Part shown: piece after piece, positions 1 to 64,000 of the stretch
How the letters are laid out: each line of letters starts with the position of its first letter
Position numbering within the stretch: position 1 is the first letter of the stretch
Source: a virus
Lineage: Duplodnaviria; Caudoviricetes
Virus record (IMG/VR): IMGVR_UViG_3300033463_000023
Location: 64,001 to 128,000 of that record
Length of the DNA stretch: 64,000 nt
Strand: one strand, 5' to 3'
The notes under the pieces: model-generated
Databases searched by the model: none
Seen by the model: only the letters and a program-made list of their open reading frames with translations
What the model was told of the DNA's origin: nothing
Program-made: the position numbers and the translations under genes

Positions 1-501
1 GTCAACGAGGTGAAGGCCCTCGCGCTGCCCGCCGTGAAGGAATACCGCATCGGCCAGATCGGCGAGTACGACAGGAGCAGCAACGTGAACTCCTTCAGCC
101 TCGGAGCCGTCAGCATGTGGCTCACCGTCGACGAGAGACAGCGGCTGGCCACGCAGATCAGCGCCAACGAGGCCATAGGCAGGGAGAGCATGAGCAAGTG
201 GTTCGGAGGACATGAGTTCTCCTTCCCCGTCGCGGCATGGAGGCAGATGCTCGTGGCCCTGGAGGTATACGCCGGCGACGCGCTGAACGTCACCGAGAGC
301 CACAAGGCCGCCGTGAACGCCTTGGAAGATACGGACGAGGTCCTCGCCTACGACTTCACGGCCGGCTATCCCGAGAAGCTGGCGTTCCCCTACCCCGGCC
401 CGGAGCCTGAGACCGAAGAGGAACCCGGGGAGCAGGAGGAGGAGCCCGTAGAGGAGCCCGCCGTGGAACCGGGTAACGAACCTAAAGGAGAAGAGTCATG
501 A
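1..501 (+). CDS. Tail-fibre-associated protein, DUF4376-like (5' truncated by window edge)
   Basis: Frame open from base 1; YDRSSNVNSF...LEVYA...HKAAVNAL...YDFTAGYPEKL resembles Bacteroidales phage DUF4376 proteins; acidic Pro/Glu tail. Confidence 0.6.
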   Translation, partial: VNEVKALALPAVKEYRIGQIGEYDRSSNVNSFSLGAVSMWLTVDERQRLATQISANEAIGRESMSKWFGGHEFSFPVAAWRQMLVALEVYAGDALNVTESHKAAVNALEDTDEVLAYDFTAGYPEKLAFPYPGPEPETEEEPGEQEEEPVEEPAVEPGNEPKGEES

Positions 502-770
502 AGAAGAAGCTCATAACAGTCCTTACCGTCGCAGGCGCCCTGTTCAGGGCGAACAAGGGAGCGATGAGTGAGTTCACCATCCTCCTGCTCGTGACGCTCA
601 TTTCCGGACTCCTGTCCGGCAGCGCCCTCTGCGGCGCATGTACGGGAACCGTCGCGAACGCGGGGCTCGGGAAGGTGCTCGACCTCCTCCGCCTCTCGTT
701 CTCGTCCACGCCCCGCCCGGCAGTCCTCGGCATCGCCGTGGGCACGCTGCTGGCGCTGGCGATACTTTAG
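498..770 (+). CDS. Small hydrophobic/membrane protein, 90 aa
   Basis: ATGA overlap with the upstream stop; two to three hydrophobic segments. Confidence 0.6.
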   Translation: MKKKLITVLTVAGALFRANKGAMSEFTILLLVTLISGLLSGSALCGACTGTVANAGLGKVLDLLRLSFSSTPRPAVLGIAVGTLLALAIL

Positions 771-813
771 CCAACACAAAAAACGATTATTAACAACTTA
801 ACTTTTTCAGATT

Positions 814-1230
814 ATGAACACAATTTCTTTTCTAAACGCAATGAAGGAGGTATTCTCCACTCTCGGTGCGAAAACTTCTGACAGCAACTATGGTGTTGCA
901 CTTCTTGACAAGACCTCAGGCGAGCCCAAGGGCCTGATGGGAATGTCCGACCTCGCCTCAGTTCTGGGCGGTGCTATAACAAGATTTGTAGATGCAAATA
1001 CCATACTTTCAAACATTACAGATGATGCTAATGTTTGTTGGGGACGCGGAGTAGATACGCCATCTGATGCTCCCTTTTATGCCGCTGGTGTATGTATGGT
1101 GAAAAAAACACAATATGGGTGCATTCAAGTGGCATTTAAATCTGCAGGTGAATTTGACGGGTTTTATATTAATCAACGTTGGATGACTACCTGGTCTGGC
1201 TGGAAAAAGAGTATTGTGACCAATGTATAA
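814..1230 (+). CDS. Shufflon expression gene: ~50-aa constant N-terminus (814-963) fused to the currently expressed cassette 1 (964-1230), a putative receptor-binding knob
   Basis: Only segment of the array with a start codon behind an AT-rich leader; TTCTGGGCG at 962-970 inside SDLASVLGG; C-terminal half has a knob-like D-x-N...P...Q...R...W-x-x-W pattern. Confidence 0.85.
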   Translation: MNTISFLNAMKEVFSTLGAKTSDSNYGVALLDKTSGEPKGLMGMSDLASVLGGAITRFVDANTILSNITDDANVCWGRGVDTPSDAPFYAAGVCMVKKTQYGCIQVAFKSAGEFDGFYINQRWMTTWSGWKKSIVTNV

Positions 1231-1236
1231 AATGTT

Positions 1237-1497
1237 CTGGGCGGCGTGAGATACAATGGAGTTTCACTTTCAGATTTTAATAACGCAAAACAACAAGGAG
1301 CTTATAAGATTGACACAGGAACCGCCAACTTTCCCACAGGTGCGTACCAATACGGATGTTTAGTAGTTTTTAATGCAAATCCTTTCTTGGTACAAATTTA
1401 TTTTCCTGATACGAATAGATTTGTTTTCGTTAGGACACTTTATAATGGCATTGAATTCAGAACTTGGAAAATGATATCAATGGAGGAACTTACATAA
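1237..1497 (+). CDS. Silent cassette 2, knob-like
   Basis: LGGVRYNGVSLSDFNN...FRTWKMISMEELT*, in frame from core 1235. Confidence 0.85.
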   Translation: MGGVRYNGVSLSDFNNAKQQGAYKIDTGTANFPTGAYQYGCLVVFNANPFLVQIYFPDTNRFVFVRTLYNGIEFRTWKMISMEELT

Positions 1498-1522
1498 AGA
1501 GGAGGGAACTACCCCTCCTCTT
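1497..1522. terminator. Bidirectional intrinsic-terminator-like hairpin; representative of hairpins at 1933-1956, 2241-2265, 3719-3743, 4693-4715, 5261-5291, 5874-5903, 6263-6289, 6850-6871, 7118-7140, 7704-7728, 8089-8109, 8642-8661, 8948-8969, 9444-9464
   Basis: aagaggaggg-aactac-ccctcctctt; GC-rich stems sit at cassette 3' ends, mostly between convergent stop codons. Confidence 0.75.
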
Positions 1523-1574
1523 ATTATGCAAACGTAATATGTTTCCATTCTCCCCATACACCATTTTCGACATT

Positions 1575-1928
1575 CTGGGCGTGCCTTATAATACAACAGA
1601 CTCCGATACCTGGCTTGATACAGGTAAAGCTATACGTATTGCAACAAATTGCGGCAGACTCTGCGCTATGGTAATAACAAGATACTCTTGCTATGTGATG
1701 TTAGTAAGCGTATATGCAGGAACTATTAATACAGGTCAGTCTTTGAAGGCAAAACTCTCTGGAAGCGATCTTGGTTTTTATTATGTAACAAATGGCAGCA
1801 AATGTGATCTGTATATTACATCTTCTACGTCTACTGACTGCGTAGTAGTTCCTTTCTGGAACACACCACAAGGCACATTTGAGTTAACACCAGTTAACGC
1901 TTTGCCGTCAGGTGCTGTAGCATTCTAA
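1575..1928 (+). CDS. Silent cassette 3, non-knob beta-rich type
   Basis: LGVPYNTTDSDTWLDTG...ALPSGAVAF*. Confidence 0.85.
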   Translation: MGVPYNTTDSDTWLDTGKAIRIATNCGRLCAMVITRYSCYVMLVSVYAGTINTGQSLKAKLSGSDLGFYYVTNGSKCDLYITSSTSTDCVVVPFWNTPQGTFELTPVNALPSGAVAF

Positions 1929-1957
1929 AGAAAAAGGGAGGCTAATACCTCCCTTTA

Positions 1958-2236
1958 TTATGTTTGTGTACTAATCCATACGACATTCGCTCTATTTGTG
2001 TCTGACTTTGTAATTGTAATAGATGATGTTGTACATGTTACACCTGTAACACCTGATGCTTCTATTATTTGGGTTACATTTGTTGATCTTGAAAGAGAGT
2101 AAATACCAGGTTGGGAGGTCGAAGAACCTCCAACAGACACAATCAAGAATCCTGAAGCAGTTGATCTCTCTATTGTGATTTCTGAACTTCCAGCAGGAAT
2201 TTCATGCCTTTGATAAGAAAAACCACATACGCCCAG
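1958..2236 (-). CDS. Silent cassette 4, non-knob type
   Basis: LGVCGFSYQRHEIPAGSSEITIERS...VVWISTQT*, from core 2230-2236. Confidence 0.85.
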   Translation of the reverse strand: MGVCGFSYQRHEIPAGSSEITIERSTASGFLIVSVGGSSTSQPGIYSLSRSTNVTQIIEASGVTGVTCTTSSITITKSDTNRANVVWISTQT

Positions 2237-2266
2237 TAGTAAAGGGAGGCTAATAACCTCCCTTTG

Positions 2267-2557
2267 TTATAATTCCTTCCATGATGACCACGAAACACTG
2301 CCTGGATTTCCCAAACCGTACCTTCCATAAGGAGTGCTGCTTGATCTGTCAATGACAATCTGATACCTATCGTAAGTAGTGTGTATATAAACAAGCAAAA
2401 AACGAGTTGAGGTTGATATTGAAGAAGGAAGATTGGCAGGAGCAGACGATGGTGCGCACATACTCCAATACAATCCTGTTCCTGTTCCTGCTTCAAAATT
2501 TAAATCAGTTAGATTACCAAAATCGCTGCTCTTAATTTTGGTAAAGAATGCGCCCAG
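2267..2557 (-). CDS. Silent cassette 5, knob-like; currently fused behind cassette 6
   Basis: LGAFFTKIKSSDFGNLTDLN...SWSSWKEL*. Confidence 0.85.
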   Translation of the reverse strand: MGAFFTKIKSSDFGNLTDLNFEAGTGTGLYWSMCAPSSAPANLPSSISTSTRFLLVYIHTTYDRYQIVIDRSSSTPYGRYGLGNPGSVSWSSWKEL

Positions 2558-2824
2558 AAGGCTTGCGAGGTCACTTGCTGTGGAGCAATTAAAGCTGTTA
2601 CAGTTACCCCAATCAGACCAGCTTGTACCACTAAAGGTTCTTTGGATAGACCGAGCTAAGGTCGGCTGATAGACGGTCTGCACATATCTACCTCCTGATA
2701 CACCAACTACATCAATTGTCCCCGTATGTCCTCCGGGGAGCAAGTCTGATGAGCAAGTGTATCTTCCTGGTGTCTTCAAATCATCAATCGAATTTCCGCT
2801 GTATGTGGTTACTGCTCCGCCCAG
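2558..2824 (-). CDS. Silent cassette 6, knob-like 'extender' with no stop codon
   Basis: LGGAVTTYSGNSIDDLKTPGRY...WSDWGNCNSFNCSTASDLASL reads straight into the next core at 2551-2559. Confidence 0.85.
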
Positions 2825-2851
2825 AACCAACTTTTATAGCGGTTCTGGGCG
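2818..2851. repeat. Back-to-back recombination sites, spacer family A
   Basis: CGCCCAGAA-ccaacttttatagcgg-TTCTGGGCG; exact reverse complement at 3391-3424. Confidence 0.95.
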
Positions 2852-3099
2852 TACCAACCAAGTTTGCAAAAGGCGCACTACAAGTATCTGCAGACAATAT
2901 TAACGAAGACGGGGCATGGTTTGTGTATGGCACCAGTGGGTTGAACACGCCTACAAACTACGGAATCCTCGTGTGTCGGAAGTCCGCGACCGCAAATTAT
3001 GGATATACCGGGGTACAGGTATTTTATCCTACGACAGGACAACTTTCTCACAGGATACAGACGTCAGGTAGCGAATGGGGCAGTTGGCAAAACGGGTAA
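2845..3099 (+). CDS. Silent cassette 7, knob-like
   Basis: LGVPTKFAKG...SEWGSWQNG*. Confidence 0.85.
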   Translation: MGVPTKFAKGALQVSADNINEDGAWFVYGTSGLNTPTNYGILVCRKSATANYGYTGVQVFYPTTGQLSHRIQTSGSEWGSWQNG

Positions 3100-3136
3100 G
3101 ATAATAAAGGGTGGTACTTAATCCGTCCTCTGTTGC

Positions 3137-3397
3137 CTAAACAGCGATGCCTTCAAATTTTGTCCAACTCCCCCATGAAGATTGTGTCCTAACCCTACAA
3201 TGAATGTACTGTACGACACCACAATGGAACACCACCTGGAGTCTGTTATAATAAGAGGTGCCAAGTTGTAGCGTGACAATTAATGCGTATGCGTCTGGAC
3301 CGCCATGAGCATTGCCCGTAGTTAATGTCATGGTGTTGCCTTCAAGATCATCCAGGGAGGTGTTTTCTTCCATGCTAACGGGTCTCAGGCCGCCCAG
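3137..3397 (-). CDS. Silent cassette 8, knob-like
   Basis: LGGLRPVSMEENTSLDDL...SWGSWTKFEGIAV*. Confidence 0.85.
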   Translation of the reverse strand: MGGLRPVSMEENTSLDDLEGNTMTLTTGNAHGGPDAYALIVTLQLGTSYYNRLQVVFHCGVVQYIHCRVRTQSSWGSWTKFEGIAV

Positions 3398-3424
3398 AAC
3401 CGCTATAAAAGTTGGTTCTGGGCG
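3391..3424. repeat. Back-to-back recombination sites, spacer family A (inverted copy)
   Basis: CGCCCAGAA-ccgctataaaagttgg-TTCTGGGCG. Confidence 0.95.
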
Positions 3425-3717
3425 CACAAGCCACCAAGCCAGTCAATATCGATACGATTAGAGAGGGTGTTTCCTTCTTGGTTATCTCCCGGCCGTTTTT
3501 GAGTGGGTATGAAGGAACTTTTCCTTCTGACATGCAGGCTGGAGGCTATGCGTCTTCTGTGTTCTTGATCAGCGCTGTTTTTATTCAAAACTCCAACGAT
3601 AAAATTGGCGTACAACTGTTGTATAACTGGAATGACGATACTCCAACAGTGCTGAAAAGCTGGTATAGGATATGGGGGTACAATAGTAGGACGTGGAAAT
3701 CATGGAATAGCATTTAA
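3418..3717 (+). CDS. Silent cassette 9, knob-like
   Basis: LGAQATKPVNIDTIREG...RTWKSWNSI*. Confidence 0.85.
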   Translation: MGAQATKPVNIDTIREGVSFLVISRPFLSGYEGTFPSDMQAGGYASSVFLISAVFIQNSNDKIGVQLLYNWNDDTPTVLKSWYRIWGYNSRTWKSWNSI

Positions 3718-3742
3718 GGAGGCGGGCTCTGACCCGCCCCTC

Positions 3743-4102
3743 TTAACTGTATGGCGTCACGCTTAATTGAGTTGCGCCACTTGGCAACGACGCAGGGCTA
3801 AAGGCTTTTGCACCAATAGCAATTAACGACACGCTCATGCCCGTTACAGACTTTATGTATACCGATTTTCCGTCCATGTATATTTCAATATAACGGTTTA
3901 CGCCAGATTCAACTACGCCATTTTTCCCCTTGGCTGATACCGTTCCGCCATTCCCGTATATCGTAAAGTCTATCGTGCCGCGGCTGTCTTTATAGTCTGA
4001 GCCGATTATCCTGATACATTCGTACAGGTCACATGTTCCAAGATAGTATACCGCATTGTTGCTTAGTCCGTATGCGTTATAAACCCTGCTATTTACGCCC
4101 AG
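3743..4102 (-). CDS. Silent cassette 10, non-knob type
   Basis: LGVNSRVYNAYGLSNNAVYYLG...SLPSGATQLSVTPYS*. Confidence 0.85.
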   Translation of the reverse strand: MGVNSRVYNAYGLSNNAVYYLGTCDLYECIRIIGSDYKDSRGTIDFTIYGNGGTVSAKGKNGVVESGVNRYIEIYMDGKSVYIKSVTGMSVSLIAIGAKAFSPASLPSGATQLSVTPYS

Positions 4103-4129
4103 AATGATATAGTGAAGACATTCTGGGCG
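4096..4129. repeat. Back-to-back recombination sites, spacer family B
   Basis: CGCCCAGAA-tgatatagtgaagaca-TTCTGGGCG. Confidence 0.95.
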
Positions 4130-4401
4130 GTATTGACGATATATACAAAGGGTCTTTTGCTGTAAACGACACGGTTTCCATAGCACTAAGAGAAGGCTGT
4201 GGGGTATTCTGTTATCGGTTTAAAGGACAGAGCTCCGGCATAATCGCTGTTAGAGGCACGGATATCAAATATTTCACATATACCGATTATGAGGAAGCTC
4301 CTTTAGGGGCAAGACTGAGAGCTGGATCAGATGGTAGCACATTGACCATCACATGTACTCAAGCATGGAATAATCCGTTCCATCTAAAGAGACTGATTTG
4401 A
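4123..4401 (+). CDS. Silent cassette 11, non-knob type (not in ORF track)
   Basis: Manual translation LGGIDDIYKGSFAVNDTVSIALREG...QAWNNPFHLKRLI*. Confidence 0.8.
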   Translation: MGGIDDIYKGSFAVNDTVSIALREGCGVFCYRFKGQSSGIIAVRGTDIKYFTYTDYEEAPLGARLRAGSDGSTLTITCTQAWNNPFHLKRLI

Positions 4402-4405
4402 ATTT

Positions 4406-4689
4406 CTGGGCGATACAGGTCCGGCGATAACGACAGGATCGTGTAACGATATAGTCAAAGCTGGAGTCTACAGACTTCAACCAACTGTTAGCGACACCCC
4501 TTTCGCTTATACTACGTTGTTCGTATTAACGCGCTTGGGTGGTGCTGTCCATCAAATCGGCCTTGATGCTGACAATAGTTATGTGGCATACAGGGTCGGT
4601 GAAAATAATGTGTGGAAAAACTGGTCACGCTGCGACAACTTCGGCTGAGCACGCTTGCCGAGATGAAGGCGGCACTGGCTAATGTATAG
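4406..4689 (+). CDS. Silent cassette 12, knob-like; stops early at TGA 4646-4648 because of an apparent 1-nt deletion (not in ORF track)
   Basis: LGDTGPAITTGSCNDIVKAGVY...WKNWSRCDNFG*, then STLAEMKAALANV* in a shifted frame, matching the cassette 15 tail DNFGCSTLAELKTALANA. Confidence 0.8.
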
Positions 4690-4719
4690 TGAGGTGGGAG
4701 CAACAAACTCCCACCCATA

Positions 4720-5004
4720 TTACTCTATCGGAATATAGTAAACGGTAACCGTCGTTCCTGAATCAGCATTATTGATAGTCCATGTTCCCTGATTGTTTGT
4801 CGAAGGCGTCAAGTCTCCCACAATCTTTTCGTTTACATGGAATGTTACATTGCCAGAGCCGAGTCCTGTTGTTATGACAAAATAAACGCCACACTTCTTG
4901 AAGTCACTTTGAAACGCCACAATAAATCCGTGTGCGGTACTGTTTTTGAAAGCGGTGGCACCTATTCCTTTATTTATAACCTTCAGTCTATTATCTACGC
5001 CCAG
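4720..5004 (-). CDS. Silent cassette 13, non-knob type
   Basis: LGVDNRLKVINKGIGATAF...TVTVYYIPIE*. Confidence 0.8.
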   Translation of the reverse strand: MGVDNRLKVINKGIGATAFKNSTAHGFIVAFQSDFKKCGVYFVITTGLGSGNVTFHVNEKIVGDLTPSTNNQGTWTINNADSGTTVTVYYIPIE

Positions 5005-5020
5005 TTGTGATTTCTGGGCG
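4998..5020. repeat. Shortened back-to-back site pair (23 bp)
   Basis: CGCCCAG-ttgtgat-TTCTGGGCG. Confidence 0.9.
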
Positions 5021-5259
5021 TATCAAGAATAACTCCGTCAGATTTAAACACTGAGAGTTTCTTCGGAGTATTTAAAACCGACGGACAAACACAGAACAAT
5101 CCCGCTGATGGATCTGCAATGGTGGGCGTACAATTTAGGGGAGAGCCTCTTAGTACCGTCCAAATGCTTTTCCGTAGTGCCTATGGTGAAATATACTATA
5201 GGTCTGGTGTCCCTAACGGCCAATGGTATAAGTTTGTAGGAACGCCTGTTCAGGTATAA
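5014..5259 (+). CDS. Silent cassette 14, knob-like (not in ORF track)
   Basis: LGVSRITPSDLNTESFFGVF...GQWYKFVGTPVQV*. Confidence 0.8.
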   Translation: MGVSRITPSDLNTESFFGVFKTDGQTQNNPADGSAMVGVQFRGEPLSTVQMLFRSAYGEIYYRSGVPNGQWYKFVGTPVQV

Positions 5260-5292
5260 TACAATCGGGAGGCGACAGGTCTCCCGATTGTT

Positions 5293-5607
5293 CTACGCAT
5301 TAGCCAGTGCTGTCTTCAATTCAGCAAGTGTGCTGCAACCGAAGTTATCTACCCGTACCCAAACTGACCAGGTTCCGTCGTGTTTTGTTCGATGGTATAT
5401 TTGACCATTTCCTCTGTAATAAGCAGTTTGTGAAACCTCATCAGATGACGATTCGTCACTGGAATTTAATGATTTGACGGTTAAAATACAAAGAGATGGT
5501 TCTGGTATGTTTTGTGAATAACCTGATAATGTATAAGTTCCCGCTATCGTTAATGTATTAGCATCTAAAACTGATGTAGATACATTTCTTACGCCATCTG
5601 CGCCCAG
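5293..5607 (-). CDS. Silent cassette 15, knob-like with C-terminal helix
   Basis: LGADGVRNVSTSVLDANTL...WSVWVRVDNFGCSTLAELKTALANA*. Confidence 0.85.
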   Translation of the reverse strand: MGADGVRNVSTSVLDANTLTIAGTYTLSGYSQNIPEPSLCILTVKSLNSSDESSSDEVSQTAYYRGNGQIYHRTKHDGTWSVWVRVDNFGCSTLAELKTALANA

Positions 5608-5636
5608 AAGTTCAGTTGTGTGTAATCTTCTGGGCG
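5601..5636. repeat. Back-to-back recombination sites, spacer family D
   Basis: CGCCCAGAA-gttcagttgtgtgtaatc-TTCTGGGCG; identical at 7390-7425; inverted with one mismatch at 6557-6592. Confidence 0.95.
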
Positions 5637-5875
5637 GCGTGCCGTCAATGCACACTGCGGATTCTTCTATTGATGCGAACACCTTAGCTGTGCCCGGGTT
5701 TTATCAATCCACTGTTTTTACTAATACACCTATTGCCGTTGGCATTTTGCTTATGCCGTACTATGCAAACGGTTGGTGGAGGTTCCAGTTGTTTATAGAC
5801 CGCTCCGAAGGCCACATGTGGTTTAGGTGTGGCACTTCCAGTTCTTTTGATGCGACCTGGAAACAGATAGTATAA
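5630..5875 (+). CDS. Silent cassette 16, knob-like
   Basis: LGGVPSMHTADSSIDANTLAVPGFY...ATWKQIV*. Confidence 0.85.
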   Translation: MGGVPSMHTADSSIDANTLAVPGFYQSTVFTNTPIAVGILLMPYYANGWWRFQLFIDRSEGHMWFRCGTSSSFDATWKQIV

Positions 5876-5901
5876 TATGGATAGGCAAAAACCTATCCAT
5901 A

Positions 5902-6156
5902 TTATACCGTCTTCCATGTTGCCGTTTCTCTGTGTCTCCAATATATTCCAGTGCTTTCCAGATCAAGAACGATGGTGATTATGCCGTTAGTAAGGAATTT
6001 GATTCTTCTTATGTAAACAGAGTTGCTGTCGGAGATGGTTTCAGGCAAACCTTCACACCTTACTGCATATTGGAAAACATAATCACCTAACGGCAAGTCG
6101 TCGAGTGCAAAACTTTTGTCGTTTGCCGTGATTTGTTTTACATAAGCTACGCCCAG
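5902..6156 (-). CDS. Silent cassette 17, knob-like
   Basis: LGVAYVKQITANDKSFALDDLPLGDY...ATWKTV*; variant site TCCTGGGCG. Confidence 0.8.
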   Translation of the reverse strand: MGVAYVKQITANDKSFALDDLPLGDYVFQYAVRCEGLPETISDSNSVYIRRIKFLTNGIITIVLDLESTGIYWRHRETATWKTV

Positions 6157-6290
6157 GACAACACATGTAATATATGAAAGAGTAAAATGGTCAACATCTG
6201 TAAGCGCGTGGATAGCGTACCAACCACAAACGTAAGAAGGAAAATGTGGCGGAATTAGGCTAAAGAGGAGGGAGCGACTCCCTCCTCTTG

Positions 6291-6563
6291 TCATACCTCA
6301 CCCCACGATCCCCATTCTGTTTCAGACCACCTGGAACGTTTCCACAGCTTTGAGTTCCCTTTTGAGAGACATATCTGGAACCTGACATATTCCGATCGAG
6401 CGACAGAAAGCAGAAGAACCTCATTATTGTTGTCTGGGAAATTTAATGATGCTGGTGTTGCGTCCCTTGCAATAACGTCATGTACACTAAGGCCGTCGTT
6501 TATATTGTTGAGATTCGTGTCCACCTCATATTGAATGCCTTTTATTGCAAGCAATGCGCCCAG
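6291..6563 (-). CDS. Silent cassette 18, knob-like
   Basis: LGALLAIKGIQYEVDTNLNN...EWGSWGEV*. Confidence 0.85.
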   Translation of the reverse strand: MGALLAIKGIQYEVDTNLNNINDGLSVHDVIARDATPASLNFPDNNNEVLLLSVARSEYVRFQICLSKGNSKLWKRSRWSETEWGSWGEV

Positions 6564-6592
6564 AAGATTACACACAACTGAATTTCTGGGCG
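6557..6592. repeat. Back-to-back recombination sites, spacer family D (inverted copy)
   Basis: CGCCCAGAA-gattacacacaactgaat-TTCTGGGCG. Confidence 0.95.
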
Positions 6593-6843
6593 TTATTCGT
6601 TATACAACCTTAATTCCGGCTGGAAGTGATTGCAACGACTTCAAACAGAGTGGCTTATATAATACAGCGGCAAACCTTCAAAATGCGGCATATGCTGGAG
6701 GTCATATTCTTTTCGTTATGAGAGCAGGAGAATATGTCGCACAAATAGCCTTTGATCCAACTGAAGGTAAAGCAAAGCTGAGAACTATAATAGATCGGGC
6801 CGGTTCCACGTATACATGGGTAAACTGGCAAATTATTGTATAA
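6586..6843 (+). CDS. Silent cassette 19, knob-like
   Basis: LGVIRYTTLIPAGSDCNDFKQSGLY...WVNWQIIV*. Confidence 0.85.
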   Translation: MGVIRYTTLIPAGSDCNDFKQSGLYNTAANLQNAAYAGGHILFVMRAGEYVAQIAFDPTEGKAKLRTIIDRAGSTYTWVNWQIIV

Positions 6844-6875
6844 ATACAAGCGGGAGCTGCATGGCTCCCGCCTCT

Positions 6876-7118
6876 CTGGGCGGCATAAGGTTGTCCGATA
6901 GTGCAATTGCGAATTACGCAGACATGACAATGTCTGGCTTATATGTGAGAAATCCAAATACACCTCTCTCCGGCTCAGACATTAATATTGGGTGGGATGG
7001 TACATACCTTTTTATTGCCCATCTCAAATTTGGTACTATGGGCTGCTTAGATATTGCTACAGTATACAACCATACCAAATATTGGATTGGTTTTAGCAAC
7101 GACTGGAGAGAATTATAA
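6876..7118 (+). CDS. Silent cassette 20
   Basis: LGGIRLSDSAIANYADMTMSGLY...NDWREL*; variant site CTCTGGGCG. Confidence 0.8.
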   Translation: MGGIRLSDSAIANYADMTMSGLYVRNPNTPLSGSDINIGWDGTYLFIAHLKFGTMGCLDIATVYNHTKYWIGFSNDWREL

Positions 7119-7138
7119 AAGGGAGGGTTTACCTCCCT

Positions 7139-7396
7139 TTAGATATTGGTCATTGTACATTTCTTCCAGGCAGACCAAGAAGCACTGCTGCCTCCTTTGT
7201 ATCTATGTCCAATTATATTCTCAGCGTTGCACGAGAAGAAGACTTGACAGGACATGGAAGATCTTATCATTACGAATACGATGCCAGGGCAGCTAAACGG
7301 ACTGTTAGAACTGTCTATTCTATAAGTTCCGGAGCCGACGGTGTTAAGAGTTTCTGCCGTCAGATCCGCAGAGCCTACATAAGCACCAACGCCCAG
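7139..7396 (-). CDS. Silent cassette 21, knob-like
   Basis: LGVGAYVGSADLTAETLNTVGSGTY...WSAWKKCTMTNI*. Confidence 0.85.
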   Translation of the reverse strand: MGVGAYVGSADLTAETLNTVGSGTYRIDSSNSPFSCPGIVFVMIRSSMSCQVFFSCNAENIIGHRYKGGSSASWSAWKKCTMTNI

Positions 7397-7425
7397 AAGT
7401 TCAGTTGTGTGTAATCTTCTGGGCG
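7390..7425. repeat. Back-to-back recombination sites, spacer family D
   Basis: Identical to 5601-5636. Confidence 0.95.
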
Positions 7426-7673
7426 CGGTTGTCATAATTGGCACGTTTTCAGATGCAAGCGAATTGGAGAGTCACCCAGTATGTGCGGGACGGGCGTCTG
7501 GATCTGCTACAGGAGTCCCGGAGCAGAATAGTTTTTATCTAAGCATAAAGATAAATGGAGATTACATTTTTCAGATTGGTGTAGGCAAAGAGTCCAACTT
7601 TATATATGTGAGGACAAAGTTCTACGGAGGATGGAGGAACTGGTGGAAAGCTGCGACAACCAAAATTGAATGA
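7419..7673 (+). CDS. Silent cassette 22, knob-like
   Basis: LGAVVIIGTFSDASEL...GGWRNWWKAATTKIE*. Confidence 0.85.
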   Translation: MGAVVIIGTFSDASELESHPVCAGRASGSATGVPEQNSFYLSIKINGDYIFQIGVGKESNFIYVRTKFYGGWRNWWKAATTKIE

Positions 7674-7733
7674 TAGCATTATAACCATTCATTGCACAAT
7701 GAAAGAGACGGGTTGTTACCCCGTCTCTATTTG

Positions 7734-8084
7734 TTAAAGCAATGTATATGATACGTTGCCGTACCTTTGGATTTCAGACACCATAAGAGCGCCAAACGAG
7801 TTGCCTCCAACGGCAGTACACGTTACCTTCACATCTCCGTCGCTGTTGTCTGACGATGGTGTAAATTCTATATTGATATAATCCGTTTTCACAACAACCT
7901 GTCCATTGAGCAGCGAATCCCTGTGTGCAAGGTTGATAATTGCGCATGCTTGCAAATTAAAGAAATTCCTTGTCACGCAAAGAACGGCGTTTCCCTGCAT
8001 GGGAAGATTTACATTAAATTCGATAACCACAGGATTGCTGGTACCGGAGCTTTTAAAGGCGTATACCACATATTGTGCGCCCAG
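7734..8084 (-). CDS. Silent cassette 23, non-knob type
   Basis: LGAQYVVYAFKSSGTSNPVVIEFN...GNVSYTLL*. Confidence 0.85.
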   Translation of the reverse strand: MGAQYVVYAFKSSGTSNPVVIEFNVNLPMQGNAVLCVTRNFFNLQACAIINLAHRDSLLNGQVVVKTDYINIEFTPSSDNSDGDVKVTCTAVGGNSFGALMVSEIQRYGNVSYTLL

Positions 8085-8112
8085 AAAAGAGGTGGGTTAA
8101 TCCCACCTCCTA

Positions 8113-8379
8113 TTATGTTAAAGCAAGGTATTTCCACGATATCCAATTAGAATTGTTTCTTATCCTAAAATAGACTCTTGTCAAATCGGACATTATCCAT
8201 ATTTGCAAGGTGTTGTAATTTGCATTACCTGCGCCAGTAGCAAACGTCAGCAATATTCCCCATTGAGTAGGTAGATTGTGGCTTGAATAACTTGAATCAT
8301 TGACAGAGTAAGCACATGTTGTGAGTACTGTGTTGGCATCTATGTTAGCGATATGACCTTTTGGTAGCACACCGCCCAG
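8113..8379 (-). CDS. Silent cassette 24, knob-like
   Basis: LGGVLPKGHIANIDANTV...NWISWKYLALT*. Confidence 0.85.
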   Translation of the reverse strand: MGGVLPKGHIANIDANTVLTTCAYSVNDSSYSSHNLPTQWGILLTFATGAGNANYNTLQIWIMSDLTRVYFRIRNNSNWISWKYLALT

Positions 8380-8406
8380 AATGTCATCGTGTTACCATTC
8401 TGGGCG
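8373..8406. repeat. Back-to-back recombination sites, spacer family E
   Basis: CGCCCAGAA-tgtcatcgtgttacca-TTCTGGGCG; identical direct copy at 9205-9238. Confidence 0.95.
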
Positions 8407-8639
8407 CATTGGTAGAAAAACATATCATGATAGAAGATCCAGACAGTATAAACAACACAGGCATATATCCAGCAACGTTTACATATAAAACAGGAACAGC
8501 CAGGGGAATGCTTGTTGTGTTCGCAGATAGTACAGTTAGTAGTTTTCCGGCCCAACTCTTTATCGGCTATAACGAGTGTATGGTGAGAAGGGCATCTAAC
8601 ACACAAGCATCATCTTGGTTAGATTGGAAAGAACTTTAA
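8400..8639 (+). CDS. Silent cassette 25, knob-like
   Basis: LGALVEKHIMIEDPDSINNTGIY...SWLDWKEL*. Confidence 0.85.
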   Translation: MGALVEKHIMIEDPDSINNTGIYPATFTYKTGTARGMLVVFADSTVSSFPAQLFIGYNECMVRRASNTQASSWLDWKEL

Positions 8640-8683
8640 TAGGTGGGAGAAAACTCCCACCCATAATTATGAAATAGTCAGCT

Positions 8684-8941
8684 CTGGGCGTAGCAGACTT
8701 CCAAAATTTTTCAGGCAAAGACCTTCCGGATTATGATGCTAACGCACTGGTAACTGGTATTTATTCTACAGCTGCAAACAGAGATTCCAATATTCCAGTT
8801 AACGTTAACGGACTTCTCCTCTGCTTTAAGAGGTCAGCGGTGTATTTTCAGGTTTACATGATAATGGGTAGCTCCATTTTTTACAGGAATTATTTTAACG
8901 AATGGAACGCATGGAAAAAACTGGAGGGAACACCGGTTTGA
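8684..8941 (+). CDS. Silent cassette 26, knob-like (not in ORF track)
   Basis: LGVADFQNFSGKDLPDYDANALVTGIY...EWNAWKKLEGTPV*. Confidence 0.8.
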   Translation: MGVADFQNFSGKDLPDYDANALVTGIYSTAANRDSNIPVNVNGLLLCFKRSAVYFQVYMIMGSSIFYRNYFNEWNAWKKLEGTPV

Positions 8942-8971
8942 CAAATAGAGGTGGGCGCATACCCACCTCGT

Positions 8972-9211
8972 TTACTGATCCACCGTTCCTTCAATCTTTC
9001 TCCACGACTGCCATCCTGCTGTCGTTCTGCTACGGGTTAGCACAAATTCCCTATTATAGGGGGCGTAAAACAAAAAGAAATCGAACTTTAAGAGCATACC
9101 GTTAGTGTTGGAGTCAGAAGGCAATCCTTGCAGGCTTGACCCAAAATACAACCCGTCCGCAATTTCTGTTGGGTTTACGTTTGTTATTTCTCCTTTGTTC
9201 ATTACGCCCAG
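8972..9211 (-). CDS. Silent cassette 27, knob-like
   Basis: LGVMNKGEITNVNPTEIADGLY...GWQSWRKIEGTVDQ*. Confidence 0.85.
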   Translation of the reverse strand: MGVMNKGEITNVNPTEIADGLYFGSSLQGLPSDSNTNGMLLKFDFFLFYAPYNREFVLTRSRTTAGWQSWRKIEGTVDQ

Positions 9212-9238
9212 AATGTCATCGTGTTACCATTCTGGGCG
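9205..9238. repeat. Back-to-back recombination sites, spacer family E
   Basis: Identical to 8373-8406. Confidence 0.95.
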
Positions 9239-9441
9239 TTACATTTAGCACCATTCCTTCTACTTCAGATCCATTTCAAGGGTGGCAAAAGATGTGTATT
9301 CAGTTTAAAAACGCTAACGCCGTTACTCAGTTTGCCATTAAACTAACACGCACATCAGGTTTTTCCGTTGCTGTCAGATCAACAGATGACAATTCAGCAG
9401 CCGATATTAACAGCAAAACATGGGAAAACATTAAAAACTAA
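9232..9441 (+). CDS. Silent cassette 28, short (69 aa)
   Basis: LGVTFSTIPSTSDPFQGWQ...KTWENIKN*. Confidence 0.8.
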   Translation: MGVTFSTIPSTSDPFQGWQKMCIQFKNANAVTQFAIKLTRTSGFSVAVRSTDDNSAADINSKTWENIKN

Positions 9442-9467
9442 GGAGGTGGGTTTGTAGCCCACCTTAA

Positions 9468-9719
9468 TTATGTGTTGTCTGTAGCCAAATATGTCCAAGG
9501 ACCTGCCGAGGCTCTCAATGCAAACTTTTTCCCGGATGAAGCGTTGTATGCCATTTGTAAACAATACCCGTCCAGGTGGCTGTTAATCGTCAGGCATACG
9601 CCAAAGGTAAACGGGGCATTTGTGGTTTGGCTGGAAATAACACAGATACTATTTTGTTTGTTGTTGCCAAGTAAATTATCAAGATCGTACTGGCCCGTTA
9701 GTTTGGTTATACCGCCCAG
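9468..9719 (-). CDS. Silent cassette 29, knob-like (not in ORF track)
   Basis: LGGITKLTGQYDLDNLLG...GPWTYLATDNT*; its site abuts the recombinase stop codon. Confidence 0.8.
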   Translation of the reverse strand: MGGITKLTGQYDLDNLLGNNKQNSICVISSQTTNAPFTFGVCLTINSHLDGYCLQMAYNASSGKKFALRASAGPWTYLATDNT

Positions 9720-9722
9720 GAC

Positions 9723-10946
9723 TTACTTCGGTTTCCGCTTCCTGAAGATCTTCTTCGTGGCCTTCTCCGCGGCGTGGTCCCTGTCGAAGGTGTAGTGCGC
9801 CTCGGTGGTCCGCGTGCGGCTCTGGCCGAGGATGGACGTGATGTTCTGGATGGGCATGCCCATCAGCGAGAGGTTCGTGGCGCACGACTTGCGCGCGACG
9901 TGGAAGCTGACGGCCTTCCCGATGCCCGCCATCGCGGCGACCTCCTTGATGACCCTGTTGGCGGTGGAGTTGCACGGCACGCAGTGAGACAGCTCGCGGA
10001 CGTCCGGGTAGCGGCAGAGGATGTCCATGCCCCTGCCCCAGAACAGCGACCTGATCGGCACGGCGACCTGCCGCTTCGTCTTGTGCATCGTCTTGCGCAG
10101 CACGCCGTTCCTGACGGTCGCCTCCTCGAGCGTGGAGAGGTCGCTCCACCGCAGGCCCGTGTAGCAGCCGAGGAGGAACAGGTCGCGCACCCTCGCCTGC
10201 CGCCCGGCGAGCTCCAGGCGCTCCATCCTCGCGATCTCCGCCAGGGAGAGGAACGCCACCTTCGGCCTCATGTTCCCTATCGTGATGAAGCGGAACGGGT
10301 CGCCGGGCATGGCGTCGCGCTTGCGGGCCTCCTCGCAGAGGGCGTGGAGCGCCTTCAGCCGCCCGATGGCGGTGTTCTCGGCCAGCCCCTTGCCGTCGAT
10401 GAGGAAGGCCCTGTAGCGCTCGATCATGTCGTGCGAGAGCTCCTGCATCGTCGTGTGCGGGCGGAACTCCTCGAAGGACCTGGCCAGCGTGCGGTAGCTC
10501 TCCTTCGTCGACGCGCTGCGCCCCGCCGACGGGACGATGACCGCCTCGACCATCTCCGCGACGGTGGCGGACCTCGACACGCGGCTCAGGTAGGCCTCCT
10601 TCACGCGCCGCGGCGTCGGCGCCGCCCCGGCGGCCTCGAGCTCGTCCTCGTGCTCCATGAGGCGGCGGACGATGCGGGCGACCTTGCGGTTCAGGAGGTC
10701 GTAGTTCGGGTCCGTGGGCTGCACCTTCCCGTAGCGGAAGTCCTCCTGGCGGACCCTGACGTGGGTGTTCACCGTGGCCCGCTCCCCGGTGCCGGCCATG
10801 TAGATGCTGACGACGACGGCGCGCGTGCCGTCGGCCGCCACGTACCCGTTCCTGCTGAGGACGGGCCTGAAGGTGATGGTGGATATCATAGGCGTAGGTC
10901 GTTTGTTGTCGTTCATAATATGTACGGAAAACGGGCGGCGTTTCAT
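9723..10946 (-). CDS. Tyrosine recombinase, probable shufflon invertase (start may be 10916 or 10889)
   Basis: GLRWSDL (Arg), FHVARKS (HxxR), LGQS, TTEAHY (Tyr); Bacteroidetes-type arm-binding and SAM-like N-terminal domains; directly adjoins the array. Confidence 0.92.
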   Translation of the reverse strand: MKRRPFSVHIMNDNKRPTPMISTITFRPVLSRNGYVAADGTRAVVVSIYMAGTGERATVNTHVRVRQEDFRYGKVQPTDPNYDLLNRKVARIVRRLMEHEDELEAAGAAPTPRRVKEAYLSRVSRSATVAEMVEAVIVPSAGRSASTKESYRTLARSFEEFRPHTTMQELSHDMIERYRAFLIDGKGLAENTAIGRLKALHALCEEARKRDAMPGDPFRFITIGNMRPKVAFLSLAEIARMERLELAGRQARVRDLFLLGCYTGLRWSDLSTLEEATVRNGVLRKTMHKTKRQVAVPIRSLFWGRGMDILCRYPDVRELSHCVPCNSTANRVIKEVAAMAGIGKAVSFHVARKSCATNLSLMGMPIQNITSILGQSRTRTTEAHYTFDRDHAAEKATKKIFRKRKPK

Positions 10947-11117
10947 GCCGCCGGCAGGTTAAAAAATCATAACGGCCGTGCCGCGGCCGTGGCGTCCCGT
11001 GGCACAGTCCCGGCACAGTCCGCGGGGTCCGGCGTCCCCGGCCGGCATCAGGAGGACCCCCCGCGGGCCCCGTGCCGCCGCCGGCGCGGTATGCGAAAAA
11101 TTATGACACGGGGGGCG

Positions 11118-11699
11118 TCAGGCGAGCAGCTGGATGCCCATGAGGTCCTGGACGCGGAACTGGACGGACGTCTTCGACCCGTCGCGCTCCACGGTGCAGA
11201 GGTAGGTGTCGCGGGTGGCGGAGACGAACGCCCTCGCCCCGCCGCGGAACGTCAGCAGCAGGTGGCGCGGCGTGCGCTCCAGCGCGAGCAGCGCGGCCCA
11301 CGCGGCGGCGTCGCGGTCGTCGGCCTCGACGGTGACGGTGACGGTGTGCAGGCGGCCGGCCGTGCCGTCGCCCTCGTCGTCCTTCGCCCTGCCGGTGCCC
11401 CGGCGGATGGGGACGAGCGTGACGCCATCGGCGGGCGCCCTCATGCCGACGGTGATGGCGCCGGCGTAGACGGGGTTGGGAACGGTGCCGGGGCGGACGG
11501 TGGTGCCGCCGCCACCGGGTTCCTGGCTGCCGCTGCCGCCGCCGGATAGGTCGGGGACCTCCGGGACGAAGGGGGCCGACGGCACCGTCGGCGCCAGGCA
11601 GTTGGCGACGGACCCCGCCGAGGCGGCGGGGATGTTGCCGACGGGGATGGCGGTGACGGCCGTCAGGTCGTCGAGGAGGAACTCGAGGCAGCCGTTCAT
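11118..11699 (-). CDS. Hypothetical protein, possibly virion-associated
   Basis: 193-aa ORF, GC3-rich codon pattern, start overlaps the upstream stop. Confidence 0.65.
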   Translation of the reverse strand: MNGCLEFLLDDLTAVTAIPVGNIPAASAGSVANCLAPTVPSAPFVPEVPDLSGGGSGSQEPGGGGTTVRPGTVPNPVYAGAITVGMRAPADGVTLVPIRRGTGRAKDDEGDGTAGRLHTVTVTVEADDRDAAAWAALLALERTPRHLLLTFRGGARAFVSATRDTYLCTVERDGSKTSVQFRVQDLMGIQLLA

Positions 11700-11944
11700 G
11701 GGGTGAATCCGTTAAGCTCGTCCTCCGTCACGCGGTCGTCGCCCGTGACCATCGCGTCCCTCACGCTCCGGTTCAGGTCCTCCATCTCCACGCTGTCGTT
11801 GCGTATCTCCTCCGTGCCCACGCTGTCGGGGCCCGGCGCGCCGCCCTCGTGGCCCTCGGGCCAGACGACGGGTACCTCGCGGATGCCCCAGCCGAACTCG
11901 CGGAGGTCGATCCATATCTTCTCGAACTTGTCTTCCTGTCTCAT
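11696..11944 (-). CDS. Small acidic protein, paralog of 11967-12242
   Basis: MRQEDKFEKIWIDLREFGWGIREVPVVWPEGH...; true start 11944 lies inside the listed 160-aa ORF. Confidence 0.75.
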   Translation of the reverse strand: MRQEDKFEKIWIDLREFGWGIREVPVVWPEGHEGGAPGPDSVGTEEIRNDSVEMEDLNRSVRDAMVTGDDRVTEDELNGFTP

Positions 11945-11966
11945 GTCCGTCGGTATCGGTTGAAGG

Positions 11967-12242
11967 TTACACGTCGCCGCTGCCGTCGCCGGCATCGGCG
12001 TCGAAGCCGGGCTCCGGCTCCTCTTCCTCCTCCACGGCCACGGGCTCGTTGAACTCTCCGCTGCCGCCGCTGTTGGGGTCGTCCTCGTCGTCCTCGTCCA
12101 TGCCGCCGCCCTGGCCGGCCTCCGGGCCTTCCTCGCACTTGCAGTCGTGGCCCTCGGGCCAGATGACGTCCACGTCACGGATGCCCCAGCCGAACGGGCG
12201 GAGGTCGATCGTGATCTTCTCGAACTTCTTCTCCTGTTTCAT
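11967..12242 (-). CDS. Small acidic protein, paralog of 11696-11944
   Basis: MKQEKKFEKITIDLRPFGWGIRDVDVIWPEGH plus acidic tail. Confidence 0.75.
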   Translation of the reverse strand: MKQEKKFEKITIDLRPFGWGIRDVDVIWPEGHDCKCEEGPEAGQGGGMDEDDEDDPNSGGSGEFNEPVAVEEEEEPEPGFDADAGDGSGDV

Positions 12243-12271
12243 ATCCTTGCAGATTAGTGTTGCCTATGCCT

Positions 12272-12307
12272 GCAATATACGCCGCGCGGGCGCCGGAAGC
12301 AAGGGCA
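12272..12307 (-). promoter_or_regulatory. Candidate phage late promoter, copy 1
   Basis: Minus strand TGCCCTTG-N20-TATATTGC upstream of ATG 12242. Confidence 0.7.
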
Positions 12308-12329
12308 GCGCGGGGCCAGCCTGCCGCTA

Positions 12330-12361
12330 CCTCCCGTAGCCTCCCGTAACCTCCCGTAACT
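12330..12361. repeat. Short tandem repeat, 10-bp unit x3
   Basis: cctcccgtag cctcccgtaa cctcccgtaa. Confidence 0.8.
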
Positions 12362-12421
12362 ACAGAGGCGGGCACCGGGACTGTCCCGGCACCCGCGAAC
12401 CATCCACGGCGGTATGAACGG

Positions 12422-12700
12422 TCATTTCCCGAAGAGCCTGCGCGCCAGCCAGACGAGGCCGCCGTAGAGGAAGTTGCCCGCCACGTTGCTGGCAAAGTCC
12501 TCGGCGAAGGTCTGCTGGCGGCGGCGCAGGTCCTGAAGCTGGGCCGACTGCCGCCCGAGGGCCCTGAGGATCTCGTCCGCCGGGCGCTGCTCGGCGGCCA
12601 TCCGGACGAAGAGCTTCCTCTCCTCGTCGGTCATGCGGTCGTAGATCCCCTCCAGGAGCCTGCGGCGCATGAGGGCCTCGGCGGCTGCTGCGTAGTCCAT
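12422..12700 (-). CDS. Hypothetical protein, last gene of the Cys-rich operon
   Basis: 92-aa ORF with C-terminal amphipathic/hydrophobic helix. Confidence 0.7.
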   Translation of the reverse strand: MDYAAAAEALMRRRLLEGIYDRMTDEERKLFVRMAAEQRPADEILRALGRQSAQLQDLRRRQQTFAEDFASNVAGNFLYGGLVWLARRLFGK

Positions 12701-12733
12701 ACGGAAACTTGCCCTACTTTGCCCTACCTTGCC

Positions 12734-13237
12734 CTACCAGAGGAAGTACTTGCGGATGTCATACACCCCGTCCTGGTCCTTCAGGTTCTTCAGGGCCATC
12801 CTGTAGCAGGCGGTGATGATGTCCTTGTCCGAGGGCGAGAGCGTCTTGCCCAGCAGGGCGGCGATTTCCGTGCCGAAATCCGAATAGATTTTGTTCATCT
12901 CCGTCCAGAGGGCGTACTTGTTATAGTACGGTGCTTCCTCCAGCGGCAGGCCGAAGCCCTCCATGGTACTCTTCCATGCGTCGTGCTTCCACGGTGCCGC
13001 CGGGTTCATGCGTGCGATGATATTCTCTGCCTCCTTGTGCGTGAGGTACTGCTTCCACTTGATGGCCTCGAGCCGGTCGATCATCTCCTCTGCCACGTCG
13101 GGCTTGTTGGCGATCATCCACTCCATCATCTCGGTCATCACGCAGCCGAAGGCCTTCATGTTCTTCGGGTCACGGCTCTGGGCCATGTAGTCATAGAGAC
13201 CTGTGTAGCGGTCTTTCATTTCCTGTGGTGTTGTCAT
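12734..13237 (-). CDS. Conserved-looking helical phage hypothetical protein
   Basis: 167 aa, YNKYALWTEMNKIYSD motif. Confidence 0.75.
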   Translation of the reverse strand: MTTPQEMKDRYTGLYDYMAQSRDPKNMKAFGCVMTEMMEWMIANKPDVAEEMIDRLEAIKWKQYLTHKEAENIIARMNPAAPWKHDAWKSTMEGFGLPLEEAPYYNKYALWTEMNKIYSDFGTEIAALLGKTLSPSDKDIITACYRMALKNLKDQDGVYDIRKYFLW

Positions 13238-13347
13238 AATCCTGTTGTCTTGTTAAGTGATACATTAAGCACGCCGCAAGCTGCTTAATTCTTACGTTTT
13301 CGTCGAAATAAGCAAAAACGGCGCGATTTCATTCCTTATTCTTACGC

Positions 13348-13530
13348 TCAGCACCCCGGGCAGCGGGCCGTCGGGATGCGGGGCGTGTACTGCACGGGGA
13401 CGCGGCGGGCGGGCGCCGGGGCCTTGCGCCGGGCCGTGGCGGGCCCTGCGGGCTGCTCACCCGGCTTCTTGCCCGTCTTCGGGTCCGTCTTCGCCGGGGT
13501 CTTCTTCGTTGTTGTCTTCGAGGATGCCAT
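13348..13530 (-). CDS. Small basic protein ending in CPGC
   Basis: 60-aa Lys/Pro-rich ORF overlapping the end of the upstream gene. Confidence 0.45.
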   Translation of the reverse strand: MASSKTTTKKTPAKTDPKTGKKPGEQPAGPATARRKAPAPARRVPVQYTPRIPTARCPGC

Positions 13531-13828
13531 AGATCTTGTTGTAAAGTGTGTCGATAGCGTACATGAACAGTTCGAGCCAGACGGCCGCGTAGGCGCAGAG
13601 GATGGATATTGCGAGCAGCCGCGGCAGCACTGAGGGAAGGGCGGCCAGCTGGCCGTCGCCGCTCACGCCGTAGGCGAAAGTGCCCCAGAACGCGAGGCAC
13701 TTCGGGCAGTCCGCTATCGGCAGCCTGTGGCGGACGACACGCTCGACGGCCCGTATCAGCCCGAGGTGGTTCGCTGCCGTAGAGAAGACCACGACTGCCG
13801 CAATATCAATCCATTGACCGCTGACCAT
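13457..13828 (-). CDS. Membrane protein with CxxC
   Basis: Hydrophobic segments, CPKCLAFW. Confidence 0.7.
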   Translation of the reverse strand: MVSGQWIDIAAVVVFSTAANHLGLIRAVERVVRHRLPIADCPKCLAFWGTFAYGVSGDGQLAALPSVLPRLLAISILCAYAAVWLELFMYAIDTLYNKIYGILEDNNEEDPGEDGPEDGQEAG

Positions 13829-13834
13829 TGGTTA

Positions 13835-14293
13835 CTACGCGCCCGTGGCGACGGTGAAGGCGAACTCCACCTCGCAGACGTTCGTGGACGGACAGCCGCA
13901 GGAGGCCCCCACGGGCGTGGCGCTCACGCCGACGGCGGTGACCGTCGGGACGTCGGCCGACGGGCAGGGGATGCACTTGGTCACGATGACCTTCTCCGTC
14001 ACGAGGCAGCCGCTGGGGCAGCCGTTGCCGCAGCGGTACACCTGCTGGTAGGTGAGGTCGCAGATGCAGCGCACGTCGCAGCAGTACTCGCTGCCGAGGG
14101 CGCGGGGCACGCCGACGACCTGCACGTCGATGTTACTTGCCAGCGGCATGCCGTCGGCGTTGACGCACATCTGGCGGTTGCCGCACGTGTAGTGCGTGGC
14201 GTCCAGCATGTACGTCGTGGAGGCGTCGGTGCCTCCCGGGTACGGGGTGAGGCTGTTGAAGTAGGTCTTCCCGTTCTGTGAATTACAAGCCAT
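13835..14293 (-). CDS. Cys-rich beta-type protein
   Basis: 152 aa with many Cys (CCDVRCIC, CGNGCPSGC, CIPC, CGC). Confidence 0.75.
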   Translation of the reverse strand: MACNSQNGKTYFNSLTPYPGGTDASTTYMLDATHYTCGNRQMCVNADGMPLASNIDVQVVGVPRALGSEYCCDVRCICDLTYQQVYRCGNGCPSGCLVTEKVIVTKCIPCPSADVPTVTAVGVSATPVGASCGCPSTNVCEVEFAFTVATGA

Positions 14294-14359
14294 AGTTTGA
14301 AACGTTTTGTGGGTTTATTTATACGAGGACCTATTCTCTGCACCGTCCTCCTCCTGTGC

Positions 14360-14680
14360 TCACTCCTGTTCCGCTCCCTCCCCGGCCTCGCCGTAGACAC
14401 GGGGGAAGAGGTCGCCCTCCACGGGCAGCGGGCTCGAGAACTCCGCCTCGGCGGACTGCAGCGCCGCGATGCGCCGCTCCAGCTCCTCGATGTGCTGCGA
14501 CTGGGCGTCGAGCCGCTGTATGACGCCGTTCATCACCTCGAACATCTGGAAGGACATCCGGGCGGCGCAGTAGGCGTGCTGCTGGTACCCGCACTTCGTG
14601 CAGTCCCTTGGGCACGGGCGCGCCTGCCGCTGCACGGCCTCCGCGGGCTGCTGGGCGTTGCTGTTCTGTTTCTGTTCCAT
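14360..14680 (-). CDS. Hypothetical protein with CxxxCxxC...HxxC cluster and coiled coil
   Basis: CPRDCTKCGYQQHAYC; heptad stretch. Confidence 0.7.
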   Translation of the reverse strand: MEQKQNSNAQQPAEAVQRQARPCPRDCTKCGYQQHAYCAARMSFQMFEVMNGVIQRLDAQSQHIEELERRIAALQSAEAEFSSPLPVEGDLFPRVYGEAGEGAEQE

Positions 14681-14707
14681 ATCTCTTGATTTATTCTGAA
14701 CTCCTGG

Positions 14708-14941
14708 TTACTTGAAGTACTCGATGACCCTGTTCTTTACGAACGGGTTCCTGTCCCAGCTGCCGATCGCATGCGCCAGACGCGCAGCATCAACGGCGCG
14801 ACCCTGGCGAGCATGAGCGCTGATAAAGCCAACGACAGCCAGGCGCAGGTCCTCAACCTCCTTTTCGTCTCTTGCATAGACGTTGAAGGTGACGGGGAAG
14901 CCCCTGAGGGGCCGCTGCTGTTTTGTTTCCTGTTCATTCAT
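14708..14941 (-). CDS. Hypothetical protein
   Basis: 77-aa ORF in operon. Confidence 0.65.
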   Translation of the reverse strand: MNEQETKQQRPLRGFPVTFNVYARDEKEVEDLRLAVVGFISAHARQGRAVDAARLAHAIGSWDRNPFVKNRVIEYFK

Positions 14942-14952
14942 ATTGCCGTGAA

Positions 14953-15321
14953 TCAGTTAATCTCCGGAAGTTCCGTGACCGGCGTCCCGGGCTCCGCCGT
15001 CGGGAACGTGAGCGGCGGCAGGCGGTTGCCCGTCATCTGGCGCACCATCTCGTAGCCCGTGGCTATCGTGTCCCTGTTCTCCCTGATCCAGGAGAAGAGG
15101 TCGCCCGCCGTGCGCTTCGTGGCGTCGACCCACGTCTGTGGGGCGGGGTCGTAGTCGGGCAGCGAGGGGATGTCCTCGGCGAAGAAGTCGTAGAGCTTCT
15201 TCGCCTCGTCGATGTCGCCCTTGGTGGCGAAGAGGCACTGCAGCTTCAGCGTGGCCTTCGAGGTGGGTTGTATTCCGCGTATCATCTCCAGTCGTTTCTT
15301 CCTGTTGGTAAACCATTTCAT
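14953..15321 (-). CDS. Hypothetical protein
   Basis: 122-aa ORF in operon. Confidence 0.7.
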   Translation of the reverse strand: MKWFTNRKKRLEMIRGIQPTSKATLKLQCLFATKGDIDEAKKLYDFFAEDIPSLPDYDPAPQTWVDATKRTAGDLFSWIRENRDTIATGYEMVRQMTGNRLPPLTFPTAEPGTPVTELPEIN

Positions 15322-15375
15322 ATATCGCCGTGAGTGGGTGATTTCTCCCCGCCGGTCCGGCGGGGAGAAACACGT

Positions 15376-15936
15376 TTAGCCGTTGCATCCGCATCCGGGA
15401 CAAGCACAGGGCTGGGGAGCCGAGTAGATCATCACGGGAGTGGGGTTCAGGCTCGACTTGCCGGTGATGGCATCGCTCAGCGTCTGCTGCATGATGTTCT
15501 GCACGGTGGTGTCGATGGCAGAGGTCTGGCTCTGGCTGGTGGTCTGCGAGCCGCTCTGCTGGCCGGAGATCGAGTCGGTGATGTTCTGCGACAGCGTGAT
15601 GTCGCCGGCGATGCGCTCGCTGCGCTCGGCGGCCACGGTGCCTGCAAGCGTCTGCACCAGGTCGCGCAGGCCGTCGTTCTTGGCGATGGCCAGCTCCTTG
15701 GCGCTCTGGGCGGCCTCCTTGGCCTCCCTGCCCTTGGCGGCTGCCTGCATGCCTCCGAAGATCCAGGCGGTGATGCCGGCTGCTACTGCGACCGAGCCGA
15801 CGGTCAGTCCGGCGATTGCCACGCCGCTGGGCTTCTTGGCCGACATGTAGTCGAGCTTCACCTGCTCATAGGGAGTCATCCCTTCCTTCTCGCCCATCGA
15901 GCGGAGGGCCATCAGGTCTTGCATTTCAAGTGCCAT
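15376..15936 (-). CDS. Membrane-anchored protein with Cys-rich C-terminus, first gene of the operon
   Basis: TM-like GVAIAGLTVGSVAVAAGITAWIFGG; ends PQPCACPGCGCNG. Confidence 0.75.
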   Translation of the reverse strand: MALEMQDLMALRSMGEKEGMTPYEQVKLDYMSAKKPSGVAIAGLTVGSVAVAAGITAWIFGGMQAAAKGREAKEAAQSAKELAIAKNDGLRDLVQTLAGTVAAERSERIAGDITLSQNITDSISGQQSGSQTTSQSQTSAIDTTVQNIMQQTLSDAITGKSSLNPTPVMIYSAPQPCACPGCGCNG

Positions 15937-16014
15937 AATCCTTAAAGTTTTTGTGTTGTGAATAATAGGGTGAACTGTAGCGGACTTGCGGGGACCGGTC
16001 CCCTTTGTCCGCTA

Positions 16015-16046
16015 CAAAGTTACGCCCGATATCCGCCGTCTCCAAA
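16015..16046 (-). promoter_or_regulatory. Bacteroidetes primary-sigma promoter for the 15936-12422 operon
   Basis: Minus strand TTTG (16046-16043)-N20-TAACTTTG (16022-16015). Confidence 0.7.
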
Positions 16047-16067
16047 GATTACGGCAAAAAGGGCGGG

Positions 16068-16361
16068 TCACGGCGTGAACCTCCGCGAGAGCCGCTTGAC
16101 GACGCGCTTCGCGGTGGACTCGCTGACGCGGTACTTCTTCCGGAAGTGCTGCCAGATGCGCTCCTTGGGCACGCCGTCGCGCCTGAGCGACAGGTACTCC
16201 TCGTACATCGGGACGTGCCTGGCGTCGCCGACGGACAGGCCAAACTTTGACATGGTTTCCACTTGACATAGATTAAGTTTTAGCAGCATGTAGCCACTAA
16301 TGGTGCCTATGTCGTCAGGGTTTTCGGAATGATTGTTGTAATTTTGCATCCGATTTCGCAT
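16068..16361 (-). CDS. Small helix-turn-helix protein (start uncertain)
   Basis: C-terminal HTH-like IWQHFRKKYRVSESTAKRVVKRL. Confidence 0.7.
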   Translation of the reverse strand: MRNRMQNYNNHSENPDDIGTISGYMLLKLNLCQVETMSKFGLSVGDARHVPMYEEYLSLRRDGVPKERIWQHFRKKYRVSESTAKRVVKRLSRRFTP

Positions 16362-16480
16362 ACTTTAATGATGATACATACTACAGGAGGGCTTAAGGGA
16401 GTCCCCTGCCGGCCGCGTAGTATGTATCGACCTGCGAAATCGGATGCAAGACGGCTGGCGGGGACTTCTGTTTCTTTCCC
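16344..16480 (+). ncRNA. Candidate structured sRNA or leader
   Basis: TAATTTTG -7 box at 16339-16346; perfect inverted repeats 16344-16360/16433-16449 and 16373-16384/16417-16428; alternative stem 16400-16415/16452-16466 followed by a T-rich tract. Confidence 0.45.
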
Positions 16481-17128
16481 TTAGACGGCGGCGTCCTCTG
16501 CCGCTGGTTCCGCGGCGGATTCCCTGGCCCTGCGGCCGCCCTTCCGCTTGGGCTCCGGCCTCTCCGTCTCTGTGGCCTCTGTCTCCTCCGCGGCCTCAGT
16601 CTCCTCCGTGGTCTCTGTGACTTTGGCGTACTTCTCCCAGAGGGCCTTCACCTTCTCCGGGTCCGTCGTGGCCTCGGCGGTGAACGGGTTGCCGTAGCGC
16701 ATGTTCACGGGGCCGGTGACGGCGAAGTCGGGCAGCAGGATCGCGGTGTCGGCCTGCTCGCGGTCCATGACCGTCAGGCGGCCGCCGAAGGCGCCGGTGC
16801 CCAGCCACTCCTCGACGGCGGGCGACAGCGCCACGCTGGTGACGAGGGTCAGGCGGCTGACGGCGTCGAGCCGTCCCTGCCCGTCCATGCGGGCCCACGT
16901 CTTCCGCATCCACCGCCCGATGACGTCGCATGCGAGGTCCGGCAGCGACGGGGCGGCGATGAGCAGCTCCGTCTCCGAGTAGCGCGTGAGGATGGCGGGC
17001 AGCAGCTCCGCCAGCGACAGGTCGCCGTAGCCCGCGAAGGCCATGGTGCCGCCGCCGGCGATGGCCCTGCGCAGCCCCATCAGCTGGCGGGGAGCGCAGC
17101 AAGGTTCGATTATCTTCATGACTGTCAT
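16481..17128 (-). CDS. Hypothetical protein, possibly a degenerate phospholipase-D-like fold
   Basis: Likely start 17128; DLSLAELL...AVTGPVN pattern without the HKD histidine; Thr/Glu repeat tail. Confidence 0.6.
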   Translation of the reverse strand: MTVMKIIEPCCAPRQLMGLRRAIAGGGTMAFAGYGDLSLAELLPAILTRYSETELLIAAPSLPDLACDVIGRWMRKTWARMDGQGRLDAVSRLTLVTSVALSPAVEEWLGTGAFGGRLTVMDREQADTAILLPDFAVTGPVNMRYGNPFTAEATTDPEKVKALWEKYAKVTETTEETEAAEETEATETERPEPKRKGGRRARESAAEPAAEDAAV

Positions 17129-17216
17129 TTTTTTCGGTTGTCGTTTGTCAATCAGGAATCGGGGCCCGGGCTGCATGGCCCGAGCCCCGACGGTATGAGA
17201 GAGTGCGCGCGGGCGC

Positions 17217-17771
17217 CTATGCGGCGTCCTCCTGCTCGATGGTGCCCACCCACTTCGTGACGGGATAGAGCATGTACGGGCAGTTCACGGTGAAGGTGCT
17301 GCCGTGGTCGTCGGTGCGGGCGGCGCCCGAGTCGAACGTCACCTGGATCTCGGCCTCGCCGTTCTCGTTGCCGATGACGATGTACTCGGACTTGCCCTCG
17401 ACCTTCTTGCCCGTGGGCACGAAGTAGAGGTTCTTGTCGGAGTTGTGCAGGATGCGGCTGGTGAAGGCCATGATGTCCTCGCCCATCTCCACGCGGCCGG
17501 TGACGGAGCCCGACCAGCCCTTGCCGGTGCCGTTGTCCTCCGAGGTGACCTGGCCGGTCTGCGCCTTGAAGTCGATGCGGTAGCCCTTCAGGGCCGTGGC
17601 CTGGCTTCCTGCCGGGGTGATGGTGTACTGGTTCTGTGTGTCGTCGGCGGCCATGGAGGCGATGTGGTCCTCGTCGAAGGGGACTACGAACAGGAAGTTC
17701 GATACGCCGGCGGGGTTCTCGACGCAGCTGGCGCTGGAGAGAACGCTCTTGGGGATACATGAAAGTGGCAT
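17217..17771 (-). CDS. Probable major tail (tube) protein
   Basis: 184 aa, beta-rich, N-terminal C...ENPAG, directly downstream of the capsid gene. Confidence 0.55.
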   Translation of the reverse strand: MPLSCIPKSVLSSASCVENPAGVSNFLFVVPFDEDHIASMAADDTQNQYTITPAGSQATALKGYRIDFKAQTGQVTSEDNGTGKGWSGSVTGRVEMGEDIMAFTSRILHNSDKNLYFVPTGKKVEGKSEYIVIGNENGEAEIQVTFDSGAARTDDHGSTFTVNCPYMLYPVTKWVGTIEQEDAA

Positions 17772-17886
17772 AATGATACTAATTTTGTGTTTGTGTTGTG
17801 GATTGACTGATGACTGTTGCCGGAGGCCAGAGGGCGGGGCTTTCGCCTTTGGAGCTACTCGCCCCGGCTCACCTCCGGTAGGGAGA

Positions 17887-19173
17887 CTACTCGGCCTCGA
17901 ACTGGGCCACGAGGTTCTTCACGCCGCCGCCGAACTCGTAGTTGAGCGGGTTGTCGGTGAAGGTCTTCACGCCGTCGCTCCAGCCTGCGAGCTTGAAGCC
18001 GCTTTTAGGCGTGGCGGTCACGGTGATGGTGTCGCCGTCGGCGTAGAGGTCCTTCTGGCCAGAGGTGATGGCCACGGTGCCCTCTGTCTCGTCGGCGCTG
18101 GTCACGGTGAAGATGTCGGCGATGTACTGGCCGGGCGTCCAGTCATACGTGTTGACGGCGTCGTTGCAGGCGAAGTACATCGGGTCGTAGTCGCGGATGC
18201 GGGTCGTGGCGGCCGAGTTGATCTGGTAGCCGATGATCGACAGGTCGTCGTTGGTCTGGCCGATGCGGATGTTGGCCTTTCCCTCGCGCGTGTCGCAGAT
18301 GAACTCCAGGATGTCCTCGCGGCAGACGGCGATGAGCTGTCCGCCGGTACCCATGGCGGCCGAGGTCTTCAGCGTCAGGTTGGGCATCTCGGCAAACTTC
18401 CAGCTGGCCTCCAGCACGGTCGGGGAGATCTGCGGGAAGGTGAGCATGTAGCCCTTCACGGCCAGGCGGCAGAACTCGTCGGAGGCGAGGATGGTGAGCT
18501 TGTTCTCCGGCTTCTTCATGTGGGGATGGAGGGCGCCGTAGAACTTCACGAGCAGCTCGTAGACCTCGACGGGTGTCAGGGGGACGGTGTTGCCGCCCAC
18601 CTGCTTGGTCAGGCCGCCGGTCATGATCAGGTTGCGGTTGGCGACCGAGATGGTGCCGTCGGTACGCTTCTGGGCGATGAGCGTGTAGAATCCGTCGAAC
18701 AGCGAGAGGCCGAGCTTCACCTGGTTGGCGGGTACGTCAGGCAGGTTGCGGTTGGCCTTGTTGCCGAAGAAGATGTTGAAGCGGACGTCCTCGGCGGCAC
18801 GGCCGGCGATCTCCTCCATGTTCTTGCGCGACATCACGGCCTCGTCGGCGGCGTTGACCACGTTGAAGGGGCCCTTCTCGCGGTAGCGCTCGATGCTGTC
18901 CTCGGCCTTGATGTAGTACGGCTCGACCTTCGCGGGGTTGTCCACGATCTTGGCGAGCTGGGAGTTCTTCACGTTGCCCACGCGGTACGGGCGTGCCACG
19001 AGGCCCTTGCGGTTGAAAATCTGACAGACGTCGATGTTCTCCACGTCGGTCGTCACCATGATCCCGAGGTTGCCGAACATGGCATCGTCGAGCAGGTAGG
19101 CCTTGGCCACCAGCTCCTCATGGATCTGTTCCTTGACATGCTGGATGTCACTGATGTTAAGTGCGTAAGACAT
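17887..19173 (-). CDS. Major capsid protein with C-terminal InlB-B-repeat-like domain
   Basis: Follows the protease/scaffold gene; FDGFYTLI motif; C-terminal TVTSAD...GTV...Y.DGDTITVTATPKSGFKLAGWSDG...NP...LVAQFE. Confidence 0.75.
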   Translation of the reverse strand: MSYALNISDIQHVKEQIHEELVAKAYLLDDAMFGNLGIMVTTDVENIDVCQIFNRKGLVARPYRVGNVKNSQLAKIVDNPAKVEPYYIKAEDSIERYREKGPFNVVNAADEAVMSRKNMEEIAGRAAEDVRFNIFFGNKANRNLPDVPANQVKLGLSLFDGFYTLIAQKRTDGTISVANRNLIMTGGLTKQVGGNTVPLTPVEVYELLVKFYGALHPHMKKPENKLTILASDEFCRLAVKGYMLTFPQISPTVLEASWKFAEMPNLTLKTSAAMGTGGQLIAVCREDILEFICDTREGKANIRIGQTNDDLSIIGYQINSAATTRIRDYDPMYFACNDAVNTYDWTPGQYIADIFTVTSADETEGTVAITSGQKDLYADGDTITVTATPKSGFKLAGWSDGVKTFTDNPLNYEFGGGVKNLVAQFEAE

Positions 19174-19224
19174 AATCTTTGTGTTGTGTTAATGGATGAA
19201 TACTATTGTTGTTTGTGTTGGTGG

Positions 19225-21207
19225 TCACTTGCCTGCGGCCTGGCGCTCCCTGGCGACCTCGCGGACGTGCTCGTAGGTCATGTTCTCGCGGGTGATGCGC
19301 TTCTCGCGGACCTTCGGGGCGTCGCCCGTGCCGTTGCCGGCGGGGATGCCGGCGGCTGCGTCGACCATGGGCGTCTCCGTGCCGGAGAGCTCCCTGACCT
19401 CGGCCTTCAGGTCGGCGACCTGCTTCTGCAGCTTCCCGATCTCGGCGTCCTTGGCGGCGATGTCGGCGTCGCGCTGCGCGATGGTGGCGACGTGCTCGGC
19501 GATGGTCTTGTCCCTGGCCTCGACGTCGGCCTTCAGGTTGCCGACGGTTGCCTGCTCCTCGGCGAGCGAGAACTTGATCTCCTCGATCTCCCTGTCGCGG
19601 TCGGCAATCATCTGCTCTGCGCCGTGCAGCGTCTCCTGGATCCTGCCGATCTCGGCCTGGGCTTCCTCTATAGACTTGTCGGAAGGCTGTGCAGCGGCGG
19701 CTTGCTCACCGGCGCCTTCGCCGGCTCCCTCGCCCTCGCCTTCGCCAGAGCCTTCTCCTTCTCCAGAGCCCTCGCCTTCGCCCTCGCCTTCGCCAGAGCC
19801 TTCAGCGGCGCCCTCACCTTCGCCTTCCTGAGCGCCTTCCTGTGCGCCCTCTCCGGCACCTTCCTGGGAACCTTCTCCGGCGCCTTCCTGTGCGCCCTCG
19901 CCTGCTCCCTCGCCGGCAGCCTGAGCCTCGGCCTCCTGGCCTTCAGCCTGCGCCCCGGCGTCCTGTCCTTCGGCCTGGGCTGCTGCAGCCTCCTGGGCCT
20001 TCTTCTCTTCTTCTGTCATATCCTCTTTGTTTTTAGGGGTTGCTACTTCTTCCATGTAGGGGCCGAGGAATCCCTGTCTCTCGGCACTGACATGGCCGTC
20101 GTCGACGACCGTCAGGTTCCCTTTCTCGTTGTTGACGGCTGCCTTCTGCTGTGCGTTCAGCCTGGCAAGTTCCTCGGGCTCCTTGCCCTCGGGCTCGTCA
20201 TCGGGCTTCTCCTCGGGCTCCGGGGCCGTCATGAAGCGGGCGGCGGTCATCGTCTCGTCGGCCAGCTGGAACACGCACTCGATGGCGCGGTTGAAGTCGC
20301 CGATCTCGTCGACCAGGGCGGGTATCACCTCCTCGGCATCGAACATCTTGCCCGAGAGCATGTCGTCGGTCACCAGCGGGCGGTTCTCGCGCACCGTCTG
20401 ATGGAACTCCTCGGTGTCCTTGTCCAGGTCAGCCTGCAGCTTCTCGTACTCGCCCTTGGCGGCCTCGCGCCACCAGGCGTTCTTCTCGGGGCAGTCCTTG
20501 CCGACGAGCTCCACGTAGCGGAAGCCGTCGCTGTCCACGGTGTCGTGGGCCACGGACCAGAACGCGACCATCGTGCCGATGCAGCCGTAGCCGTCCTTGG
20601 GGTTCATCACGATCACGCGGTCCGTGCGGCAGGTGAGCCCGACGCCGGACGAGGCGCACATCCCGTCGACGAACGACACCGTCGGCTTGCCCTTCTCGCG
20701 GCAGTCGGCGATCATCATGTCGTAGTCGTTGCGGCAGGAGGACTCGCCTCCCGGGGTGTTGACCACGAAGACGTGGCCTATGACCTGCGGTATGGTGTTG
20801 GCGTACATCACCTGGTCGCGCCAGTCCTTCGACCCGTAGGAGCAGCCGCCGCCGTCACGCGTGATGGGGCCGTCCACGACGACCACGTTGATGATCTGGT
20901 CGTCGTCCTGGAGCTCCTCGTCGTTCCAGTACAGGTGGCGCTCGATGCTCTCGATGTTCCCGACGTACGTCTTGTCGAAGCCTACGTGTATGTCGCTGTA
21001 GAGCAGTCTTTCGCTGAAGTCGGCGCCGACGGTCTGTCCGTCCTTCTGGCAGCCCTTCTTCGACAGGAAGAAGCCGTGCTTCTTCTCGATGTCGTTGTCC
21101 AGATGCAGCTCGATGGCATTCTTCAAGGCAGTGGCATACGTCTGAGCCATGCCTGGATGGAAGTCCCATTTCTTGTTATGCAAGATTGAAAGTAATCCTA
21201 TGTTCAT
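19225..21207 (-). CDS. S49 (SppA/ClpP-like) prohead protease fused to scaffold
   Basis: VNTPGGE, DGMCASSG, GCIGT motifs; Gly/Glu/Ala low-complexity linker; C-terminal coiled coil. Confidence 0.85.
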   Translation of the reverse strand: MNIGLLSILHNKKWDFHPGMAQTYATALKNAIELHLDNDIEKKHGFFLSKKGCQKDGQTVGADFSERLLYSDIHVGFDKTYVGNIESIERHLYWNDEELQDDDQIINVVVVDGPITRDGGGCSYGSKDWRDQVMYANTIPQVIGHVFVVNTPGGESSCRNDYDMMIADCREKGKPTVSFVDGMCASSGVGLTCRTDRVIVMNPKDGYGCIGTMVAFWSVAHDTVDSDGFRYVELVGKDCPEKNAWWREAAKGEYEKLQADLDKDTEEFHQTVRENRPLVTDDMLSGKMFDAEEVIPALVDEIGDFNRAIECVFQLADETMTAARFMTAPEPEEKPDDEPEGKEPEELARLNAQQKAAVNNEKGNLTVVDDGHVSAERQGFLGPYMEEVATPKNKEDMTEEEKKAQEAAAAQAEGQDAGAQAEGQEAEAQAAGEGAGEGAQEGAGEGSQEGAGEGAQEGAQEGEGEGAAEGSGEGEGEGEGSGEGEGSGEGEGEGAGEGAGEQAAAAQPSDKSIEEAQAEIGRIQETLHGAEQMIADRDREIEEIKFSLAEEQATVGNLKADVEARDKTIAEHVATIAQRDADIAAKDAEIGKLQKQVADLKAEVRELSGTETPMVDAAAGIPAGNGTGDAPKVREKRITRENMTYEHVREVARERQAAGK

Positions 21208-21248
21208 ATCCTTGTATCTTTTAGGGCTTTACGCCCGTTCTTCTTTCC

Positions 21249-21284
21249 GCAATTTACGGCATACGGGCGCCGGAGTCAAGGGCA
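21249..21284 (-). promoter_or_regulatory. Candidate phage late promoter, copy 2
   Basis: TGCCCTTG-N20-TAAATTGC upstream of protease ATG 21207. Confidence 0.7.
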
Positions 21285-21341
21285 GGGCATGTATTCTCTG
21301 TTCGTTGTCCACTGTCCGTTGTTCGTTGGGGCGCAGCCCGC

Positions 21342-22763
21342 TTACTTGTGCTCAGGCGTGCGGTGCGTGTGCGGGAAACCAGTAAATAGCTTCTTCGAGT
21401 TCTGCTCGCACATCTCCCTCCTGCGCCTGCACTCCGCCTGCTCGCGGTGCTCCGCGTCGCTCTTTGCCTGTGCCTCGCGCTCGCGCACGCTATTGTATAT
21501 AGGTGTGCCAACGGCCGCCTCGCCCAGCCTGTTGAGGTTATCCTCGATGAACTGGCAGGCCATGGCCATCGCCTGCTGCGCGTCGGTCATGGAGTCGCGC
21601 CTTGCCAGCTTCTCCTGCTTCGGTCCTATCTCCACGCGCCGGCTCTCCACGTAGAAGGCCAGCGCCGTGCGTAGCATGTCGAGCAGCTCGTCGCCCGTGC
21701 CGTCGGTCCAGCTCGATGGTACCAGATGCTCCTCGCCCTGGTCGGCCTTGATGTGCATGCCGTCATCATCCACCTCGTAGCGCCGCAGTTTCCCGCTGTC
21801 ACCGCTCTTCTCCTCCACCGTCACGTTCATGCCGCCCGTGCCGTCGGGAGCCCATTGGCGCGTCTGCCCGCCGGAGCGGTAGGTCACGCCCTCGTCGGTC
21901 CTGATCGTCGCCTCGCCGTCCTTGTCGATGGTGATGCGCTCCTGTATCTTCCTCGGGTCGGTGTTGGCGAAGGCCACGACGGCCTTCAGCAGCTTTGCGC
22001 CGATGCGGGTCTTCAGGTACGTGTTCTGGCAGAAGCGGATGTCACGCACCAGCTGCACGTAGGCCATCCTCTCCCCCTTGATATCCAAGTACTCGTTCAG
22101 TACCCTCGCCGTCTGGAACAGCAGGTCCTTGTGCAGATAGAAGGCGTCGGCATCGCTCCACTTGTCGGTGAAGAGCCGTGCGTCCTTTGCGTCGGCCTCG
22201 AGGAACAGCAGAATGTCGTCGATGGCGCGTCCGGCAGCCATATACGCATCCTTTCTCATTTCCTCCTTGTCCTTTTCTGTTGCGGGCTCATATCCGTCGG
22301 CACTGACTTTATTCATGCCGCCGCCTTCGTTGAACGAGACGGACAACAATCCCGCCTTGTGGGAGAGCATCTTGTACCACTCAATGCGCTGACAGATCCT
22401 GATGAGCCTGATGGTCTTCAGGTCGTCGGCCGGCACGTCCTTCTCGCCGGGCTCCGGGGTCACATACGTCTCGCGGTACTTGCCCTGCTGTATCTGCTCC
22501 AGTCTTTCGGTGACATCTGCATGTGCAAGCTCCGCGTCCTTCTTGGCCTTGCCCGTCGGGCGTACGGTCGTCGCCGTGATGTCGGTATAGGTCTCGCGCA
22601 GGCGGTCGTACTCGCCCAGCAGCCACTGGTACAGGCTCGTGCCCAGCAGCGGCTCCAGTGCCACGGCTTCCTCCTCCTCGATATACCCGAAGAGCTGCTG
22701 CGGCCGGTCCCACCGCGCCGTCGGCATCAGCGACTGTATCTCGTTCTGTGTGGTGATGAACAT
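21342..22763 (-). CDS. Probable head-tail connector/adaptor (DUF6712-like)
   Basis: Duplicated E/Q...L...(L/I)G..L helical module typical of Bacteroidales phage adaptors; position in the morphogenesis block. Confidence 0.55.
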   Translation of the reverse strand: MFITTQNEIQSLMPTARWDRPQQLFGYIEEEEAVALEPLLGTSLYQWLLGEYDRLRETYTDITATTVRPTGKAKKDAELAHADVTERLEQIQQGKYRETYVTPEPGEKDVPADDLKTIRLIRICQRIEWYKMLSHKAGLLSVSFNEGGGMNKVSADGYEPATEKDKEEMRKDAYMAAGRAIDDILLFLEADAKDARLFTDKWSDADAFYLHKDLLFQTARVLNEYLDIKGERMAYVQLVRDIRFCQNTYLKTRIGAKLLKAVVAFANTDPRKIQERITIDKDGEATIRTDEGVTYRSGGQTRQWAPDGTGGMNVTVEEKSGDSGKLRRYEVDDDGMHIKADQGEEHLVPSSWTDGTGDELLDMLRTALAFYVESRRVEIGPKQEKLARRDSMTDAQQAMAMACQFIEDNLNRLGEAAVGTPIYNSVREREAQAKSDAEHREQAECRRRREMCEQNSKKLFTGFPHTHRTPEHK

Positions 22764-22782
22764 TGCCTTCCTGTTTTTATCC

Positions 22783-22818
22783 GAAAGATACGGCGCGCGG
22801 GCGCCGGAATCAAGGGCA
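22783..22818 (-). promoter_or_regulatory. Candidate phage late promoter, copy 3
   Basis: TGCCCTTG-N20-TATCTTTC upstream of ATG 22763. Confidence 0.7.
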
Positions 22819-22905
22819 GACGAGCCGAGCGCAGAGACGCGAACCTCGTTCGTAGTCTATGCCGAGGCGAGGACGGCACTCGGCGAAGCCAAGGGCGGCG
22901 GCTGC

Positions 22906-25900
22906 CTACAGGTACTTCTCCCCGTGCCTTGCTGCTTCTTTCTGCAGCTTGGCGATGACGTTCGGCAGGCCGTCGGGCCCGTAGAGGATGTTCTGCGCGA
23001 CGATCGGCTCGCTGAGCCGGGCCAGCAGCGCCTCCTGCACGGCGGTGTTGCGGTCGAGCGACCCCTGGATGGCCGTGAGGTCCGTGCCGCCGCCGATGCC
23101 GCCCGTCGTGCCCCAGGCATCCCCGAAGTCGTCGAGGTTGCCGTCGGCGAAGGCGCGCACTCCCCCGCCCCGTCGGCGCATGGCGGAGAGCCGCCCGCCG
23201 TTGTAGAGCGTCTGGATGCTCTGCCAGATCTCCGGCTCGTTCAGGCGGATGTCGCGGGTGGTGTGGGCGTCGATGATCGCCTCCTGCCCGGCCTCGCCGA
23301 CGAGGTGGAACTCCGGCCCGCTGGTGACGTGGGTCTTCGCTCCCTTGCCCATGTACCTTGCGCGGTAGGTCCTGCCGTCGGCGGCGTCGACGTTGTACTG
23401 CCTGCCAGGCGTGAGCGTAGAGGGGTCGGTGAACTCGTTGACGTTACCGCTGGCGTACGTCATCATGCCCGTTGACAGGCGGCCGGCCGAGACGGACGCG
23501 CCGGTGACCTGGGCGATCTGCGACTTCGACTTGGCGATCTTCGATACGGCAAAACCGAGCAGGCCTCCGAGCAGGGCCGTGATGGCGGCGAAGGCAGCGG
23601 GTCCTGCGATCGGGCCAAGCTGTGCAAACGTCTTCGACGCGACGGCGGGAGTGTCTGCTGCAACCTGTGCCGTGTTCTGGGCCATGGAAGTCGTCAGTGC
23701 CGATATGGCCGCCTGGCCCGCCGCCTGCACGGCGATCATCTCGAACTTCTGGGCTGTCGAGAGATTGTCGTTCGACATGGCCTGGTAGGCGATTCCGTAG
23801 AGGTTGGCGGCGGCGGTCATCTTGGCGAAGGCCGACTGCGCGCCGCCCGCGATCTTGTTGTCTGTCTGCTGCTCGCCCTGCTGCACCTTCTTCTGGTTGT
23901 TGAGGACCTGCGCCGTGGCGGCGTCCGACGCCTGCACCTGGGCGTTGTAGGCGTTCTGCATGCTCTCGATGCCGGCGGCCGTCATCTGCCACGGAGCCTT
24001 GTATGGCAGGCCTTCCGGTTGCTCCGCCACGGCGGGCTGTATCGGCGAAACGACTTGTCCGCTGCCGTCGAGCGCCATGCCGTTCTCGTCGCGCTTCAGC
24101 TTGCTGGCGTCGGAGAAGTCCGACTGGCCGCCAGCGATCCCGCCGAGCAGGTCGTACAGCGCCTGGGTGTTCAGCCCCAGCGCCGCCGTGTTGGCGTCTA
24201 TCGCCTCGTTCTGCAGCGCGGCGTTCATCCAGTCGGTGATCTGCTCGTCCATCTTGGCGTTGATGTCGTCCATCACCTTCTTCCACGCGTCGGCCTGGGC
24301 GTTCTGCTGCTCTATCTCCCGCTGGCGCTCCAGGGCCTGGCGGTCGTTGAGGTACTCGTAGTGGGCGGCTGCGTCCTCCGTGCCCTCGTTCTCGATGACG
24401 ATGTACGTCCCGGCGCCGGGGCCTCCCTTGCCGGTGAGCTCCATCTTCGCCAGCTCGTTGTAGTACTCCGCGTTGCCGGCGTTGCTGGCTTCCATCACGT
24501 CCTGCAGCGAGCCCGTCAGCAGGTCTGCCCATTCCCTCAGGCTCTGATAGAGGCGGTTCTGGGACTCCTCGGTGCGGGCGATGATCTCCTCGCGCTGCTT
24601 GGCCAGCTCGGTCAGCTCCTTAGCCTGCGAGATATTCAGTGATGTCGTCAGGTGCTGAGCGTCGAGCGATGCCTCCACAGATTTCGTCACGGCTTCCTCT
24701 GCCTGCCGCGCCTTCAGTCGTGCCTCTTCGGCCTTGCCTGCGTCCTTGGCGGCCTCGGCTTCCTTCTTCAGGCGCTCTGCCTTCCGTTTCTCCAACTCTG
24801 CCTCGCGCTCCAGGAAAGCAATACGCTTCCTGCCCTCCTGCTCCATCAGGTTGTAGTAGTGTTCCTGCATCGTGATCTTCAGCTTCATCTGCTGGATGGC
24901 GAGCTTGTCGGCCACGCGTTCCGATGCTGCACCGGCACCTATCAGGCTGTTGGCACGGCTCACCCTGCCCTCTTCCAGTCCCAGTGCGCTTATGGCCAGT
25001 TCGTAGCTGTCCTTCAGGCTGGCGCTCTGGCCGGGCATCACGTCCTGCCACATGATGTCAACCTGCTTCTTGATCTGCGACGCCTCCTTCTTGATGGCGT
25101 TCTGCACGTCGTCGTACACTTTGTGCAGCGCCTCCAGTATCGACTGCCGCTTCTGGTCGTCCACCATCAGCTCGTCGGCCCATTCTCCCAGGCCATTCTC
25201 GCGCATCCGCTTTGCCAGCTCATCGACGGTCAGCGCATAGGCGTTCTCCGCCTCTCCCAGCAGGAAGCGCATGCGCTTGGCCTCGGCCTTCACCAGCACA
25301 CCTGCGTCGGTCACGCCCTTCTTCTCCATGTCGGCAAAGAGGATGTCCATGTCCGTCAGGTTCTTGCGCAGGTTGTCCACGATGCCGTCATAGGGCCGTT
25401 CCTTGGCCACGATGTCGGCTATCTTGTTCAGATGCTTCACGGTGATCTCCTGCATCTTCGTCATGTCCTGCTGCATGCGGTAGTTGTTGCGCCCTATCTG
25501 TCCGGCGTTGGCCTTGGCCCACTCGGTGGTGAGCTTCTCGCGCTGCAGCTCGTCCAGCTCGAAGTTCTTGTGCAGTGTCTCCCACCACTCGTCGAACGCC
25601 TTGGTCTCCTCCTTCGATATCTCGCCGGTGAACGACCCGCGCAGCTTCGCCCGCCGCTCCAGGTGCTTCTGCTCCAGCAGCTCCGCCTGGCGGTTGTACA
25701 GCTCCTCGCTCATGTTCTCGTCGATGCGCGCCTTCTCCAGCGTCTCCTTGCGGCGCGAGTAGTAGCGGTCGAGCTCCGCCAGCGCATAGTCCGTCTCCGG
25801 CATCAGGTTCTTGCGCTTGCCCGTCTTGGCTTCCGCAGCCCAGTGCCCCTCGTTGGTGGAGAAGCGCTCGCTCTTCAGCTCCTGCTCGATCTTCTTGCGC

Positions 25901-28900
25901 TCCGCGTTGTACCAGTCGATGACGTCATTCATGTTCGGCTGCACCTTGCCGTCGTTGATGGCCTTCATCAGGGCGATGTCCTCGGCCAGCACCTTCCTGA
26001 TGTCGGTATCAGGGCGGATCGCGTTCTTGAAACGGTCCATCTGGTTGCGGCGGGCCACCAGCTCGTCAACGTTCCAGGAAGCGTAGTCGGTGCTGGCGGC
26101 CTCCGGCTCGGTGCCCCAGATGTTCGCGGACGATCCTGCGCTGCCGCCTTCGCCTATGCCGCCTGCCTCGCCCTTCTGCGCCTGCTTGGCGGCTTTGATG
26201 ATCTGCCTGCGCTGTTCCTCCGTGAATGCCCTGAAAAGGGTCTCAACGACATTCTCGACAGTGGCTTCGTTCCCGTTGGCTACATACTTGTCGGCTTTGT
26301 CAAGCTCTCCATTGAACTTGTTCAGGTTGGCGGTGATGATGTTCACCTGCTGTGCCAGGTCGCCGACATTCTCCATCGCCCTCTCCGCACCGCCGGCGAT
26401 TTGGTTAAGGACACGGTTGTAGGCATCGTCATTCATCTTGTTGGCGCTCGCTATGCTGGCACTACGGGCCCCTTTTGTGAACGATTCCGAATCCTGGCGT
26501 TTCTCCTCTATCTCTGCTTCGCGCTTCAGGGTCCTCTCCGTCCACTGGTCGAACGACCTGAACGACTGGCTGATGAAGTCTTCGAGCGTGTTGCTGACTT
26601 CGCTGTAGATGGTAGTCCCATATATGGTGCTTCCGGTAGCCACGGAACGGGTTCCAAAGTTCAGCGGCACCTCCTTGCCGTTACGGTCTCTCACGTTTCT
26701 GGCGCCGGCGACCTCTTCCCTTACGATCTTTCCGAACACCTTCTCCAGCTCCTTCCGCAGTTCGGCATAGCTGCCTCTTGTCACCTCGCCGCCTGTAAGT
26801 CCCTCGATGGCAGGCAGCGTGTACGACGCCTTGCCGTTCTCGTCGACGCTGTAGCGGATGCTGCCACGCACAGTGTTCCAGCGGCTGCGTATCTGGCGCT
26901 GCATGTCGGCCGGCAGCGACTTCAGCGAGGCCGTGCTTCTTGCGCCGGCCTCGTCGATGCCCTCGTTGTGCTTTTCGTCGATGCCCTCTATCTCCTTGTT
27001 CAGCCGCTTCTGCTCCAGCTCCTCCTTCAGCGCGTCCACGATCTGCAGGTGTGCCAGCGCGACCTGCTCGGCGGCAGTCTTCTCGTTGAGCATGTAGCCC
27101 AGGTAGGTGCTGTACTTCGAGTTGATCTCGCTGATAAGCCCGCTGCGGGTCTTGTTGGCCTTGTTCATCTCGTCGGAGGCAGACTTCAGTTCCTTCTCCT
27201 TCTGCTTCAGCTCCTCTTCCTTCTTGCCCAGCCTGTCGTGGGCCTCTGTGCTCTTGTCGGTAGAGCTCCTTAGGACGTCAACCTCCTTGCGCAGTTCGTC
27301 TGTCTCCTTTTTCAGCTTACGGTGCTTCTCGGCCGCCTCGTTGGCCTTGGGTATGGCTTTCTCGAGCGAGGATGTCAGCCTGCCCACCTCCCGCTCTGCT
27401 GCGGCTTCCTCGTTGTCGAGCCTGGCCAGCGAGAGCGCCATGGCGTCGATATTGGTGGCGGCGTCCCAGATGGCCTTGCCCAGCAGATACACAGCTGAAG
27501 CAATGGCAAACATCAGGTTCGCCTTCGACGCTGCATCCATCGCTCTCCATGCGGCGCGCCATTTCGCGGCCACGCCCGTTATCTGCACGCCGAGGGATTT
27601 CACGCCCGTAATGGCCAGGTTCAGAGGTTTGATGAGGTATGTCCAGATGGCTCCGCCGATGCCGAGTTTCCACGCGCCGAACGCGAACATGACGGAAAAC
27701 GCGCCGTCCTTCAGCCTGACAAACAGGTCCAGCACAACGCGCATGCCGTCGATAACGCCGCCGAGCCAGCGCTGCATGCTGTCATTCACAAACACCTCCT
27801 CCAGCTGGTTCTTGAAACGCTCCCATCTTGCGGCGGTGGTCTCGTTCATCTTGTCGTACTCCTGCTGGATGGCGATATTCCCCTCATACGCCCTGGAGGC
27901 GGTGCCGAGGTGTTCCTTCAGCGTCTCCACGTTCTGAGACAGGCCGGCAAAGACGATGCCGGCCCTGGCACCCTGCTGGTTCAGCTGCTTCATCACGTCC
28001 TTCATGCCGCCCATGTTCAGCATCTCCTCGATGCCCTCCTCGTCGAGGCCCGCATCCTTGATATGCTGGAACACCATGAGGATGGCCTCCATGCCACGGC
28101 CGGTGGCAAAGAGGTCGCGCAGGTCGTTCGGGGCCACCTTGATGGCCTTGGCAACCTCGAACGCATTGTTCTTTATCGCTGGGATCATTCGTGACAGGGC
28201 GGTAGCCGACATCTCGACTCTCATGCCCAACGCGTCGACCGTAGAACCCAGAGCGGCCACCTGGTCGATGGTGATGCCGCTCTGTGCTCCGACGGCTCCA
28301 ACACGCTTCACAAAATCAGTAATAGCGGGGGCGGTGGCGGCGCTGGTGGCACGCAGACGGTCGATGGTCGAGCCGACCTTCTCCATTGCCACGGCCGTGG
28401 CAGAGGATCCGTCGATGATTCCCTCGCGCATCTGCTTGTCAATCTTGGCGATCTCGCCGGTGGCAAGCGCCACCTTCAGCATCTCGGTGGCACCTTCCTT
28501 ACCCATTTCCGGCAGGGCCACCATCAGCTTGTTGGCGGCCTCCGTGAATCCCTCCACGTCCTCCTGCGTCTTCAATCCCAGCTGGCCTGCAGCCACGGAC
28601 AGGTCGAGAAGGCCGGTCAGCGCGGTACGGGTATCCATCTTCCTCAGGTTCTCGCTCAGCCGCCCCACCTCGTCAGCCGTGAAGCCGGTGGTCTTGCGCA
28701 CCTCGCCCATCTTGTCCGAGAGCTCCAGCAAGTCGGCGAAGGATGCCGTGACCTTCTGCAAGGCGGTGGCGGCGCTGACGTAAAGGGTGATGTATGTCTT
28801 CAGTCGGCCCATGGCTTTCTCAAACGAGCTGGCGGTTCCCTTGCTGGTGGCGCCGAGCCGCTTCATCTCAAAGTCGGCCTTCTTGACTTTTGCTGCCAGT

Positions 28901-31353
28901 TCGTCGAAGGCCTCCCTGTCCTTGCCTGTCTCTATGCGCATCGAGGCGAGTGCCGCCCTACCCTGCTCCACGGCCAGCTTCAACTCGTTGAACGACTTGC
29001 CCTTAGGCGTGTCGAGTATGGCCTTGATCTCGCCTGACAGGTGGCCTGTGCGCTGCAGCTCGAGATTGATGCTGTCGATTCCCTCCTGCATACGGCGCCA
29101 TGCCAGACCGCCCTTCACGGCCTGCTTCTGCAGGTCTTCGAGTGTCTTCTTGGCGAGGTTCAGCTGTTCAACCGTCCCCTTGAAGTTGCCGCTGCGGGCA
29201 CTGAGTGCCGTCTGCAGGGCCTGCTTCATGGTCATGGTCGGTGCCGTGGCTTTCTCTGCGGCAACGCCTGCCTGAACCAGGTATTCGTTAATCTTCTTGA
29301 TGGTGTCGGCTTCGGTCTCCTGCGGCAGCGAGTCGCGGTATTTCTTCAGCGCATCTGCATTCCTCTTGATGTCGTTGGCACTGGCATTGCCTATACCACC
29401 CCCAAAGAATGTAAGTGCCTTCTGTCCTTCGGCCTGCACCATCTGGTCTTGCAGTTGCCTCACTTTCTGCAGATTGGCCTCGTACTGGTGCAGACTCTTG
29501 CCTGCGTTCTTCGGGTCGTCAATCATGCGCTGCCAGTACTGCTCCTGTGTCTTCAGTGCGGAAGATGAAAGCGACGAGCCGTATCTGTTCAGCTGATCGT
29601 CCATCAGCTTAATGGCCTTCTTGCGCTCATCTTCTGCCTTCTTCAACGATTCGGCCTCCTTCCTCGCGCTTCGTTCGGCCTCCAGTCCGTATTTCTTAAT
29701 ATGGTCTTCGGCGTCGGCGATGGCCACTGACAGATCTTTGTACTTCTGGTCGCTGGCCGAAAGCGTCTGCTGGTATTTCTTGGCGTCTTCGATGGCCTTG
29801 CGGATATCACGCTCACTCATGGTCATCAGGTTGCCGCCCGTCAACTTCTGTGCCCCGGTCTTTGCCTGCTCGTTGGCGAGTCGCTGCTGCTCGGCAATGA
29901 CGGCCTCGAGGTTGGCCTTGGCATCGTTGTATGCCCGGCTGCCGCGCTCGGCACCGTCCATCTGTGCCTGCCAGAAACGCTTGGTCTCTTCCAGCGCGCC
30001 GTCAGACAGCTTGCCAAGGTCGCTCATGCGGCCGTTCATCATCTGCAGCTGGGCGGCGGCCTTCTGTGCGCTGCGCTCCGCCTCCAGCCCGAACTTCTGC
30101 ATGTGCTCCTCGGCACGGATGATGCTGTCCTGAAGCTGCTGGAACGACTTGTCGGTAGGCTTCATGGCTGCCAGCAGTTCCTTGGCAGCGGCGACGGACT
30201 GTTTCAGCTCTGACTCCGACAGCGTGCGAAGGTTCTTGCGGTTCAGACGGTTGGCACTGTCCTGCAACTGTTTGGTGTTGAGACGCTCCTGCTCGTCGGC
30301 GATCTTCTTCAGGTTGGCGACAGCCTCCTTGTATGCTCGGCTTCCACGGGTGGCGCCGTCGCGCTGTTCCTCCCAGAACTTCTTGGTCTCAGTGAGCGCA
30401 TCCTGCGACAGCCTATTGAGTTTGTCAATGCGGCCTTGCATCATCTTGTACTTGTCGTCGAGCAGCTTAGCGGCCTCGGCCTGACGCTGCGCGGCTCGTG
30501 CCGCTTCCAAACCATGCGTCTTCAGGTATGCCTCTGCCTCGGCTATCTTCTTGGTTAGATCCTGTGCCTCCTTGCTGCCAGAGCGGTAGGTGGCCAGCAG
30601 CTCCTTTCCGGCACTGATGGCCTTGCGGATATCATCTTCCGAGTAACGGCCGAGCGCTTTCGAGCCTAACAGTTTAGATGACCGTTCAAGCTCCTTTGTC
30701 TGGATGCTGTCAACGTAGCCCCTGATCTCCTTCAGCTGGGCGGCATACTGCTTGTACTCAGCGGTGCCTTTGGGGATCATGGCAAGGATTTTCTCAAGGC
30801 CTTCCTGCTCCTTTTTGAGCACGGCCTCCGAGACCTTGCCGCCCCTGCTGATGGTCTCAATGACCTTCTCCGTGTCACGGTCGAGGCGGTTGAGCTGCTT
30901 CTGTGATTCGGTTATAACCTTGTTCAGGTCGCGCTGTCTCTGCAGATCCTCCTCGTTCAGCTTGCCGTTCTCCCCCTTCTCGCGGATGGGACGCAGGCGG
31001 CTCTGCGCGGCGTTGATGGCACCCTTCAGCTCGGCACGGCTGCTCTTTTCGATCTCACCCATGCGGATGTTCTTCACAACGGATTCGAGTGCGGTGGCTC
31101 CCTTCATCAGCTCGTGGATGGCAGACTCGAAATTACGGGCTTCCTTGGCGGCGGACTTCAGGCGGTCTGCCACGTTGAACTCCACACCGTTGCCGTCCTT
31201 CAGCTTCTTGATGCCGTGGTCGAGCGCGTCCTGCATTTCATCGACAGTCTTCCTTGCCTCCCTCGCGCTTGCTCTCAGAGAGTCCAAGGCCACGTTCGCG
31301 CCTTTCGCGTCGGCACGGAACTGGATGGTTGCCAAAGCTATCTTGTTGCTCAT
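22906..31353 (-). CDS. Tail tape measure protein, 2815 aa
   Basis: Very long Ala/Lys/Glu-rich helical ORF; TP901-type core VRKTTGFTADEVGRLSENLRKMDTRT...AAGQLG; hydrophobic central segments. Confidence 0.92.
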   Translation of the reverse strand: MSNKIALATIQFRADAKGANVALDSLRASAREARKTVDEMQDALDHGIKKLKDGNGVEFNVADRLKSAAKEARNFESAIHELMKGATALESVVKNIRMGEIEKSSRAELKGAINAAQSRLRPIREKGENGKLNEEDLQRQRDLNKVITESQKQLNRLDRDTEKVIETISRGGKVSEAVLKKEQEGLEKILAMIPKGTAEYKQYAAQLKEIRGYVDSIQTKELERSSKLLGSKALGRYSEDDIRKAISAGKELLATYRSGSKEAQDLTKKIAEAEAYLKTHGLEAARAAQRQAEAAKLLDDKYKMMQGRIDKLNRLSQDALTETKKFWEEQRDGATRGSRAYKEAVANLKKIADEQERLNTKQLQDSANRLNRKNLRTLSESELKQSVAAAKELLAAMKPTDKSFQQLQDSIIRAEEHMQKFGLEAERSAQKAAAQLQMMNGRMSDLGKLSDGALEETKRFWQAQMDGAERGSRAYNDAKANLEAVIAEQQRLANEQAKTGAQKLTGGNLMTMSERDIRKAIEDAKKYQQTLSASDQKYKDLSVAIADAEDHIKKYGLEAERSARKEAESLKKAEDERKKAIKLMDDQLNRYGSSLSSSALKTQEQYWQRMIDDPKNAGKSLHQYEANLQKVRQLQDQMVQAEGQKALTFFGGGIGNASANDIKRNADALKKYRDSLPQETEADTIKKINEYLVQAGVAAEKATAPTMTMKQALQTALSARSGNFKGTVEQLNLAKKTLEDLQKQAVKGGLAWRRMQEGIDSINLELQRTGHLSGEIKAILDTPKGKSFNELKLAVEQGRAALASMRIETGKDREAFDELAAKVKKADFEMKRLGATSKGTASSFEKAMGRLKTYITLYVSAATALQKVTASFADLLELSDKMGEVRKTTGFTADEVGRLSENLRKMDTRTALTGLLDLSVAAGQLGLKTQEDVEGFTEAANKLMVALPEMGKEGATEMLKVALATGEIAKIDKQMREGIIDGSSATAVAMEKVGSTIDRLRATSAATAPAITDFVKRVGAVGAQSGITIDQVAALGSTVDALGMRVEMSATALSRMIPAIKNNAFEVAKAIKVAPNDLRDLFATGRGMEAILMVFQHIKDAGLDEEGIEEMLNMGGMKDVMKQLNQQGARAGIVFAGLSQNVETLKEHLGTASRAYEGNIAIQQEYDKMNETTAARWERFKNQLEEVFVNDSMQRWLGGVIDGMRVVLDLFVRLKDGAFSVMFAFGAWKLGIGGAIWTYLIKPLNLAITGVKSLGVQITGVAAKWRAAWRAMDAASKANLMFAIASAVYLLGKAIWDAATNIDAMALSLARLDNEEAAAEREVGRLTSSLEKAIPKANEAAEKHRKLKKETDELRKEVDVLRSSTDKSTEAHDRLGKKEEELKQKEKELKSASDEMNKANKTRSGLISEINSKYSTYLGYMLNEKTAAEQVALAHLQIVDALKEELEQKRLNKEIEGIDEKHNEGIDEAGARSTASLKSLPADMQRQIRSRWNTVRGSIRYSVDENGKASYTLPAIEGLTGGEVTRGSYAELRKELEKVFGKIVREEVAGARNVRDRNGKEVPLNFGTRSVATGSTIYGTTIYSEVSNTLEDFISQSFRSFDQWTERTLKREAEIEEKRQDSESFTKGARSASIASANKMNDDAYNRVLNQIAGGAERAMENVGDLAQQVNIITANLNKFNGELDKADKYVANGNEATVENVVETLFRAFTEEQRRQIIKAAKQAQKGEAGGIGEGGSAGSSANIWGTEPEAASTDYASWNVDELVARRNQMDRFKNAIRPDTDIRKVLAEDIALMKAINDGKVQPNMNDVIDWYNAERKKIEQELKSERFSTNEGHWAAEAKTGKRKNLMPETDYALAELDRYYSRRKETLEKARIDENMSEELYNRQAELLEQKHLERRAKLRGSFTGEISKEETKAFDEWWETLHKNFELDELQREKLTTEWAKANAGQIGRNNYRMQQDMTKMQEITVKHLNKIADIVAKERPYDGIVDNLRKNLTDMDILFADMEKKGVTDAGVLVKAEAKRMRFLLGEAENAYALTVDELAKRMRENGLGEWADELMVDDQKRQSILEALHKVYDDVQNAIKKEASQIKKQVDIMWQDVMPGQSASLKDSYELAISALGLEEGRVSRANSLIGAGAASERVADKLAIQQMKLKITMQEHYYNLMEQEGRKRIAFLEREAELEKRKAERLKKEAEAAKDAGKAEEARLKARQAEEAVTKSVEASLDAQHLTTSLNISQAKELTELAKQREEIIARTEESQNRLYQSLREWADLLTGSLQDVMEASNAGNAEYYNELAKMELTGKGGPGAGTYIVIENEGTEDAAAHYEYLNDRQALERQREIEQQNAQADAWKKVMDDINAKMDEQITDWMNAALQNEAIDANTAALGLNTQALYDLLGGIAGGQSDFSDASKLKRDENGMALDGSGQVVSPIQPAVAEQPEGLPYKAPWQMTAAGIESMQNAYNAQVQASDAATAQVLNNQKKVQQGEQQTDNKIAGGAQSAFAKMTAAANLYGIAYQAMSNDNLSTAQKFEMIAVQAAGQAAISALTTSMAQNTAQVAADTPAVASKTFAQLGPIAGPAAFAAITALLGGLLGFAVSKIAKSKSQIAQVTGASVSAGRLSTGMMTYASGNVNEFTDPSTLTPGRQYNVDAADGRTYRARYMGKGAKTHVTSGPEFHLVGEAGQEAIIDAHTTRDIRLNEPEIWQSIQTLYNGGRLSAMRRRGGGVRAFADGNLDDFGDAWGTTGGIGGGTDLTAIQGSLDRNTAVQEALLARLSEPIVAQNILYGPDGLPNVIAKLQKEAARHGEKYL

Positions 31354-31377
31354 AGTCGTATGTTGTTTGTGTTGTTT

Positions 31378-31902
31378 CTACCTGCGTGACATCATCAGGC
31401 GGTTGATCTCCTCGTAGTTCTCGCGGTTGGCGCCGGCGGCATAGACGAGGAATCCGAGGCCCATAAACGAGAAGTGGTCTACCAGCAGGCGCTCGAACCT
31501 CCGGGCCTGCTTTCGCATCTCGGCGGTACTGTGCGGCTTGGCCTTGCGCTTGCGACCACGGACAGGTATTGGCTTCCACGCCCGCTGCGTGATGGGGTCG
31601 ATAGGTGTATATGGATTATTCTTGCCGACAGCGAGTTCCACGAACTGGCCGTACTTCATGTAGGTCTCCTGGAACACCTCTGCGTCGCCACCGCTGTCGG
31701 CCCACGCCTTCCAGCCGATACTGCGCATGAGCTTGCCGGACCGTATGGCCGTGAGCCGGCGGATGTTCTTCTTTGCATCCTCCTTGCCGAACTTGATGAA
31801 GTTGCGGATGTACTGCATCACCCGCTCGTCGCGCCAGTCGAACTTGGTCGCGATTATCTCGTCCGCGAACGGGTCCCTCTCCCGCCATTTCTCGTTAGCC
31901 AT
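31378..31902 (-). CDS. Probable tail-completion/neck protein
   Basis: 174 aa, basic, RSGKLMRSI and YGQFVELAVG motifs, upstream of the tape measure gene. Confidence 0.5.
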   Translation of the reverse strand: MANEKWRERDPFADEIIATKFDWRDERVMQYIRNFIKFGKEDAKKNIRRLTAIRSGKLMRSIGWKAWADSGGDAEVFQETYMKYGQFVELAVGKNNPYTPIDPITQRAWKPIPVRGRKRKAKPHSTAEMRKQARRFERLLVDHFSFMGLGFLVYAAGANRENYEEINRLMMSRR

Positions 31903-31918
31903 GATGCTCTTTTTACCC

Positions 31919-31954
31919 GCAATATAGCGTGCGCGGGTGCCGGAATCAAGGGCA
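31919..31954 (-). promoter_or_regulatory. Candidate phage late promoter, copy 4
   Basis: TGCCCTTG-N20-TATATTGC upstream of ATG 31902. Confidence 0.7.
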
Positions 31955-32061
31955 ACAAGCGGCCGTTCTTACTACCAACGGGCAGTAAGAAGACAATGGA
32001 GTACACAAAAGAAGCCATGTCTTCTGTGTACTGCTAACGAAGTGGAGTAAAAGTTATGCGC

Positions 32062-32523
32062 TTACATGTTTTTCAGGGCGTCCCGGATGTCGGTCTCGGT
32101 AGGTGTGTAGTTAGAGCCGAAGCGGGCCTGTCCGCGCTGGAGGGCGAGCCGTTCGGCAGCGGCGCGGCGCGCATCCTCCTGCCGTTGCAGCCGGCCAAGG
32201 TATTCTGCTTCCCGCAGTTTGACCCGAAAGTCCCTTTCGTCATAGCGCCGGAGCCAGTCGGTGGTGAGCGGTGGAAGCTCCCTGGTGGCGGGGCCGATGA
32301 CTATCTTCTCGTACGACTTGGGATTGGTGATGACGACGGAGCAGCCGGTGGCACGAACGAAGGGTATAAGCCACTTCATGTCGGTCTGCCAGGAGGAAAC
32401 GGAAAGAGGGGGTTCTTTTTCTTCCTGTGCAGGCGTAGGGACGTGTGGGGAACGTCTGGCGCGGCTCTCCATGACGGAGGCTGCGAAGATGTGGGCAAGA
32501 CCGCGGATGAGGAATGAAGGCAT
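32062..32523 (-). CDS. Hypothetical protein
   Basis: 153-aa ORF with AT-rich leader. Confidence 0.6.
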   Translation of the reverse strand: MPSFLIRGLAHIFAASVMESRARRSPHVPTPAQEEKEPPLSVSSWQTDMKWLIPFVRATGCSVVITNPKSYEKIVIGPATRELPPLTTDWLRRYDERDFRVKLREAEYLGRLQRQEDARRAAAERLALQRGQARFGSNYTPTETDIRDALKNM

Positions 32524-32550
32524 AGGATTTTCAATTTAAAGATTTACGAT

Positions 32551-33024
32551 TCAGGCAAAGCGGTAGATAGTGCGCCCTGCAGCGTCCTTGATATCGAGGT
32601 GACAGCCGGTGAGGCGAAGGGCGCGGTACAACTCGTCGAACGACTTGCCGTCATTCATCTTCCTGACCACTCGCTCGCAGTGCTGGAGGTCGGCTTTTTT
32701 TCTGGGATCAGCGGATTGCTCTTCAGCATCTTTAATAATATGCAGAAGATTGAGACCGGCCATCTCGCTGTCCTCGTATCTCCTGAGATGTTTGGGGTAG
32801 TGATATATGTTGCGAAGGTCGGCTTGATGTTTCTTTTCGGCCTCGCGCTTTGGGCGGAATACAAATTCATAGTAGATAACGCCGGCTATCAGGCAGACCA
32901 GCGGGAGCAGGAATAACAATCCCATCCATACTTCACCTTGGAAAAAATAGACCATGCCTATGAATGGCATAAAAATGAAGATCATTATACAGATAACACA
33001 GAAGACAATAAACCCAAATCCCAT
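32551..33024 (-). CDS. Two-TM membrane protein, moron-like
   Basis: N-terminal hydrophobic hairpin; lower GC; own promoter. Confidence 0.7.
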   Translation of the reverse strand: MGFGFIVFCVICIMIFIFMPFIGMVYFFQGEVWMGLLFLLPLVCLIAGVIYYEFVFRPKREAEKKHQADLRNIYHYPKHLRRYEDSEMAGLNLLHIIKDAEEQSADPRKKADLQHCERVVRKMNDGKSFDELYRALRLTGCHLDIKDAAGRTIYRFA

Positions 33025-33057
33025 CTGCTTAATAAATTATGTTGTAGCTTTATGGCG

Positions 33058-33089
33058 CAAAGGTACAAAAAATATTTTGATTATGCAAA
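33058..33089 (-). promoter_or_regulatory. Bacteroidetes primary-sigma promoter
   Basis: Minus strand TTTG (33089-33086)-N20-TACCTTTG (33065-33058). Confidence 0.75.
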
Positions 33090-33119
33090 TTTTATGCTGC
33101 TTTTTTATGCGAGCGGGAC

Positions 33120-33155
33120 AAAAAAGGCGCGGGAGCCTCACGGCCCCCGTGCCCC
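33120..33155 (-). terminator. Intrinsic terminator
   Basis: Minus strand ggggcacgggggccgtgaggctcccgcgcc followed by a T-run. Confidence 0.7.
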
Positions 33156-33202
33156 GGAATCAAACATACCAATTTAAAAATATGACGTTTTCAACAAATC
33201 GC

Positions 33203-33634
33203 TCACTTCTCCTTCTCCGCGAGCCTGAACGTGTAGGGCTCGCCGAAGCCCATGCGGGCGACGTGCTTTTCGACGATGCGCCGGAGGTTCTCGTCGCTCC
33301 AGTCGTCCCATTTGTCCCTGGTGTCGGCGGGCATGAGCACGGGTACCGCCATGTGGAAGTTGCGGACGGCGGGGTCGCCGGACGGCTCCTCCACTACGGT
33401 GAACGGCACGGCGTCGAGCAGCCGGTCCCTCAGCACCTCCTCGAACATCTGGTGCGCCTGCATCTGCAGCTCGACGCCCAGGCCGTCCCTGCCGTTGCGC
33501 TCGTAGGCAGCGATGCGGTCGGCCGACGCGCAGAACACTTTCCTGAAGGGCACCACGACATAGTCGCGCCCCGCGATGTTGATCACCGGCTCTGTCTGAG
33601 CCTCCCTGATGGGGTAGTTGATTAGCTGTTCCAT
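33203..33634 (-). CDS. Hypothetical protein
   Basis: 143-aa ORF in leftward operon. Confidence 0.65.
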   Translation of the reverse strand: MEQLINYPIREAQTEPVINIAGRDYVVVPFRKVFCASADRIAAYERNGRDGLGVELQMQAHQMFEEVLRDRLLDAVPFTVVEEPSGDPAVRNFHMAVPVLMPADTRDKWDDWSDENLRRIVEKHVARMGFGEPYTFRLAEKEK

Positions 33635-33707
33635 AATTCGTTTAATTAGTGTAATTCGTTCTTTTAGTCGGCTGTCGCCTTTGTAAAAGCGACAGAGCCG
33701 AGCGGTC

Positions 33708-34139
33708 TTAAATATCCACGTCGTCGTCGCGGCGGTCGATGATCTTCTGCATGCGCTGCTTCAGTTCGTTGTAGCGCTTCTCCCAGTATCCCCCGCCGTG
33801 CTGCCAGTCCACGCGCAGCGGTATCAGCTCCAGCTGCCACTCCATGGTGAGCGTCACGCCCTGCTCGTCCGTCCTCATGCCGTCGAGGGCGCTGCCAACG
33901 GGCGTCCACTGCGGCATCACCTGGTAGCACAGGCTCCAGAGACTCTGACCGGACTGCTCGGCCATCTCGTAGAGCGCCTTGTTCGCCCGCCGCGTCAGTT
34001 CCCGCTCCGACTCGCCCGTCATCCTCGACACGTAGTCCGTCAGGTCCTTGATGCGCTCCTCCGTCTCCATCATCTTCATTCCGTTCACCGGCGGCACCAT
34101 GCCGATCTTCATTCCGTCGTTGTCCATAGTCTTATTCAT
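33708..34139 (-). CDS. Hypothetical protein
   Basis: 143-aa ORF. Confidence 0.65.
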   Translation of the reverse strand: MNKTMDNDGMKIGMVPPVNGMKMMETEERIKDLTDYVSRMTGESERELTRRANKALYEMAEQSGQSLWSLCYQVMPQWTPVGSALDGMRTDEQGVTLTMEWQLELIPLRVDWQHGGGYWEKRYNELKQRMQKIIDRRDDDVDI

Positions 34140-34338
34140 GCTCCCTGAGTTTCCTAATCTTGTCCTCGGTGCGCTTCAGGTCGTCCTCGATCTCCTCGAA
34201 GGGACGGAACCACGCGTCGCGCCCGTTCCTGTAGGGCTTGCCCTGCGCCGCCTCGATGCTGGCACGGGCCACCAGCGTCTTGGCGCGCCTGACGGCGTCA
34301 AGCAGTGTCGGCACCATGTCGTAGAGTTCCTTGTTCAT
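34132..34338 (-). CDS. Hypothetical protein
   Basis: MNKELYDMV...; start overlaps the upstream stop. Confidence 0.6.
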   Translation of the reverse strand: MNKELYDMVPTLLDAVRRAKTLVARASIEAAQGKPYRNGRDAWFRPFEEIEDDLKRTEDKIRKLREHE

Positions 34339-34766
34339 ACTACTACCTCCTTTTCTATGCCGCAGAGCCTCAGTGCATGCTGGAGCCAATGGACATATCC
34401 TCTCCATGCAGATGGATGATGAGCAGTAAACGATCCCATTACAACCTCTATTCTCATTTCTTCCTCAGGGAGATACTTATAATAAAAGACCTCTACCGTC
34501 GCGTTCTGATTAGGATCTTTCCATTCATACGCCACAACACTGTCAACACCATAATCAACTTTATAGAACCCGTTCTTCGTCAGAATCTCAGGAGTAAGTG
34601 GTATTGGTTCAAACTTGTTGTTGTACTCCCAGTGATGAGGTGTTCCACAGGCAAAGTGACCTTTATTTTCCGTACAATAGTCAATCCTTGTGACTTGCAT
34701 TGGCGTACCGTTCGCATGACGTACCCAATCGCCGATCATCAGTTCGTTCGCTTTCATTTCTCCCAT
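34335..34766 (-). CDS. YopX-like phage protein, paralog of 40760-41224
   Basis: MKANELMIGDWV, EPIPLTPEILTKNGF, VHWLQHALRLCGIEKE. Confidence 0.7.
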   Translation of the reverse strand: MGEMKANELMIGDWVRHANGTPMQVTRIDYCTENKGHFACGTPHHWEYNNKFEPIPLTPEILTKNGFYKVDYGVDSVVAYEWKDPNQNATVEVFYYKYLPEEEMRIEVVMGSFTAHHPSAWRGYVHWLQHALRLCGIEKEVVV

Positions 34767-34769
34767 AGT

Positions 34770-35108
34770 TCAGTCCTCCTTCTTTTCTTCCTTGAAGTCG
34801 AGCGACTGCTGTGCCTCTTCGGCCTTGATCTTCTCCTTCAGCTCCGCCTCCAGCTCGCTGAGCATGTCGCGGAAGTTGTCGAGCGTCGTGAGGTCTGGGA
34901 ATATGAGCGACACCTGCACGCCCCACGTCTCGTCGGACGGCGGTTCCTCACCTGCCCTCGCTGCAGGATGTTTGAACTCAGACAGCCCGATGGCGAAGGT
35001 GTCCTTCCTGTCGCCGACCGTCCCTAAACTTACACACACGCCGCCACCAAAGACGACCTGCGCCCGGCCGGAAATGCGGCTCTTCATTTTCTCTTTCTGT
35101 TCTGCCAT
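34770..35108 (-). CDS. Hypothetical protein
   Basis: Likely start MAEQKE at 35108. Confidence 0.65.
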   Translation of the reverse strand: MAEQKEKMKSRISGRAQVVFGGGVCVSLGTVGDRKDTFAIGLSEFKHPAARAGEEPPSDETWGVQVSLIFPDLTTLDNFRDMLSELEAELKEKIKAEEAQQSLDFKEEKKED

Positions 35109-35164
35109 AACAAAGTTGAGTTTAATATTTATGATAATTAGTGGGTATTTGTGGTGATTTGCGT

Positions 35165-35755
35165 TCAAGGAGAATCCGTGTCATCCGTATAATCCGTGTT
35201 CGTATTCTCCGTCGCTGCCGACATGTTCCTGACAATGCACTCGGCCAGGCAGTGCTGCCAGCGTCTCAGCAGCTCGCCGCCCTCGCGCTCGGCGACGGAC
35301 TGGCGCTTGTATAGCTCCGCCTCCATCTCCCCCACCTGCCCGACGTACAGCTCCTTCGGCAGCGCCAGCTGCTCCTCGCAGTAGGCCAGGTAGCGCAGCG
35401 CCGCCCGCGCCTCGGCCTCGCGGGTCTCGCGGATCCTCTCGGAGAGCCGGCGGTAGTACTCCGCGCCGCGGACCTGCTCCTGTCCCGCAGGGTTGTTCTT
35501 GCGTCCCGCGGAAATTGCAGAAACCGCAGAAACGTTGCCGCCGTCGCCGGAGTCGGCCTTTCCCTTGTTTCCTTTCTTGCTGCGGGGCTTGTTGTCTCCG
35601 GCGAGCGATTCCAGCAGCGCCTGCGCCGCCAGCTCCGCGTCGTCGGGCTCAGGGGTCATCGCCGTCCTGACGCCCGCGACCCTCAGCGGCTCCGGCCCGC
35701 GCCGGCCGCGGTCCCGGAACACCCTCCCGATGATCGTCTGCCTGATGAGATCCAT
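35165..35755 (-). CDS. Hypothetical protein, first gene of the leftward early operon
   Basis: 196-aa ORF just downstream of a TATCTTTG box. Confidence 0.6.
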   Translation of the reverse strand: MDLIRQTIIGRVFRDRGRRGPEPLRVAGVRTAMTPEPDDAELAAQALLESLAGDNKPRSKKGNKGKADSGDGGNVSAVSAISAGRKNNPAGQEQVRGAEYYRRLSERIRETREAEARAALRYLAYCEEQLALPKELYVGQVGEMEAELYKRQSVAEREGGELLRRWQHCLAECIVRNMSAATENTNTDYTDDTDSP

Positions 35756-35775
35756 ACCGTCGTCGCTTTCGGCGA

Positions 35776-35867
35776 CAAAGATAATACTTTTCTCGGAACT
35801 ATTTGCACTTCTTTTCGGATTTTTAACATAAAAAACTTGTTGGATTCCGAAAAACGCCGTACCTTTG
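35776..35867. promoter_or_regulatory. Divergent Bacteroidetes promoters at the strand switch
   Basis: TATCTTTG on - (35783-35776) and TACCTTTG on + (35860-35867) in an AT-rich gap. Confidence 0.7.
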
Positions 35868-36101
35868 CACCGTCAGAACCGCAAGAGGGGCATAACAGGA
35901 AATCTTCATTTCGCAGCGGCGGCCCCACGGCAGCACCGTAGGAAGCCCGCCCGCAGCGACAAGCCCAAACAGCCGGCGGCAACCGGGTCGGACTACAGGA
36001 AACTCCCCGGAGGCGTTCACTCTCTTGCGAGGCCTTGACAGCCCGAAGTGCCGCCGCCTTTTTATTATAATAATGTATTAACGTCAAAAAGCAAGAGAGA
36101 C

Positions 36102-36365
36102 ATGGATCAGGAACAGGAAAGAGAACAGGCCGTCCGCAGCATCGCGGACATGCTGAGACGCAGCCCATTCACCTTCGAGTTCAAGGTGAGTAAGAGGCCG
36201 CAGGGCATCAGGGTCATCTACGAGGTGACGCAGGAGGAGATGGACGGCCTTCGCGGCCCGGGCCGCGAAGGAGAAAGGACAGGGTTAGTTCACGTTATTA
36301 ACATTCAGAAGCAACAAGGATTATGGCAACAGACAACGGAGGGGGCCGGATGGCTCGGCAGGTAA
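36102..36365 (+). CDS. Hypothetical protein
   Basis: Likely start MDQEQE at 36102. Confidence 0.55.
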   Translation: MDQEQEREQAVRSIADMLRRSPFTFEFKVSKRPQGIRVIYEVTQEEMDGLRGPGREGERTGLVHVINIQKQQGLWQQTTEGAGWLGR

Positions 36366-36976
36366 GGCAGGAGTCGGAGTTCATAAAGCGCATCGAGGAC
36401 TTCGCCAGGTACATGGCGCCGGAGTACATCACGGACGGCGACAACCCGCGCTCGCTGATGATCATCGCCGGGGACTGCCTCGACGCGAAGGAGGGCCGCC
36501 ACGCCATGGCCCACATCATGGTGGGCAGCGACCGCGTGGTCCGCTGCGCCCTGCGGTCGATGATGGAGGACTGCGGCGCGTTCGCCGCGCTGGTGCATGA
36601 GCTGTGCGACGACGACGGCGGCGGCCGCTCGGTGGCCGACCTGGACGAGGAGATAGGCCGCAGGCAGAAGCGGATGACACGCTCGCTGTGGGCGGCCGTT
36701 GGGATCGCCACGTGGTCGGGAGTGCTCATAGTCCTGTCGGTGGCGGGCCTGGCCCACTGGCTGACCACAGTGTCGAGCCTGCTGCTGATGGCGTTCACGG
36801 GAATGCTCATCGGCCGTGATGTCAGGTCGCTGCGCGCCGACATAGAGAAGCTGCGCCAGCAGCGCAAGCGCGCCGCCGGACGGCAGAGGATCGTGAACGG
36901 CATATCCAAGTTCGCCGAGTTCCTGCGCCAGATGCGGGCATCGCTGGAGGAAGACGCCGGAGACGACGAGGATTAA
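36323..36976 (+). CDS. Membrane protein (two TM segments)
   Basis: 217 aa with a hydrophobic hairpin. Confidence 0.7.
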   Translation: MATDNGGGRMARQVRQESEFIKRIEDFARYMAPEYITDGDNPRSLMIIAGDCLDAKEGRHAMAHIMVGSDRVVRCALRSMMEDCGAFAALVHELCDDDGGGRSVADLDEEIGRRQKRMTRSLWAAVGIATWSGVLIVLSVAGLAHWLTTVSSLLLMAFTGMLIGRDVRSLRADIEKLRQQRKRAAGRQRIVNGISKFAEFLRQMRASLEEDAGDDED

Positions 36977-37029
36977 TGAAAGATTTATGGTCATTCATGG
37001 TAATTCATGTTTAAGATAAAATAAGGACT

Positions 37030-37815
37030 ATGCTGATAATGATAACGGACCGCTGCCACATGGGCTGCAAGCACTGCATGCAGGACTCCACGCCCCACGG
37101 CAGGCACATGACGGAGGACACGTTCGAGGAGGTGCTGGAGTTCTGCCGGGAGGCGAAGCCCCTGGTGGTGAGCGTGACGGGCGGGGAGCCGACGGAGAAC
37201 CCGCTGTGGGCCGCGATGGCGCGCGCCCTGCTCGGGATAAGGACGGTGGCGCTGGTGAACATACTGACCAACGGCGCGTGGATCGAGGACGGCGCCGAGC
37301 GGCGGAAGATGGCCCGCCTCATTCGCGAGGCAAAGGGGCGTCTGAAGGTGCAGGTGTACTCGAACCCGAAGTACTACCAGGACCATGCCTGGACGGTGGA
37401 GCACGGGGCGCAGTTCCGCAGCATCGGCTGCATCACCGACTTCGACGACCCGATCTTCATGCAGGACCTGGGACGCGCCCGGGAGAACTGCAGGGAGGAG
37501 ACGGAGGCGAGCGACCACGTGCCGAGCTGCATCAACTCCCACCTGATAGCCGTGCAGGCCCGCTCGCTGCCGCACTTCCTCTCGATGGCGGCGCAGGCGG
37601 CGAAGTTCTGCCGCCCGCTGATAGACCCCGAGGGCGGCATCCACATGTCAGAGTCCAGGCTGTGCCCGACGGTGGCGCACGTCAGCGACGGTGTGGACGA
37701 GGCGTTCCGCAAGATGCGGGCCTCCCGCCCCTGCAAGGGCTGCAGGCTGTACAGGAACTTCGAGCAGCTGCACGCCGAGGAGATGAAGGTGCTGGACAGG
37801 CCGGTGGCGAACTAA
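37030..37815 (+). CDS. Radical SAM protein with Cys-rich C-terminus
   Basis: CHMGCKHC (CxxxCxxC), TGGEPT, TNG; additional C-terminal cysteines. Confidence 0.9.
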   Translation: MLIMITDRCHMGCKHCMQDSTPHGRHMTEDTFEEVLEFCREAKPLVVSVTGGEPTENPLWAAMARALLGIRTVALVNILTNGAWIEDGAERRKMARLIREAKGRLKVQVYSNPKYYQDHAWTVEHGAQFRSIGCITDFDDPIFMQDLGRARENCREETEASDHVPSCINSHLIAVQARSLPHFLSMAAQAAKFCRPLIDPEGGIHMSESRLCPTVAHVSDGVDEAFRKMRASRPCKGCRLYRNFEQLHAEEMKVLDRPVAN

Positions 37816-37828
37816 AGGAGTTTGACGA

Positions 37829-38334
37829 ATGGTAAGCAAGCCTATTCTCGATGCCTGCTGCGGCGGGAAGATGTTCTACTTCGACAAGGACGACCCGCGC
37901 GTGCTGTTCATGGACTGCCGTAGGACGGAGGCCCAGCTGAAGGACCGTGGAAAACTGCGTCGGTTCGAGGTAAAGCCGGACGTAGTGGGCGACTTCACGC
38001 GGATGGAGTTTGCTGACGGATCGTTCAGGATGGTTGTGTTCGACCCCCCCCCCATTTGAAGTACACCGGCTCGAAGAAGGAGGCCGAGAACTGGCAGATG
38101 GTGAAGTACGGCTGGCTGCCCGCCCACGGCTGGCAGGAGATACTGCGGAAGGGGTTCGCCGAGTGCTTCCGCGTGCTGGAACCAGGAGGTATCCTGATCT
38201 TCAAGTGGAACGAGACGGACATCAAGGTTTCGGAAATCCTCAGCCTCACGCCGCACAAGCCCGTCTTCGGACACATCAGCGGCAAGCGGGCGAACACGCA
38301 CTGGATATGTTTTATGAAGGAACTAAAGGATTAA
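37829..38334 (+). pseudogene. SAM-dependent (DNA) methyltransferase, frameshifted in a C10 tract at 38044-38053
   Basis: ILDACCGGKMF...VVFDPP in one frame, HLKY...ECFRVL...LIFKWNE in another; C8 restores DPPHL. Confidence 0.85.
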
Positions 38335-38338
38335 GGAT

Positions 38339-38704
38339 ATGACAAAGAATGAAGTAAAGAAGCTGGTGCCGGACGTATGCGTGCAGCAGCTAACACTAAC
38401 CGACGACAACTGGTCGGCAAAGGCTCTTAATGAGAAAGCAAAAAATCTGGCAGACGGCCTGAGCACAGGGCTTATTTGCTGGGACTGGGACGGTTGCAAG
38501 AACCGTCTGAACGTGTTTACGTCCCTTGCCTTCAAGGATTTTCTTGACGCAGCGAAACCTGGGGCGAAACTCACCAACCGCCGCGGCAAGGAGTTTGTGA
38601 TCACGGGTGAGCCTTATCTCGACAACTGCCGCATGTGTGTACCGACGGAATGCGGCATCTGGTTCTGCGAGAACATCTATGACCCTGATCAGAGTTACAA
38701 GTAA
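38339..38704 (+). CDS. Hypothetical protein
   Basis: 121-aa ORF in operon. Confidence 0.6.
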   Translation: MTKNEVKKLVPDVCVQQLTLTDDNWSAKALNEKAKNLADGLSTGLICWDWDGCKNRLNVFTSLAFKDFLDAAKPGAKLTNRRGKEFVITGEPYLDNCRMCVPTECGIWFCENIYDPDQSYK

Positions 38705-38895
38705 GAGACGGATGACGTATGGTGACGATGCTGGTCATACTTATCTTCCTGCAGGCCTGTCAGCTGATACTGACGCTTGTAATAGCCGTAGATTTCGGGG
38801 CGAAGATCGACAAGATAATGTTTGTACTCAGGATCCCCGGGAATGCTATACAAAGAACTATCGACGAACGGACCAAGAAAGGAAAGGACTGAACG

Positions 38896-39081
38896 ATGGC
38901 TACGATACGGGATTCGGCATTCGACTACTCCATGCAGAGGGGCCACGGCAAGAAGGCCTACGAGAACTTCTACGCCGGCGCAAAGGCCGTCATTGAAGAA
39001 ATCGCTGCGGCATACAATGTCGGCGGCATCGATGCAATGGTCGACCGCATCAACAGTTATGTCGAGGAACTTAAACACTAA
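38896..39081 (+). CDS. Hypothetical protein
   Basis: 61-aa ORF. Confidence 0.55.
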   Translation: MATIRDSAFDYSMQRGHGKKAYENFYAGAKAVIEEIAAAYNVGGIDAMVDRINSYVEELKH

Positions 39082-39129
39082 GTGATATATGGACGCAGGA
39101 AAAGGACGAAACAATAAACTCAAAAGAAT

Positions 39130-39453
39130 ATGGCAAACGTACAACCGACAACTGAGGACATAATGAAGTCTATCCCACTGACACCGGCGGTCATTGCGAA
39201 ATTCACGGACTTTCTCGTGAACCCCGAGAAGTATAACTGTACATACAAGCCACTGAAGGAGTGCTTCGTGGAGGGCGACCACTACGAACCGCAGCACCTG
39301 CTCTACCAGCAGTACGTGGACTACATCAAGAAGCCGCTTCCGAAGGTGGTGTTCTACATCATCATGCAGGAGCAGTTCCCTGAACATTTCGGCAAGGACG
39401 ACCGTGAAGGCACGCGTCACGACTTCGGGTATAAACTGAAATTAAACGTATAG
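39130..39453 (+). CDS. Hypothetical protein
   Basis: 107-aa ORF. Confidence 0.65.
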   Translation: MANVQPTTEDIMKSIPLTPAVIAKFTDFLVNPEKYNCTYKPLKECFVEGDHYEPQHLLYQQYVDYIKKPLPKVVFYIIMQEQFPEHFGKDDREGTRHDFGYKLKLNV

Positions 39454-39457
39454 CGAC

Positions 39458-40174
39458 ATGAAACTGAAACGAATTACATTCACCGGCGTAGACGCCAGGA
39501 CGGACATCCAGGACCTGGTGGACATCCAGCGCGAGTACCCGATAGCGGAGTTCGGCGTGCTGACCAGCTACCACTGGTACGAGAACGGCAACCGCTACCT
39601 CGCCCCCATGCTGGTGAAGAGCCTGCCGGGAAGGGACTTGAGCCTCGCGCTGCACGTCTGCGGGTCGGCGGCCCACGACGCCGCCGTCGGTGACTGGGAG
39701 AAGATAGACAGACACCTGCTCGGGACGCTCGACATGTTCCGCCGCATACAGCTGAACGTTTCCAACCGGCTGGACAACCCGGCGGTCCTCAGTGCCCCGC
39801 CCTACCTGCAGCAGCTGATAGTGCAGCAGCGCAGCCGCCACAACCTCGAGCTGTACAGCAGGACCTTCGACGCCCTGCACGGTTCCCCGAACTGCTATGT
39901 GTCTGTACTGCTTGACGCATCCGGCGGACAGGGTATCGACACACCCCTGGAGGTGTTGCCGACACCCAGGATGGTGGGATATGCCGGCGGCTTCAATCCC
40001 GACAACGTGGCTGACAAGCTGGTGTTCCTCCTGCAGAACGTCCCCCGTGGCGGCAGGTTCTGGATCGACATGGAGAGCGGCGTCAGGACGGACGACTGGT
40101 TCGACACCGCCAAGGTGCGCCGCGTGCTCGCCACCTGCAGGGAGGTGGTCAGGGGACTTGGAATCGAGGAGTGA
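39458..40174 (+). CDS. TrpF/PRAI-like TIM-barrel protein
   Basis: LLDASGGQG, GYAGGFNPDNV, WIDMESGVR phosphate-binding motifs. Confidence 0.75.
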   Translation: MKLKRITFTGVDARTDIQDLVDIQREYPIAEFGVLTSYHWYENGNRYLAPMLVKSLPGRDLSLALHVCGSAAHDAAVGDWEKIDRHLLGTLDMFRRIQLNVSNRLDNPAVLSAPPYLQQLIVQQRSRHNLELYSRTFDALHGSPNCYVSVLLDASGGQGIDTPLEVLPTPRMVGYAGGFNPDNVADKLVFLLQNVPRGGRFWIDMESGVRTDDWFDTAKVRRVLATCREVVRGLGIEE

Positions 40175-40375
40175 TCATGGCAGAGTTCAGTTATTTAAAC
40201 AAACTCCAAGAGGCTTTATGGGCACTCGAAAACGCTGACTACAGCGAAAGAGGGAACCGTGAAGACCTCCGCCGCGCTACCATCCAGGATTTTCGGAGGC
40301 AGGTGGATGTAATATATCGGTTGTGTGACGACGCAAAATCGGCACAAATGTTAATGTCTAAAAGAAATAGGTAAT

Positions 40376-40582
40376 ATGGCTACGAAGTTTGCAGGAAACG
40401 GACTGAGCCGCACGGCGATGATATTCAGGATCGCGGCAATGGGGGGGGTAGAACTGACCATTCCGATGCTGAACAAAATCAAGGACGTCAATCCCCGATC
40501 GCTGGAGCGAGTCTACGACGAGGTGCTGCGCGTCGGCGATGCCGGCAACGCCCGCTTCGCACTGAGGCTGATATTGAAATGA
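40376..40582 (+). CDS. Hypothetical protein
   Basis: 68-aa ORF. Confidence 0.55.
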   Translation: MATKFAGNGLSRTAMIFRIAAMGGVELTIPMLNKIKDVNPRSLERVYDEVLRVGDAGNARFALRLILK

Positions 40583-40759
40583 ACAAGGATTAAAAGGATT
40601 AAAGGATATGGCAAAGACAATGGAGCAGATTAAGGCGTCAGGCCTTGCGATGGACATACAGGAGTTCACTTCCGAACGACCGGAATGCAACGACATGACG
40701 GTGGAGGACTTCGTGTACTATCTGCTTGACTTCAGCCGTGGGATCAAATAATACTGAGT

Positions 40760-41224
40760 ATGAAGGCAAAGGAACTGATGATAGGAGACATCGTCCGCGT
40801 CGGCAAAGACGTGTCCATCAAGAAAGGCACTATCGTCGAGATACGCGGCATCGACGACGACATGGTGTTCCCAGAAATGGGACTGAAGGGCTGCGCGGCG
40901 TGCGTGCCCATAGGCGACCCGGACGGCGTGTCCGGCGGCGTGTGGCTGGACTACCTGGAGCCGTTGCCGCTGACGAAGGAGATACTGGAGCGGAACGGAT
41001 TCGTGGCCGGAGACAGCGGCAGAGAGTACCTGGGATATCTGAAGTACTATCTTTTTAACGACAGAAACCGCTGCAGATTAGCATTGAAGTGGTATATAAA
41101 GGAGAACTTGTGTGAGATGTCGCTTGAAGAAGCCCCTTTCTGGATAATCATCAAGTTCGTCCATCAGCTGCAGCACGTCCTGCTTTCGTGCGAAATAGAT
41201 AAGGAAATAAAGTTGGAGGACTGA
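40760..41224 (+). CDS. YopX-like phage protein, paralog of 34335-34766
   Basis: MKAKELMIGDIV, EPLPLTKEILERNGF, VHQLQHVLLSCEIDKE. Confidence 0.7.
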   Translation: MKAKELMIGDIVRVGKDVSIKKGTIVEIRGIDDDMVFPEMGLKGCAACVPIGDPDGVSGGVWLDYLEPLPLTKEILERNGFVAGDSGREYLGYLKYYLFNDRNRCRLALKWYIKENLCEMSLEEAPFWIIIKFVHQLQHVLLSCEIDKEIKLED

Positions 41225-41226
41225 CT

Positions 41227-41436
41227 ATGTCAAAAGTATTGTATATGAAAATCGTGGCGGGGCACAGTTACACCGCACTGAAAGACTTGAACAATCCCCG
41301 GAAGGGGCGCGCCTTTACAAAGGGCAAGACTTACACGGCGGTGAAGAACGACGCCTTGAGCGGCGACGACGGAGAGAGCTACGGATTTCCGCCGCATTCC
41401 AGACTGCTGGATTTCTTCAAGGAGGACAGCGTATGA
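41227..41436 (+). CDS. Hypothetical protein
   Basis: 69-aa ORF, translationally coupled. Confidence 0.55.
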   Translation: MSKVLYMKIVAGHSYTALKDLNNPRKGRAFTKGKTYTAVKNDALSGDDGESYGFPPHSRLLDFFKEDSV

Positions 41437-41708
41437 ACAAAAGACAAATTGAACTGTGGGCTAAAGGCCGTTTGTTTGAAGTCATGAACGGGATAGGAGC
41501 GCAGGATGCTAAAAGCGTTCTTACAGACCTCCTTGACTTTTTGGGATCCAATTCGGAATATGACTACCTGATGGTAGAGGCAGAAGTTGTCGATGACAGC
41601 TTTGGTCAGCAAGTAGGAGAAGTACCTGCTATCCGATACGATGTGCAGCCAGAGGACAATTTAGAAATTGGCGACAAGGTAAAACTGATAATAATCAAGG
41701 AGGACTGA
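41433..41708 (+). CDS. Hypothetical protein
   Basis: 91-aa ORF, ATGA overlap. Confidence 0.6.
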   Translation: MNKRQIELWAKGRLFEVMNGIGAQDAKSVLTDLLDFLGSNSEYDYLMVEAEVVDDSFGQQVGEVPAIRYDVQPEDNLEIGDKVKLIIIKED

Positions 41709-41711
41709 GCG

Positions 41712-42284
41712 ATGAGAGGAAAGATCTGGAACTTCATCAGGCCATGTGACCCGGAGAAGGTGATACGGTTCGAGAACACGACGGGCGAGACGTTCGGCGC
41801 CATGTACAAGGCAAAGGCATGGCTCAACGCCCACGGCTACGTCTACGGCTCTACGGACCTGAGCCCGTACCTGCCGGCGATGAAGGGCAGCCGATACACG
41901 CTGCCGCAGAAGCTCCACAACTTCGAGCTCGACGACTACCTGCGGGTGACGGCCGTGCTCTACTCGCACGACTACCGCGACGGCTGGGTGGAGGTGTGGC
42001 TCGTGGAGCCGATGTACGTCCTCGACCTCGTGGTGACGTACCGCTGGTACGACATGATCCTGAGCGGCGAGAAGCGCGAGGAGTACCGCGATATCCAGAA
42101 GTGGCGCCGTCGCATCGTCGGCAAGCCGTACACCCACGTCCGTTTCCGCCGCGGCTACACCTCGACATGCCAGATCCTGAGCGTCGACGAGATAACGACC
42201 GGAATCGGCCGCGAGGACTGGGGAGCACCGCAGGACAGGAAGGTACTCATCATCAAGCTCGGCGAAAGGTATGGAAAAAGGTAA
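41712..42284 (+). CDS. Two-domain protein with C-terminal ASCH-like domain
   Basis: WYDMILSGEKREEYR...VRFRRGY (GxKxxExR). Confidence 0.7.
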   Translation: MRGKIWNFIRPCDPEKVIRFENTTGETFGAMYKAKAWLNAHGYVYGSTDLSPYLPAMKGSRYTLPQKLHNFELDDYLRVTAVLYSHDYRDGWVEVWLVEPMYVLDLVVTYRWYDMILSGEKREEYRDIQKWRRRIVGKPYTHVRFRRGYTSTCQILSVDEITTGIGREDWGAPQDRKVLIIKLGERYGKR

Positions 42285-42473
42285 CTTAATAAAATAAATG
42301 ATTATGATTTACGCAAGGATTATCGGCTCGATAGTGAGCGTCATGGTGCTGTTCTACTACGTTTTCGTAGTGCTGCAGTGCTGGGGGCTGATACGCTTCT
42401 CGCACGAGAAGATCACGTTCCCGAAGGTGTTGATACCATTCTATTACTTTTTCAAATAACAATTTAAAAAATT

Positions 42474-43694
42474 ATGATTATGCAAGAATTAAAAGTACCT
42501 AAGAGTGCCATTATCGGCATCTTCTCGTTAGTGATCATCGTCGCCGTGCTGTTCTTCTTCTCGGGAATGTTCGAGGACTGCGACAAGTCGAAGATTTACG
42601 TCAACCAGTACCCGTTCACTGGAGAGTATGCAGTCTGGACGGACGGCGGACTGCAGAAGCAGCTCTGGGGCAACACCTATGAGTACTCGAAGACCACGCA
42701 GGTGGAGTTCACCGGCGTGGTGAAGAACGAGGACGGCTACGTGGCAGACGGTGAGAACCCTGGCGCCGCCGTGACGTTCAACGACAAGGGGCGCGGGTTC
42801 ATCATCGGCTCGCTGCGCGTGGTGCTGCCCATCGACTTCGAGCATATGTCGAAGATTCAGCAGGACTTCGGAAGCGAGCAGGCGCTCATCTCGACGCTCG
42901 TCCGCCCGACTCTTTACAAGGTAGTGACCTCCTGCGGTCCGCTGATGTCGTCATTGGAGTCCGTGTCCGAGACCCGTACCGACCTTATCCAGTACATCAC
43001 CGACCAGCTGAACAACGGCGTGTACAAGACGAAGATCAAGAAGGTGGAGGTGGTCAACGAGCTGACCGGCGATAGCGACGTGGTGGCCAAGGCAGAGCTG
43101 ATCACCGACGCCAATGCACCCGGCGGCTTCAAGCGCCAGGAGGTGTCCCCGTTCTCGCAGTACGGCATCACCTGTAACCTCGTAAGCATCACCGACATCA
43201 AGTACGACAAGGCCACACAGGACCAGATCGACGCTCAGAAGGGTGCGAACCTCGCCGTCATCACCTCGAAGACCAAATCACTCGAGGCCATCCAGAAGAC
43301 CATCCTCGTGACCGAGCAGGGCAAGCAGGCCGCCGAGACCGCCAAGTGGGAGCAGGAGAAGGAGAAGGCACGCGCCGTGACCAAGGCGCAGCAGGAGTAT
43401 GAGGTGGCGAAGCTCGAGGCCGAGAAGGCCGAGCAGGTGGCCCGCAAGGTGAAGGCCGAGGGCGAGGCAAAGGCCGCTGCAAACCGTGCGCTTGTTGCCG
43501 CTGGTCTTACGCCGTTGGAGAAGGCTACCATCGAGAAGGAGACCGCCATCGGCGTGGCACAGGCCCTGGCCAACTCCAACGTGCAGTGGGTGCCGTCCAT
43601 CATGATCGGCGGATCCGGCTCCAGCAACAGCAACGCCATGGACGCCGTCGGCCTGAACATGATGATGGACATCGTGAAGAAAATGAACAAGTAG
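42474..43694 (+). CDS. SPFH/band-7 family membrane protein
   Basis: N-terminal TM, SPFH-like core, Ala/Glu/Lys coiled coil. Confidence 0.8.
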   Translation: MIMQELKVPKSAIIGIFSLVIIVAVLFFFSGMFEDCDKSKIYVNQYPFTGEYAVWTDGGLQKQLWGNTYEYSKTTQVEFTGVVKNEDGYVADGENPGAAVTFNDKGRGFIIGSLRVVLPIDFEHMSKIQQDFGSEQALISTLVRPTLYKVVTSCGPLMSSLESVSETRTDLIQYITDQLNNGVYKTKIKKVEVVNELTGDSDVVAKAELITDANAPGGFKRQEVSPFSQYGITCNLVSITDIKYDKATQDQIDAQKGANLAVITSKTKSLEAIQKTILVTEQGKQAAETAKWEQEKEKARAVTKAQQEYEVAKLEAEKAEQVARKVKAEGEAKAAANRALVAAGLTPLEKATIEKETAIGVAQALANSNVQWVPSIMIGGSGSSNSNAMDAVGLNMMMDIVKKMNK

Positions 43695-43709
43695 CTTGGT
43701 GTAAAATGG

Positions 43710-45848
43710 GTGAATATGAATAACGTAGATGTTTACAGACTGTTCCAGGCGCAGTTCAACCGCCTGCAGGAGACAGGGAAGCTGTTCCGCTCCACGGTGA
43801 CGGGACGGCAGGTGTGGGAGGCGTACATGCGGGGCTTCGACAACGACCCGATATGGCGCAGCCCGGAATCGAGCGAGCACAACTGCAACACGTGCCGAAA
43901 CTTCTTTGAGCGCTACGGCAACGTCGTGGCGATTGACGGCGACCTGAACGTGATGACGATGTTCGACGGCGAGACGACGGACGAGTACCGCGAGTCGTTC
44001 CGCCTGATGTCGGAGCTGCTGAAGAGTGCGCCCGTCGGCGGCGTGTTCGTCGAGACGTTCAGCTATCTCAACAGCGTGCCTTACGAGAAGGCAAACCGCA
44101 ACGCCGAGGACTTCGCGCTGGGCGTGGCACGTAACCAGAAGATCTACACCGAGGCCGAAGCCCGTCAGTTCGGCGTGGTCGAGGCGGGCCGCGTCTATAC
44201 CTTTGATCACTTCATGGTGCGGCTCAACAAGAAGTTCGTGTCGTTCACCAATGACTCCCGCGAGGCGCTGGAAGCCCGCTACCGTGAGGACAAGGTGCAG
44301 CTGGAGAAGGCCTACAATACCATCGGCGAGGACACGCTGCAGCTGGTGATAGACCTGATCAGGCAGGGCTCGCTGCTCAACGGCGACGCCTACCTGAAGA
44401 AGGTGGAGGACTTCCGGGACATGATTCACAGCCTACATGCCTACGCCGACATGAACGACCAGCAGCGTGACAACCTATTCTGGAAGGAGAGCTACAAGTA
44501 CCAGTACGCCCGCTTCCGCACCGAGCTCATCGGCACGCTCTGCACGGAGCTGGCCGAGGGCAAGGAGTTGGCGAAGGCTTGCACCGACTGGAACAAGCGC
44601 GTGGATCCTGCCAACTACATGAAGGCGAAGGCCCCCATCACGCAGCAGATGATTGACGCGGCCAGGGCGTTCGTCACGGAGAACGGCTACGAGCAGAGTT
44701 TCAACCGCCGCTGTGCCACGATGGAGGATATCAAGGTTTGCGACATCCTTCATGCCAACGCTGGCGACGGAACGATAAAACCCGTGAGCATCTTCGACGG
44801 ACTGAAGCCCACGGCCACACGCCACAAGAGCAGCGAGTTTGATGGTGTTCCGGTGGTAGGCATCGACGAGTTCATGCGCGACATACTGCCGACGTGCAAG
44901 GCTGTGGAGGTGTATCTACAGAACCGCATGGAGAAGAACTTCGTGACGCTGACGGCTCCCGCAGTGGAGGACTCCAAACCCATCTTCAAGTGGCCTAACA
45001 ACTTCGGCTGGACGTACAACGGCAACCTTGCCGGAAAGTCAGAGATACGCGAGGCGGTGAAGCAGGCAGGCGGCTTCGTTGACGCTTACTTCCGTTTCTC
45101 AATCCTTTGGAACGAGAACGGGCAGGACATCTGCGACCTCGACGCTCATGCTTTTGAGCCAAACGGCACGGAGATATACTACTCGACCTACAAAGGACGC
45201 AAGACCCCCATTTGCGGCGGTATGCTCGACATCGACATGATACGACCTGAAGGCCGTGGCGTGGAGAACATCTTCTGGACTGACCCCGAAAGGCTCCAGG
45301 ACGGCGACTACAAGTTTGGCATCGTGAACTACGACGACGGTCCCAACACCGTAACCAAGGCTGAAATCGCTATCGGTGACGAGGTGTTCCAGTACGAAGT
45401 ACCTCACCGCATCCCTCACCGTCAGCCCGCATGGATTGCCACCGTCACCATCAAGGACGGACGCATGACCGCCATCAAGCACAGCGACTACCTGAAGGAC
45501 GGCAGCGGCATAGTGCGCGAAATCTACGGACTGCGTACCTGTGAGTTCCATCGCGTCAGCCTTGTGTGCCTCTCGCCTAACTACTGGCAGTCTGAGGTAG
45601 GCCACAAGCACTACTTCTTCATGCTCGACGGAGCAAAGGCACCGAAAGCCATCCGAGGATTCCACAACGAGTTCCTGACCGCCGACCTCTTAGACCACCG
45701 AAAGGTGATGGAAGTGCTCGGACAGACGCAGCAGGTAGAGAGCACCGACGGCCAGCTGTCGGGCTTAGGCTTCAATGCCACCGTGCGCGACGAGATGGTT
45801 GTCCGCGTCACGGGGAAGGACAACAGGGTTATCAGAATAAAATTCTAA
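43710..45848 (+). CDS. Large phage protein, 712 aa, with N-terminal HxCxxC and C-terminal YfaP/DUF2135-like segment
   Basis: EHNCNTCRNF; DLDAHAFEPNG.EIYYS...GGMLDIDM...VENIFW. Confidence 0.75.
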   Translation: MNMNNVDVYRLFQAQFNRLQETGKLFRSTVTGRQVWEAYMRGFDNDPIWRSPESSEHNCNTCRNFFERYGNVVAIDGDLNVMTMFDGETTDEYRESFRLMSELLKSAPVGGVFVETFSYLNSVPYEKANRNAEDFALGVARNQKIYTEAEARQFGVVEAGRVYTFDHFMVRLNKKFVSFTNDSREALEARYREDKVQLEKAYNTIGEDTLQLVIDLIRQGSLLNGDAYLKKVEDFRDMIHSLHAYADMNDQQRDNLFWKESYKYQYARFRTELIGTLCTELAEGKELAKACTDWNKRVDPANYMKAKAPITQQMIDAARAFVTENGYEQSFNRRCATMEDIKVCDILHANAGDGTIKPVSIFDGLKPTATRHKSSEFDGVPVVGIDEFMRDILPTCKAVEVYLQNRMEKNFVTLTAPAVEDSKPIFKWPNNFGWTYNGNLAGKSEIREAVKQAGGFVDAYFRFSILWNENGQDICDLDAHAFEPNGTEIYYSTYKGRKTPICGGMLDIDMIRPEGRGVENIFWTDPERLQDGDYKFGIVNYDDGPNTVTKAEIAIGDEVFQYEVPHRIPHRQPAWIATVTIKDGRMTAIKHSDYLKDGSGIVREIYGLRTCEFHRVSLVCLSPNYWQSEVGHKHYFFMLDGAKAPKAIRGFHNEFLTADLLDHRKVMEVLGQTQQVESTDGQLSGLGFNATVRDEMVVRVTGKDNRVIRIKF

Positions 45849-45867
45849 TCATTTAATCATTACAACT

Positions 45868-46254
45868 ATGTACAAGAAAGCAAGCCAAATGAAACTGCGC
45901 ATCGCCACCAGCCGTGGCATGCTGAGTGTAGAACATCTGTGGGATCTGCCGAAGGACGAGATCGGACAGATAGCCACCGACGTACACCGTACCATCAAGG
46001 AGGCCGAGGCCGCCGACGAACTGGGATTCCTCCGCCTGCCGGAGCGTAAGGAGCAGACAGCGGAAGAACTTACCTTCAACATCCTGAAGGACATCTATCT
46101 GACCAAGCAGGAAGAGGAGGATAAGGCTCACCGCCGCGCCAAGGCTCGCGAGAACAACCGCCGCATACTGGAACACATCGCCCGCAAGCAGGACGAGGAA
46201 CTGGCCGGCAAGAGCATCGACGAGCTGCAGGCCATGCTCGAAGCAGAGGACTAA
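45868..46254 (+). CDS. Conserved-looking phage coiled-coil protein
   Basis: KASQMKLRIATSRGMLSVEHLWDLP. Confidence 0.75.
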   Translation: MYKKASQMKLRIATSRGMLSVEHLWDLPKDEIGQIATDVHRTIKEAEAADELGFLRLPERKEQTAEELTFNILKDIYLTKQEEEDKAHRRAKARENNRRILEHIARKQDEELAGKSIDELQAMLEAED

Positions 46255-46457
46255 GCGATATGAATGCTCGGCATGCAGGTTCTGGATGAAGTCGCAGACG
46301 CACGGTAACCATTGTGTCTGCTTGGGCAGGAAGCCGTGCGACCGCGACCGGCGCGACAAGGTGGCGGAACACCGCAAGAAGCACAACAGGCGCCGCCAGA
46401 AATGGGAGTAAAGACAAATTGAACGGATTAATATTTTCAATTCAAAACGAGAGAACT

Positions 46458-47081
46458 ATGTTTGAGAACATGCAGCAGACCTTCAATGGTCTATTTGGTA
46501 AGATTGCACCGGGTATGTGCCGTCTTACGATGAACGGCAACATTGCCGTTAAGTGCAGTAACGGTTACAAGTGCTACAACGTGAAGAAGGGCACTTTGAC
46601 CAACGTGACTAACTTCTGCTTCAACGTGGGCGACGAGATGTTCTTCGTCATCCCGACGAACAAGGTGGAGGTTGGCGACATCATTCTCGTGCAGGGCAAG
46701 CCCAAGTGCGTGACGGCTGCCGACAAGAAGGTGATTACAGTGATCGACTACGAGAACTCTGAGGTGCGTCAGGTAGTGCCAGAGCGTCATGTGTTCATGG
46801 GCAGCACGTATTTCTATGGTAAGGTCATTTCGATGTTCGGCAACTCGTTTAAGCAGGGCAAGGGTCTTGGCAACGTGATGAAGATGATGATGTTCTCGCA
46901 GATGATGGGCGGCGGCAACGCTGGCGGTGGCACAATGGGCAACCTCGGTCAGATGATGGCGATGTCGATGTTCATGGGCGGTGGCAGCAATCCTTTCGAG
47001 GGTATGTTTGACTTCTCACTCGATGCACCTGCCGATGAGGACGACGATGAAACTGAAAGTGAAACAAAAAATGAAGATTAA
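46458..47081 (+). CDS. Hypothetical protein with Met/Gly-rich C-terminus
   Basis: Likely start MFENMQQ at 46458. Confidence 0.75.
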   Translation: MFENMQQTFNGLFGKIAPGMCRLTMNGNIAVKCSNGYKCYNVKKGTLTNVTNFCFNVGDEMFFVIPTNKVEVGDIILVQGKPKCVTAADKKVITVIDYENSEVRQVVPERHVFMGSTYFYGKVISMFGNSFKQGKGLGNVMKMMMFSQMMGGGNAGGGTMGNLGQMMAMSMFMGGGSNPFEGMFDFSLDAPADEDDDETESETKNED

Positions 47082-47181
47082 TTATGGGAGCAATTAACAA
47101 AACCGATTTTCGCGAGTATGGTAAGACTGAGGAGCAGACTCAGCATGTAGAGAACACTGAAAAGAAGCAGGAGGAATAGTC

Positions 47182-48060
47182 ATGGGTAGCGGAACAGTAT
47201 CACACAGCAGTCTGAAGAGCTATGCTTCTTCTTTGGGCCGCTCTTACGACAGCAGTACAGGACGTGTGAAGGGTCAGACCTTCGAGGCACGTAATATTGA
47301 TCCGACGCTCAACCCTCGCGGTTTCAAAGTCCGTGAGTGTTGCAACAGCGACGAGCACCCTAACACGGTGCCCGTCATCCTGGCACTCGACGTGACCGGA
47401 TCTATGGGCGAAGCCTGCGCTGAGACCGCTGCAGCCCTCGGCAAGATTGTCACCAGCCTTTACGACAAGTTTGCCGACATCGAGTTCTGCATCATGGGCA
47501 TTGGCGACCTCGACTACGACCACGCCCCAATCCAGATGAGCCAGTTCGAGAGTGACGTGCGCATCGCCGTGTCGCTCGACAAGGTGTTCATGGAGCATGG
47601 CGGTGGCGGCAACGGCTTTGAGAGTTATACCGCCGCATGGTATATGGGCTTGCATCGCACGAAGCTCGACTGCTACGACAAGCAGGGTCGCAAGGGTATC
47701 ATCATCACAATGGGCGACGAGCCCCTGAATCCCTATCTGCCAGCCCGTGAACTGAACCCCTGCATCGACGCTACGGAAGAGCGCGACATCGAGACGCCGC
47801 TGCTCTACAACCAGGCATCGCAGAAGTTCGACATCTTCCACATAGCCGTTGACAGTCCCCGCTGCTGCTACCGTCGCTATCAGCACGACGTTGACAATTC
47901 TTTCGGTCAGCAGCTTGGCTCACGCTACAAGGTTTCGACCATCGACAGTCTGGCGCAGACCATCGAGGACTGCATCGCAGAGAGTATTCAAGGCGTGGCC
48001 GCTGCCCCTGCTCAGGAGGCACAGCCCGCACAGCAGAATAGTAACGGCATCAGTTGGTAA
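47182..48060 (+). CDS. von Willebrand factor A (VWA) domain protein
   Basis: MIDAS-like LALDVTGSMG, GGGGNGFESY, ITMGDE. Confidence 0.85.
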   Translation: MGSGTVSHSSLKSYASSLGRSYDSSTGRVKGQTFEARNIDPTLNPRGFKVRECCNSDEHPNTVPVILALDVTGSMGEACAETAAALGKIVTSLYDKFADIEFCIMGIGDLDYDHAPIQMSQFESDVRIAVSLDKVFMEHGGGGNGFESYTAAWYMGLHRTKLDCYDKQGRKGIIITMGDEPLNPYLPARELNPCIDATEERDIETPLLYNQASQKFDIFHIAVDSPRCCYRRYQHDVDNSFGQQLGSRYKVSTIDSLAQTIEDCIAESIQGVAAAPAQEAQPAQQNSNGISW

Positions 48061-48064
48061 GCGT

Positions 48065-49135
48065 ATGAAGGCAAGTATCGTAATCGGTGCAAACTACGGC
48101 GACGAGGGCAAGGGAACCGTCGTTGCACGGCTCGCCAAGGAGAGCACCAACGTACTGAACATCCTCACGAATGGAGGCTCACAGCGTGGGCACTCCATTC
48201 TCACCAAGGACGGCTCGATGACGTTCCAGCACTTCGGCAGCGGCACCTACCACGGAGCCGACTCGTACTACGGTCCTGAATATGTGCTGAACCCCATGCA
48301 GTTCGTCAAAGAGTACACGGAACTGATTCGCAAGCCGGAGCATATTTATCGCGACCGCCGCTGCCGTTGGTCAACGCCCTACGACGTGATGGCCAACCTC
48401 ATTGACGAGGAACAGCGCCGTCGCAAGGCCAGCTGCGGCATGGGTATCTGGTTCACCATCCGACGCTGCAATCAGACCCCCATCATGCTGTTCGAAGACT
48501 TCATGCACCTTACGCCATCCATCCAGGAAGCCTATCTCGATGGTGTGATGCGATACTACGAGCGGCAGATGGACATCTCGAAAAAGTGGCGTGACATCTG
48601 GTTTTCCGACGGTGTGCGATCTCACTTCTATAAAGACTGTGAAACCATGCAATCGCTGACCACTGTGGCTGACCTAAAGAATATCACCGGCTACGACCAC
48701 CTCATATTCGAGAACGGTCAGGGCCTGCTACTCAGCGACACAGGCCGCGACACCGCCGACACCACCCCGTCGGACACCGGCATCCAGTACGGCCTTCGTA
48801 TGGCCCGCGAGTGCGGCATTACCGACATCACCGCCCACTACGTCACCCGTCCCTACCTCACCCGTCACGGCGACGGAGCGATGGAGTCAGAAGTGATGCA
48901 CCGTCACACCATCAGCCGCGACGTGCAACCCGACCGTACCAATGAGTACAACGAGCATCAAGGCCAGTTCCGTTACGGCGGTCTCGACATCAACCGACTG
49001 TGGCAGCGCATCCATGCCGACGCAAAAGATGTGCCCTACGTCGTAGAACTTACACACTGCGACGAAATGAACCGCGAACCCGACTTCCGTTGCACATTCG
49101 AGAAGGTCATCTGCACCGACAAGGCAATGGTATAA
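48065..49135 (+). CDS. Divergent adenylosuccinate-synthetase (PurA)-family ligase, 356 aa
   Basis: IGANYGDEGKG, NGGSQRGH, SCGMG, FENGQGLLL, RPYLTRHG; start 48065. Confidence 0.85.
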   Translation: MKASIVIGANYGDEGKGTVVARLAKESTNVLNILTNGGSQRGHSILTKDGSMTFQHFGSGTYHGADSYYGPEYVLNPMQFVKEYTELIRKPEHIYRDRRCRWSTPYDVMANLIDEEQRRRKASCGMGIWFTIRRCNQTPIMLFEDFMHLTPSIQEAYLDGVMRYYERQMDISKKWRDIWFSDGVRSHFYKDCETMQSLTTVADLKNITGYDHLIFENGQGLLLSDTGRDTADTTPSDTGIQYGLRMARECGITDITAHYVTRPYLTRHGDGAMESEVMHRHTISRDVQPDRTNEYNEHQGQFRYGGLDINRLWQRIHADAKDVPYVVELTHCDEMNREPDFRCTFEKVICTDKAMV

Positions 49136-49152
49136 TATAAAGGATTAGCGAT

Positions 49153-49503
49153 ATGGACAATACGAAATTTACGCCCGTCTGTATGGCGGAAGAGTTCTGG
49201 GCCTGCTCGCAGTTCTCGGTGGCGAGGCATACCGGACACATCAGACTCAACGGTCACGAGTACGTGATCGTGAACAAGGAGGGCAAGGATATCTTCCAGT
49301 GCAGCATCGAGGCGGAGAAGGCTGGACGAGACAAGGCCATCGAGCCCGGCGAGCCCGCAGACCTCTGCCGCCGGGACTTCGTGATGTACTACCGCAGGCT
49401 GGGCCGCGACGCGTTCCTCCAGGTGCTGAAGGACAACCCAGCCGCCACCGACAGGGAGCTGATGAAGATCTACAAGGAGAGAATCAAGGAGGAAAAGATA
49501 TGA
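49153..49503 (+). CDS. Hypothetical protein
   Basis: 116-aa ORF. Confidence 0.65.
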   Translation: MDNTKFTPVCMAEEFWACSQFSVARHTGHIRLNGHEYVIVNKEGKDIFQCSIEAEKAGRDKAIEPGEPADLCRRDFVMYYRRLGRDAFLQVLKDNPAATDRELMKIYKERIKEEKI

Positions 49504-49826
49504 ACGAGCAGTTTGACATAGTGAACCTCCTGAACAACAAGGAGGCGCTGATAAGGTACATCCTCGGCATGATCACGTCGGGCGAGAAGTTCGCCCAGAA
49601 CCTGCCGCAGATGCGCGAGCGGGGATGGAGCGAGCAGGGCATGCTTGACAAGGTGATCGAGATAACCGCCATACAGTCGCAGCAGATCAAGCACCTGGCG
49701 CTGGTGGCCCTGATCGCCGTGCAGTCGAGCGACTTCGACGGCAGCGTGGGCGAGATGATGGTCAAGATGGGCCGCGGCGAGGAGGCGCTGAAGGCGATGT
49801 TCGACGCGAAGCTGAAAGGGAAATAG
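49500..49826 (+). CDS. Hypothetical protein
   Basis: MNEQFDIV..., ATGA overlap. Confidence 0.65.
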   Translation: MNEQFDIVNLLNNKEALIRYILGMITSGEKFAQNLPQMRERGWSEQGMLDKVIEITAIQSQQIKHLALVALIAVQSSDFDGSVGEMMVKMGRGEEALKAMFDAKLKGK

Positions 49827-49829
49827 GAC

Positions 49830-50276
49830 ATGAGGAAGATACCTGTTTACTACCAGAAGTTCATAGTCGACCTGAAGGACTGCAGGCACGGCGACTGGGT
49901 CTACGACGACGAGGGACGGCTGTGCTTCGTCGAGGTCAGGCCGGGAGACGGCGAACACGGACCGTGCTACTCGCTTCACAGCTACGGCATCGAGACGTGG
50001 TGCCCCGGCAATACGGCCGTCTTTCCGCTGTCCCTCGCGACGATGGCGATCGCGAGGGACATGGAGGCGCACCGCGACAAGTACCACAGGGCGGGCATCA
50101 TGAACCCCGCCTTCTCGCGGGAGCTGAGGGAGGAGTTCATCAACCTCATGCTCGTCGACGACGAGGCCGACGACTGCAGGGAGCAGTACAGGGCGATATG
50201 GGGGCGGATGAACGCCCGCCTCGAGGAGCGGCTGAGAAGCGCGGAGGTATTACACATCAACAGAAAGGGGAACTGA
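49830..50276 (+). CDS. Hypothetical protein
   Basis: 148-aa ORF. Confidence 0.65.
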   Translation: MRKIPVYYQKFIVDLKDCRHGDWVYDDEGRLCFVEVRPGDGEHGPCYSLHSYGIETWCPGNTAVFPLSLATMAIARDMEAHRDKYHRAGIMNPAFSRELREEFINLMLVDDEADDCREQYRAIWGRMNARLEERLRSAEVLHINRKGN

Positions 50277-50439
50277 GCATGCGGTACATGGTGATAATGA
50301 GGGACAGCTCGGCGTTCATGACCGACTGGTACAGGTACGGGAACTGCTGGACGGAGGACATCTTCTGCGTGGTGGACACATGCGCGGACAGCGTGACCTT
50401 CGACGGCAGGGAGTGGCAGGACGCGGGGAGGGACCATCT

Positions 50440-50679
50440 ATGAACTGGATCAGGACATCGGAACGGCTGCCGGCGACTGACATGTCCGGCGAGAGCGAGT
50501 ACGTGCTGGCGTACAGGGGGCGGCGCTGCATCCCGCAGATCGTGAAGTACTCCGACGGCACGGACGCCAAGCGCGGGTGGTGGACGCAGAGCTTCGGGCA
50601 CATCCCCTTCCATACCGGCCGCGGAAGCAGGCGCCGCCTGACGTTCACGCACTGGTGCGAGATAGAATATCCGGAATAA
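50440..50679 (+). CDS. DUF551-like small phage protein
   Basis: MNWIRTSERLP...THWCEI. Confidence 0.6.
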   Translation: MNWIRTSERLPATDMSGESEYVLAYRGRRCIPQIVKYSDGTDAKRGWWTQSFGHIPFHTGRGSRRRLTFTHWCEIEYPE

Positions 50680-50701
50680 ACAAACATAAAGGAAACAGGT
50701 T

Positions 50702-50923
50702 ATGAAACAGACAGACATCAAGAGGCTCGAGAAGGCGGTCGAGCTCTACAAGAAGATCGAGGCGGTGTTAGACAAGGCGTGCGACAGCATCGAGAGCCAG
50801 CCGACGGAGTACTTCTTCCGCGGCGAGCAGACGACGTCCCGGCTGGTGAAGGAGATGTACGAGGCCGCCATCAGGGAGCGCAAGTACATCGAAGGGAAGA
50901 TAAACGCATTCAAGGAGCTGTGA
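50702..50923 (+). CDS. Hypothetical protein
   Basis: 73-aa ORF. Confidence 0.6.
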   Translation: MKQTDIKRLEKAVELYKKIEAVLDKACDSIESQPTEYFFRGEQTTSRLVKEMYEAAIRERKYIEGKINAFKEL

Positions 50924-50925
50924 TT

Positions 50926-51186
50926 ATGGGAAGACCTGTAGGAAACGGACTGATAGAACTCGTCGACGAGAAATCGAGCGACCATGGGTTCTTCTGCATG
51001 AAGCTGGTGGGCTACATCGGCGAGGAGAGCAAGGAGCAGCTGACGCTCGACTACCAAGACCTGTGGGAACTGCGCTTCTCCGAGGCCAAGGCGGGCCGTT
51101 GTGCCTACCGCGACGCCTGCCCCATCCATGCCAGGGCGGTGGCGAAGCGCGGGAAACAGCCGGTACAACTGACACTCAATTTCTAA
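50926..51186 (+). CDS. Hypothetical protein
   Basis: MGRPVGNGLIE... Confidence 0.6.
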   Translation: MGRPVGNGLIELVDEKSSDHGFFCMKLVGYIGEESKEQLTLDYQDLWELRFSEAKAGRCAYRDACPIHARAVAKRGKQPVQLTLNF

Positions 51187-51190
51187 AGAT

Positions 51191-51454
51191 ATGACACGGG
51201 CAACACATTTCATCGAAACTATCAGTGGTGAATGGATAAAGGGAGCGTCGCAACTGATACCAAACCTGCAGGAAGGTCAGTTCGTGATAACGATGGACGG
51301 CAAGGAAAAGGACTACAGGAAATGGCGTTGGCGAATAGACAAGATAGAAACGATCATTGGAAGCGGTGTCGATTCAGTCCTGCAAAACGTGTTTATGACC
51401 TGCTGTGGTCCCGAAGATCAATGGCAAAAATTCGTAGAAGGGAAAAAGGAATAA
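51191..51454 (+). CDS. Hypothetical protein
   Basis: 87-aa ORF. Confidence 0.55.
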   Translation: MTRATHFIETISGEWIKGASQLIPNLQEGQFVITMDGKEKDYRKWRWRIDKIETIIGSGVDSVLQNVFMTCCGPEDQWQKFVEGKKE

Positions 51455-51458
51455 CAAT

Positions 51459-52010
51459 ATGAACGAGAAGAAGACAGTAGAGCACGCCGCGAGTGTTATC
51501 AAGGCGATGCAAGAAGAGTATGCCAAAGGTGTCATCAAGGATTGGGAAATGCCACCGATGGTGAACATGAAGACGGGAGACACCACAGGTTTTGCCGTAG
51601 TGATTCAGGTCGGCACAAAGTACGACTACGACGAAGAGCTGCTCAGACAATGGAAGGAGCGATTCGATGCCGACGAGTACAAAATCAGCGCACGGCGCAA
51701 TCAGTTGTGGCTGACGTTCACGATTCGGACATTCGTGCCGACGGATGCGCACATCGCTAAGATGGCACACGCAATCGGACTCGACAATGAGCGACCAGAA
51801 GAGGGAGGGTGTTATAAGGCATACCGCAACGGCTCATGGTACGACGAACCTGACCAGCTGTGGGATGAACTGGTTGTGTCCGGCTATGCCACCGACCAAC
51901 GCAGGGAGAAGGATTACAGTTACTATGTCACGCCGAAGGGTATGCAATTCCTCGCACGGCATCATAAGATAATGATTAAGTACACCGAAGAGTACGAAGG
52001 GAGGGTCTGA
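51459..52010 (+). CDS. Hypothetical protein
   Basis: 183-aa ORF. Confidence 0.65.
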   Translation: MNEKKTVEHAASVIKAMQEEYAKGVIKDWEMPPMVNMKTGDTTGFAVVIQVGTKYDYDEELLRQWKERFDADEYKISARRNQLWLTFTIRTFVPTDAHIAKMAHAIGLDNERPEEGGCYKAYRNGSWYDEPDQLWDELVVSGYATDQRREKDYSYYVTPKGMQFLARHHKIMIKYTEEYEGRV

Positions 52011-52013
52011 CCG

Positions 52014-52475
52014 ATGGTACTACACAGATTCATGTCGAAGCGGGAGTACGACGCACTGATGACGGGCGAGGTGCTGCGCAACGATACCGACCACGGGGCG
52101 ATGGGGCAGAAGACGGACAGCGTGGGCTTCTGTTTCTTCCCCGAGCCGCCCGACGAGGCGATACACTGGCTGTCGTTCATCGTCGATGCCGACGTCTGCG
52201 TGACGATGGAGATACCCGACGCGCTGCTGCGCAAGTCGAAAGGCCGTTACCGCGACGTGGAGAAAGACAAAGGCAACGGGCTATTCGACGAGCCGCCGAT
52301 GCTGTGGCGCACGGAATACTGCCTGACGGAGTACAGCCTGCAGACCGTCCGCGTGCTGCACGTTACCGACCAGTACAAGTGGTATGGCCGCATTCCCGAG
52401 AACGCTTCCTTCTTCGAGCGCATCGAACGGCTCCGTATGGTGGGCGAAATGGAGAACAAGCGATTAAAAAATTAA
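52014..52475 (+). CDS. Hypothetical protein
   Basis: 153-aa ORF. Confidence 0.65.
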   Translation: MVLHRFMSKREYDALMTGEVLRNDTDHGAMGQKTDSVGFCFFPEPPDEAIHWLSFIVDADVCVTMEIPDALLRKSKGRYRDVEKDKGNGLFDEPPMLWRTEYCLTEYSLQTVRVLHVTDQYKWYGRIPENASFFERIERLRMVGEMENKRLKN

Positions 52476-52487
52476 AGATTTAGCGAT

Positions 52488-52778
52488 ATGATTAACAATT
52501 TCAAACTGACGGGGGAGATTCACGCCGACATCCCAACGGTATGCGAGGCCATTGAATATGCAAAGGCTTTGGTCGATGGGCTTATGGAGGAAGCCACGGG
52601 TAAGATGAACATCAAGGAGCATCCGAGGAACACGGCTGTGTTCGTGGATATGCTCGAACTGCAAAAGACGGTGGCTCAGGCGAAATCCTGCACTGACCGT
52701 CTGGCTTGGGACGAGAAGCGGCGGTTCTATGGCCCGCTGGCTGACAGAGACGACATTTTCATTGGTAAACACGATTGA
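52488..52778 (+). CDS. Hypothetical protein
   Basis: 96-aa ORF. Confidence 0.6.
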   Translation: MINNFKLTGEIHADIPTVCEAIEYAKALVDGLMEEATGKMNIKEHPRNTAVFVDMLELQKTVAQAKSCTDRLAWDEKRRFYGPLADRDDIFIGKHD

Positions 52779-52781
52779 CGT

Positions 52782-53339
52782 ATGAAGACAGAGAACTATT
52801 TAGACCCTGAGCGGCTGGCGAAGTTACAGCAGCGGATATGGGACGTGGCGACGGCGCACGGCTGGCACGAACAGCCAATATCGACGGCGCAGTATTGCGG
52901 ACTGATAATGACCGAAATGGCCGAAGCAATCGAGGCCGATCGCAACGGCAGACGCTTCAAGATGACATCGGCACCGCCCGAACACCCGCAATGGTTCCAA
53001 GGCTGGTATCAGGAGTGGGTAAAAGGAACCATCGAAGAAGAGTTTGCCGACGTAGTGATCCGCGTGCTCGACATGGCGCAGGAGGTTCACGGCGACAAGA
53101 TGCGCTGGCTGGGCTACTACCCCTGGGGGCAGACGTACCACGAAAAGGATAGTTTCATCGAGAATGCCTGGTACTTCATCCGCGAGGTGCTGAACTGGGG
53201 CACGATGAACATCAGCGATTGCGTGTCGTTCATGTTCGACTGGGCGCAAGACCTCGGCATCGACCTGTGGCAGCACATCGAATGGAAGATGAAGTACAAC
53301 GAACTCCGTCCGTATAAGCATGGCGGGAAGAAATATTAA
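52782..53339 (+). CDS. MazG-like nucleotide pyrophosphohydrolase
   Basis: TEMAEAIEADR...EEEFADVVIRVLD (ExxE...ExxD), KMKYNELRPYKHG. Confidence 0.8.
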   Translation: MKTENYLDPERLAKLQQRIWDVATAHGWHEQPISTAQYCGLIMTEMAEAIEADRNGRRFKMTSAPPEHPQWFQGWYQEWVKGTIEEEFADVVIRVLDMAQEVHGDKMRWLGYYPWGQTYHEKDSFIENAWYFIREVLNWGTMNISDCVSFMFDWAQDLGIDLWQHIEWKMKYNELRPYKHGGKKY

Positions 53340-53352
53340 GGAGGACTGACGG

Positions 53353-54063
53353 ATGAACGAACCGATTTGTGCCGAGTGCAAGAAATGGGATATGGGCGAG
53401 ACGTGGGGTACGGGGCGCGGCAAGACTATCGTGGAGTGCCGTGGATGGTGCCACAAGACACCGTGGCGCAAGCCGCGATGGAACTACGAACCCGTCTGCG
53501 GCAGCTTCGACCCACGCGAAAAGACCAGCCTGATACTGCACGGTCAGGGCTATCCGACCGAAGAGCAGTTGCAGGAGATTGACGAAGAGATAAGAAAATT
53601 CTTAAACAAGGACGATATGGAACAACAGGAACAACCCAAGCGTGACAAGGCGGCTGAGTATGCCGAGGTGGTAGGCCGACGCTTCCGACCGACGTTCGAC
53701 TCGCCGATTGACTATTTCGAGATTCGCGGCTACGATGCCGAGCGCGACATGGTGCTGACCACGGCACATCCAAAGCAGGGCGACCCCTTCGACGATGAGA
53801 TTGAAGAGGTATATCTGATGGGCGCTTTCGAGAATGGTGACTACAAGGCCATCAACGACAAACCCGTTGATGAGCGGACGTTTGAAATCATGGCACGGCC
53901 ATACCTCGACATGATGCCGCCAACGGTGACGCGCAAGCAGAAGTTCTGCGGCCCGTGCTGCGACCGCTGCCAGCACCGCTTCGGCACGACGAGCAACCGC
54001 GAATGGTGCAGCAGCCACTACGAGAATGATAAGTGTTACAGATTCAAATTGGCCAAGCAATGA
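53353..54063 (+). CDS. Hypothetical protein with terminal Cys clusters
   Basis: CAECKKW and CCDRCQH motifs. Confidence 0.6.
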   Translation: MNEPICAECKKWDMGETWGTGRGKTIVECRGWCHKTPWRKPRWNYEPVCGSFDPREKTSLILHGQGYPTEEQLQEIDEEIRKFLNKDDMEQQEQPKRDKAAEYAEVVGRRFRPTFDSPIDYFEIRGYDAERDMVLTTAHPKQGDPFDDEIEEVYLMGAFENGDYKAINDKPVDERTFEIMARPYLDMMPPTVTRKQKFCGPCCDRCQHRFGTTSNREWCSSHYENDKCYRFKLAKQ

Positions 54064-54686
54064 AACTCTTCAAACGACTATTGGACTTTCTGAACATCCA
54101 CCCCGACAAGAACCAGCGGTGGACGCTATCGACGCTGTTCATCGTCGGGCTGTTGGATGCCTACGTCGGCCCCGCCATATCGAAAGCATGGGTGACGGAG
54201 CTGCCTGCCGAATGGCTCGCCTTCCAGTCGCTCGTCTATTCGGTGGTCGGTCTGCTGATCGGCATGATATGGAAAGGCTGGGTGCGCCGACGGGCTATCC
54301 AGTGGTTCACGGTGCTCTGCATCGTCGAGTCGGCGGCGGGCTTCTGCGTCGGCATGTGGCTCTGCTTCGTGGAGTACAACGTGTGGGTGTTGGCCATCGC
54401 CTGCCTGCTCTACGGCACGCTCGTGTCGGAGTTCATCGGCAAGTGCCTGATGACGTTCCGTCCGAAGCTTTGGAACGAGCATGAGCGCGAGGTCTATGAC
54501 AACAACAACGACGTGGTGTGCGGCATCTACTGCATTGTCGGCTACGTCTGCGCCCTGCTGTTCATGCCGTCGCTGCGGGTGGCCATGTTCATCTGGGGTC
54601 TGTGCTGCGGCATCGACAACATCGGCTGGCTCGTGGTGTATCACAAGAACAGGGAGAAGTTTTTGGAAATAGAAAAGGAGGGTTGA
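54060..54686 (+). CDS. Multi-pass membrane protein (~6 TM)
   Basis: Start 54060; alternating hydrophobic helices. Confidence 0.75.
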   Translation: MKLFKRLLDFLNIHPDKNQRWTLSTLFIVGLLDAYVGPAISKAWVTELPAEWLAFQSLVYSVVGLLIGMIWKGWVRRRAIQWFTVLCIVESAAGFCVGMWLCFVEYNVWVLAIACLLYGTLVSEFIGKCLMTFRPKLWNEHEREVYDNNNDVVCGIYCIVGYVCALLFMPSLRVAMFIWGLCCGIDNIGWLVVYHKNREKFLEIEKEG

Positions 54687-54688
54687 CT

Positions 54689-55171
54689 ATGGGACTGATA
54701 GACCAAATGAAGTATGCCAAGATACTGTATCTGGCGGACGTGCTGGAGGACATCCAGAACGAGATGAGCAGGGACTACCGATGCCACAGCTATGCCGAGA
54801 GTATCAATGGCATCGTGAAAGACCTGCGCGAGACGATAGCCGGCACTTCGGCGCCAAACGAAATGGAGTGCGAGAAGTTCGAAATCAAGCTACTGGAGCA
54901 TTGTCGCAAAGCCAACATGATGGACTTCCCGCGTAATGAACTTGAGCAAATCAAGTTTCTTCATACTCGCGCTGTCGAAGACGAACTGTTGCAATTCATC
55001 AGGAAGAACAAGCTGATTCGTGTCTGCAAGCACGAGGATGACAATGGAAACATGACGTTCGCCGCCTCGCTGATAGTCGGAATTGAAAAGCAGCCTTACG
55101 TTCCGCAAGAGCAGCCGCTGACTCCCGTGGACGGCCTGGCGAAATGGATGGACGAAATGGATGAGGACTGA
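54689..55171 (+). CDS. Hypothetical protein
   Basis: MGLIDQMKY... Confidence 0.6.
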   Translation: MGLIDQMKYAKILYLADVLEDIQNEMSRDYRCHSYAESINGIVKDLRETIAGTSAPNEMECEKFEIKLLEHCRKANMMDFPRNELEQIKFLHTRAVEDELLQFIRKNKLIRVCKHEDDNGNMTFAASLIVGIEKQPYVPQEQPLTPVDGLAKWMDEMDED

Positions 55172-55198
55172 CAACGAATTAAACAGATTATACGAATT

Positions 55199-55426
55199 AT
55201 GGAAAAGGTGAAGTACAAAGTACGTTCCGACAGTTCAAAGACACCGTGCCCTCACGGCATGATGGCAACCTGCATCAACTGCCGTATCACGAAGCCACAC
55301 ATCGTCCATGTCGGCTCGTGGATGGAAAGGGACTGTCCTTTCTTTGCGGGCGAAGTTATAGGAAAGAACGAGGTGCTTTGCAACTACATGCCAACAGACA
55401 TATTCAAAATATACAATTCAAGATGA
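55199..55426 (+). CDS. Small Cys-rich hypothetical protein
   Basis: 75-aa ORF overlapping the next start. Confidence 0.5.
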   Translation: MEKVKYKVRSDSSKTPCPHGMMATCINCRITKPHIVHVGSWMERDCPFFAGEVIGKNEVLCNYMPTDIFKIYNSR

Positions 55427-57081
55427 ACAACATCGAACTACTTTACATCGACCTCTTCTGTGGGGCGGGCGGCACGTCGAGCGGCGTGGAGTACGCCACG
55501 GTGGACGGCAGGAAGTGCGCCGAGGTGATAGCGTGCGTGAACCACGACGCAAACGCCATCAAGAGCCATGCGGCGAACCATCCGAAGACGATGCACTTCA
55601 CCGAGGACATCCGCACGCTGGACCTGGCACCGTTAGTGAAGCACCTACAGAGGATGAAAAAGAAGCACCCACGGGCGAAGGTTGTATTGTGGGCCTCGCT
55701 GGAATGCACGAACTTCTCGAAGGCGAAGGGCGGTCAGCCCCGCGACGCAGACAGCCGCACGCTGGCCGAGCACCTGTTCCGCTACATCGAGGCCATCGAC
55801 CCCGACTACATCCAGATCGAGAACGTCGAGGAGTTCATGTGCTGGGGCGACCTCGACGAGAACGGACACCCCATCTCGCGCTTCGAGGGACGCAGCTACA
55901 TGCGGTGGGTGAAGCACGTGACGGACTACGGCTACGACTACGACTGGCGCCTGCTGAACGCTGCCGACTTCGGGGCCTACACCTCGCGCAAGCGGTTCTT
56001 CGGGCAGTTTGCCAGAAAGGGACTGCCGATAGCGTTTCCCGTGCAGACTCATGCGAAGATGCCGAGCGACCTGTACCCCAACAAGGATAATCCAAAGGGC
56101 TTTTATCCTACGCCTGACTGGCACGAGCTGTTCCCCGGCTTCTATCTGCCTTGGAAGCCCGTCCGCGAGGTGCTCGACCTGGAGGACGAGGGAGAGAGCA
56201 TCTTCACGAAGAAGAAACCGCTGTGCGAGAAGACGCTGGAGCGCATCTATGCCGGACTCATCAAGTTCGTGGCGGGAGGCAAGGAGCGTCACGAGGCATG
56301 GATATTGAAATACAACTCCACTAATCAGGACGGCCATCACAACCCGCCAAGCATTGACGAACCGTGTCCTACGGTGGCCGTTCAGAACCGCCTCGGACTG
56401 GTTAAGGCTCAGTTCCTCTCGAAGCAATTCAGCGGCGACCCGATGTCGAAGAACCAGGGCATCGACCGCCCGGCGGGAACCGTCACCTGCAGGGATCACC
56501 ACGCCTTCGTCACCGCATATTATGGTAACGGCTTCAGCCAGTCGGTGGACGAGCCCGCGCCGACGGTCACGACGAAGGACCGCATAGCACTGGTGACGAG
56601 CCGGTTCATCGCCAACGAGTACAGCGGTGGCGGTCAGCTATCCGACATCAACCAGCCGTGCCCCGCCGTGCTGACTACACCGAAGCAGAAGGTGGTGTCG
56701 GCCCAGTACCTGATGAACCCCCAGTTTGCCAGTGCAGGCGGCAGCATCGACAAGCCCTGCTTCACGCTGATAGCCCGCATGGACAAGATGCCGCCCTACC
56801 TGGTGAGCACCGAGCAGGGCGTGGGCATCGCCATCTACGAGGACGACAGCCCCATGACGCGCAAGGTGAAGGAGTTCATGGCCATGTACGGCATCGTCGA
56901 CATCAAGATGCGGATGCTGAAGATCGTCGAGCTGAAGCGCATCATGGGCTTCCCGGAGGACTACACCCTCATCGGCACGCAGGCCGAGCAGAAGAAGTTC
57001 ATCGGCAACGCCGTCGAGGTAAACATGAGCCGCGTGCTCTGCGAGGCCCTGGCAAGGAAACTAATGGATAAAGCAGCATAA
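55423..57081 (+). CDS. C5-cytosine DNA methyltransferase
   Basis: IDLFCGAGG (motif I), SLEC (IV), IENVEEF (VI), TSRKRFF (VIII), IGNAV (X); start 55423. Confidence 0.93.
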   Translation: MNNIELLYIDLFCGAGGTSSGVEYATVDGRKCAEVIACVNHDANAIKSHAANHPKTMHFTEDIRTLDLAPLVKHLQRMKKKHPRAKVVLWASLECTNFSKAKGGQPRDADSRTLAEHLFRYIEAIDPDYIQIENVEEFMCWGDLDENGHPISRFEGRSYMRWVKHVTDYGYDYDWRLLNAADFGAYTSRKRFFGQFARKGLPIAFPVQTHAKMPSDLYPNKDNPKGFYPTPDWHELFPGFYLPWKPVREVLDLEDEGESIFTKKKPLCEKTLERIYAGLIKFVAGGKERHEAWILKYNSTNQDGHHNPPSIDEPCPTVAVQNRLGLVKAQFLSKQFSGDPMSKNQGIDRPAGTVTCRDHHAFVTAYYGNGFSQSVDEPAPTVTTKDRIALVTSRFIANEYSGGGQLSDINQPCPAVLTTPKQKVVSAQYLMNPQFASAGGSIDKPCFTLIARMDKMPPYLVSTEQGVGIAIYEDDSPMTRKVKEFMAMYGIVDIKMRMLKIVELKRIMGFPEDYTLIGTQAEQKKFIGNAVEVNMSRVLCEALARKLMDKAA

Positions 57082-57106
57082 TAACATCAACTAATAATTT
57101 ACGGCT

Positions 57107-57373
57107 ATGCTATATTTGAGTGAACTTTACGGACGCATCGGGCAGATACTGCGCGAGCACGGAGACATGGAGGTGGCGAGAATGCAAAATGTGCATATTG
57201 ACGGACTGACGAACGCCTACTCCGGCTTCATGGAGTATGACAACACGGACTTCTACATCCATCAGTCGGACGTCACAGAGGGCAACGGCGAGAGCGGCAA
57301 GGTCATCGCCAGCCGCAAGCGCTTCGTGATAAACCCCTACGGCAATGGGAAGAGGAACAAGGAGATGTATTAG
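57107..57373 (+). CDS. Hypothetical protein
   Basis: 88-aa ORF. Confidence 0.55.
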   Translation: MLYLSELYGRIGQILREHGDMEVARMQNVHIDGLTNAYSGFMEYDNTDFYIHQSDVTEGNGESGKVIASRKRFVINPYGNGKRNKEMY

Positions 57374-57401
57374 ACAACGGATTAAACGAATATCATGAAT
57401 T

Positions 57402-58067
57402 ATGAAACTGAAATACAAATGGCATTCGTATAGAGACGTGTACGAACGGGAGGTAGAGGTTCCTGACGATACAGTTTTCATCCATGTGGACGGTGATATA
57501 GGGCCTGGCCTGCATCACGGGTTCGGGCATTATCTTGGCGGCTCCATGCAGGAGACGGAGGATGAATTGAGGTGCGACGGACTGCGCCGCTACAAGGAGT
57601 TCCCAGACATAACGCTGTTCGCATTCAACAACGTCGTGTTCGAGACGGAGATCAACGTCATCCAGTCAGATGAGTTCTACAGCCGCTTCGACATCGGCAG
57701 CTACTATATCTTTTACTATACCAGGGAAAAGATGATACCTAAAATCATCGAGGATGGCAACAATATAACGATTTCTCCGATAAAGACAATCCCCGCCCGT
57801 CTGGTGTCAGCCTCCAAGATTGTAAGTATCAGGTCCCAGTATCTGGTGGATGCGATGACATGTACGGTCAGCAGCTGGCTTGACTTTGACAACAGGGAGG
57901 TGAAAGGGATATCTCTCAACAAAGACCTGTTCCTGTTCAATATCCTTGACGAGAACTACGGCGACGTGGTGGTCAAAAAGGATTGTGACAAGGAATATAC
58001 CGAGGCGATGAACCAGGTGCTGAGCGTGGTGGGGAAGAAGTTGAACGTGGAAGAAACAACGGATTAA
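57402..58067 (+). CDS. Hypothetical protein
   Basis: 221-aa ORF. Confidence 0.65.
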   Translation: MKLKYKWHSYRDVYEREVEVPDDTVFIHVDGDIGPGLHHGFGHYLGGSMQETEDELRCDGLRRYKEFPDITLFAFNNVVFETEINVIQSDEFYSRFDIGSYYIFYYTREKMIPKIIEDGNNITISPIKTIPARLVSASKIVSIRSQYLVDAMTCTVSSWLDFDNREVKGISLNKDLFLFNILDENYGDVVVKKDCDKEYTEAMNQVLSVVGKKLNVEETTD

Positions 58068-58083
58068 ACGGATTAAACGGATT

Positions 58084-58506
58084 ATGGGAGAACAACCACA
58101 ATTACTACAGATCTTCGATCGGGACGGAAAGCCGGTGGCCGTGCTGCCGGACTGCCAGGTTGAACTGACAGAGAAACCGTTGCCGGAGGGAACCCCCGGC
58201 GAATGGAGCCACGGGTTCAGCATGGAATGGACGGGGAACTGCACCGTGCTGGCAGAGACTGAGAATATCCATCAGCTGATGAACAGGCTGTCGCGCTCCA
58301 TGCGCTTCGACCGCAAGACGCTGCGCAGGCTGTTCCACGCCGTCACGCACCGCAAGCAGGTATGGTTCGACGTGGTGATAGAGTTCGGGGACGGCACCAT
58401 CGACGAGGGTGGTCTTATCGTCAGGACCCCGCGCGAGCTACGGTTTCTGCTCAACAAGATACGCCACATCAGGACACAGTACAAGATTAGCGACAGGGAG
58501 GACTGA
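58084..58506 (+). CDS. Hypothetical protein
   Basis: 140-aa ORF. Confidence 0.6.
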   Translation: MGEQPQLLQIFDRDGKPVAVLPDCQVELTEKPLPEGTPGEWSHGFSMEWTGNCTVLAETENIHQLMNRLSRSMRFDRKTLRRLFHAVTHRKQVWFDVVIEFGDGTIDEGGLIVRTPRELRFLLNKIRHIRTQYKISDRED

Positions 58507-58509
58507 CTT

Positions 58510-58995
58510 ATGGACACGCGACAGCAGCATAACGCAAATGTCTCGTCGGACGAGTGGTACACGCCGAGGTGGATCATCGAGGAGCTGGGACCGTTCGACC
58601 TCGACCCGTGCTCGCCCGTGGTGAAGCCCTACGAGATAGCGCCCGTGTCGTACACGAAGGAGGACGACGGGCTGGCGCACGACTGGCACGGTACGGTGTG
58701 GATGAACCCGCCGTACAGCCGTAAGCCGCTTCGGGCTTTCTGCGAGAAGATGGCGGCGCACGGCGACGGCATCGCCCTGCTGGCCAACCGCCAGGACAAC
58801 CTGCTCTGGCAGGAGGTGATCTTCCCTTCCGCACGCTCGATGATCTTCATGCGCCACCGCGTGAAGTTCATCCATCCGGAAGGCAGGAAGTCGTCGCCGT
58901 TCACAGGGTCATGCCTCGTGGCCTGGGGCGACGAGTGCGACAGACGGCTGCGCGAGAGCAAGATAGAAGGGAAATATGTGGTATTAAACTTATAG
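58510..58995 (+). CDS. Phage N6-adenine DNA methyltransferase (phage Dam-type)
   Basis: DEWYTP, FDLDPC, DDGL, WMNPPY. Confidence 0.9.
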   Translation: MDTRQQHNANVSSDEWYTPRWIIEELGPFDLDPCSPVVKPYEIAPVSYTKEDDGLAHDWHGTVWMNPPYSRKPLRAFCEKMAAHGDGIALLANRQDNLLWQEVIFPSARSMIFMRHRVKFIHPEGRKSSPFTGSCLVAWGDECDRRLRESKIEGKYVVLNL

Positions 58996-59019
58996 AACAG
59001 CTTTTAAACATTTACGACT

Positions 59020-59667
59020 ATGGCAAAGAAAGAAGAATTTACGCCGAACGGCTCCGTTACGGTGGACGGAGCGGAGATCAAGACCTACGGGCAGGAGATC
59101 ACCAGCTGCAACGTCATCGGGGTGGAAGTCGGCACCACCGGGCTTATGGGCGGCGACACGGGACACGGCGGACGGACGTACTTCAGGATCTCCGACGTGT
59201 CCTGTACCGACATCCGGTGCAGGGTGAGCGGCCACCGCCTGGACCCGTACCAGTACGAGGAGGTGAACTTCGACGACGTCAGGAGCGTCGAGATCATCCT
59301 CGGAGGCGACACGGAGCTCAGCACGTTCTGCGAGGCCCTGCGCATCGGCTACGAGGTGCTGAGCCGCGATGCGGGCAGCGTAGACGTCTACGAGCCGCAG
59401 ATGTCCCACAAGGAGACGCAGCAGGCGAACTTCGCGATGTACGTCAACGAGCTCTGCGAATACTACCGCAAGAACCGCACGCTGAAGGGGAAGGGCAGGA
59501 TCCGCGAGAAGTACAGGGTGTCCGACATCAGCGTGCAGCAGTTCTTCGAGTGCGACCTGCACAAGGCGGAGGGCTACGTGCCGCAGGACTTCTGCAACCG
59601 CGTCTACGCCTTCGTGCTCGACACGACGAAGGCCGTCCCGGCGCCTAAATATGACGAAGCGATATGA
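59020..59667 (+). CDS. Hypothetical protein
   Basis: 215 aa, GTTGLMGGDTGHGGRT motif. Confidence 0.7.
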   Translation: MAKKEEFTPNGSVTVDGAEIKTYGQEITSCNVIGVEVGTTGLMGGDTGHGGRTYFRISDVSCTDIRCRVSGHRLDPYQYEEVNFDDVRSVEIILGGDTELSTFCEALRIGYEVLSRDAGSVDVYEPQMSHKETQQANFAMYVNELCEYYRKNRTLKGKGRIREKYRVSDISVQQFFECDLHKAEGYVPQDFCNRVYAFVLDTTKAVPAPKYDEAI

Positions 59668-60134
59668 AGACAATATACATCAGCGGGCCTATAACGGACC
59701 AGGCGACAGGCCAGCCGCGCGAGGGCTGGCAGCAGGACTTCCTCGACGCGGAGCAGAAGCTGCGGCGGATGGGGTTCCATGTGATCAACCCCGTGGACAT
59801 CGCACGGGAGGTGGACGAAGCCAACAGGTGGCAATATGAATGCACGTCTCATCCTTGCACCTGTAATGGCGAGCCGACACCGCCCGGCCGCGCCGACTAC
59901 ATCATGGCGTGCCTGCAGCGCATGAAGCTGAGCCACTCGCTCGACCGCCTGCACGGCGTATATGTCATCGGCAAAGCCATTGCGTGCCAGGCATCCCACG
60001 GCGTGCAGTTGGAGCTATTGATGGCCGACCTGCTGGGCTTGCCCATCTATGCGGACTGCTTCGACGGCGGGCGTGTGAACTGCTTCGTCGCCTTGCAGCC
60101 CGGCAACGGGATACTTGAACTCATAAACGACTGA
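59664..60134 (+). CDS. DUF4406 / nucleoside-deoxyribosyltransferase-like protein
   Basis: IYISGPIT...F..AEQKL...G..VINP...SHGVQLE. Confidence 0.75.
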   Translation: MKTIYISGPITDQATGQPREGWQQDFLDAEQKLRRMGFHVINPVDIAREVDEANRWQYECTSHPCTCNGEPTPPGRADYIMACLQRMKLSHSLDRLHGVYVIGKAIACQASHGVQLELLMADLLGLPIYADCFDGGRVNCFVALQPGNGILELIND

Positions 60135-60171
60135 ATGATATGGAAATGGAACAGTATGTAACCAAATAATT

Positions 60172-61020
60172 ATGGAAGAATTGAAGATCAACGGCAAGGC
60201 CATCTACACCACCAAGGGGGCGGCCAGGGAGTACGGGCGTGTGGGCTGCAACTTCTACACAGGTTGCCCGCATGAGTGCAGCTACTGCTGTCTGAAACGC
60301 GGCGCACCGAGCAGGCAGCTCGGCGGCAACGTCGTGCAGCTGAAGAAGTGCTTCAAGGACGAGGACGATGCGCTGGAGAAGTTCAGGAAGGAAATTGTGA
60401 GAAATATGGACGTGGTTTGTAAGACGGGCGTGTTCTTTTCGTTCACCACTGACCCGATGATACCTGAGACACAGTGGATGACCATGGCCGCAATTAAGGA
60501 AGCAGTCAAACTTTACGTCCCCGTCTATGTATTAACAAAGGGTGCCTCGTTTGTCTACGAAGAGTGCCTGATGGACGAACTGGATGCAATGATTACGAGA
60601 TGTCATCTCATCCATTTCGGCTTCACGCTGACAGGACGCGACGACATGGAGCCAAAAGCGAGCTGTAACCTCGATCGCATCAAAGCTATGCGAATCCTTC
60701 ACAAGTATCACTTTCCGACATGGGCCTCGATAGAGCCCATCATCGACTGGCAGCACGCCAACATGGCCGTGGAGATGTCGCTCGACTGCTGCGACCACTA
60801 CAAGATCGGCCTGCGCTCCGGCGTCGGGAAGGACTACTACAACCTCCCCCAGAGCGCCTTGTGGCTCGACGACCTGACGAAGAAGATCACCGAAGCTGGA
60901 AAGACGGTCTATCTGAAGGAATCTGCCCGCAAGCTGCTGCTGCAGTGCTGCCAGGAACACTACTACAACGAGATTCTCTCCCGCACCGTCGACATGGACG
61001 GCAACCCGGTAGCCGTATAA
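60172..61020 (+). CDS. Radical SAM protein (SPL-like/phage type)
   Basis: NFYTGCPHECSYC, SFTTDP, LTK, SIEPI. Confidence 0.85.
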   Translation: MEELKINGKAIYTTKGAAREYGRVGCNFYTGCPHECSYCCLKRGAPSRQLGGNVVQLKKCFKDEDDALEKFRKEIVRNMDVVCKTGVFFSFTTDPMIPETQWMTMAAIKEAVKLYVPVYVLTKGASFVYEECLMDELDAMITRCHLIHFGFTLTGRDDMEPKASCNLDRIKAMRILHKYHFPTWASIEPIIDWQHANMAVEMSLDCCDHYKIGLRSGVGKDYYNLPQSALWLDDLTKKITEAGKTVYLKESARKLLLQCCQEHYYNEILSRTVDMDGNPVAV

Positions 61021-61057
61021 TCCGCGGTTCAATACACAGAGTGAGATGATATAAAAA

Positions 61058-61087
61058 GACACGGGGCGCATCGCTGCGGCCCGTGTC
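61058..61087. terminator. Hairpin between convergent operons
   Basis: gacacggg...cccgtgtc preceded by an A-run. Confidence 0.6.
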
Positions 61088-61179
61088 ACGTTGTCTAACA
61101 TTTAAAAAGTACTATTCAACTTTGAACGAATCAACTTTGTTATGTGGTAATTCGAATATGTGGTTGTTTGAGTGTTGGT

Positions 61180-63108
61180 CTATGCCTGTTCGCCTGCGAC
61201 GGTCTCGACGATGCCGGTCTTGCTGTTGTCGAGCGTCGTGAGCGTCATCTGCTTGATGTGCCACTCGGCGCAGCCGTCGTTGTCCCATCCGTTGAACCTG
61301 AGCACGCTGTCGAGGAATCCCTCGTACAGCCGCTGCTTCGGGTTCAGCTGCTGCTGCTTCAGCAGGGCCATCTCGCGCAGGGCCGTACCGCCGTTGGAGG
61401 CCTGCACCATCGGCACGCCGACCAGGCGCGGGTCGACCTTCAGGGCGAGGAAGATGGGCGACGTGGAGAGCTCCAGCTCCTCCTTGCCCGCCTTCGCCTC
61501 GTCGTTCACGATGTCCTTGATGTCGACGATCTCGACGTTGTGGTGCTCCTTGCCGTCCGGGCCGAGCCACATCCACTGGCGCATGTACTTGCCCTGGTTC
61601 TCTCGGTGCTGCAGGAAGTCCTCCATCGACTGCTCCAGCTCGTCGACGAACTCCCGCTGCTTCTCCAGGTTGTCGTTGTACCCCTCGTCGGCGAACACCT
61701 GGTCGAGGTAGTCAAGGCTTATGTAGAGGATACGGCCCCAGCTGGTGCGGTTCTCGCGCTGCTTGTACTTGTCGTAGAGAATGGTGGCGGAGAAGTCGAA
61801 GGCCTTGCTGGTAAACACGCTCCACCATGCGGGCTGGGGATAGTATGGCTTGTTGAGCGACGGGTAGAACGTCGGGCAGACCACCCACATGGGCCGTTTG
61901 CCTGCCGCCGTCTTCTGGTTCGACTCGACGATGTTGCGCATGTCGCGCAGCAGGTGCTGCGGCATGCAGGCCGGGAACATCTTTATTTTCATCGACTCGG
62001 GCGACACGACACGGGCGGTTGTGGCTCCGAGCGTGCGCCACTGGTCGCTGAAATAGCAGTTGTTGATATGGCGCGTGTCGTTCATCTTCTCGAGGCGTGT
62101 CGAATGTGCCGGAAGGAACGAGACCGAGTTGATGACCGGATCCCAGACGCCCCTCGTCCCCTTGTTGTCGAAGCCGACGGTGGGGAAGTAGATGTCGAGC
62201 ATCACGTCGTCCTGCATGCACTGCGAGATGTGCAGGTTCAGGTTGTTCTCTTCCAGGAACTCCCTGATGCCAATGATATGGCGGTCGTTGCCGAGGGCAT
62301 CCTTCACGTCCCTGCCGTACCACGTGCGCTGCCACTCGGTGAGCCGCCCGCGCCAGTAGTCGCTGTTGTGGCGCGTCGAGAGCGGGCGGATGTCGTCCAC
62401 CTTCAGCGACTCCTCGCCGGGCTCCAGACCTCCTCTCTCCTGCCGTTCCAGGATCTTCTCGGCCGTCTGTATCATCATCAGGCCGTAGTTGGTTGTCACG
62501 TAGTCGCCGATCAGGTTCCTAAGGCTGGCGCGCTGGCTGGCCTTGCTATCGTTAAAGCTGACGCGCACAGTGCCCTCTTCCTCCTGCTGGCGCTCCTTCT
62601 CCTCCTCCTGCTCGATCAGCTCCACCAGCTTCCACTCCGCCGTGCGGAAGTCGGCCAGCGAGCCGTCCGGGAAGCGGTACATCAGCGCCGGCCCGAGACC
62701 GGAGGCGAGGTCTGCCAGATAGCTCAGCGGCGCGGCGGTGTAGGGTGACGACTGCGCCAGCGGCGGGATGACGCTCGGCGTGGCGTTGTTCGGGCCCCAC
62801 TTCACGTAGCCGAGTCCCATCGGCTTGCCGTCCCTGCCGGTGACGGGCACCACGGTGTCCGTGCGCTCGTCGAAGCCCCAGGCTACCTTCGACAGCGGCC
62901 CGTTAGACCACGCGCCGCAGCCCATCGCGCCGGCCATGGCGTCGGCCGCCTTGTCGCCAGGATCCTTGTCGCCGAGGGTGACGGAGCCCGCCTTGCCCTT
63001 CTTCAGCACGTCGATGCTCACGAAGCCCTTCTTCGTCAGTGAGTTGTGGATGCGCTCCAGTCCCTTGACGGAGCTCGCCTTATGGGTCTTGATGCCTTTG
63101 TCTGCCAT
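61180..63108 (-). CDS. Portal protein
   Basis: 642 aa directly after terminase; YVKWGPNN.TP, YYPQPAW, VDPRLVG motifs typical of Bacteroidales phage portals. Confidence 0.75.
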   Translation of the reverse strand: MADKGIKTHKASSVKGLERIHNSLTKKGFVSIDVLKKGKAGSVTLGDKDPGDKAADAMAGAMGCGAWSNGPLSKVAWGFDERTDTVVPVTGRDGKPMGLGYVKWGPNNATPSVIPPLAQSSPYTAAPLSYLADLASGLGPALMYRFPDGSLADFRTAEWKLVELIEQEEEKERQQEEEGTVRVSFNDSKASQRASLRNLIGDYVTTNYGLMMIQTAEKILERQERGGLEPGEESLKVDDIRPLSTRHNSDYWRGRLTEWQRTWYGRDVKDALGNDRHIIGIREFLEENNLNLHISQCMQDDVMLDIYFPTVGFDNKGTRGVWDPVINSVSFLPAHSTRLEKMNDTRHINNCYFSDQWRTLGATTARVVSPESMKIKMFPACMPQHLLRDMRNIVESNQKTAAGKRPMWVVCPTFYPSLNKPYYPQPAWWSVFTSKAFDFSATILYDKYKQRENRTSWGRILYISLDYLDQVFADEGYNDNLEKQREFVDELEQSMEDFLQHRENQGKYMRQWMWLGPDGKEHHNVEIVDIKDIVNDEAKAGKEELELSTSPIFLALKVDPRLVGVPMVQASNGGTALREMALLKQQQLNPKQRLYEGFLDSVLRFNGWDNDGCAEWHIKQMTLTTLDNSKTGIVETVAGEQA

Positions 63109-63131
63109 AATCGTTCGTCTTTATTCTGCCT

Positions 63132-63167
63132 GCAAGATAGCGTGCGCAGGCGCGGAAAGCAAGGGCA
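63132..63167 (-). promoter_or_regulatory. Candidate phage late promoter, copy 5
   Basis: TGCCCTTG-N20-TATCTTGC upstream of portal ATG 63108. Confidence 0.7.
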
Positions 63168-63178
63168 GCCGGGGTTTG

Positions 63179-64000
63179 TCAGCGCGGCATGCCGGCGAGG
63201 TTCCTGAAGCGCCCCCTGAGCGCGCCGCCGATCTTCGGTCGGCCCTCGCCGTGGAAGCGCACGCCGATAAGCAGGTCGTCCAGGGCGTCCGTCACGTCGG
63301 TGCGCTCACGGGGATCGCCGCCCAATGAGTCCGGGTCGGTGCTCTTCAGCTTCTCACGGCTCTTGTCCTTCTTGAAGGTGCCTGGCAGGATGCCGGCATT
63401 CTCGATGGCGGTAATGAGGTAGTCGTTACGCCCCGCCTCGCGGTTGATGCGCAGGGCCGGCGTCTGCTGGAAGGCGAGCACGTCGTTGATGAACTGGTAC
63501 TTGTCCTCGCGGAACATCGCGCCGCCCATGTCCACGTCTGTCACGTTCCACCCCATCTGCGTCAGCTCCTGGACGATCACGCGGTCGAAGCGGGTGTCCT
63601 CGGCCCCCTCCACGGCGTATGCCGTCGAGCCGCCCTGCTTGATGGTGCTGGTGAAGTAGAAGACGACGTCGCCGTTCTTGCGAAGATGCGGCTTGTAGTA
63701 GTCCGTGAAGTCACGGCACAGGGCACGCAGCTTCCGCTCGTTCATCACGTACATGCTCTTCAGGATCATCAGCGACTGGCGTCCCTCGAAGCTGCGGGTC
63801 TGCCCGATGACCATGCAGTTCAGGTTGGCGTTGCAGTCCACGGCGATCCGCAGGGGCTCCGTGTAGTCAACGTCCACGTCAAGGCTACAGTTGTCGGCGG
63901 CGGCCTGGCACTGGCTGAAGTCGATGCTCTCCGTCTCGTAGGCCGTGGGCCACTTCTGCACGTCGAGCGCCTTGCCCTTCTGCTTGACGGTGAACTTGTC
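63179..64000 (-). CDS. Terminase large subunit, C-terminal nuclease domain (5' truncated)
   Basis: Frame open to the window edge; LRIAVDCNANLN and TDVTDALDDL acidic RNase-H-like motifs; upstream of portal. Confidence 0.75.
   Translation of the reverse strand, partial: DKFTVKQKGKALDVQKWPTAYETESIDFSQCQAAADNCSLDVDVDYTEPLRIAVDCNANLNCMVIGQTRSFEGRQSLMILKSMYVMNERKLRALCRDFTDYYKPHLRKNGDVVFYFTSTIKQGGSTAYAVEGAEDTRFDRVIVQELTQMGWNVTDVDMGGAMFREDKYQFINDVLAFQQTPALRINREAGRNDYLITAIENAGILPGTFKKDKSREKLKSTDPDSLGGDPRERTDVTDALDDLLIGVRFHGEGRPKIGGALRGRFRNLAGMPR

Follow-up and report, generated by a model that had tools for sequence, protein, structure and literature searches.

Shufflons of the kind described here are already known from the R64, Min, Rin and BV01-like systems. 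The R64/IncI shufflon, which comprises the Rci recombinase, sfx sites and the PilV adhesin, is a multiple-inversion system driven by a tyrosine recombinase. Its crossover core is asymmetric and 7 bp long, its invertible segments are made up of cassettes in convergent pairs, and a constant N-terminus takes variable C-termini. A conserved 12-bp arm lies beside the core of the sfx site. The serine-invertase tail-fibre switches (Min of p15B, Gin of Mu and Cin of P1) swap the C-terminal part of a phage tail fibre by inversion, changing host range. The R64/IncI shufflon is cited in PMC9881135 and PMC11852207. In Bifidobacterium breve/longum prophages, the phage-encoded Rin shufflon (Mavrich et al. 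2018; PMC6109161) is bounded on one side by a constant N-terminal receptor-binding-protein gene and on the other by an invertase of the tyrosine family; the variable C-terminal cassettes in between are very unlike one another, and a short asymmetric repeat (the 11-bp rix) precedes each of them. BV01-like phages of Phocaeicola vulgatus (preprint PMC13596623) have a tail-fibre shufflon in which a recombinase flanks an array of several cassettes; the array overlaps a tail-fibre gene at its distal end and carries a short directional motif of 10 bp.

In its layout the array analysed here resembles the R64, Rin and BV01-like shufflons, and its proposed C-terminal swap on a phage tail protein is like that of the serine-invertase switches; like the BV01-like shufflon (PMC13596623), it belongs to a phage of a Bacteroidales host. 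It lies in a 64,000-nt stretch (the window) of a 144-kb IMG/VR record that encodes a tape-measure protein and a head protease and, on the evidence of these genes, is a tailed phage. We read the array, with a probability of about 0.7, as a multiple-inversion shufflon that swaps the tips of a small trimeric tail protein. R64 differs in varying a plasmid pilus adhesin, not a phage protein, through seven sfx sites and seven variants, and the present array is without an arm like that of sfx. Min, Gin and Cin are serine recombinases with two to six variants and long constant parts, whereas no serine recombinase was found in the present genome. Rin has five variants, whereas the present array has 29 and a relative 40; the constant part is a 52-aa peptide here, but in Rin it is a substantial gene, a relative of the Lactococcus phage 1358 receptor-binding protein; the site sequence of Rin is different, and no extender or second slot is described for it (PMC6109161). 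The BV01-like shufflon has three cassettes and six isoforms within 1.7 kb, and its sites carry conserved 14–18 bp extensions, whereas here nothing is conserved beyond 9 bp (PMC13596623). Inversions were observed for Rin (PMC6109161) and activity was shown by reads for the BV01-like phages (PMC13596623), whereas no inversion was observed here. What is new is the scale of the array, its extender cassette, its 9-bp site and a small protein that stands alone. No published binding-specificity switch of this kind with more than seven variants was found in the literature. The original prediction, which put the array at about four times the size of the classic systems, is fair for the published ones, but 29 is not the maximum, as a related contig has 40 sites.

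The core CTGGGCG occurs 29 times within 964–9719 (15 copies on the + strand and 14 on the - strand), each copy where it had been predicted, versus 0.5 expected from the array's own base composition. The whole window holds 44 copies versus 14.3 expected from shuffles, and the rest of the genome outside the array 35 versus 38.8. The longer site TTCTGGGCG is present at 23 of the 29 array copies; its expression-site copy is located at 962–970 (+; core 964–970). Conservation in the site alignment is confined to 9 bp, and no conserved recombinase-binding arm was found beside the array sites. Three further copies of the 9-mer lie outside the array, as do the 35 heptamers, and these, like the lack of a conserved arm, are points against the preferred reading. 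The array is AT-rich, as originally described (GC 0.38–0.47 versus 0.56–0.75 in the flanks). Read as CTG-GGC-G, the core opens a stop-free frame of 69–119 aa with the N-terminus Leu-Gly-(G/A/V/D). The original prediction claimed this for every copy; it holds for 28, but the copy at 2818(-) opens a 185-aa frame that runs through the site at 2551–2557. The cassette frames span 90% of 964–9719. Within them only 13% of the codons for Leu are CTG and 29% of those for Gly are GGC, and given this codon use CTG-GGC at all 28 further sites has a probability of ~3e-40. Constraint therefore acts on the DNA.

Nineteen of the 29 cassettes are of the knob type, in agreement with the earlier view that most are knob-like. 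The expressed one (964–1230, +, 88 aa) is followed by silent knob-type cassettes at 1237–1497 (+, 86 aa), 2267–2557 (-, 96 aa), 2845–3099 (+, 84 aa), 3137–3397 (-, 86 aa), 3418–3717 (+, 99 aa), 4406–4648 (+, 80 aa; a stop separates a dead linker tail, 4648–4689, repeat I4), 5630–5875 (+, 81 aa), 6291–6563 (-, 90 aa), 6586–6843 (+, 85 aa), 7139–7396 (-, 85 aa), 7419–7673 (+, 84 aa), 8113–8379 (-, 88 aa), 8400–8639 (+, 79 aa), 8684–8941 (+, 85 aa), 8972–9211 (-, 79 aa) and, last, 9468–9719 (-, 83 aa), whose site (9713–9719) abuts the recombinase stop codon. Knob-type cassettes with a linker are found at 2558–2824 (-) and 5293–5607 (-, 104 aa; its linker tail carries a decayed site). Matches to the knob are marginal at 5014–5259 (+, 81 aa; E 0.0016), 5902–6156 (-, 84 aa) and 6876–7118 (+, 80 aa). 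Seven of the 29 have no knob match: 1575–1928 (+, 117 aa), 1958–2236 (-, 92 aa), 3743–4102 (-, 119 aa), 4123–4401 (+, 92 aa), 4720–5004 (-, 94 aa), 7734–8084 (-, 116 aa) and 9232–9441 (+, 69 aa). The cassette at 2558–2824 is a stop-less 'extender', in which the linker recreates the SDLAS-LG junction, so that 2267–2557 also reads as a second domain behind it. By its sequence such an extender would create a second variable slot and two-domain tips. The same build occurs in the two-domain proteins P0012 (52% identical to the extender), P0018 and P0026, and a related 40-site array holds three extender-type stop-less cassettes; in that array R6008-, the orthologue of 5293–5607(-) at 77% identity, is a live extender.

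The 28 start-less cassettes are grouped as ten convergent segments. Between the cassettes of head-to-head pairs lie 9–22 nt; the pair at 2818–2851, for example, consists of CGCCCAGAA, a spacer and TTCTGGGCG, and the others start at 3391, 4096, 4998, 5601, 6557, 7390, 8373 and 9205. Their spacers belong to few families, each reused in both orientations. A two-way terminator-like hairpin is located between convergent cassettes at 1933–1956, and other such hairpins were observed at 2241–2264, 5869–5908, 6848–6873, 7117–7140, 7704–7728, 8089–8109, 8948–8969 and 9443–9465. Terminator-like sites number 20 versus 10.3 expected, and the hairpins include repeat families D5 and D6.

As predicted, a single cassette-bearing gene has a start codon (814–1230, +). 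Its constant N-terminal coding part (814–963, +) comprises 50 codons before the Leu-Gly of the site; counting these two residues, the constant N-terminus has 52 aa and ends in Ser-Val-Leu-Gly. The gene stands at the end of a tail-gene module. Directly upstream, 498–770 (+) encodes a 90-aa hydrophobic protein without a family match, a possible membrane or holin-like protein, of which a 70% identical copy occupies the equivalent position in the relative L002. No Pfam or NCBIfam family matched the expressed protein. Residues 51–138, the expressed cassette, superimpose on residues 448–535 of the R2 pyocin fibre (6cl6_A) with Z 10.0 and an rmsd of 2.6 over 80 residues. The top 14 structural matches are all phage fibre, receptor-binding or tailspike chains, after which Z falls to 4; knob domains in 6cl6, 6ct8, 5efv, 9euf, 6iab and 5m9f match with Z 8–10 over 76–85 residues, at only 8–21% sequence identity. 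Known knobs are internal or terminal domains of 250–700-residue fibres, whereas here the knob stands nearly alone behind a 52-aa stalk. The one cassette modelled among the seven without a knob match (1958–2236; AF2 pLDDT 91) is a different β-sandwich, with tailspike C-terminal domains as best matches (Z 6–7). The expressed tip models as a small homotrimer: the constant parts intertwine into a stalk, and the cassette makes up the distal domain. This trimeric state is shared with R-type pyocin and phage receptor-binding knobs. Most trimer contacts fall within the constant part. The model scores 0.81 versus 0.00 for the best control; at least 82% of contacts recur between runs and the partner pLDDT is at least 68, a pass that may also reflect likeness to solved fibre trimers. 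Of 30 proteins solved as pairs of one chain, 20 attained the score mark, as did 1 of 23 that had been solved as single chains; these counts are only a rough guide for three copies and a custom alignment.

The gene at 9723–10946 (-) encodes a tyrosine recombinase, the putative shufflon invertase, of 407 aa as its longest ATG frame; alignment with orthologues starts at Met20. Its placement directly after the last site, claimed originally, is borne out by a stop codon 4 nt away. The protein carries the Pfam domains Arm-DNA-bind_5, Phage_int_SAM_5 and Phage_integrase. The catalytic residues are R266, H349, R352 and Y385, with Gln374 in place of the second catalytic His of XerD and XerA. We infer that this enzyme acts on the array sites, inverting rather than deleting. 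The present arrays retain many cassettes in the same orientation, and this suggests that inversion is favoured over deletion, as has been described for Rci.

A profile search located the constant module at residues 1–53 in 134 metagenomic protein clusters, which carry unrelated C-termini of one to three domains. The expressed C-terminus of P0017 is 88% identical over 86 aa to silent cassette 1237+, that of P0007 56% identical to 5630+, and the second domain of P0018 77.5% identical to 6876+. Judged by these matches, relatives express orthologues of cassettes silent in the present phage, and matching cassettes join the constant part exactly at Leu-Gly. P0003 has an 86% copy of the cassette expressed here, but behind unrelated sequence. 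A layout of constant gene, array and orthologous recombinase on the opposite strand is common to L005–7 (5 sites; recombinase 35% identical, E 2e-64) and the L004/L011 contig (40 sites, 18 on + and 22 on -; 44% identical, E 8e-94). Orthologues occupy the same end and strand in three independent arrays. The inversion system proposed originally fits this architecture. Comparison of cassette order with related phages, also proposed then, shows that six of the 29 cassettes have orthologues in the 40-site array and that these are differently ordered and oriented there; for example, 7139–7396(-) is 67% identical to R7666+, which has the opposite orientation.

That the cassettes are independent small genes with their own starts, the heptamer merely reflecting a conserved Leu-Gly motif, is extremely improbable. 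An in-frame ATG lies somewhere upstream of the site in six of the 28 silent cassettes, but none lies between the nearest upstream stop and the site in 22, and the single long upstream extension checked is unrelated sequence. The invariant codon choice, the narrow head-to-head gaps and the exact Leu-Gly fusions in relatives likewise speak against independent starts, which the original prediction had named as contrary to it. It is also quite improbable that the recombinase is a lysogeny integrase unrelated to the array, whose sites would serve a host enzyme or none. The enzyme is the only tyrosine recombinase of the genome, its Arm-binding, SAM-like and catalytic architecture is typical of integrases, and the two smallest related arrays (L002, 2 sites; L003, 3 sites) have no recombinase within the 15–20 kb fetched; yet the gene ends 4 nt from the last site, its orthologues keep the same place in three arrays, and the Rin invertase is also described with arm, core-binding and catalytic domains (PMC6109161).

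The cassettes might instead form a library in which recombination takes place only over evolutionary time, or has now ceased, rather than a within-population switch; rare site-specific or homologous exchanges, also between co-infecting relatives with a shared core, would then replace the expressed tip. This is unlikely. The only other assembly with P0001 shows the same expressed cassette and an identical cassette order as far as it reaches, with no alternative junction, and L005, L006 and L007 from three samples have identical arrangements, but minority arrangements do not show in a consensus assembly. The Gln374 substitution might weaken the enzyme, and just six of 29 cassettes are orthologous in the 40-site array, indicating turnover by gain and loss; against this, an intact recombinase gene is retained at the array end in lineages only 35–44% identical, open frames and the exact core are kept in all 28 silent cassettes, and orientation counts are near equal (15/14; 18/22), as ongoing inversion produces. 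There is a small chance that the shufflon is real but the trimer is not a host-receptor-binding tip, serving instead as a virion decoration, an adhesin for mucus, food particles or non-host surfaces, or a non-virion infection protein. The protein has just 120–170 aa and no known family, its gene follows a small membrane protein and not directly a fibre shaft gene, and the matched R2 pyocin region stops well short of the C-terminus of that 691-residue fibre. Nevertheless, each of the 14 strong structural matches comes from the distal part of a phage fibre, receptor-binding protein or tailspike, the modelled non-knob cassette points the same way, the gene closes the tail-gene operon, and extreme cassette diversity is expected from a host-surface arms race.

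On the preferred reading of a tip-swapping shufflon, the promoter-proximal gene 814–1230 would supply the constant N-terminus, its Leu-Gly codons forming the asymmetric core. The recombinase from the far end most likely exchanges strands inside the core, between two oppositely oriented copies, and inversion of the intervening DNA would bring another cassette into frame after the constant part. Whichever cassette occupies this slot, transcription would stop past it at the hairpin terminators that lie between convergent cassettes. The predicted product is a small homotrimer with a stalk from the constant part and a distal domain from the cassette; at least 19 cassettes would give a fibre knob and at least one other a tailspike-like β-sandwich. 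An extender would re-create the junction behind its own knob, opening the second slot. The trimer probably sits on the tail as a binding tip; we infer frequent switching and binding of the host by the tip. If so, a single phage genome carries 29 alternative tips for the same small trimeric tail protein.

The heptamer CTGGGCG occurs 29 times between positions 964 and 9719, 15 times on the + strand and 14 times on the - strand, where 0.5 copies are expected from the array composition. The other 135 kb of the genome contain 35 copies against 38.8 expected, and the enrichment in the array, about 57-fold, is therefore local. The longer site TTCTGGGCG is present at 23 of the 29 copies. At each site the reading CTG-GGC-G opens a stop-free frame of 69–119 aa that starts with Leu-Gly-(G/A/V/D), and these cassette frames fill 90% of the array. 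CTG accounts for 13% of the Leu codons and GGC for 29% of the Gly codons within the cassettes; the invariant use of this codon pair at the sites (probability about 3e-40) therefore reflects a constraint on the DNA. The frame at 964 is the only one with a start codon (ATG 814), and in 22 of the 28 other cassettes the stretch from the closest preceding stop to the site contains no in-frame ATG. The original prediction, which placed 29 sites at exactly these positions and a start-less frame behind each silent one, is thus borne out. Cassette 6150(-) (cassettes are named by site position and strand) was considered as a second expression site because an ATG lies 46 codons upstream, but this extension is unrelated to the constant part.

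The gene at 9723–10946 on the - strand ends 4 nt from the last site. Its product contains a weak Arm-DNA-bind_5 domain, a Phage_int_SAM_5 domain and a Phage_integrase domain (PF00589), the last with a score of 49.4 bits against a Pfam cut-off of 27.1. Alignment to XerA and XerD assigns R266, H349, R352 and Y385 as catalytic residues, with Gln374 in place of the second His. The PF00589 score, together with the Arg, the His-x-x-Arg motif and the Tyr nucleophile, identifies the predicted product as a tyrosine recombinase, which agrees with the claim of such an enzyme directly after the last site. No other tyrosine recombinase and no serine recombinase is encoded in the genome. The position of the recombinase beside the array is kept in three related arrays.

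The source record is a 144,188-bp IMG/VR virus that is complete by CheckV, and the window covers its bases 64001–128000. Its genes include those for a tape-measure protein of 2815 aa and for a head-maturation protease. A long run of + strand genes closes with the one at 814; the run also encodes a tail protein (phrog_3267) and a protein of 329 aa matching minor-tail and tail-fibre PHROGs. Two genes precede it. The 90-aa hydrophobic protein at 498–770, directly upstream, is 70% identical in the related locus L002, and the 225-aa protein (G000:C1:63824-64501; window 1–501) is 64–73% identical in five related loci (L003–L007), where it is also upstream. Neither protein has a match in Pfam, PHROGs or NCBIfam; a resemblance of the 225-aa protein to DUF4376 phage proteins, seen by language-model features only, is a lead. 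Possible roles for the two are assembly factor and membrane or holin-like protein, or else docking partner. Beside the head-maturation protease gene, a 428-aa protein (17887–19173, - strand) has a divergent InlB B-repeat (Flg_new_2) domain at its C-terminus.

The protein of the started gene (P0001, 814–1230) consists of a 52-aa constant part and the expressed cassette. Its AlphaFold2 model has a pLDDT of 77 overall and of about 90 for the cassette. Residues 51–138 superimpose on residues 448–535 of the R2 pyocin fibre (6cl6_A) with a Z score of 10.0 and an rmsd of 2.6 over 80 residues. The cassette further matches the AS12 tailspike, the phi812 baseplate protein, the Phi11 receptor-binding protein, the P68 fibre, phage K gp144 and T4 gp34. 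Each of the top 14 structural matches is to a phage fibre or receptor-binding chain, after which the Z score falls to 4.0. The Foldseek E-values for this domain are weak on their own (0.1–1). The model identifies the expressed cassette as a predicted phage fibre knob domain of the R2 pyocin fibre type. No Pfam, PHROGs or NCBIfam family was found for P0001, save a weak tail-fibre PHROG match (E 0.034); its position in the tail module and its fold are consistent with a receptor-binding protein of the virion.

With a threshold of E < 1e-3, a knob profile matches 19 of the 29 cassettes, in line with the expectation that most cassettes resemble this domain; three are marginal and seven unmatched. 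The seven are all singletons by BLAST and phmmer, with no groups among them. One of them, 2230(-) (1958–2236), is modelled as an eight-strand β-sandwich with a pLDDT of 91, which in structure comes closest to C-terminal domains of tailspikes and fibres from Acinetobacter and Klebsiella phages (Z 6–7; BFVD E 4e-4). This likeness is suggestive only. The presence of knob and β-sandwich cassettes in one array indicates that it would swap between at least two folds. A three-copy model of P0001 scores 0.81 against 0.00 for the best control, its runs share at least 82% of contacts, and the partner pLDDT is at least 68. The score mark is reached by 20 of 30 proteins solved as one-chain pairs and by 1 of 23 solved as single chains, counts that are only rough here. 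The contacts fall mostly in the constant residues 1–52. The model thus predicts a homotrimer, and its pass may reflect likeness to solved fibre trimers.

The sites divide the array into 10 convergent segments of two to six cassettes apiece. Between the segments lie nine head-to-head site pairs of the form CGCCCAGAA-spacer-TTCTGGGCG. The spacers belong to a few recurring families, up to 100% identical, which occur in both orientations and beside unrelated cassettes. In three instances, pair-and-spacer units at distant positions are 100% identical to each other (2818–2851/3391–3424, 5601–5636/7390–7425 and 8373–8406/9205–9238), with unrelated cassettes alongside; either these units have been homogenised or the spacers are functional. 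Terminator-like hairpins are located between convergent cassettes, with 20 observed against 10.3 expected.

Cassette 2818(-) (2558–2824) has no stop codon. Its frame encodes a knob, then a linker that re-creates the SDLAS-LG junction, and continues through site 2551 into the next cassette, so that recombination at 2551 would alter a second domain. We infer that this extender would double the combinatorial space, to about 29 single tips plus about 27 two-domain tips. Two decayed extender linkers, both reading …STLAE-K-ALAN- with the Leu-Gly site mutated away, are found at 4648–4689, behind the stop codon after cassette 4406+, and at 5293–5334, as the C-terminal tail of cassette 5601- (5293–5607). 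The orthologue of 5601- in a related 40-site array is still a live extender. In two long metagenomic proteins, P0081 (965 aa) and P0130 (798 aa), the linker part of the constant module recurs in five internal copies. The junction of the shufflon therefore looks like the normal inter-domain linker of long multi-domain proteins, from which it may derive.

No close relatives were found in INPHARED phages, IMG/VR or GTDB genomes, and the relatives come only from Logan, ENA and JGI assemblies. A search with P0001 returned 31 proteins that share the first ~52 residues, with up to 90% identity there, and then diverge completely. Among 1.84 billion representatives, a profile of the constant part matches 134 clusters, almost always at residues 1–53 of proteins that are mostly 125–157 aa and in some cases 220–331 aa long. 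Related contigs have the same core and layout with two (L002), three (L003) or five sites (L005–L007), or with 40 sites (L004 and L011, one contig). The 40-site array (Logan contig SRR18056071_6183, 2621–15610; 18 sites on +, 22 on -) is larger than that of the window and contains three stop-less extenders of 173–195 aa. L005–L007 and L004/L011 encode, on the opposite strand, an orthologous recombinase that closes the far end of the array (35% identical in L005, E 2e-64; 44% in L011, E 8e-94). Between the five-site array and the recombinase, L005 (5930–6412), L006 (4265–4747) and L007 (4190–4672) encode a 160-aa ankyrin-repeat protein, and L007 has an OrfB_IS605/Cas12f-like TnpB gene after the recombinase (6303–7439). 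A more distant branch, L008 (contig Ga0247610_10247968, 1519–1846), has a constant part only 46% identical; it ends in the MSDLASVLG junction, as here, on identical 22-nt DNA.

The locus has the anatomical features of a shufflon, namely a repeated asymmetric site in both orientations, one started constant part followed in frame by alternative start-less segments, and an adjacent recombinase. It does not fit an integron, in which cassettes share one orientation and each carry an attC site for capture at attI: the orientations here are mixed (15/14), the 9-bp core is the only repeat, and the integron-integrase models of NCBIfam score at best 34 and 18 bits, where 265 and 435 are required. Rci-type systems are recognised by sequence homology of the recombinase to Rci and by an sfx-like site with one conserved arm; at the 29 sites here no arm is conserved beside the core, nor are bases around it beyond TTCTGGGCG. 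A frozen cassette library is the rival to an active shufflon. Where several assemblies of a single lineage are available, they show concordant arrangements. A Logan contig with P0001 that ends inside the 2818/2845 site pair was first taken as a sign of inversion; this pair is an exact 34-bp inverted copy of 3391–3424, which exceeds the k-mer length of Logan unitigs (which we take to be k = 31), so the contig would break there regardless. Between lineages, orthologues of some cassettes that are silent here are found behind the constant part. P0017 is a fusion to an orthologue of 1237+ (88% over all 86 aa), P0007 to one of 5630+ (56%) and P0011 to one of 2845+ (49%); the second domain of P0018 is an orthologue of 6876+ (77.5%), and P0012 contains an orthologue of the extender 2818(-) (52%) followed by a different second domain. 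Conversely, in P0003 the cassette expressed here has an 86% copy that follows unrelated sequence. Comparison of cassette order, proposed as a check in the original prediction, revealed six cassettes with orthologues in the 40-site array, rearranged in order and orientation in a way that requires inversions. These comparisons, between relatives and not within one population, show that the cassette pool is used at the expression site.

By its anatomy, the locus appears to be a real shufflon that is unusually large and modular. The recombinase would exchange strands inside the 7-bp asymmetric core of two opposed site copies, the intervening DNA would invert and place a new cassette in frame behind codon 50, and successive inversions would bring every cassette within reach. 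The persistence of many same-orientation cassettes gives indirect support for inversion rather than deletion. With a probability of roughly 0.3, the system is a hyper-expanded combinatorial tip library, in which 29–40 cassettes of at least two unrelated folds can be stacked into two- or three-domain tips through one minimal 7–9 bp site, with cassette capture and selection for low GC. The minimal site is common to phage lineages with recombinases only 35–44% identical, and such a common currency could enable the recombinase to take up cassettes from co-infecting relatives as well. In that case the array would behave as an integron of receptor-binding tips, both growing and turning over its cassettes. 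Exchange between phages is expected to leave shared cassettes more identical than the backbone; no clear excess was found, with 42–77% identity for shared cassettes against 73% for the constant part, 64% for the upstream protein and 44% for the recombinase.

The GC content is 0.43 for the array, 0.67 for the recombinase gene and 0.59 for the remainder of the window, which confirms that it is more AT-rich than its flanks. The 40-site contig has a GC content of 0.38 in the array and 0.56 in the recombinase gene. Overall, the arrays of the window, L002–L007 and L011 lie 4–19 GC points below the phage backbone (0.37–0.43 vs 0.41–0.67), which argues that low GC is a property of the array and not a sign of recent import. 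With the array composition, 0.5 stray copies of the GC-rich core are expected per array instead of 2.6. Selection might favour low GC as a means of limiting chance occurrences of the core within cassettes.

The classic multi-inversion systems are R64, with seven sfx sites, and Min, with six variants. Changes of phage host range are usually ascribed to mutation or to few-way switches such as those of Mu, P1, p15B, Rin and BV01. Tyrosine-recombinase shufflons on phage receptor-binding proteins are already known: the Rin shufflon has five variants and an 11-bp site (PMC6109161), and that of BV01-like phages has three cassettes, six isoforms and a 10-bp motif (PMC13596623). Literature searches revealed no array as large as this one, nor any extender-type second slot or family of stand-alone tips on a 52-aa stalk. 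Such arrays break short-read assemblies and gene callers, so these systems are probably under-counted. In practical terms, the family offers a natural library of small, separately folding, predicted trimeric binding domains on a common 52-aa stalk, and its unusually short recombination site could serve as a tool. The 29 ready-made tips, or 40 in the relative, together with stacking would let one genome present dozens of binding specificities, which bears on how phages keep pace with the changing surfaces of bacteria in the gut and rumen.

Follow-up and report, generated by a model that had tools for sequence, protein, structure and literature searches.

A stop-less cassette as a candidate second slot in a large phage shufflon

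Shufflons and tail fiber inversion systems are the textbook example of a choice of one protein ending out of N, and the locus described here raises the question of what follows when one of those endings carries no stop codon. In the window (the whole 64,000-nt stretch of DNA analyzed, drawn from a 144 kb source genome represented by a single contig), one member of a large invertible array, cassette 6, runs in frame through a further crossover site into its neighbor, cassette 5. Either this junction is a second slot, at which further knob domains could be added to the variable protein, or cassettes 6 and 5 are a single two-domain ending like any other. Based on the anatomy of the array, the arrangements seen in related phages, and structure modeling, we favor the former, with a probability of roughly 70% that the second slot on cassette 6 is operative in this phage.

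The array lies in a low-GC island at 780–9720 (~43% GC vs. ~60% outside), where the heptanucleotide CTGGGCG occurs 29 times between 964 and 9719, 15 times on the plus strand and 14 times on the minus strand. The motif TCTGGGCG is present in 28 copies in the window, compared to 3.1 ± 1.9 in shuffled sequences, a clustering far beyond chance, with 25 of the 28 copies within 963–9238. All 29 cores are read in frame (CTG GGC, encoding Leu-Gly), and 28 of them open cassettes of 69–119 aa that each end in their own stop codon; cassette 6 is the sole stop-less member, its open reading frame (ORF) extending 185 aa from the core. Conservation across the 29 sites is confined to the 9-bp core TTCTGGGCG, with almost no information in the flanks. 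A start codon (at 814) is found in one gene only, the N-terminal part of which ends ...SDLASV and is followed directly by the core as Leu-Gly (Table 1). Cassette 15 ends in a capped linker (CSTLAELKTALANA, then stop), a cap also seen in the related protein P0046, and it was by comparison with this cassette that the frameshift in cassette 12 was read.

Table 1. Coordinates of the shufflon features in the window.
Feature	Position	Strand	Remarks
Constant 5′ part of the variable gene	814..963	+	50 aa, MNTISF...GMSDLASV; slot 1, first productive left flank
Expression-site crossover core TTCTGGGCG	962..970	+	Val-Leu-Gly
Cassette 1, now expressed	964..1230	+	88 aa, own stop; exact 138-aa product in public assemblies (P0006)
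Hairpin GGGAGG...CCTCCC	2241..2265	.	Closes the cassette-5 module; kept in L001/L002
Cassette 5, present partner of the extender	2267..2557	-	96 aa plus stop at 2267–2269
Inner site (putative slot 2)	2551..2559	-	Full-consensus TTCTGGGCG in frame, Leu-Leu-Gly; 5′ boundary of the cassette-5 module
Cassette 6 (extender)	2558..2824	-	Knob domain, end WSDWGNCNSFNCSTASDLASL; no stop codon
Cassette 6 5′ site, core TTCTGGGCG	2818..2826	-	Half of a head-to-head pair with the cassette 7 site at 2843–2851
Cassette 12	4406..4682	+	Knob; capped linker STLAEMKAALANV out of frame (1-nt deletion); stop at 4646–4648
Cassette 15	5293..5607	-	Knob plus capped linker ...VDNFGCSTLAELKTALANA, then stop; site decayed to CTGGCT
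Tyrosine recombinase	9723..10946	-	407 aa; adjoins the last site (9713–9719), 3 nt away

The recombinase next to the array matched the Pfam families Phage_integrase (5.9e-13), Phage_int_SAM_5 (5e-12), and Arm-DNA-bind_5 (6e-4), and the R, H-x-x-R, and Y residues are present. It is 60% identical to the recombinase beside the shufflon in locus L012, and homologues flank the arrays in L012, L013, and L002. On the other side, upstream of the array, lie a gene for a membrane protein of 90 aa and genes of the tail module with weak matches to PHROG tail entries. Searches of Pfam and PHROGs assigned neither the variable protein nor its neighbors to a family. The clustered sites in both orientations, in-frame cassettes, and neighboring recombinase looked for in a multiple-inversion shufflon were all found, and they identify the locus as a phage shufflon, like the Rin arrays of bifidobacterial prophages and those of BV01-like phages, but much larger.

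The initial annotation had reported that cassette 6 is without a stop codon and is read through a complete site into cassette 5, and translation from all 29 cores bore this out. The combined ORF of cassettes 6 and 5 (minus strand, 2267..2830, 187 aa) crosses the junction as ...NSFNCSTASDLASL|LGAFFTKI... and closes at the stop codon of cassette 5, and a terminator scan listed no hairpin between the two cassettes. As the 9-bp core is all that is conserved at the sites, the inner site, which agrees with the consensus at 9 of 9 positions, is a full-consensus site. It forms a direct repeat with the site at 2824, 267 bp away, and at the far end of the cassette-5 module the site of cassette 4 (2230–2236) follows directly after the hairpin. 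The likeness drawn between the protein ends of cassette 6 and the constant region (SDLASLLG and SDLASVLG) is real. At the DNA level, the letters given for this likeness, GACCTCGC-N5-TTCTGGGCG at 949–970 (+) and 2572–2551 (−), are correct, but the meaning attached to GACCTCGC did not stand. We rejected GACCTCGC as a part of the site given that it is unconserved both among the 29 sites and at the inner sites of relatives, where the D-L-A codons vary (GAT CTT GCC in L004 and GAC TTG GCG in L009), and its recurrence here is probably a coincidence of encoding the same amino acids, expected in about 1 in 12 cases by a count of synonymous Asp and Leu codons.

We propose that the tyrosine recombinase would swap DNA at the 9-bp Leu-Gly core, so fusing the 50-aa constant N-terminus to one of many ~85-aa knob cassettes, with the product being a small trimeric receptor-binding tail protein. 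Every site would link its left flank to the cassette that forms its right flank, and an inversion between two oppositely oriented sites would re-pair them. There would be two coding left flanks in this locus, one provided by the constant region, the other by the 3′ end of cassette 6; given that cassette 6 has neither a stop codon nor a terminator and ends in a constant-like linker (..SDLASL|LG..), it may be regarded as an adaptor knob bearing its own downstream slot. On this scheme, inversion between 964(+) and 2824(−) would yield a constant-6-5 protein of 235 aa, and inversion between 964(+) and 2557(−) a constant-5 protein of 146 aa, while inversion between the inner site 2557(−) and any plus-strand site would place a new distal knob on cassette 6 (e.g., 2557(−) with 2845(+), giving 6-7). 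The repertoire would thereby grow from 28 one-knob products to 28 one-knob and up to 28 two-knob products, differing in length and in the identity of the tip. We infer that the recombinase uses 2551–2559 in this phage today, and that two-knob proteins are built into virions and alter the host range. For a tyrosine recombinase, a core of 9 bp is on the short side, and the inner site could be shut out by accessory requirements.

The search for relatives covered several collections. A protein search with the 187-aa ORF among 5.8 billion proteins returned three relatives, and a profile of the extender gave 30 matches among 1.84 billion representatives, many of them two- or three-knob proteins with an NFGCSTxxxLASLLG linker and one of them (P0007) a long fiber with five tandem knob copies. 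Scans of IMG/VR returned no relatives of cassette 6 or of the recombinase, and just two chance matches to the head-to-head site pattern, on GC-rich unrelated contigs. In JGI metagenomes, the extender profile found nothing and the constant-region profile found two short loci (L007 and L008); the constant region was not found in GTDB genomes, and the 6-5 protein had no match among GenBank phages. In L004, the gene order was as in the window (90-aa membrane protein, constant region, cassettes).

In these relatives, cassettes 6 and 5 are found apart. Extenders of the cassette 6 type have three partners: cassette 5 in the window, a second knob (X) in P0002 and its cluster mate P0005 (L004:468-1154), and a third, different knob (Y) in P0004, the comparisons of P0002, P0004, and P0070 being made on protein sequences. 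P0002 (228 aa) comprises a homologous constant region, an extender 78% identical to cassette 6 that ends ...CMSAEDLASL|LG, and knob X, which has no close homologue among the 29 cassettes of the window. Cassette 5, for its part, occurs without the extender in two other phages (75–84% aa identity), being attached directly to a different constant region of ~100 aa in one (P0001, L001:212-793) and standing alone and silent beside a recombinase in the other (P0003, L002:1203-1511). The initial annotation had allowed that the two cassettes might prove always linked in relatives, as one two-domain cassette; with three extender partners and a cassette 5 that occurs on its own, they are not.

Products of the form constant region, knob, and second cassette, as the initial annotation had envisaged, are likewise present at expression sites. 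The constant region is common to 42 protein clusters (over 52 aa), of which 39 are one-knob proteins (107–157 aa) and three are two-knob proteins: P0002, P0064 (231 aa), and P0053 (241 aa). The latter two, from L016 and L013–L015, respectively, read constant region, knob, linker, and knob, and P0064 has as its distal knob a homologue (77.5%) of cassette 20, which in the window stands on its own. Exchange behind one and the same constant region is seen repeatedly, with five groups of identical constant sequences bearing different cassettes; the constant region of L004 is found on a two-knob product (P0005) and on one-knob products (P0069 and P0070), and L007 and L008 share the same constant DNA followed by different cassettes right after the site. 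L002 expresses a constant-knob-LSSLASALG-knob protein, and in P0019 and P0031 the knobs of the cassette 15 type have a live LASLLG or LASGLG linker and are joined to different partners. The variation in domain number goes beyond what had been suggested from the window, as four cassettes form a silent chain in L004 (433 aa, with joins ..LDALASA|LG.., ..NFGCNTAADLASL|LG.., and ..LLSPLASA|LG..) along with two further chains, and L012 holds a three-knob chain beside a fiber gene of at least 817 aa. The differences in partner among relatives could nonetheless have arisen over evolutionary time instead of by routine switching.

The point at which cassette 5 has changed partner can be located precisely. 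Between the core TTCTGGGCG and the GGGAGG/CCTCCC hairpin, the DNA of the cassette-5 modules of the window, L001, and L002 shows ~90% identity; the homology starts exactly at the 9-bp core, upstream of which the window is unrelated to L001 and L002, and it stops just past the hairpin. Cassette 5 differs from these two homologues by a dS of only 0.06–0.09, with a dN/dS of 1.2–1.6. Cassette 6, compared to its nearest relative (P0002/P0005 in L004), has a dS of 1.14 and a dN/dS of 0.145, the latter indicating purifying selection on the extender. The contrast in dS, taken with the position of the breakpoint, indicates separate histories for the two parts of the 187-aa ORF, which were joined exactly at the core, cassette 5 recently. 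The very low dS of cassette 5 and its dN/dS above 1 between otherwise unrelated phages further suggest that such phages are quick to trade and diversify their cassettes.

The core itself is retained at the linkers of relatives, and in the form peculiar to each phage. Core variants include CTGGGCG in L004, L009, L012, L013, and L016, CTCGGCG in L007/L008, and CTGGGTG at all 13 sites of L010/L011. At L-A-S-x-L-G linker junctions, drawn from eight loci, the phage's own 7-nt core is present in 14 of 15 (including CTGGGTG in L010), whereas the remaining 28 Leu-Gly dipeptides of these ORFs have it in one case. This agreement with the phage's own core at synonymous positions, which a protein motif would not predict, points to a recombination site at the linker.

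Among other explanations, the strongest is that cassettes 6 and 5 are a fixed two-domain cassette, in which the inner core would be the unused relic of a fusion event and the locus would encode 28 one-knob products and a single two-knob product. In its favor, a Logan contig, which is the one other assembly known for the phage of the window, is collinear across 2551–2559, and the four assemblies of the L013-type phage all have one arrangement, from which switching may be slow or biased. Inner cores can also decay: the one exception among the 15 junctions, L013:5403, has CTGGGTG in a CTGGGCG phage and looks like a frozen two-knob cassette, so that some two-knob cassettes are probably frozen and cassette 6-5 could be another. 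Yet the inner site in the window is indistinguishable from the 28 other sites, whose flanks are uninformative, relatives have kept the core at nearly every inner junction but not at control Leu-Gly dipeptides, and the low dS places the joining of cassette 5 in the recent past. We consider a fixed unit unlikely on this balance.

The mosaic structure at the junction could also be due to homologous or illegitimate recombination of co-infecting phages at the conserved linker, amounting to evolutionary domain shuffling without the shufflon recombinase. The L-A-S-x-L-G motif is nearly invariant and is a possible patch of micro-homology, and cassette 5 has clearly traveled between phages whose constant regions are unrelated. 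However, the break in homology is the 9-bp core itself, with unrelated sequence upstream, and the synonymous positions of the core track the variant of each phage (CTGGGTG in L010, CTGGGCG elsewhere), something that neither protein constraint nor homologous exchange would enforce. This explanation seems to us somewhat less probable again than a fixed unit.

At the protein level, the arrangement of two knobs on a common axis is consistent with modeling. The AF2 model of the 6-5 ORF, built from an alignment headed by 6-5, has a mean pLDDT of 81 (>90 for residues 11–70) and shows two beta-rich domains (residues ~5–80 and 95–187) with a short helix between them (residues 85–91, DLASLL). When the model was compared to the PDB with Foldseek, matches were obtained to 9euf (phi812 baseplate), 6iab (P68 fiber), 6v8i (80alpha), 5efv (phi11), 6cl5/6cl6 (R1/R2 pyocin fibers), and 8ju3 (Mu fiber), with E values of 1e-5 to 5e-3 and a TM score of ~0.34, the latter because the orientation between the domains differs. 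The trimer modeling proposed in the initial annotation was carried out on P0002 in three copies and scored 0.83, with the best of the three controls at 0.00; this mark is reached by 20 of 30 proteins solved as one-chain pairs and by one of 23 solved single chains, the trimer run differing from this calibration in having its own alignment and three copies. The runs agree in at least 86% of contacts, with a partner pLDDT of at least 82, and the predicted contacts run along the constant part, both knobs, and the linker, which makes a stacked two-knob trimer plausible, although the pass may reflect likeness to solved trimeric fibers. In the models, the protein has the traits of the fiber knobs, being a small beta knob, in tandem, and trimeric. 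That cassette 6 is merely decaying, with its stop codon lost by mutation and the read-through into cassette 5 accidental and non-functional, is very improbable. The array does contain degenerate features (orphan cassette ends and the shifted frame at the tail of cassette 12). However, the extender has remained under apparent constraint over a dS of 1.14 against its L004 homologue, which relatives express in frame ahead of a second knob; many two- and three-knob proteins have conserved the linker; and both domains fold confidently in AF2.

The reading of cassette 6 as an adaptor knob with a slot of its own is therefore the one that we retain. A broader proposition is that of a 'chain shufflon', in which stop-less knob cassettes with the core in the linker would allow inversion to build fiber tips with a variable number of knobs (1–2 here and up to 4 in L004), the distal knob and the reach or valency would be programmable, and cassettes would be traded among unrelated phages at the same core, in the manner of integron cassettes; we see the arguments for and against it as evenly balanced. 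As to the hosts of such phages, the closest GenBank phage recombinases are Bacteroidota phage integrases (22–27% identity), and a recombinase profile identified 80 loci in GTDB genomes, the best of which (40–43% identity) lie on rumen Prevotella MAG contigs. The 11 best of these 80 loci had no L-A-S-x-L-G junctions and so add little beyond a hint of the host. Taken together, the loci suggest a shufflon variant that is shared across a family of Bacteroidota phages from the ruminant gut, with the host hinted at by these recombinases.

Should the second slot operate as proposed, the repertoire would be approximately doubled here, and multiplied in relatives with four-cassette chains, with no extra enzyme. 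The modular rule that emerges (a knob, a helix 'xxLASxLG', and the next knob) could guide the engineering of phage host range for laboratory, gut, or rumen bacteria, and could aid the annotation of unnamed small ORFs beside Bacteroidota phage integrases. The suggested trade in cassettes bears on how gut and rumen phages keep pace with the variable surfaces of Bacteroidota.

The locus resembles the shufflon of R64/IncI plasmids in its multiple inversions, short asymmetric sites inside a coding region, constant N-terminus with alternative C-terminal cassettes, and single adjacent tyrosine recombinase. In R64, the Rci recombinase acts at sfx sites and each known pilV segment ends the protein, giving one slot with seven variants on a constant part of hundreds of residues, whereas here there are 29 cassettes, a constant part of 50 aa, an Arm-DNA-bind_5/SAM_5 recombinase, and one stop-less cassette with a candidate second slot. 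The system does not appear to belong to the Rci/R64 type, having the architecture of a Bacteroidota integrase and 9 conserved bp vs. the 19–31-bp sfx sites with their conserved right arm. The Min (p15B), Gin (Mu), and Cin (P1) systems similarly switch tail fiber C-termini by DNA inversion, with six crossover sites in Min, and the fiber of Mu (8ju3) is also a structural match to the 6-5 model. These are serine invertases with 26-bp sites and an enhancer, and in Min six alternative 3′ ends are placed on one constant part, with no variation in the number of domains known.

With the arrays of Rin and BV01, the locus shares its setting in phage receptor-binding or tail fiber genes, a neighboring tyrosine invertase, and short crossover repeats upstream of the cassettes (10–11 bp in Rin and BV01); a Bacteroidota host would be shared by BV01 only, and not by Rin. 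Five Rv cassettes are described in the Rin system of bifidobacterial prophages, each variant with its own stop (PMC6109161), and the tail fiber shufflon of the BV01-like Phocaeicola phage has three cassettes and six isoforms, again described with their own stops (PMC13596623). Neither description (PMC6109161; PMC13596623) includes a stop-less cassette that hands the frame to a further site. Full-text literature searches returned no report of stop-less, site-terminated cassettes, with Min compared through secondary descriptions. The closest conceptual precedent for two slots is the hsdS inversion system SpnD39III, in which two target-recognition domains of one gene are independently exchangeable through recombination sites placed at the 5′ end of the ORF and midway along it, giving combinatorial alleles (PMC4190663). 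The earlier statement that no such nested slot was known in the classic shufflons holds for the literature searched, but it needs to be set beside this two-slot precedent, in which the number of domains is fixed.

In hsdS, there are always two domains, with a middle site that belongs to a fixed, conserved stretch, whereas here the second slot would be on a mobile cassette, from which products with one or two domains would follow, and with up to four in relatives. The R1/R2 pyocin fibers (6cl5/6cl6) and those of phi11, 80alpha, and P68 resemble the predicted product in stacking two small beta knobs one after the other along a trimer axis, but in these pyocin and staphylococcal phage fibers the number of knobs is hard-wired in one gene, while here it would be set by site-specific recombination. 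The cassette-borne second slot is what is added to the principle of R64, Rin, BV01, and Min: a cassette that passes on the reading frame would turn the choice of an ending into combinatorial assembly with a variable number of domains.

The longest chain of cassettes among the loci seen was found in L004, a relative sharing the gene order of the window, where a silent 433-aa ORF comprises four cassettes, three of them stop-less, with the core present at each junction. A capped linker end (CSTLAELK[TA]ALA.., followed by a stop codon) was noted at two positions in the window and in P0046, a protein cluster of a relative. Because it recurs across different phages, this ending represents a conserved alternative C-terminus, not random decay; the copy in cassette 12 is out of frame due to a 1-nt deletion.

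Between related phages, the crossover core varies by one synonymous base, and within one phage all sites change together (CTGGGCG in the window, L004, L009, L012, L013, and L016; CTGGGTG at every site of L010/L011; TTCTCGGCG in L007/L008), as would be expected were strand exchange to take place within the core, which would then need to be identical between partners. In L002, a two-cassette relative, the inverted repeat lengthens to about 18 bp (TTGCATCAGTTCTGGGCG), hinting that recognition by the recombinase may use more than the 9-bp core when the flanks are free to match. The head-to-head site pairs in the window are separated by spacers of 16–19 bp belonging to a few reused families, with some exact inverse copies, consistent with inversion or duplication of pair units.

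Homologues of cassette 5, the present partner of the stop-less cassette 6, occur in L001 and L002, phages whose constant region is unrelated to that of the window. The dS between the window copy and these homologues is just 0.06–0.09, with a dN of 0.08–0.14 (dN/dS 1.2–1.6), which together suggest that the cassette moved from phage to phage very recently and that its knob is under diversifying selection.

Coordinates of features in the window and related loci
Feature	Locus	Position (strand)
Four-cassette ORF	L004	1880-3181 (-)
Capped linker	window	5293-5350 (-)
Capped linker, cassette 12	window	4630-4682 (+)
Head-to-head site pairs	window	2818-2851, 3391-3424, 4096-4129, 5601-5636, 6557-6592, 7390-7425, 8373-8406, 9205-9238
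Lengthened inverted repeat	L002	1200-1230, 2130-2170
Cassette 5	window	2267-2557 (-)
Cassette 5 homologue	L001	503-790
Cassette 5 homologue	L002	1221-1508
Recombinase	window	9723-10946 (-)
Recombinase	L012	277-1488
Ankyrin-repeat protein	L013	5930-6412
IS605 OrfB/TnpB-like gene	L015	6303-7439
2815-aa ORF	window	22906-31353 (-)

Where the phage genome is GC-rich, it also contains a very large ORF (2815 aa). In the compact L013-type shufflons, an ankyrin-repeat protein is encoded between the cassettes and the recombinase (L013), and an IS605 OrfB/TnpB-like gene comes next in L015.

The closest cellular-bin relatives of the window recombinase (40–43% identity) are on GTDB contigs (L017-L023) binned as rumen Prevotella MAGs, a host hint only, as no L-A-S-x-L-G junctions were found near the recombinase relatives on these contigs. 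In the window recombinase, a glutamine (LGQS) replaces the usual second histidine (LGH) of tyrosine recombinases, and the L012 enzyme, 60% identical to it, has the same substitution; the L013 and L002 shufflon recombinases keep the histidine.
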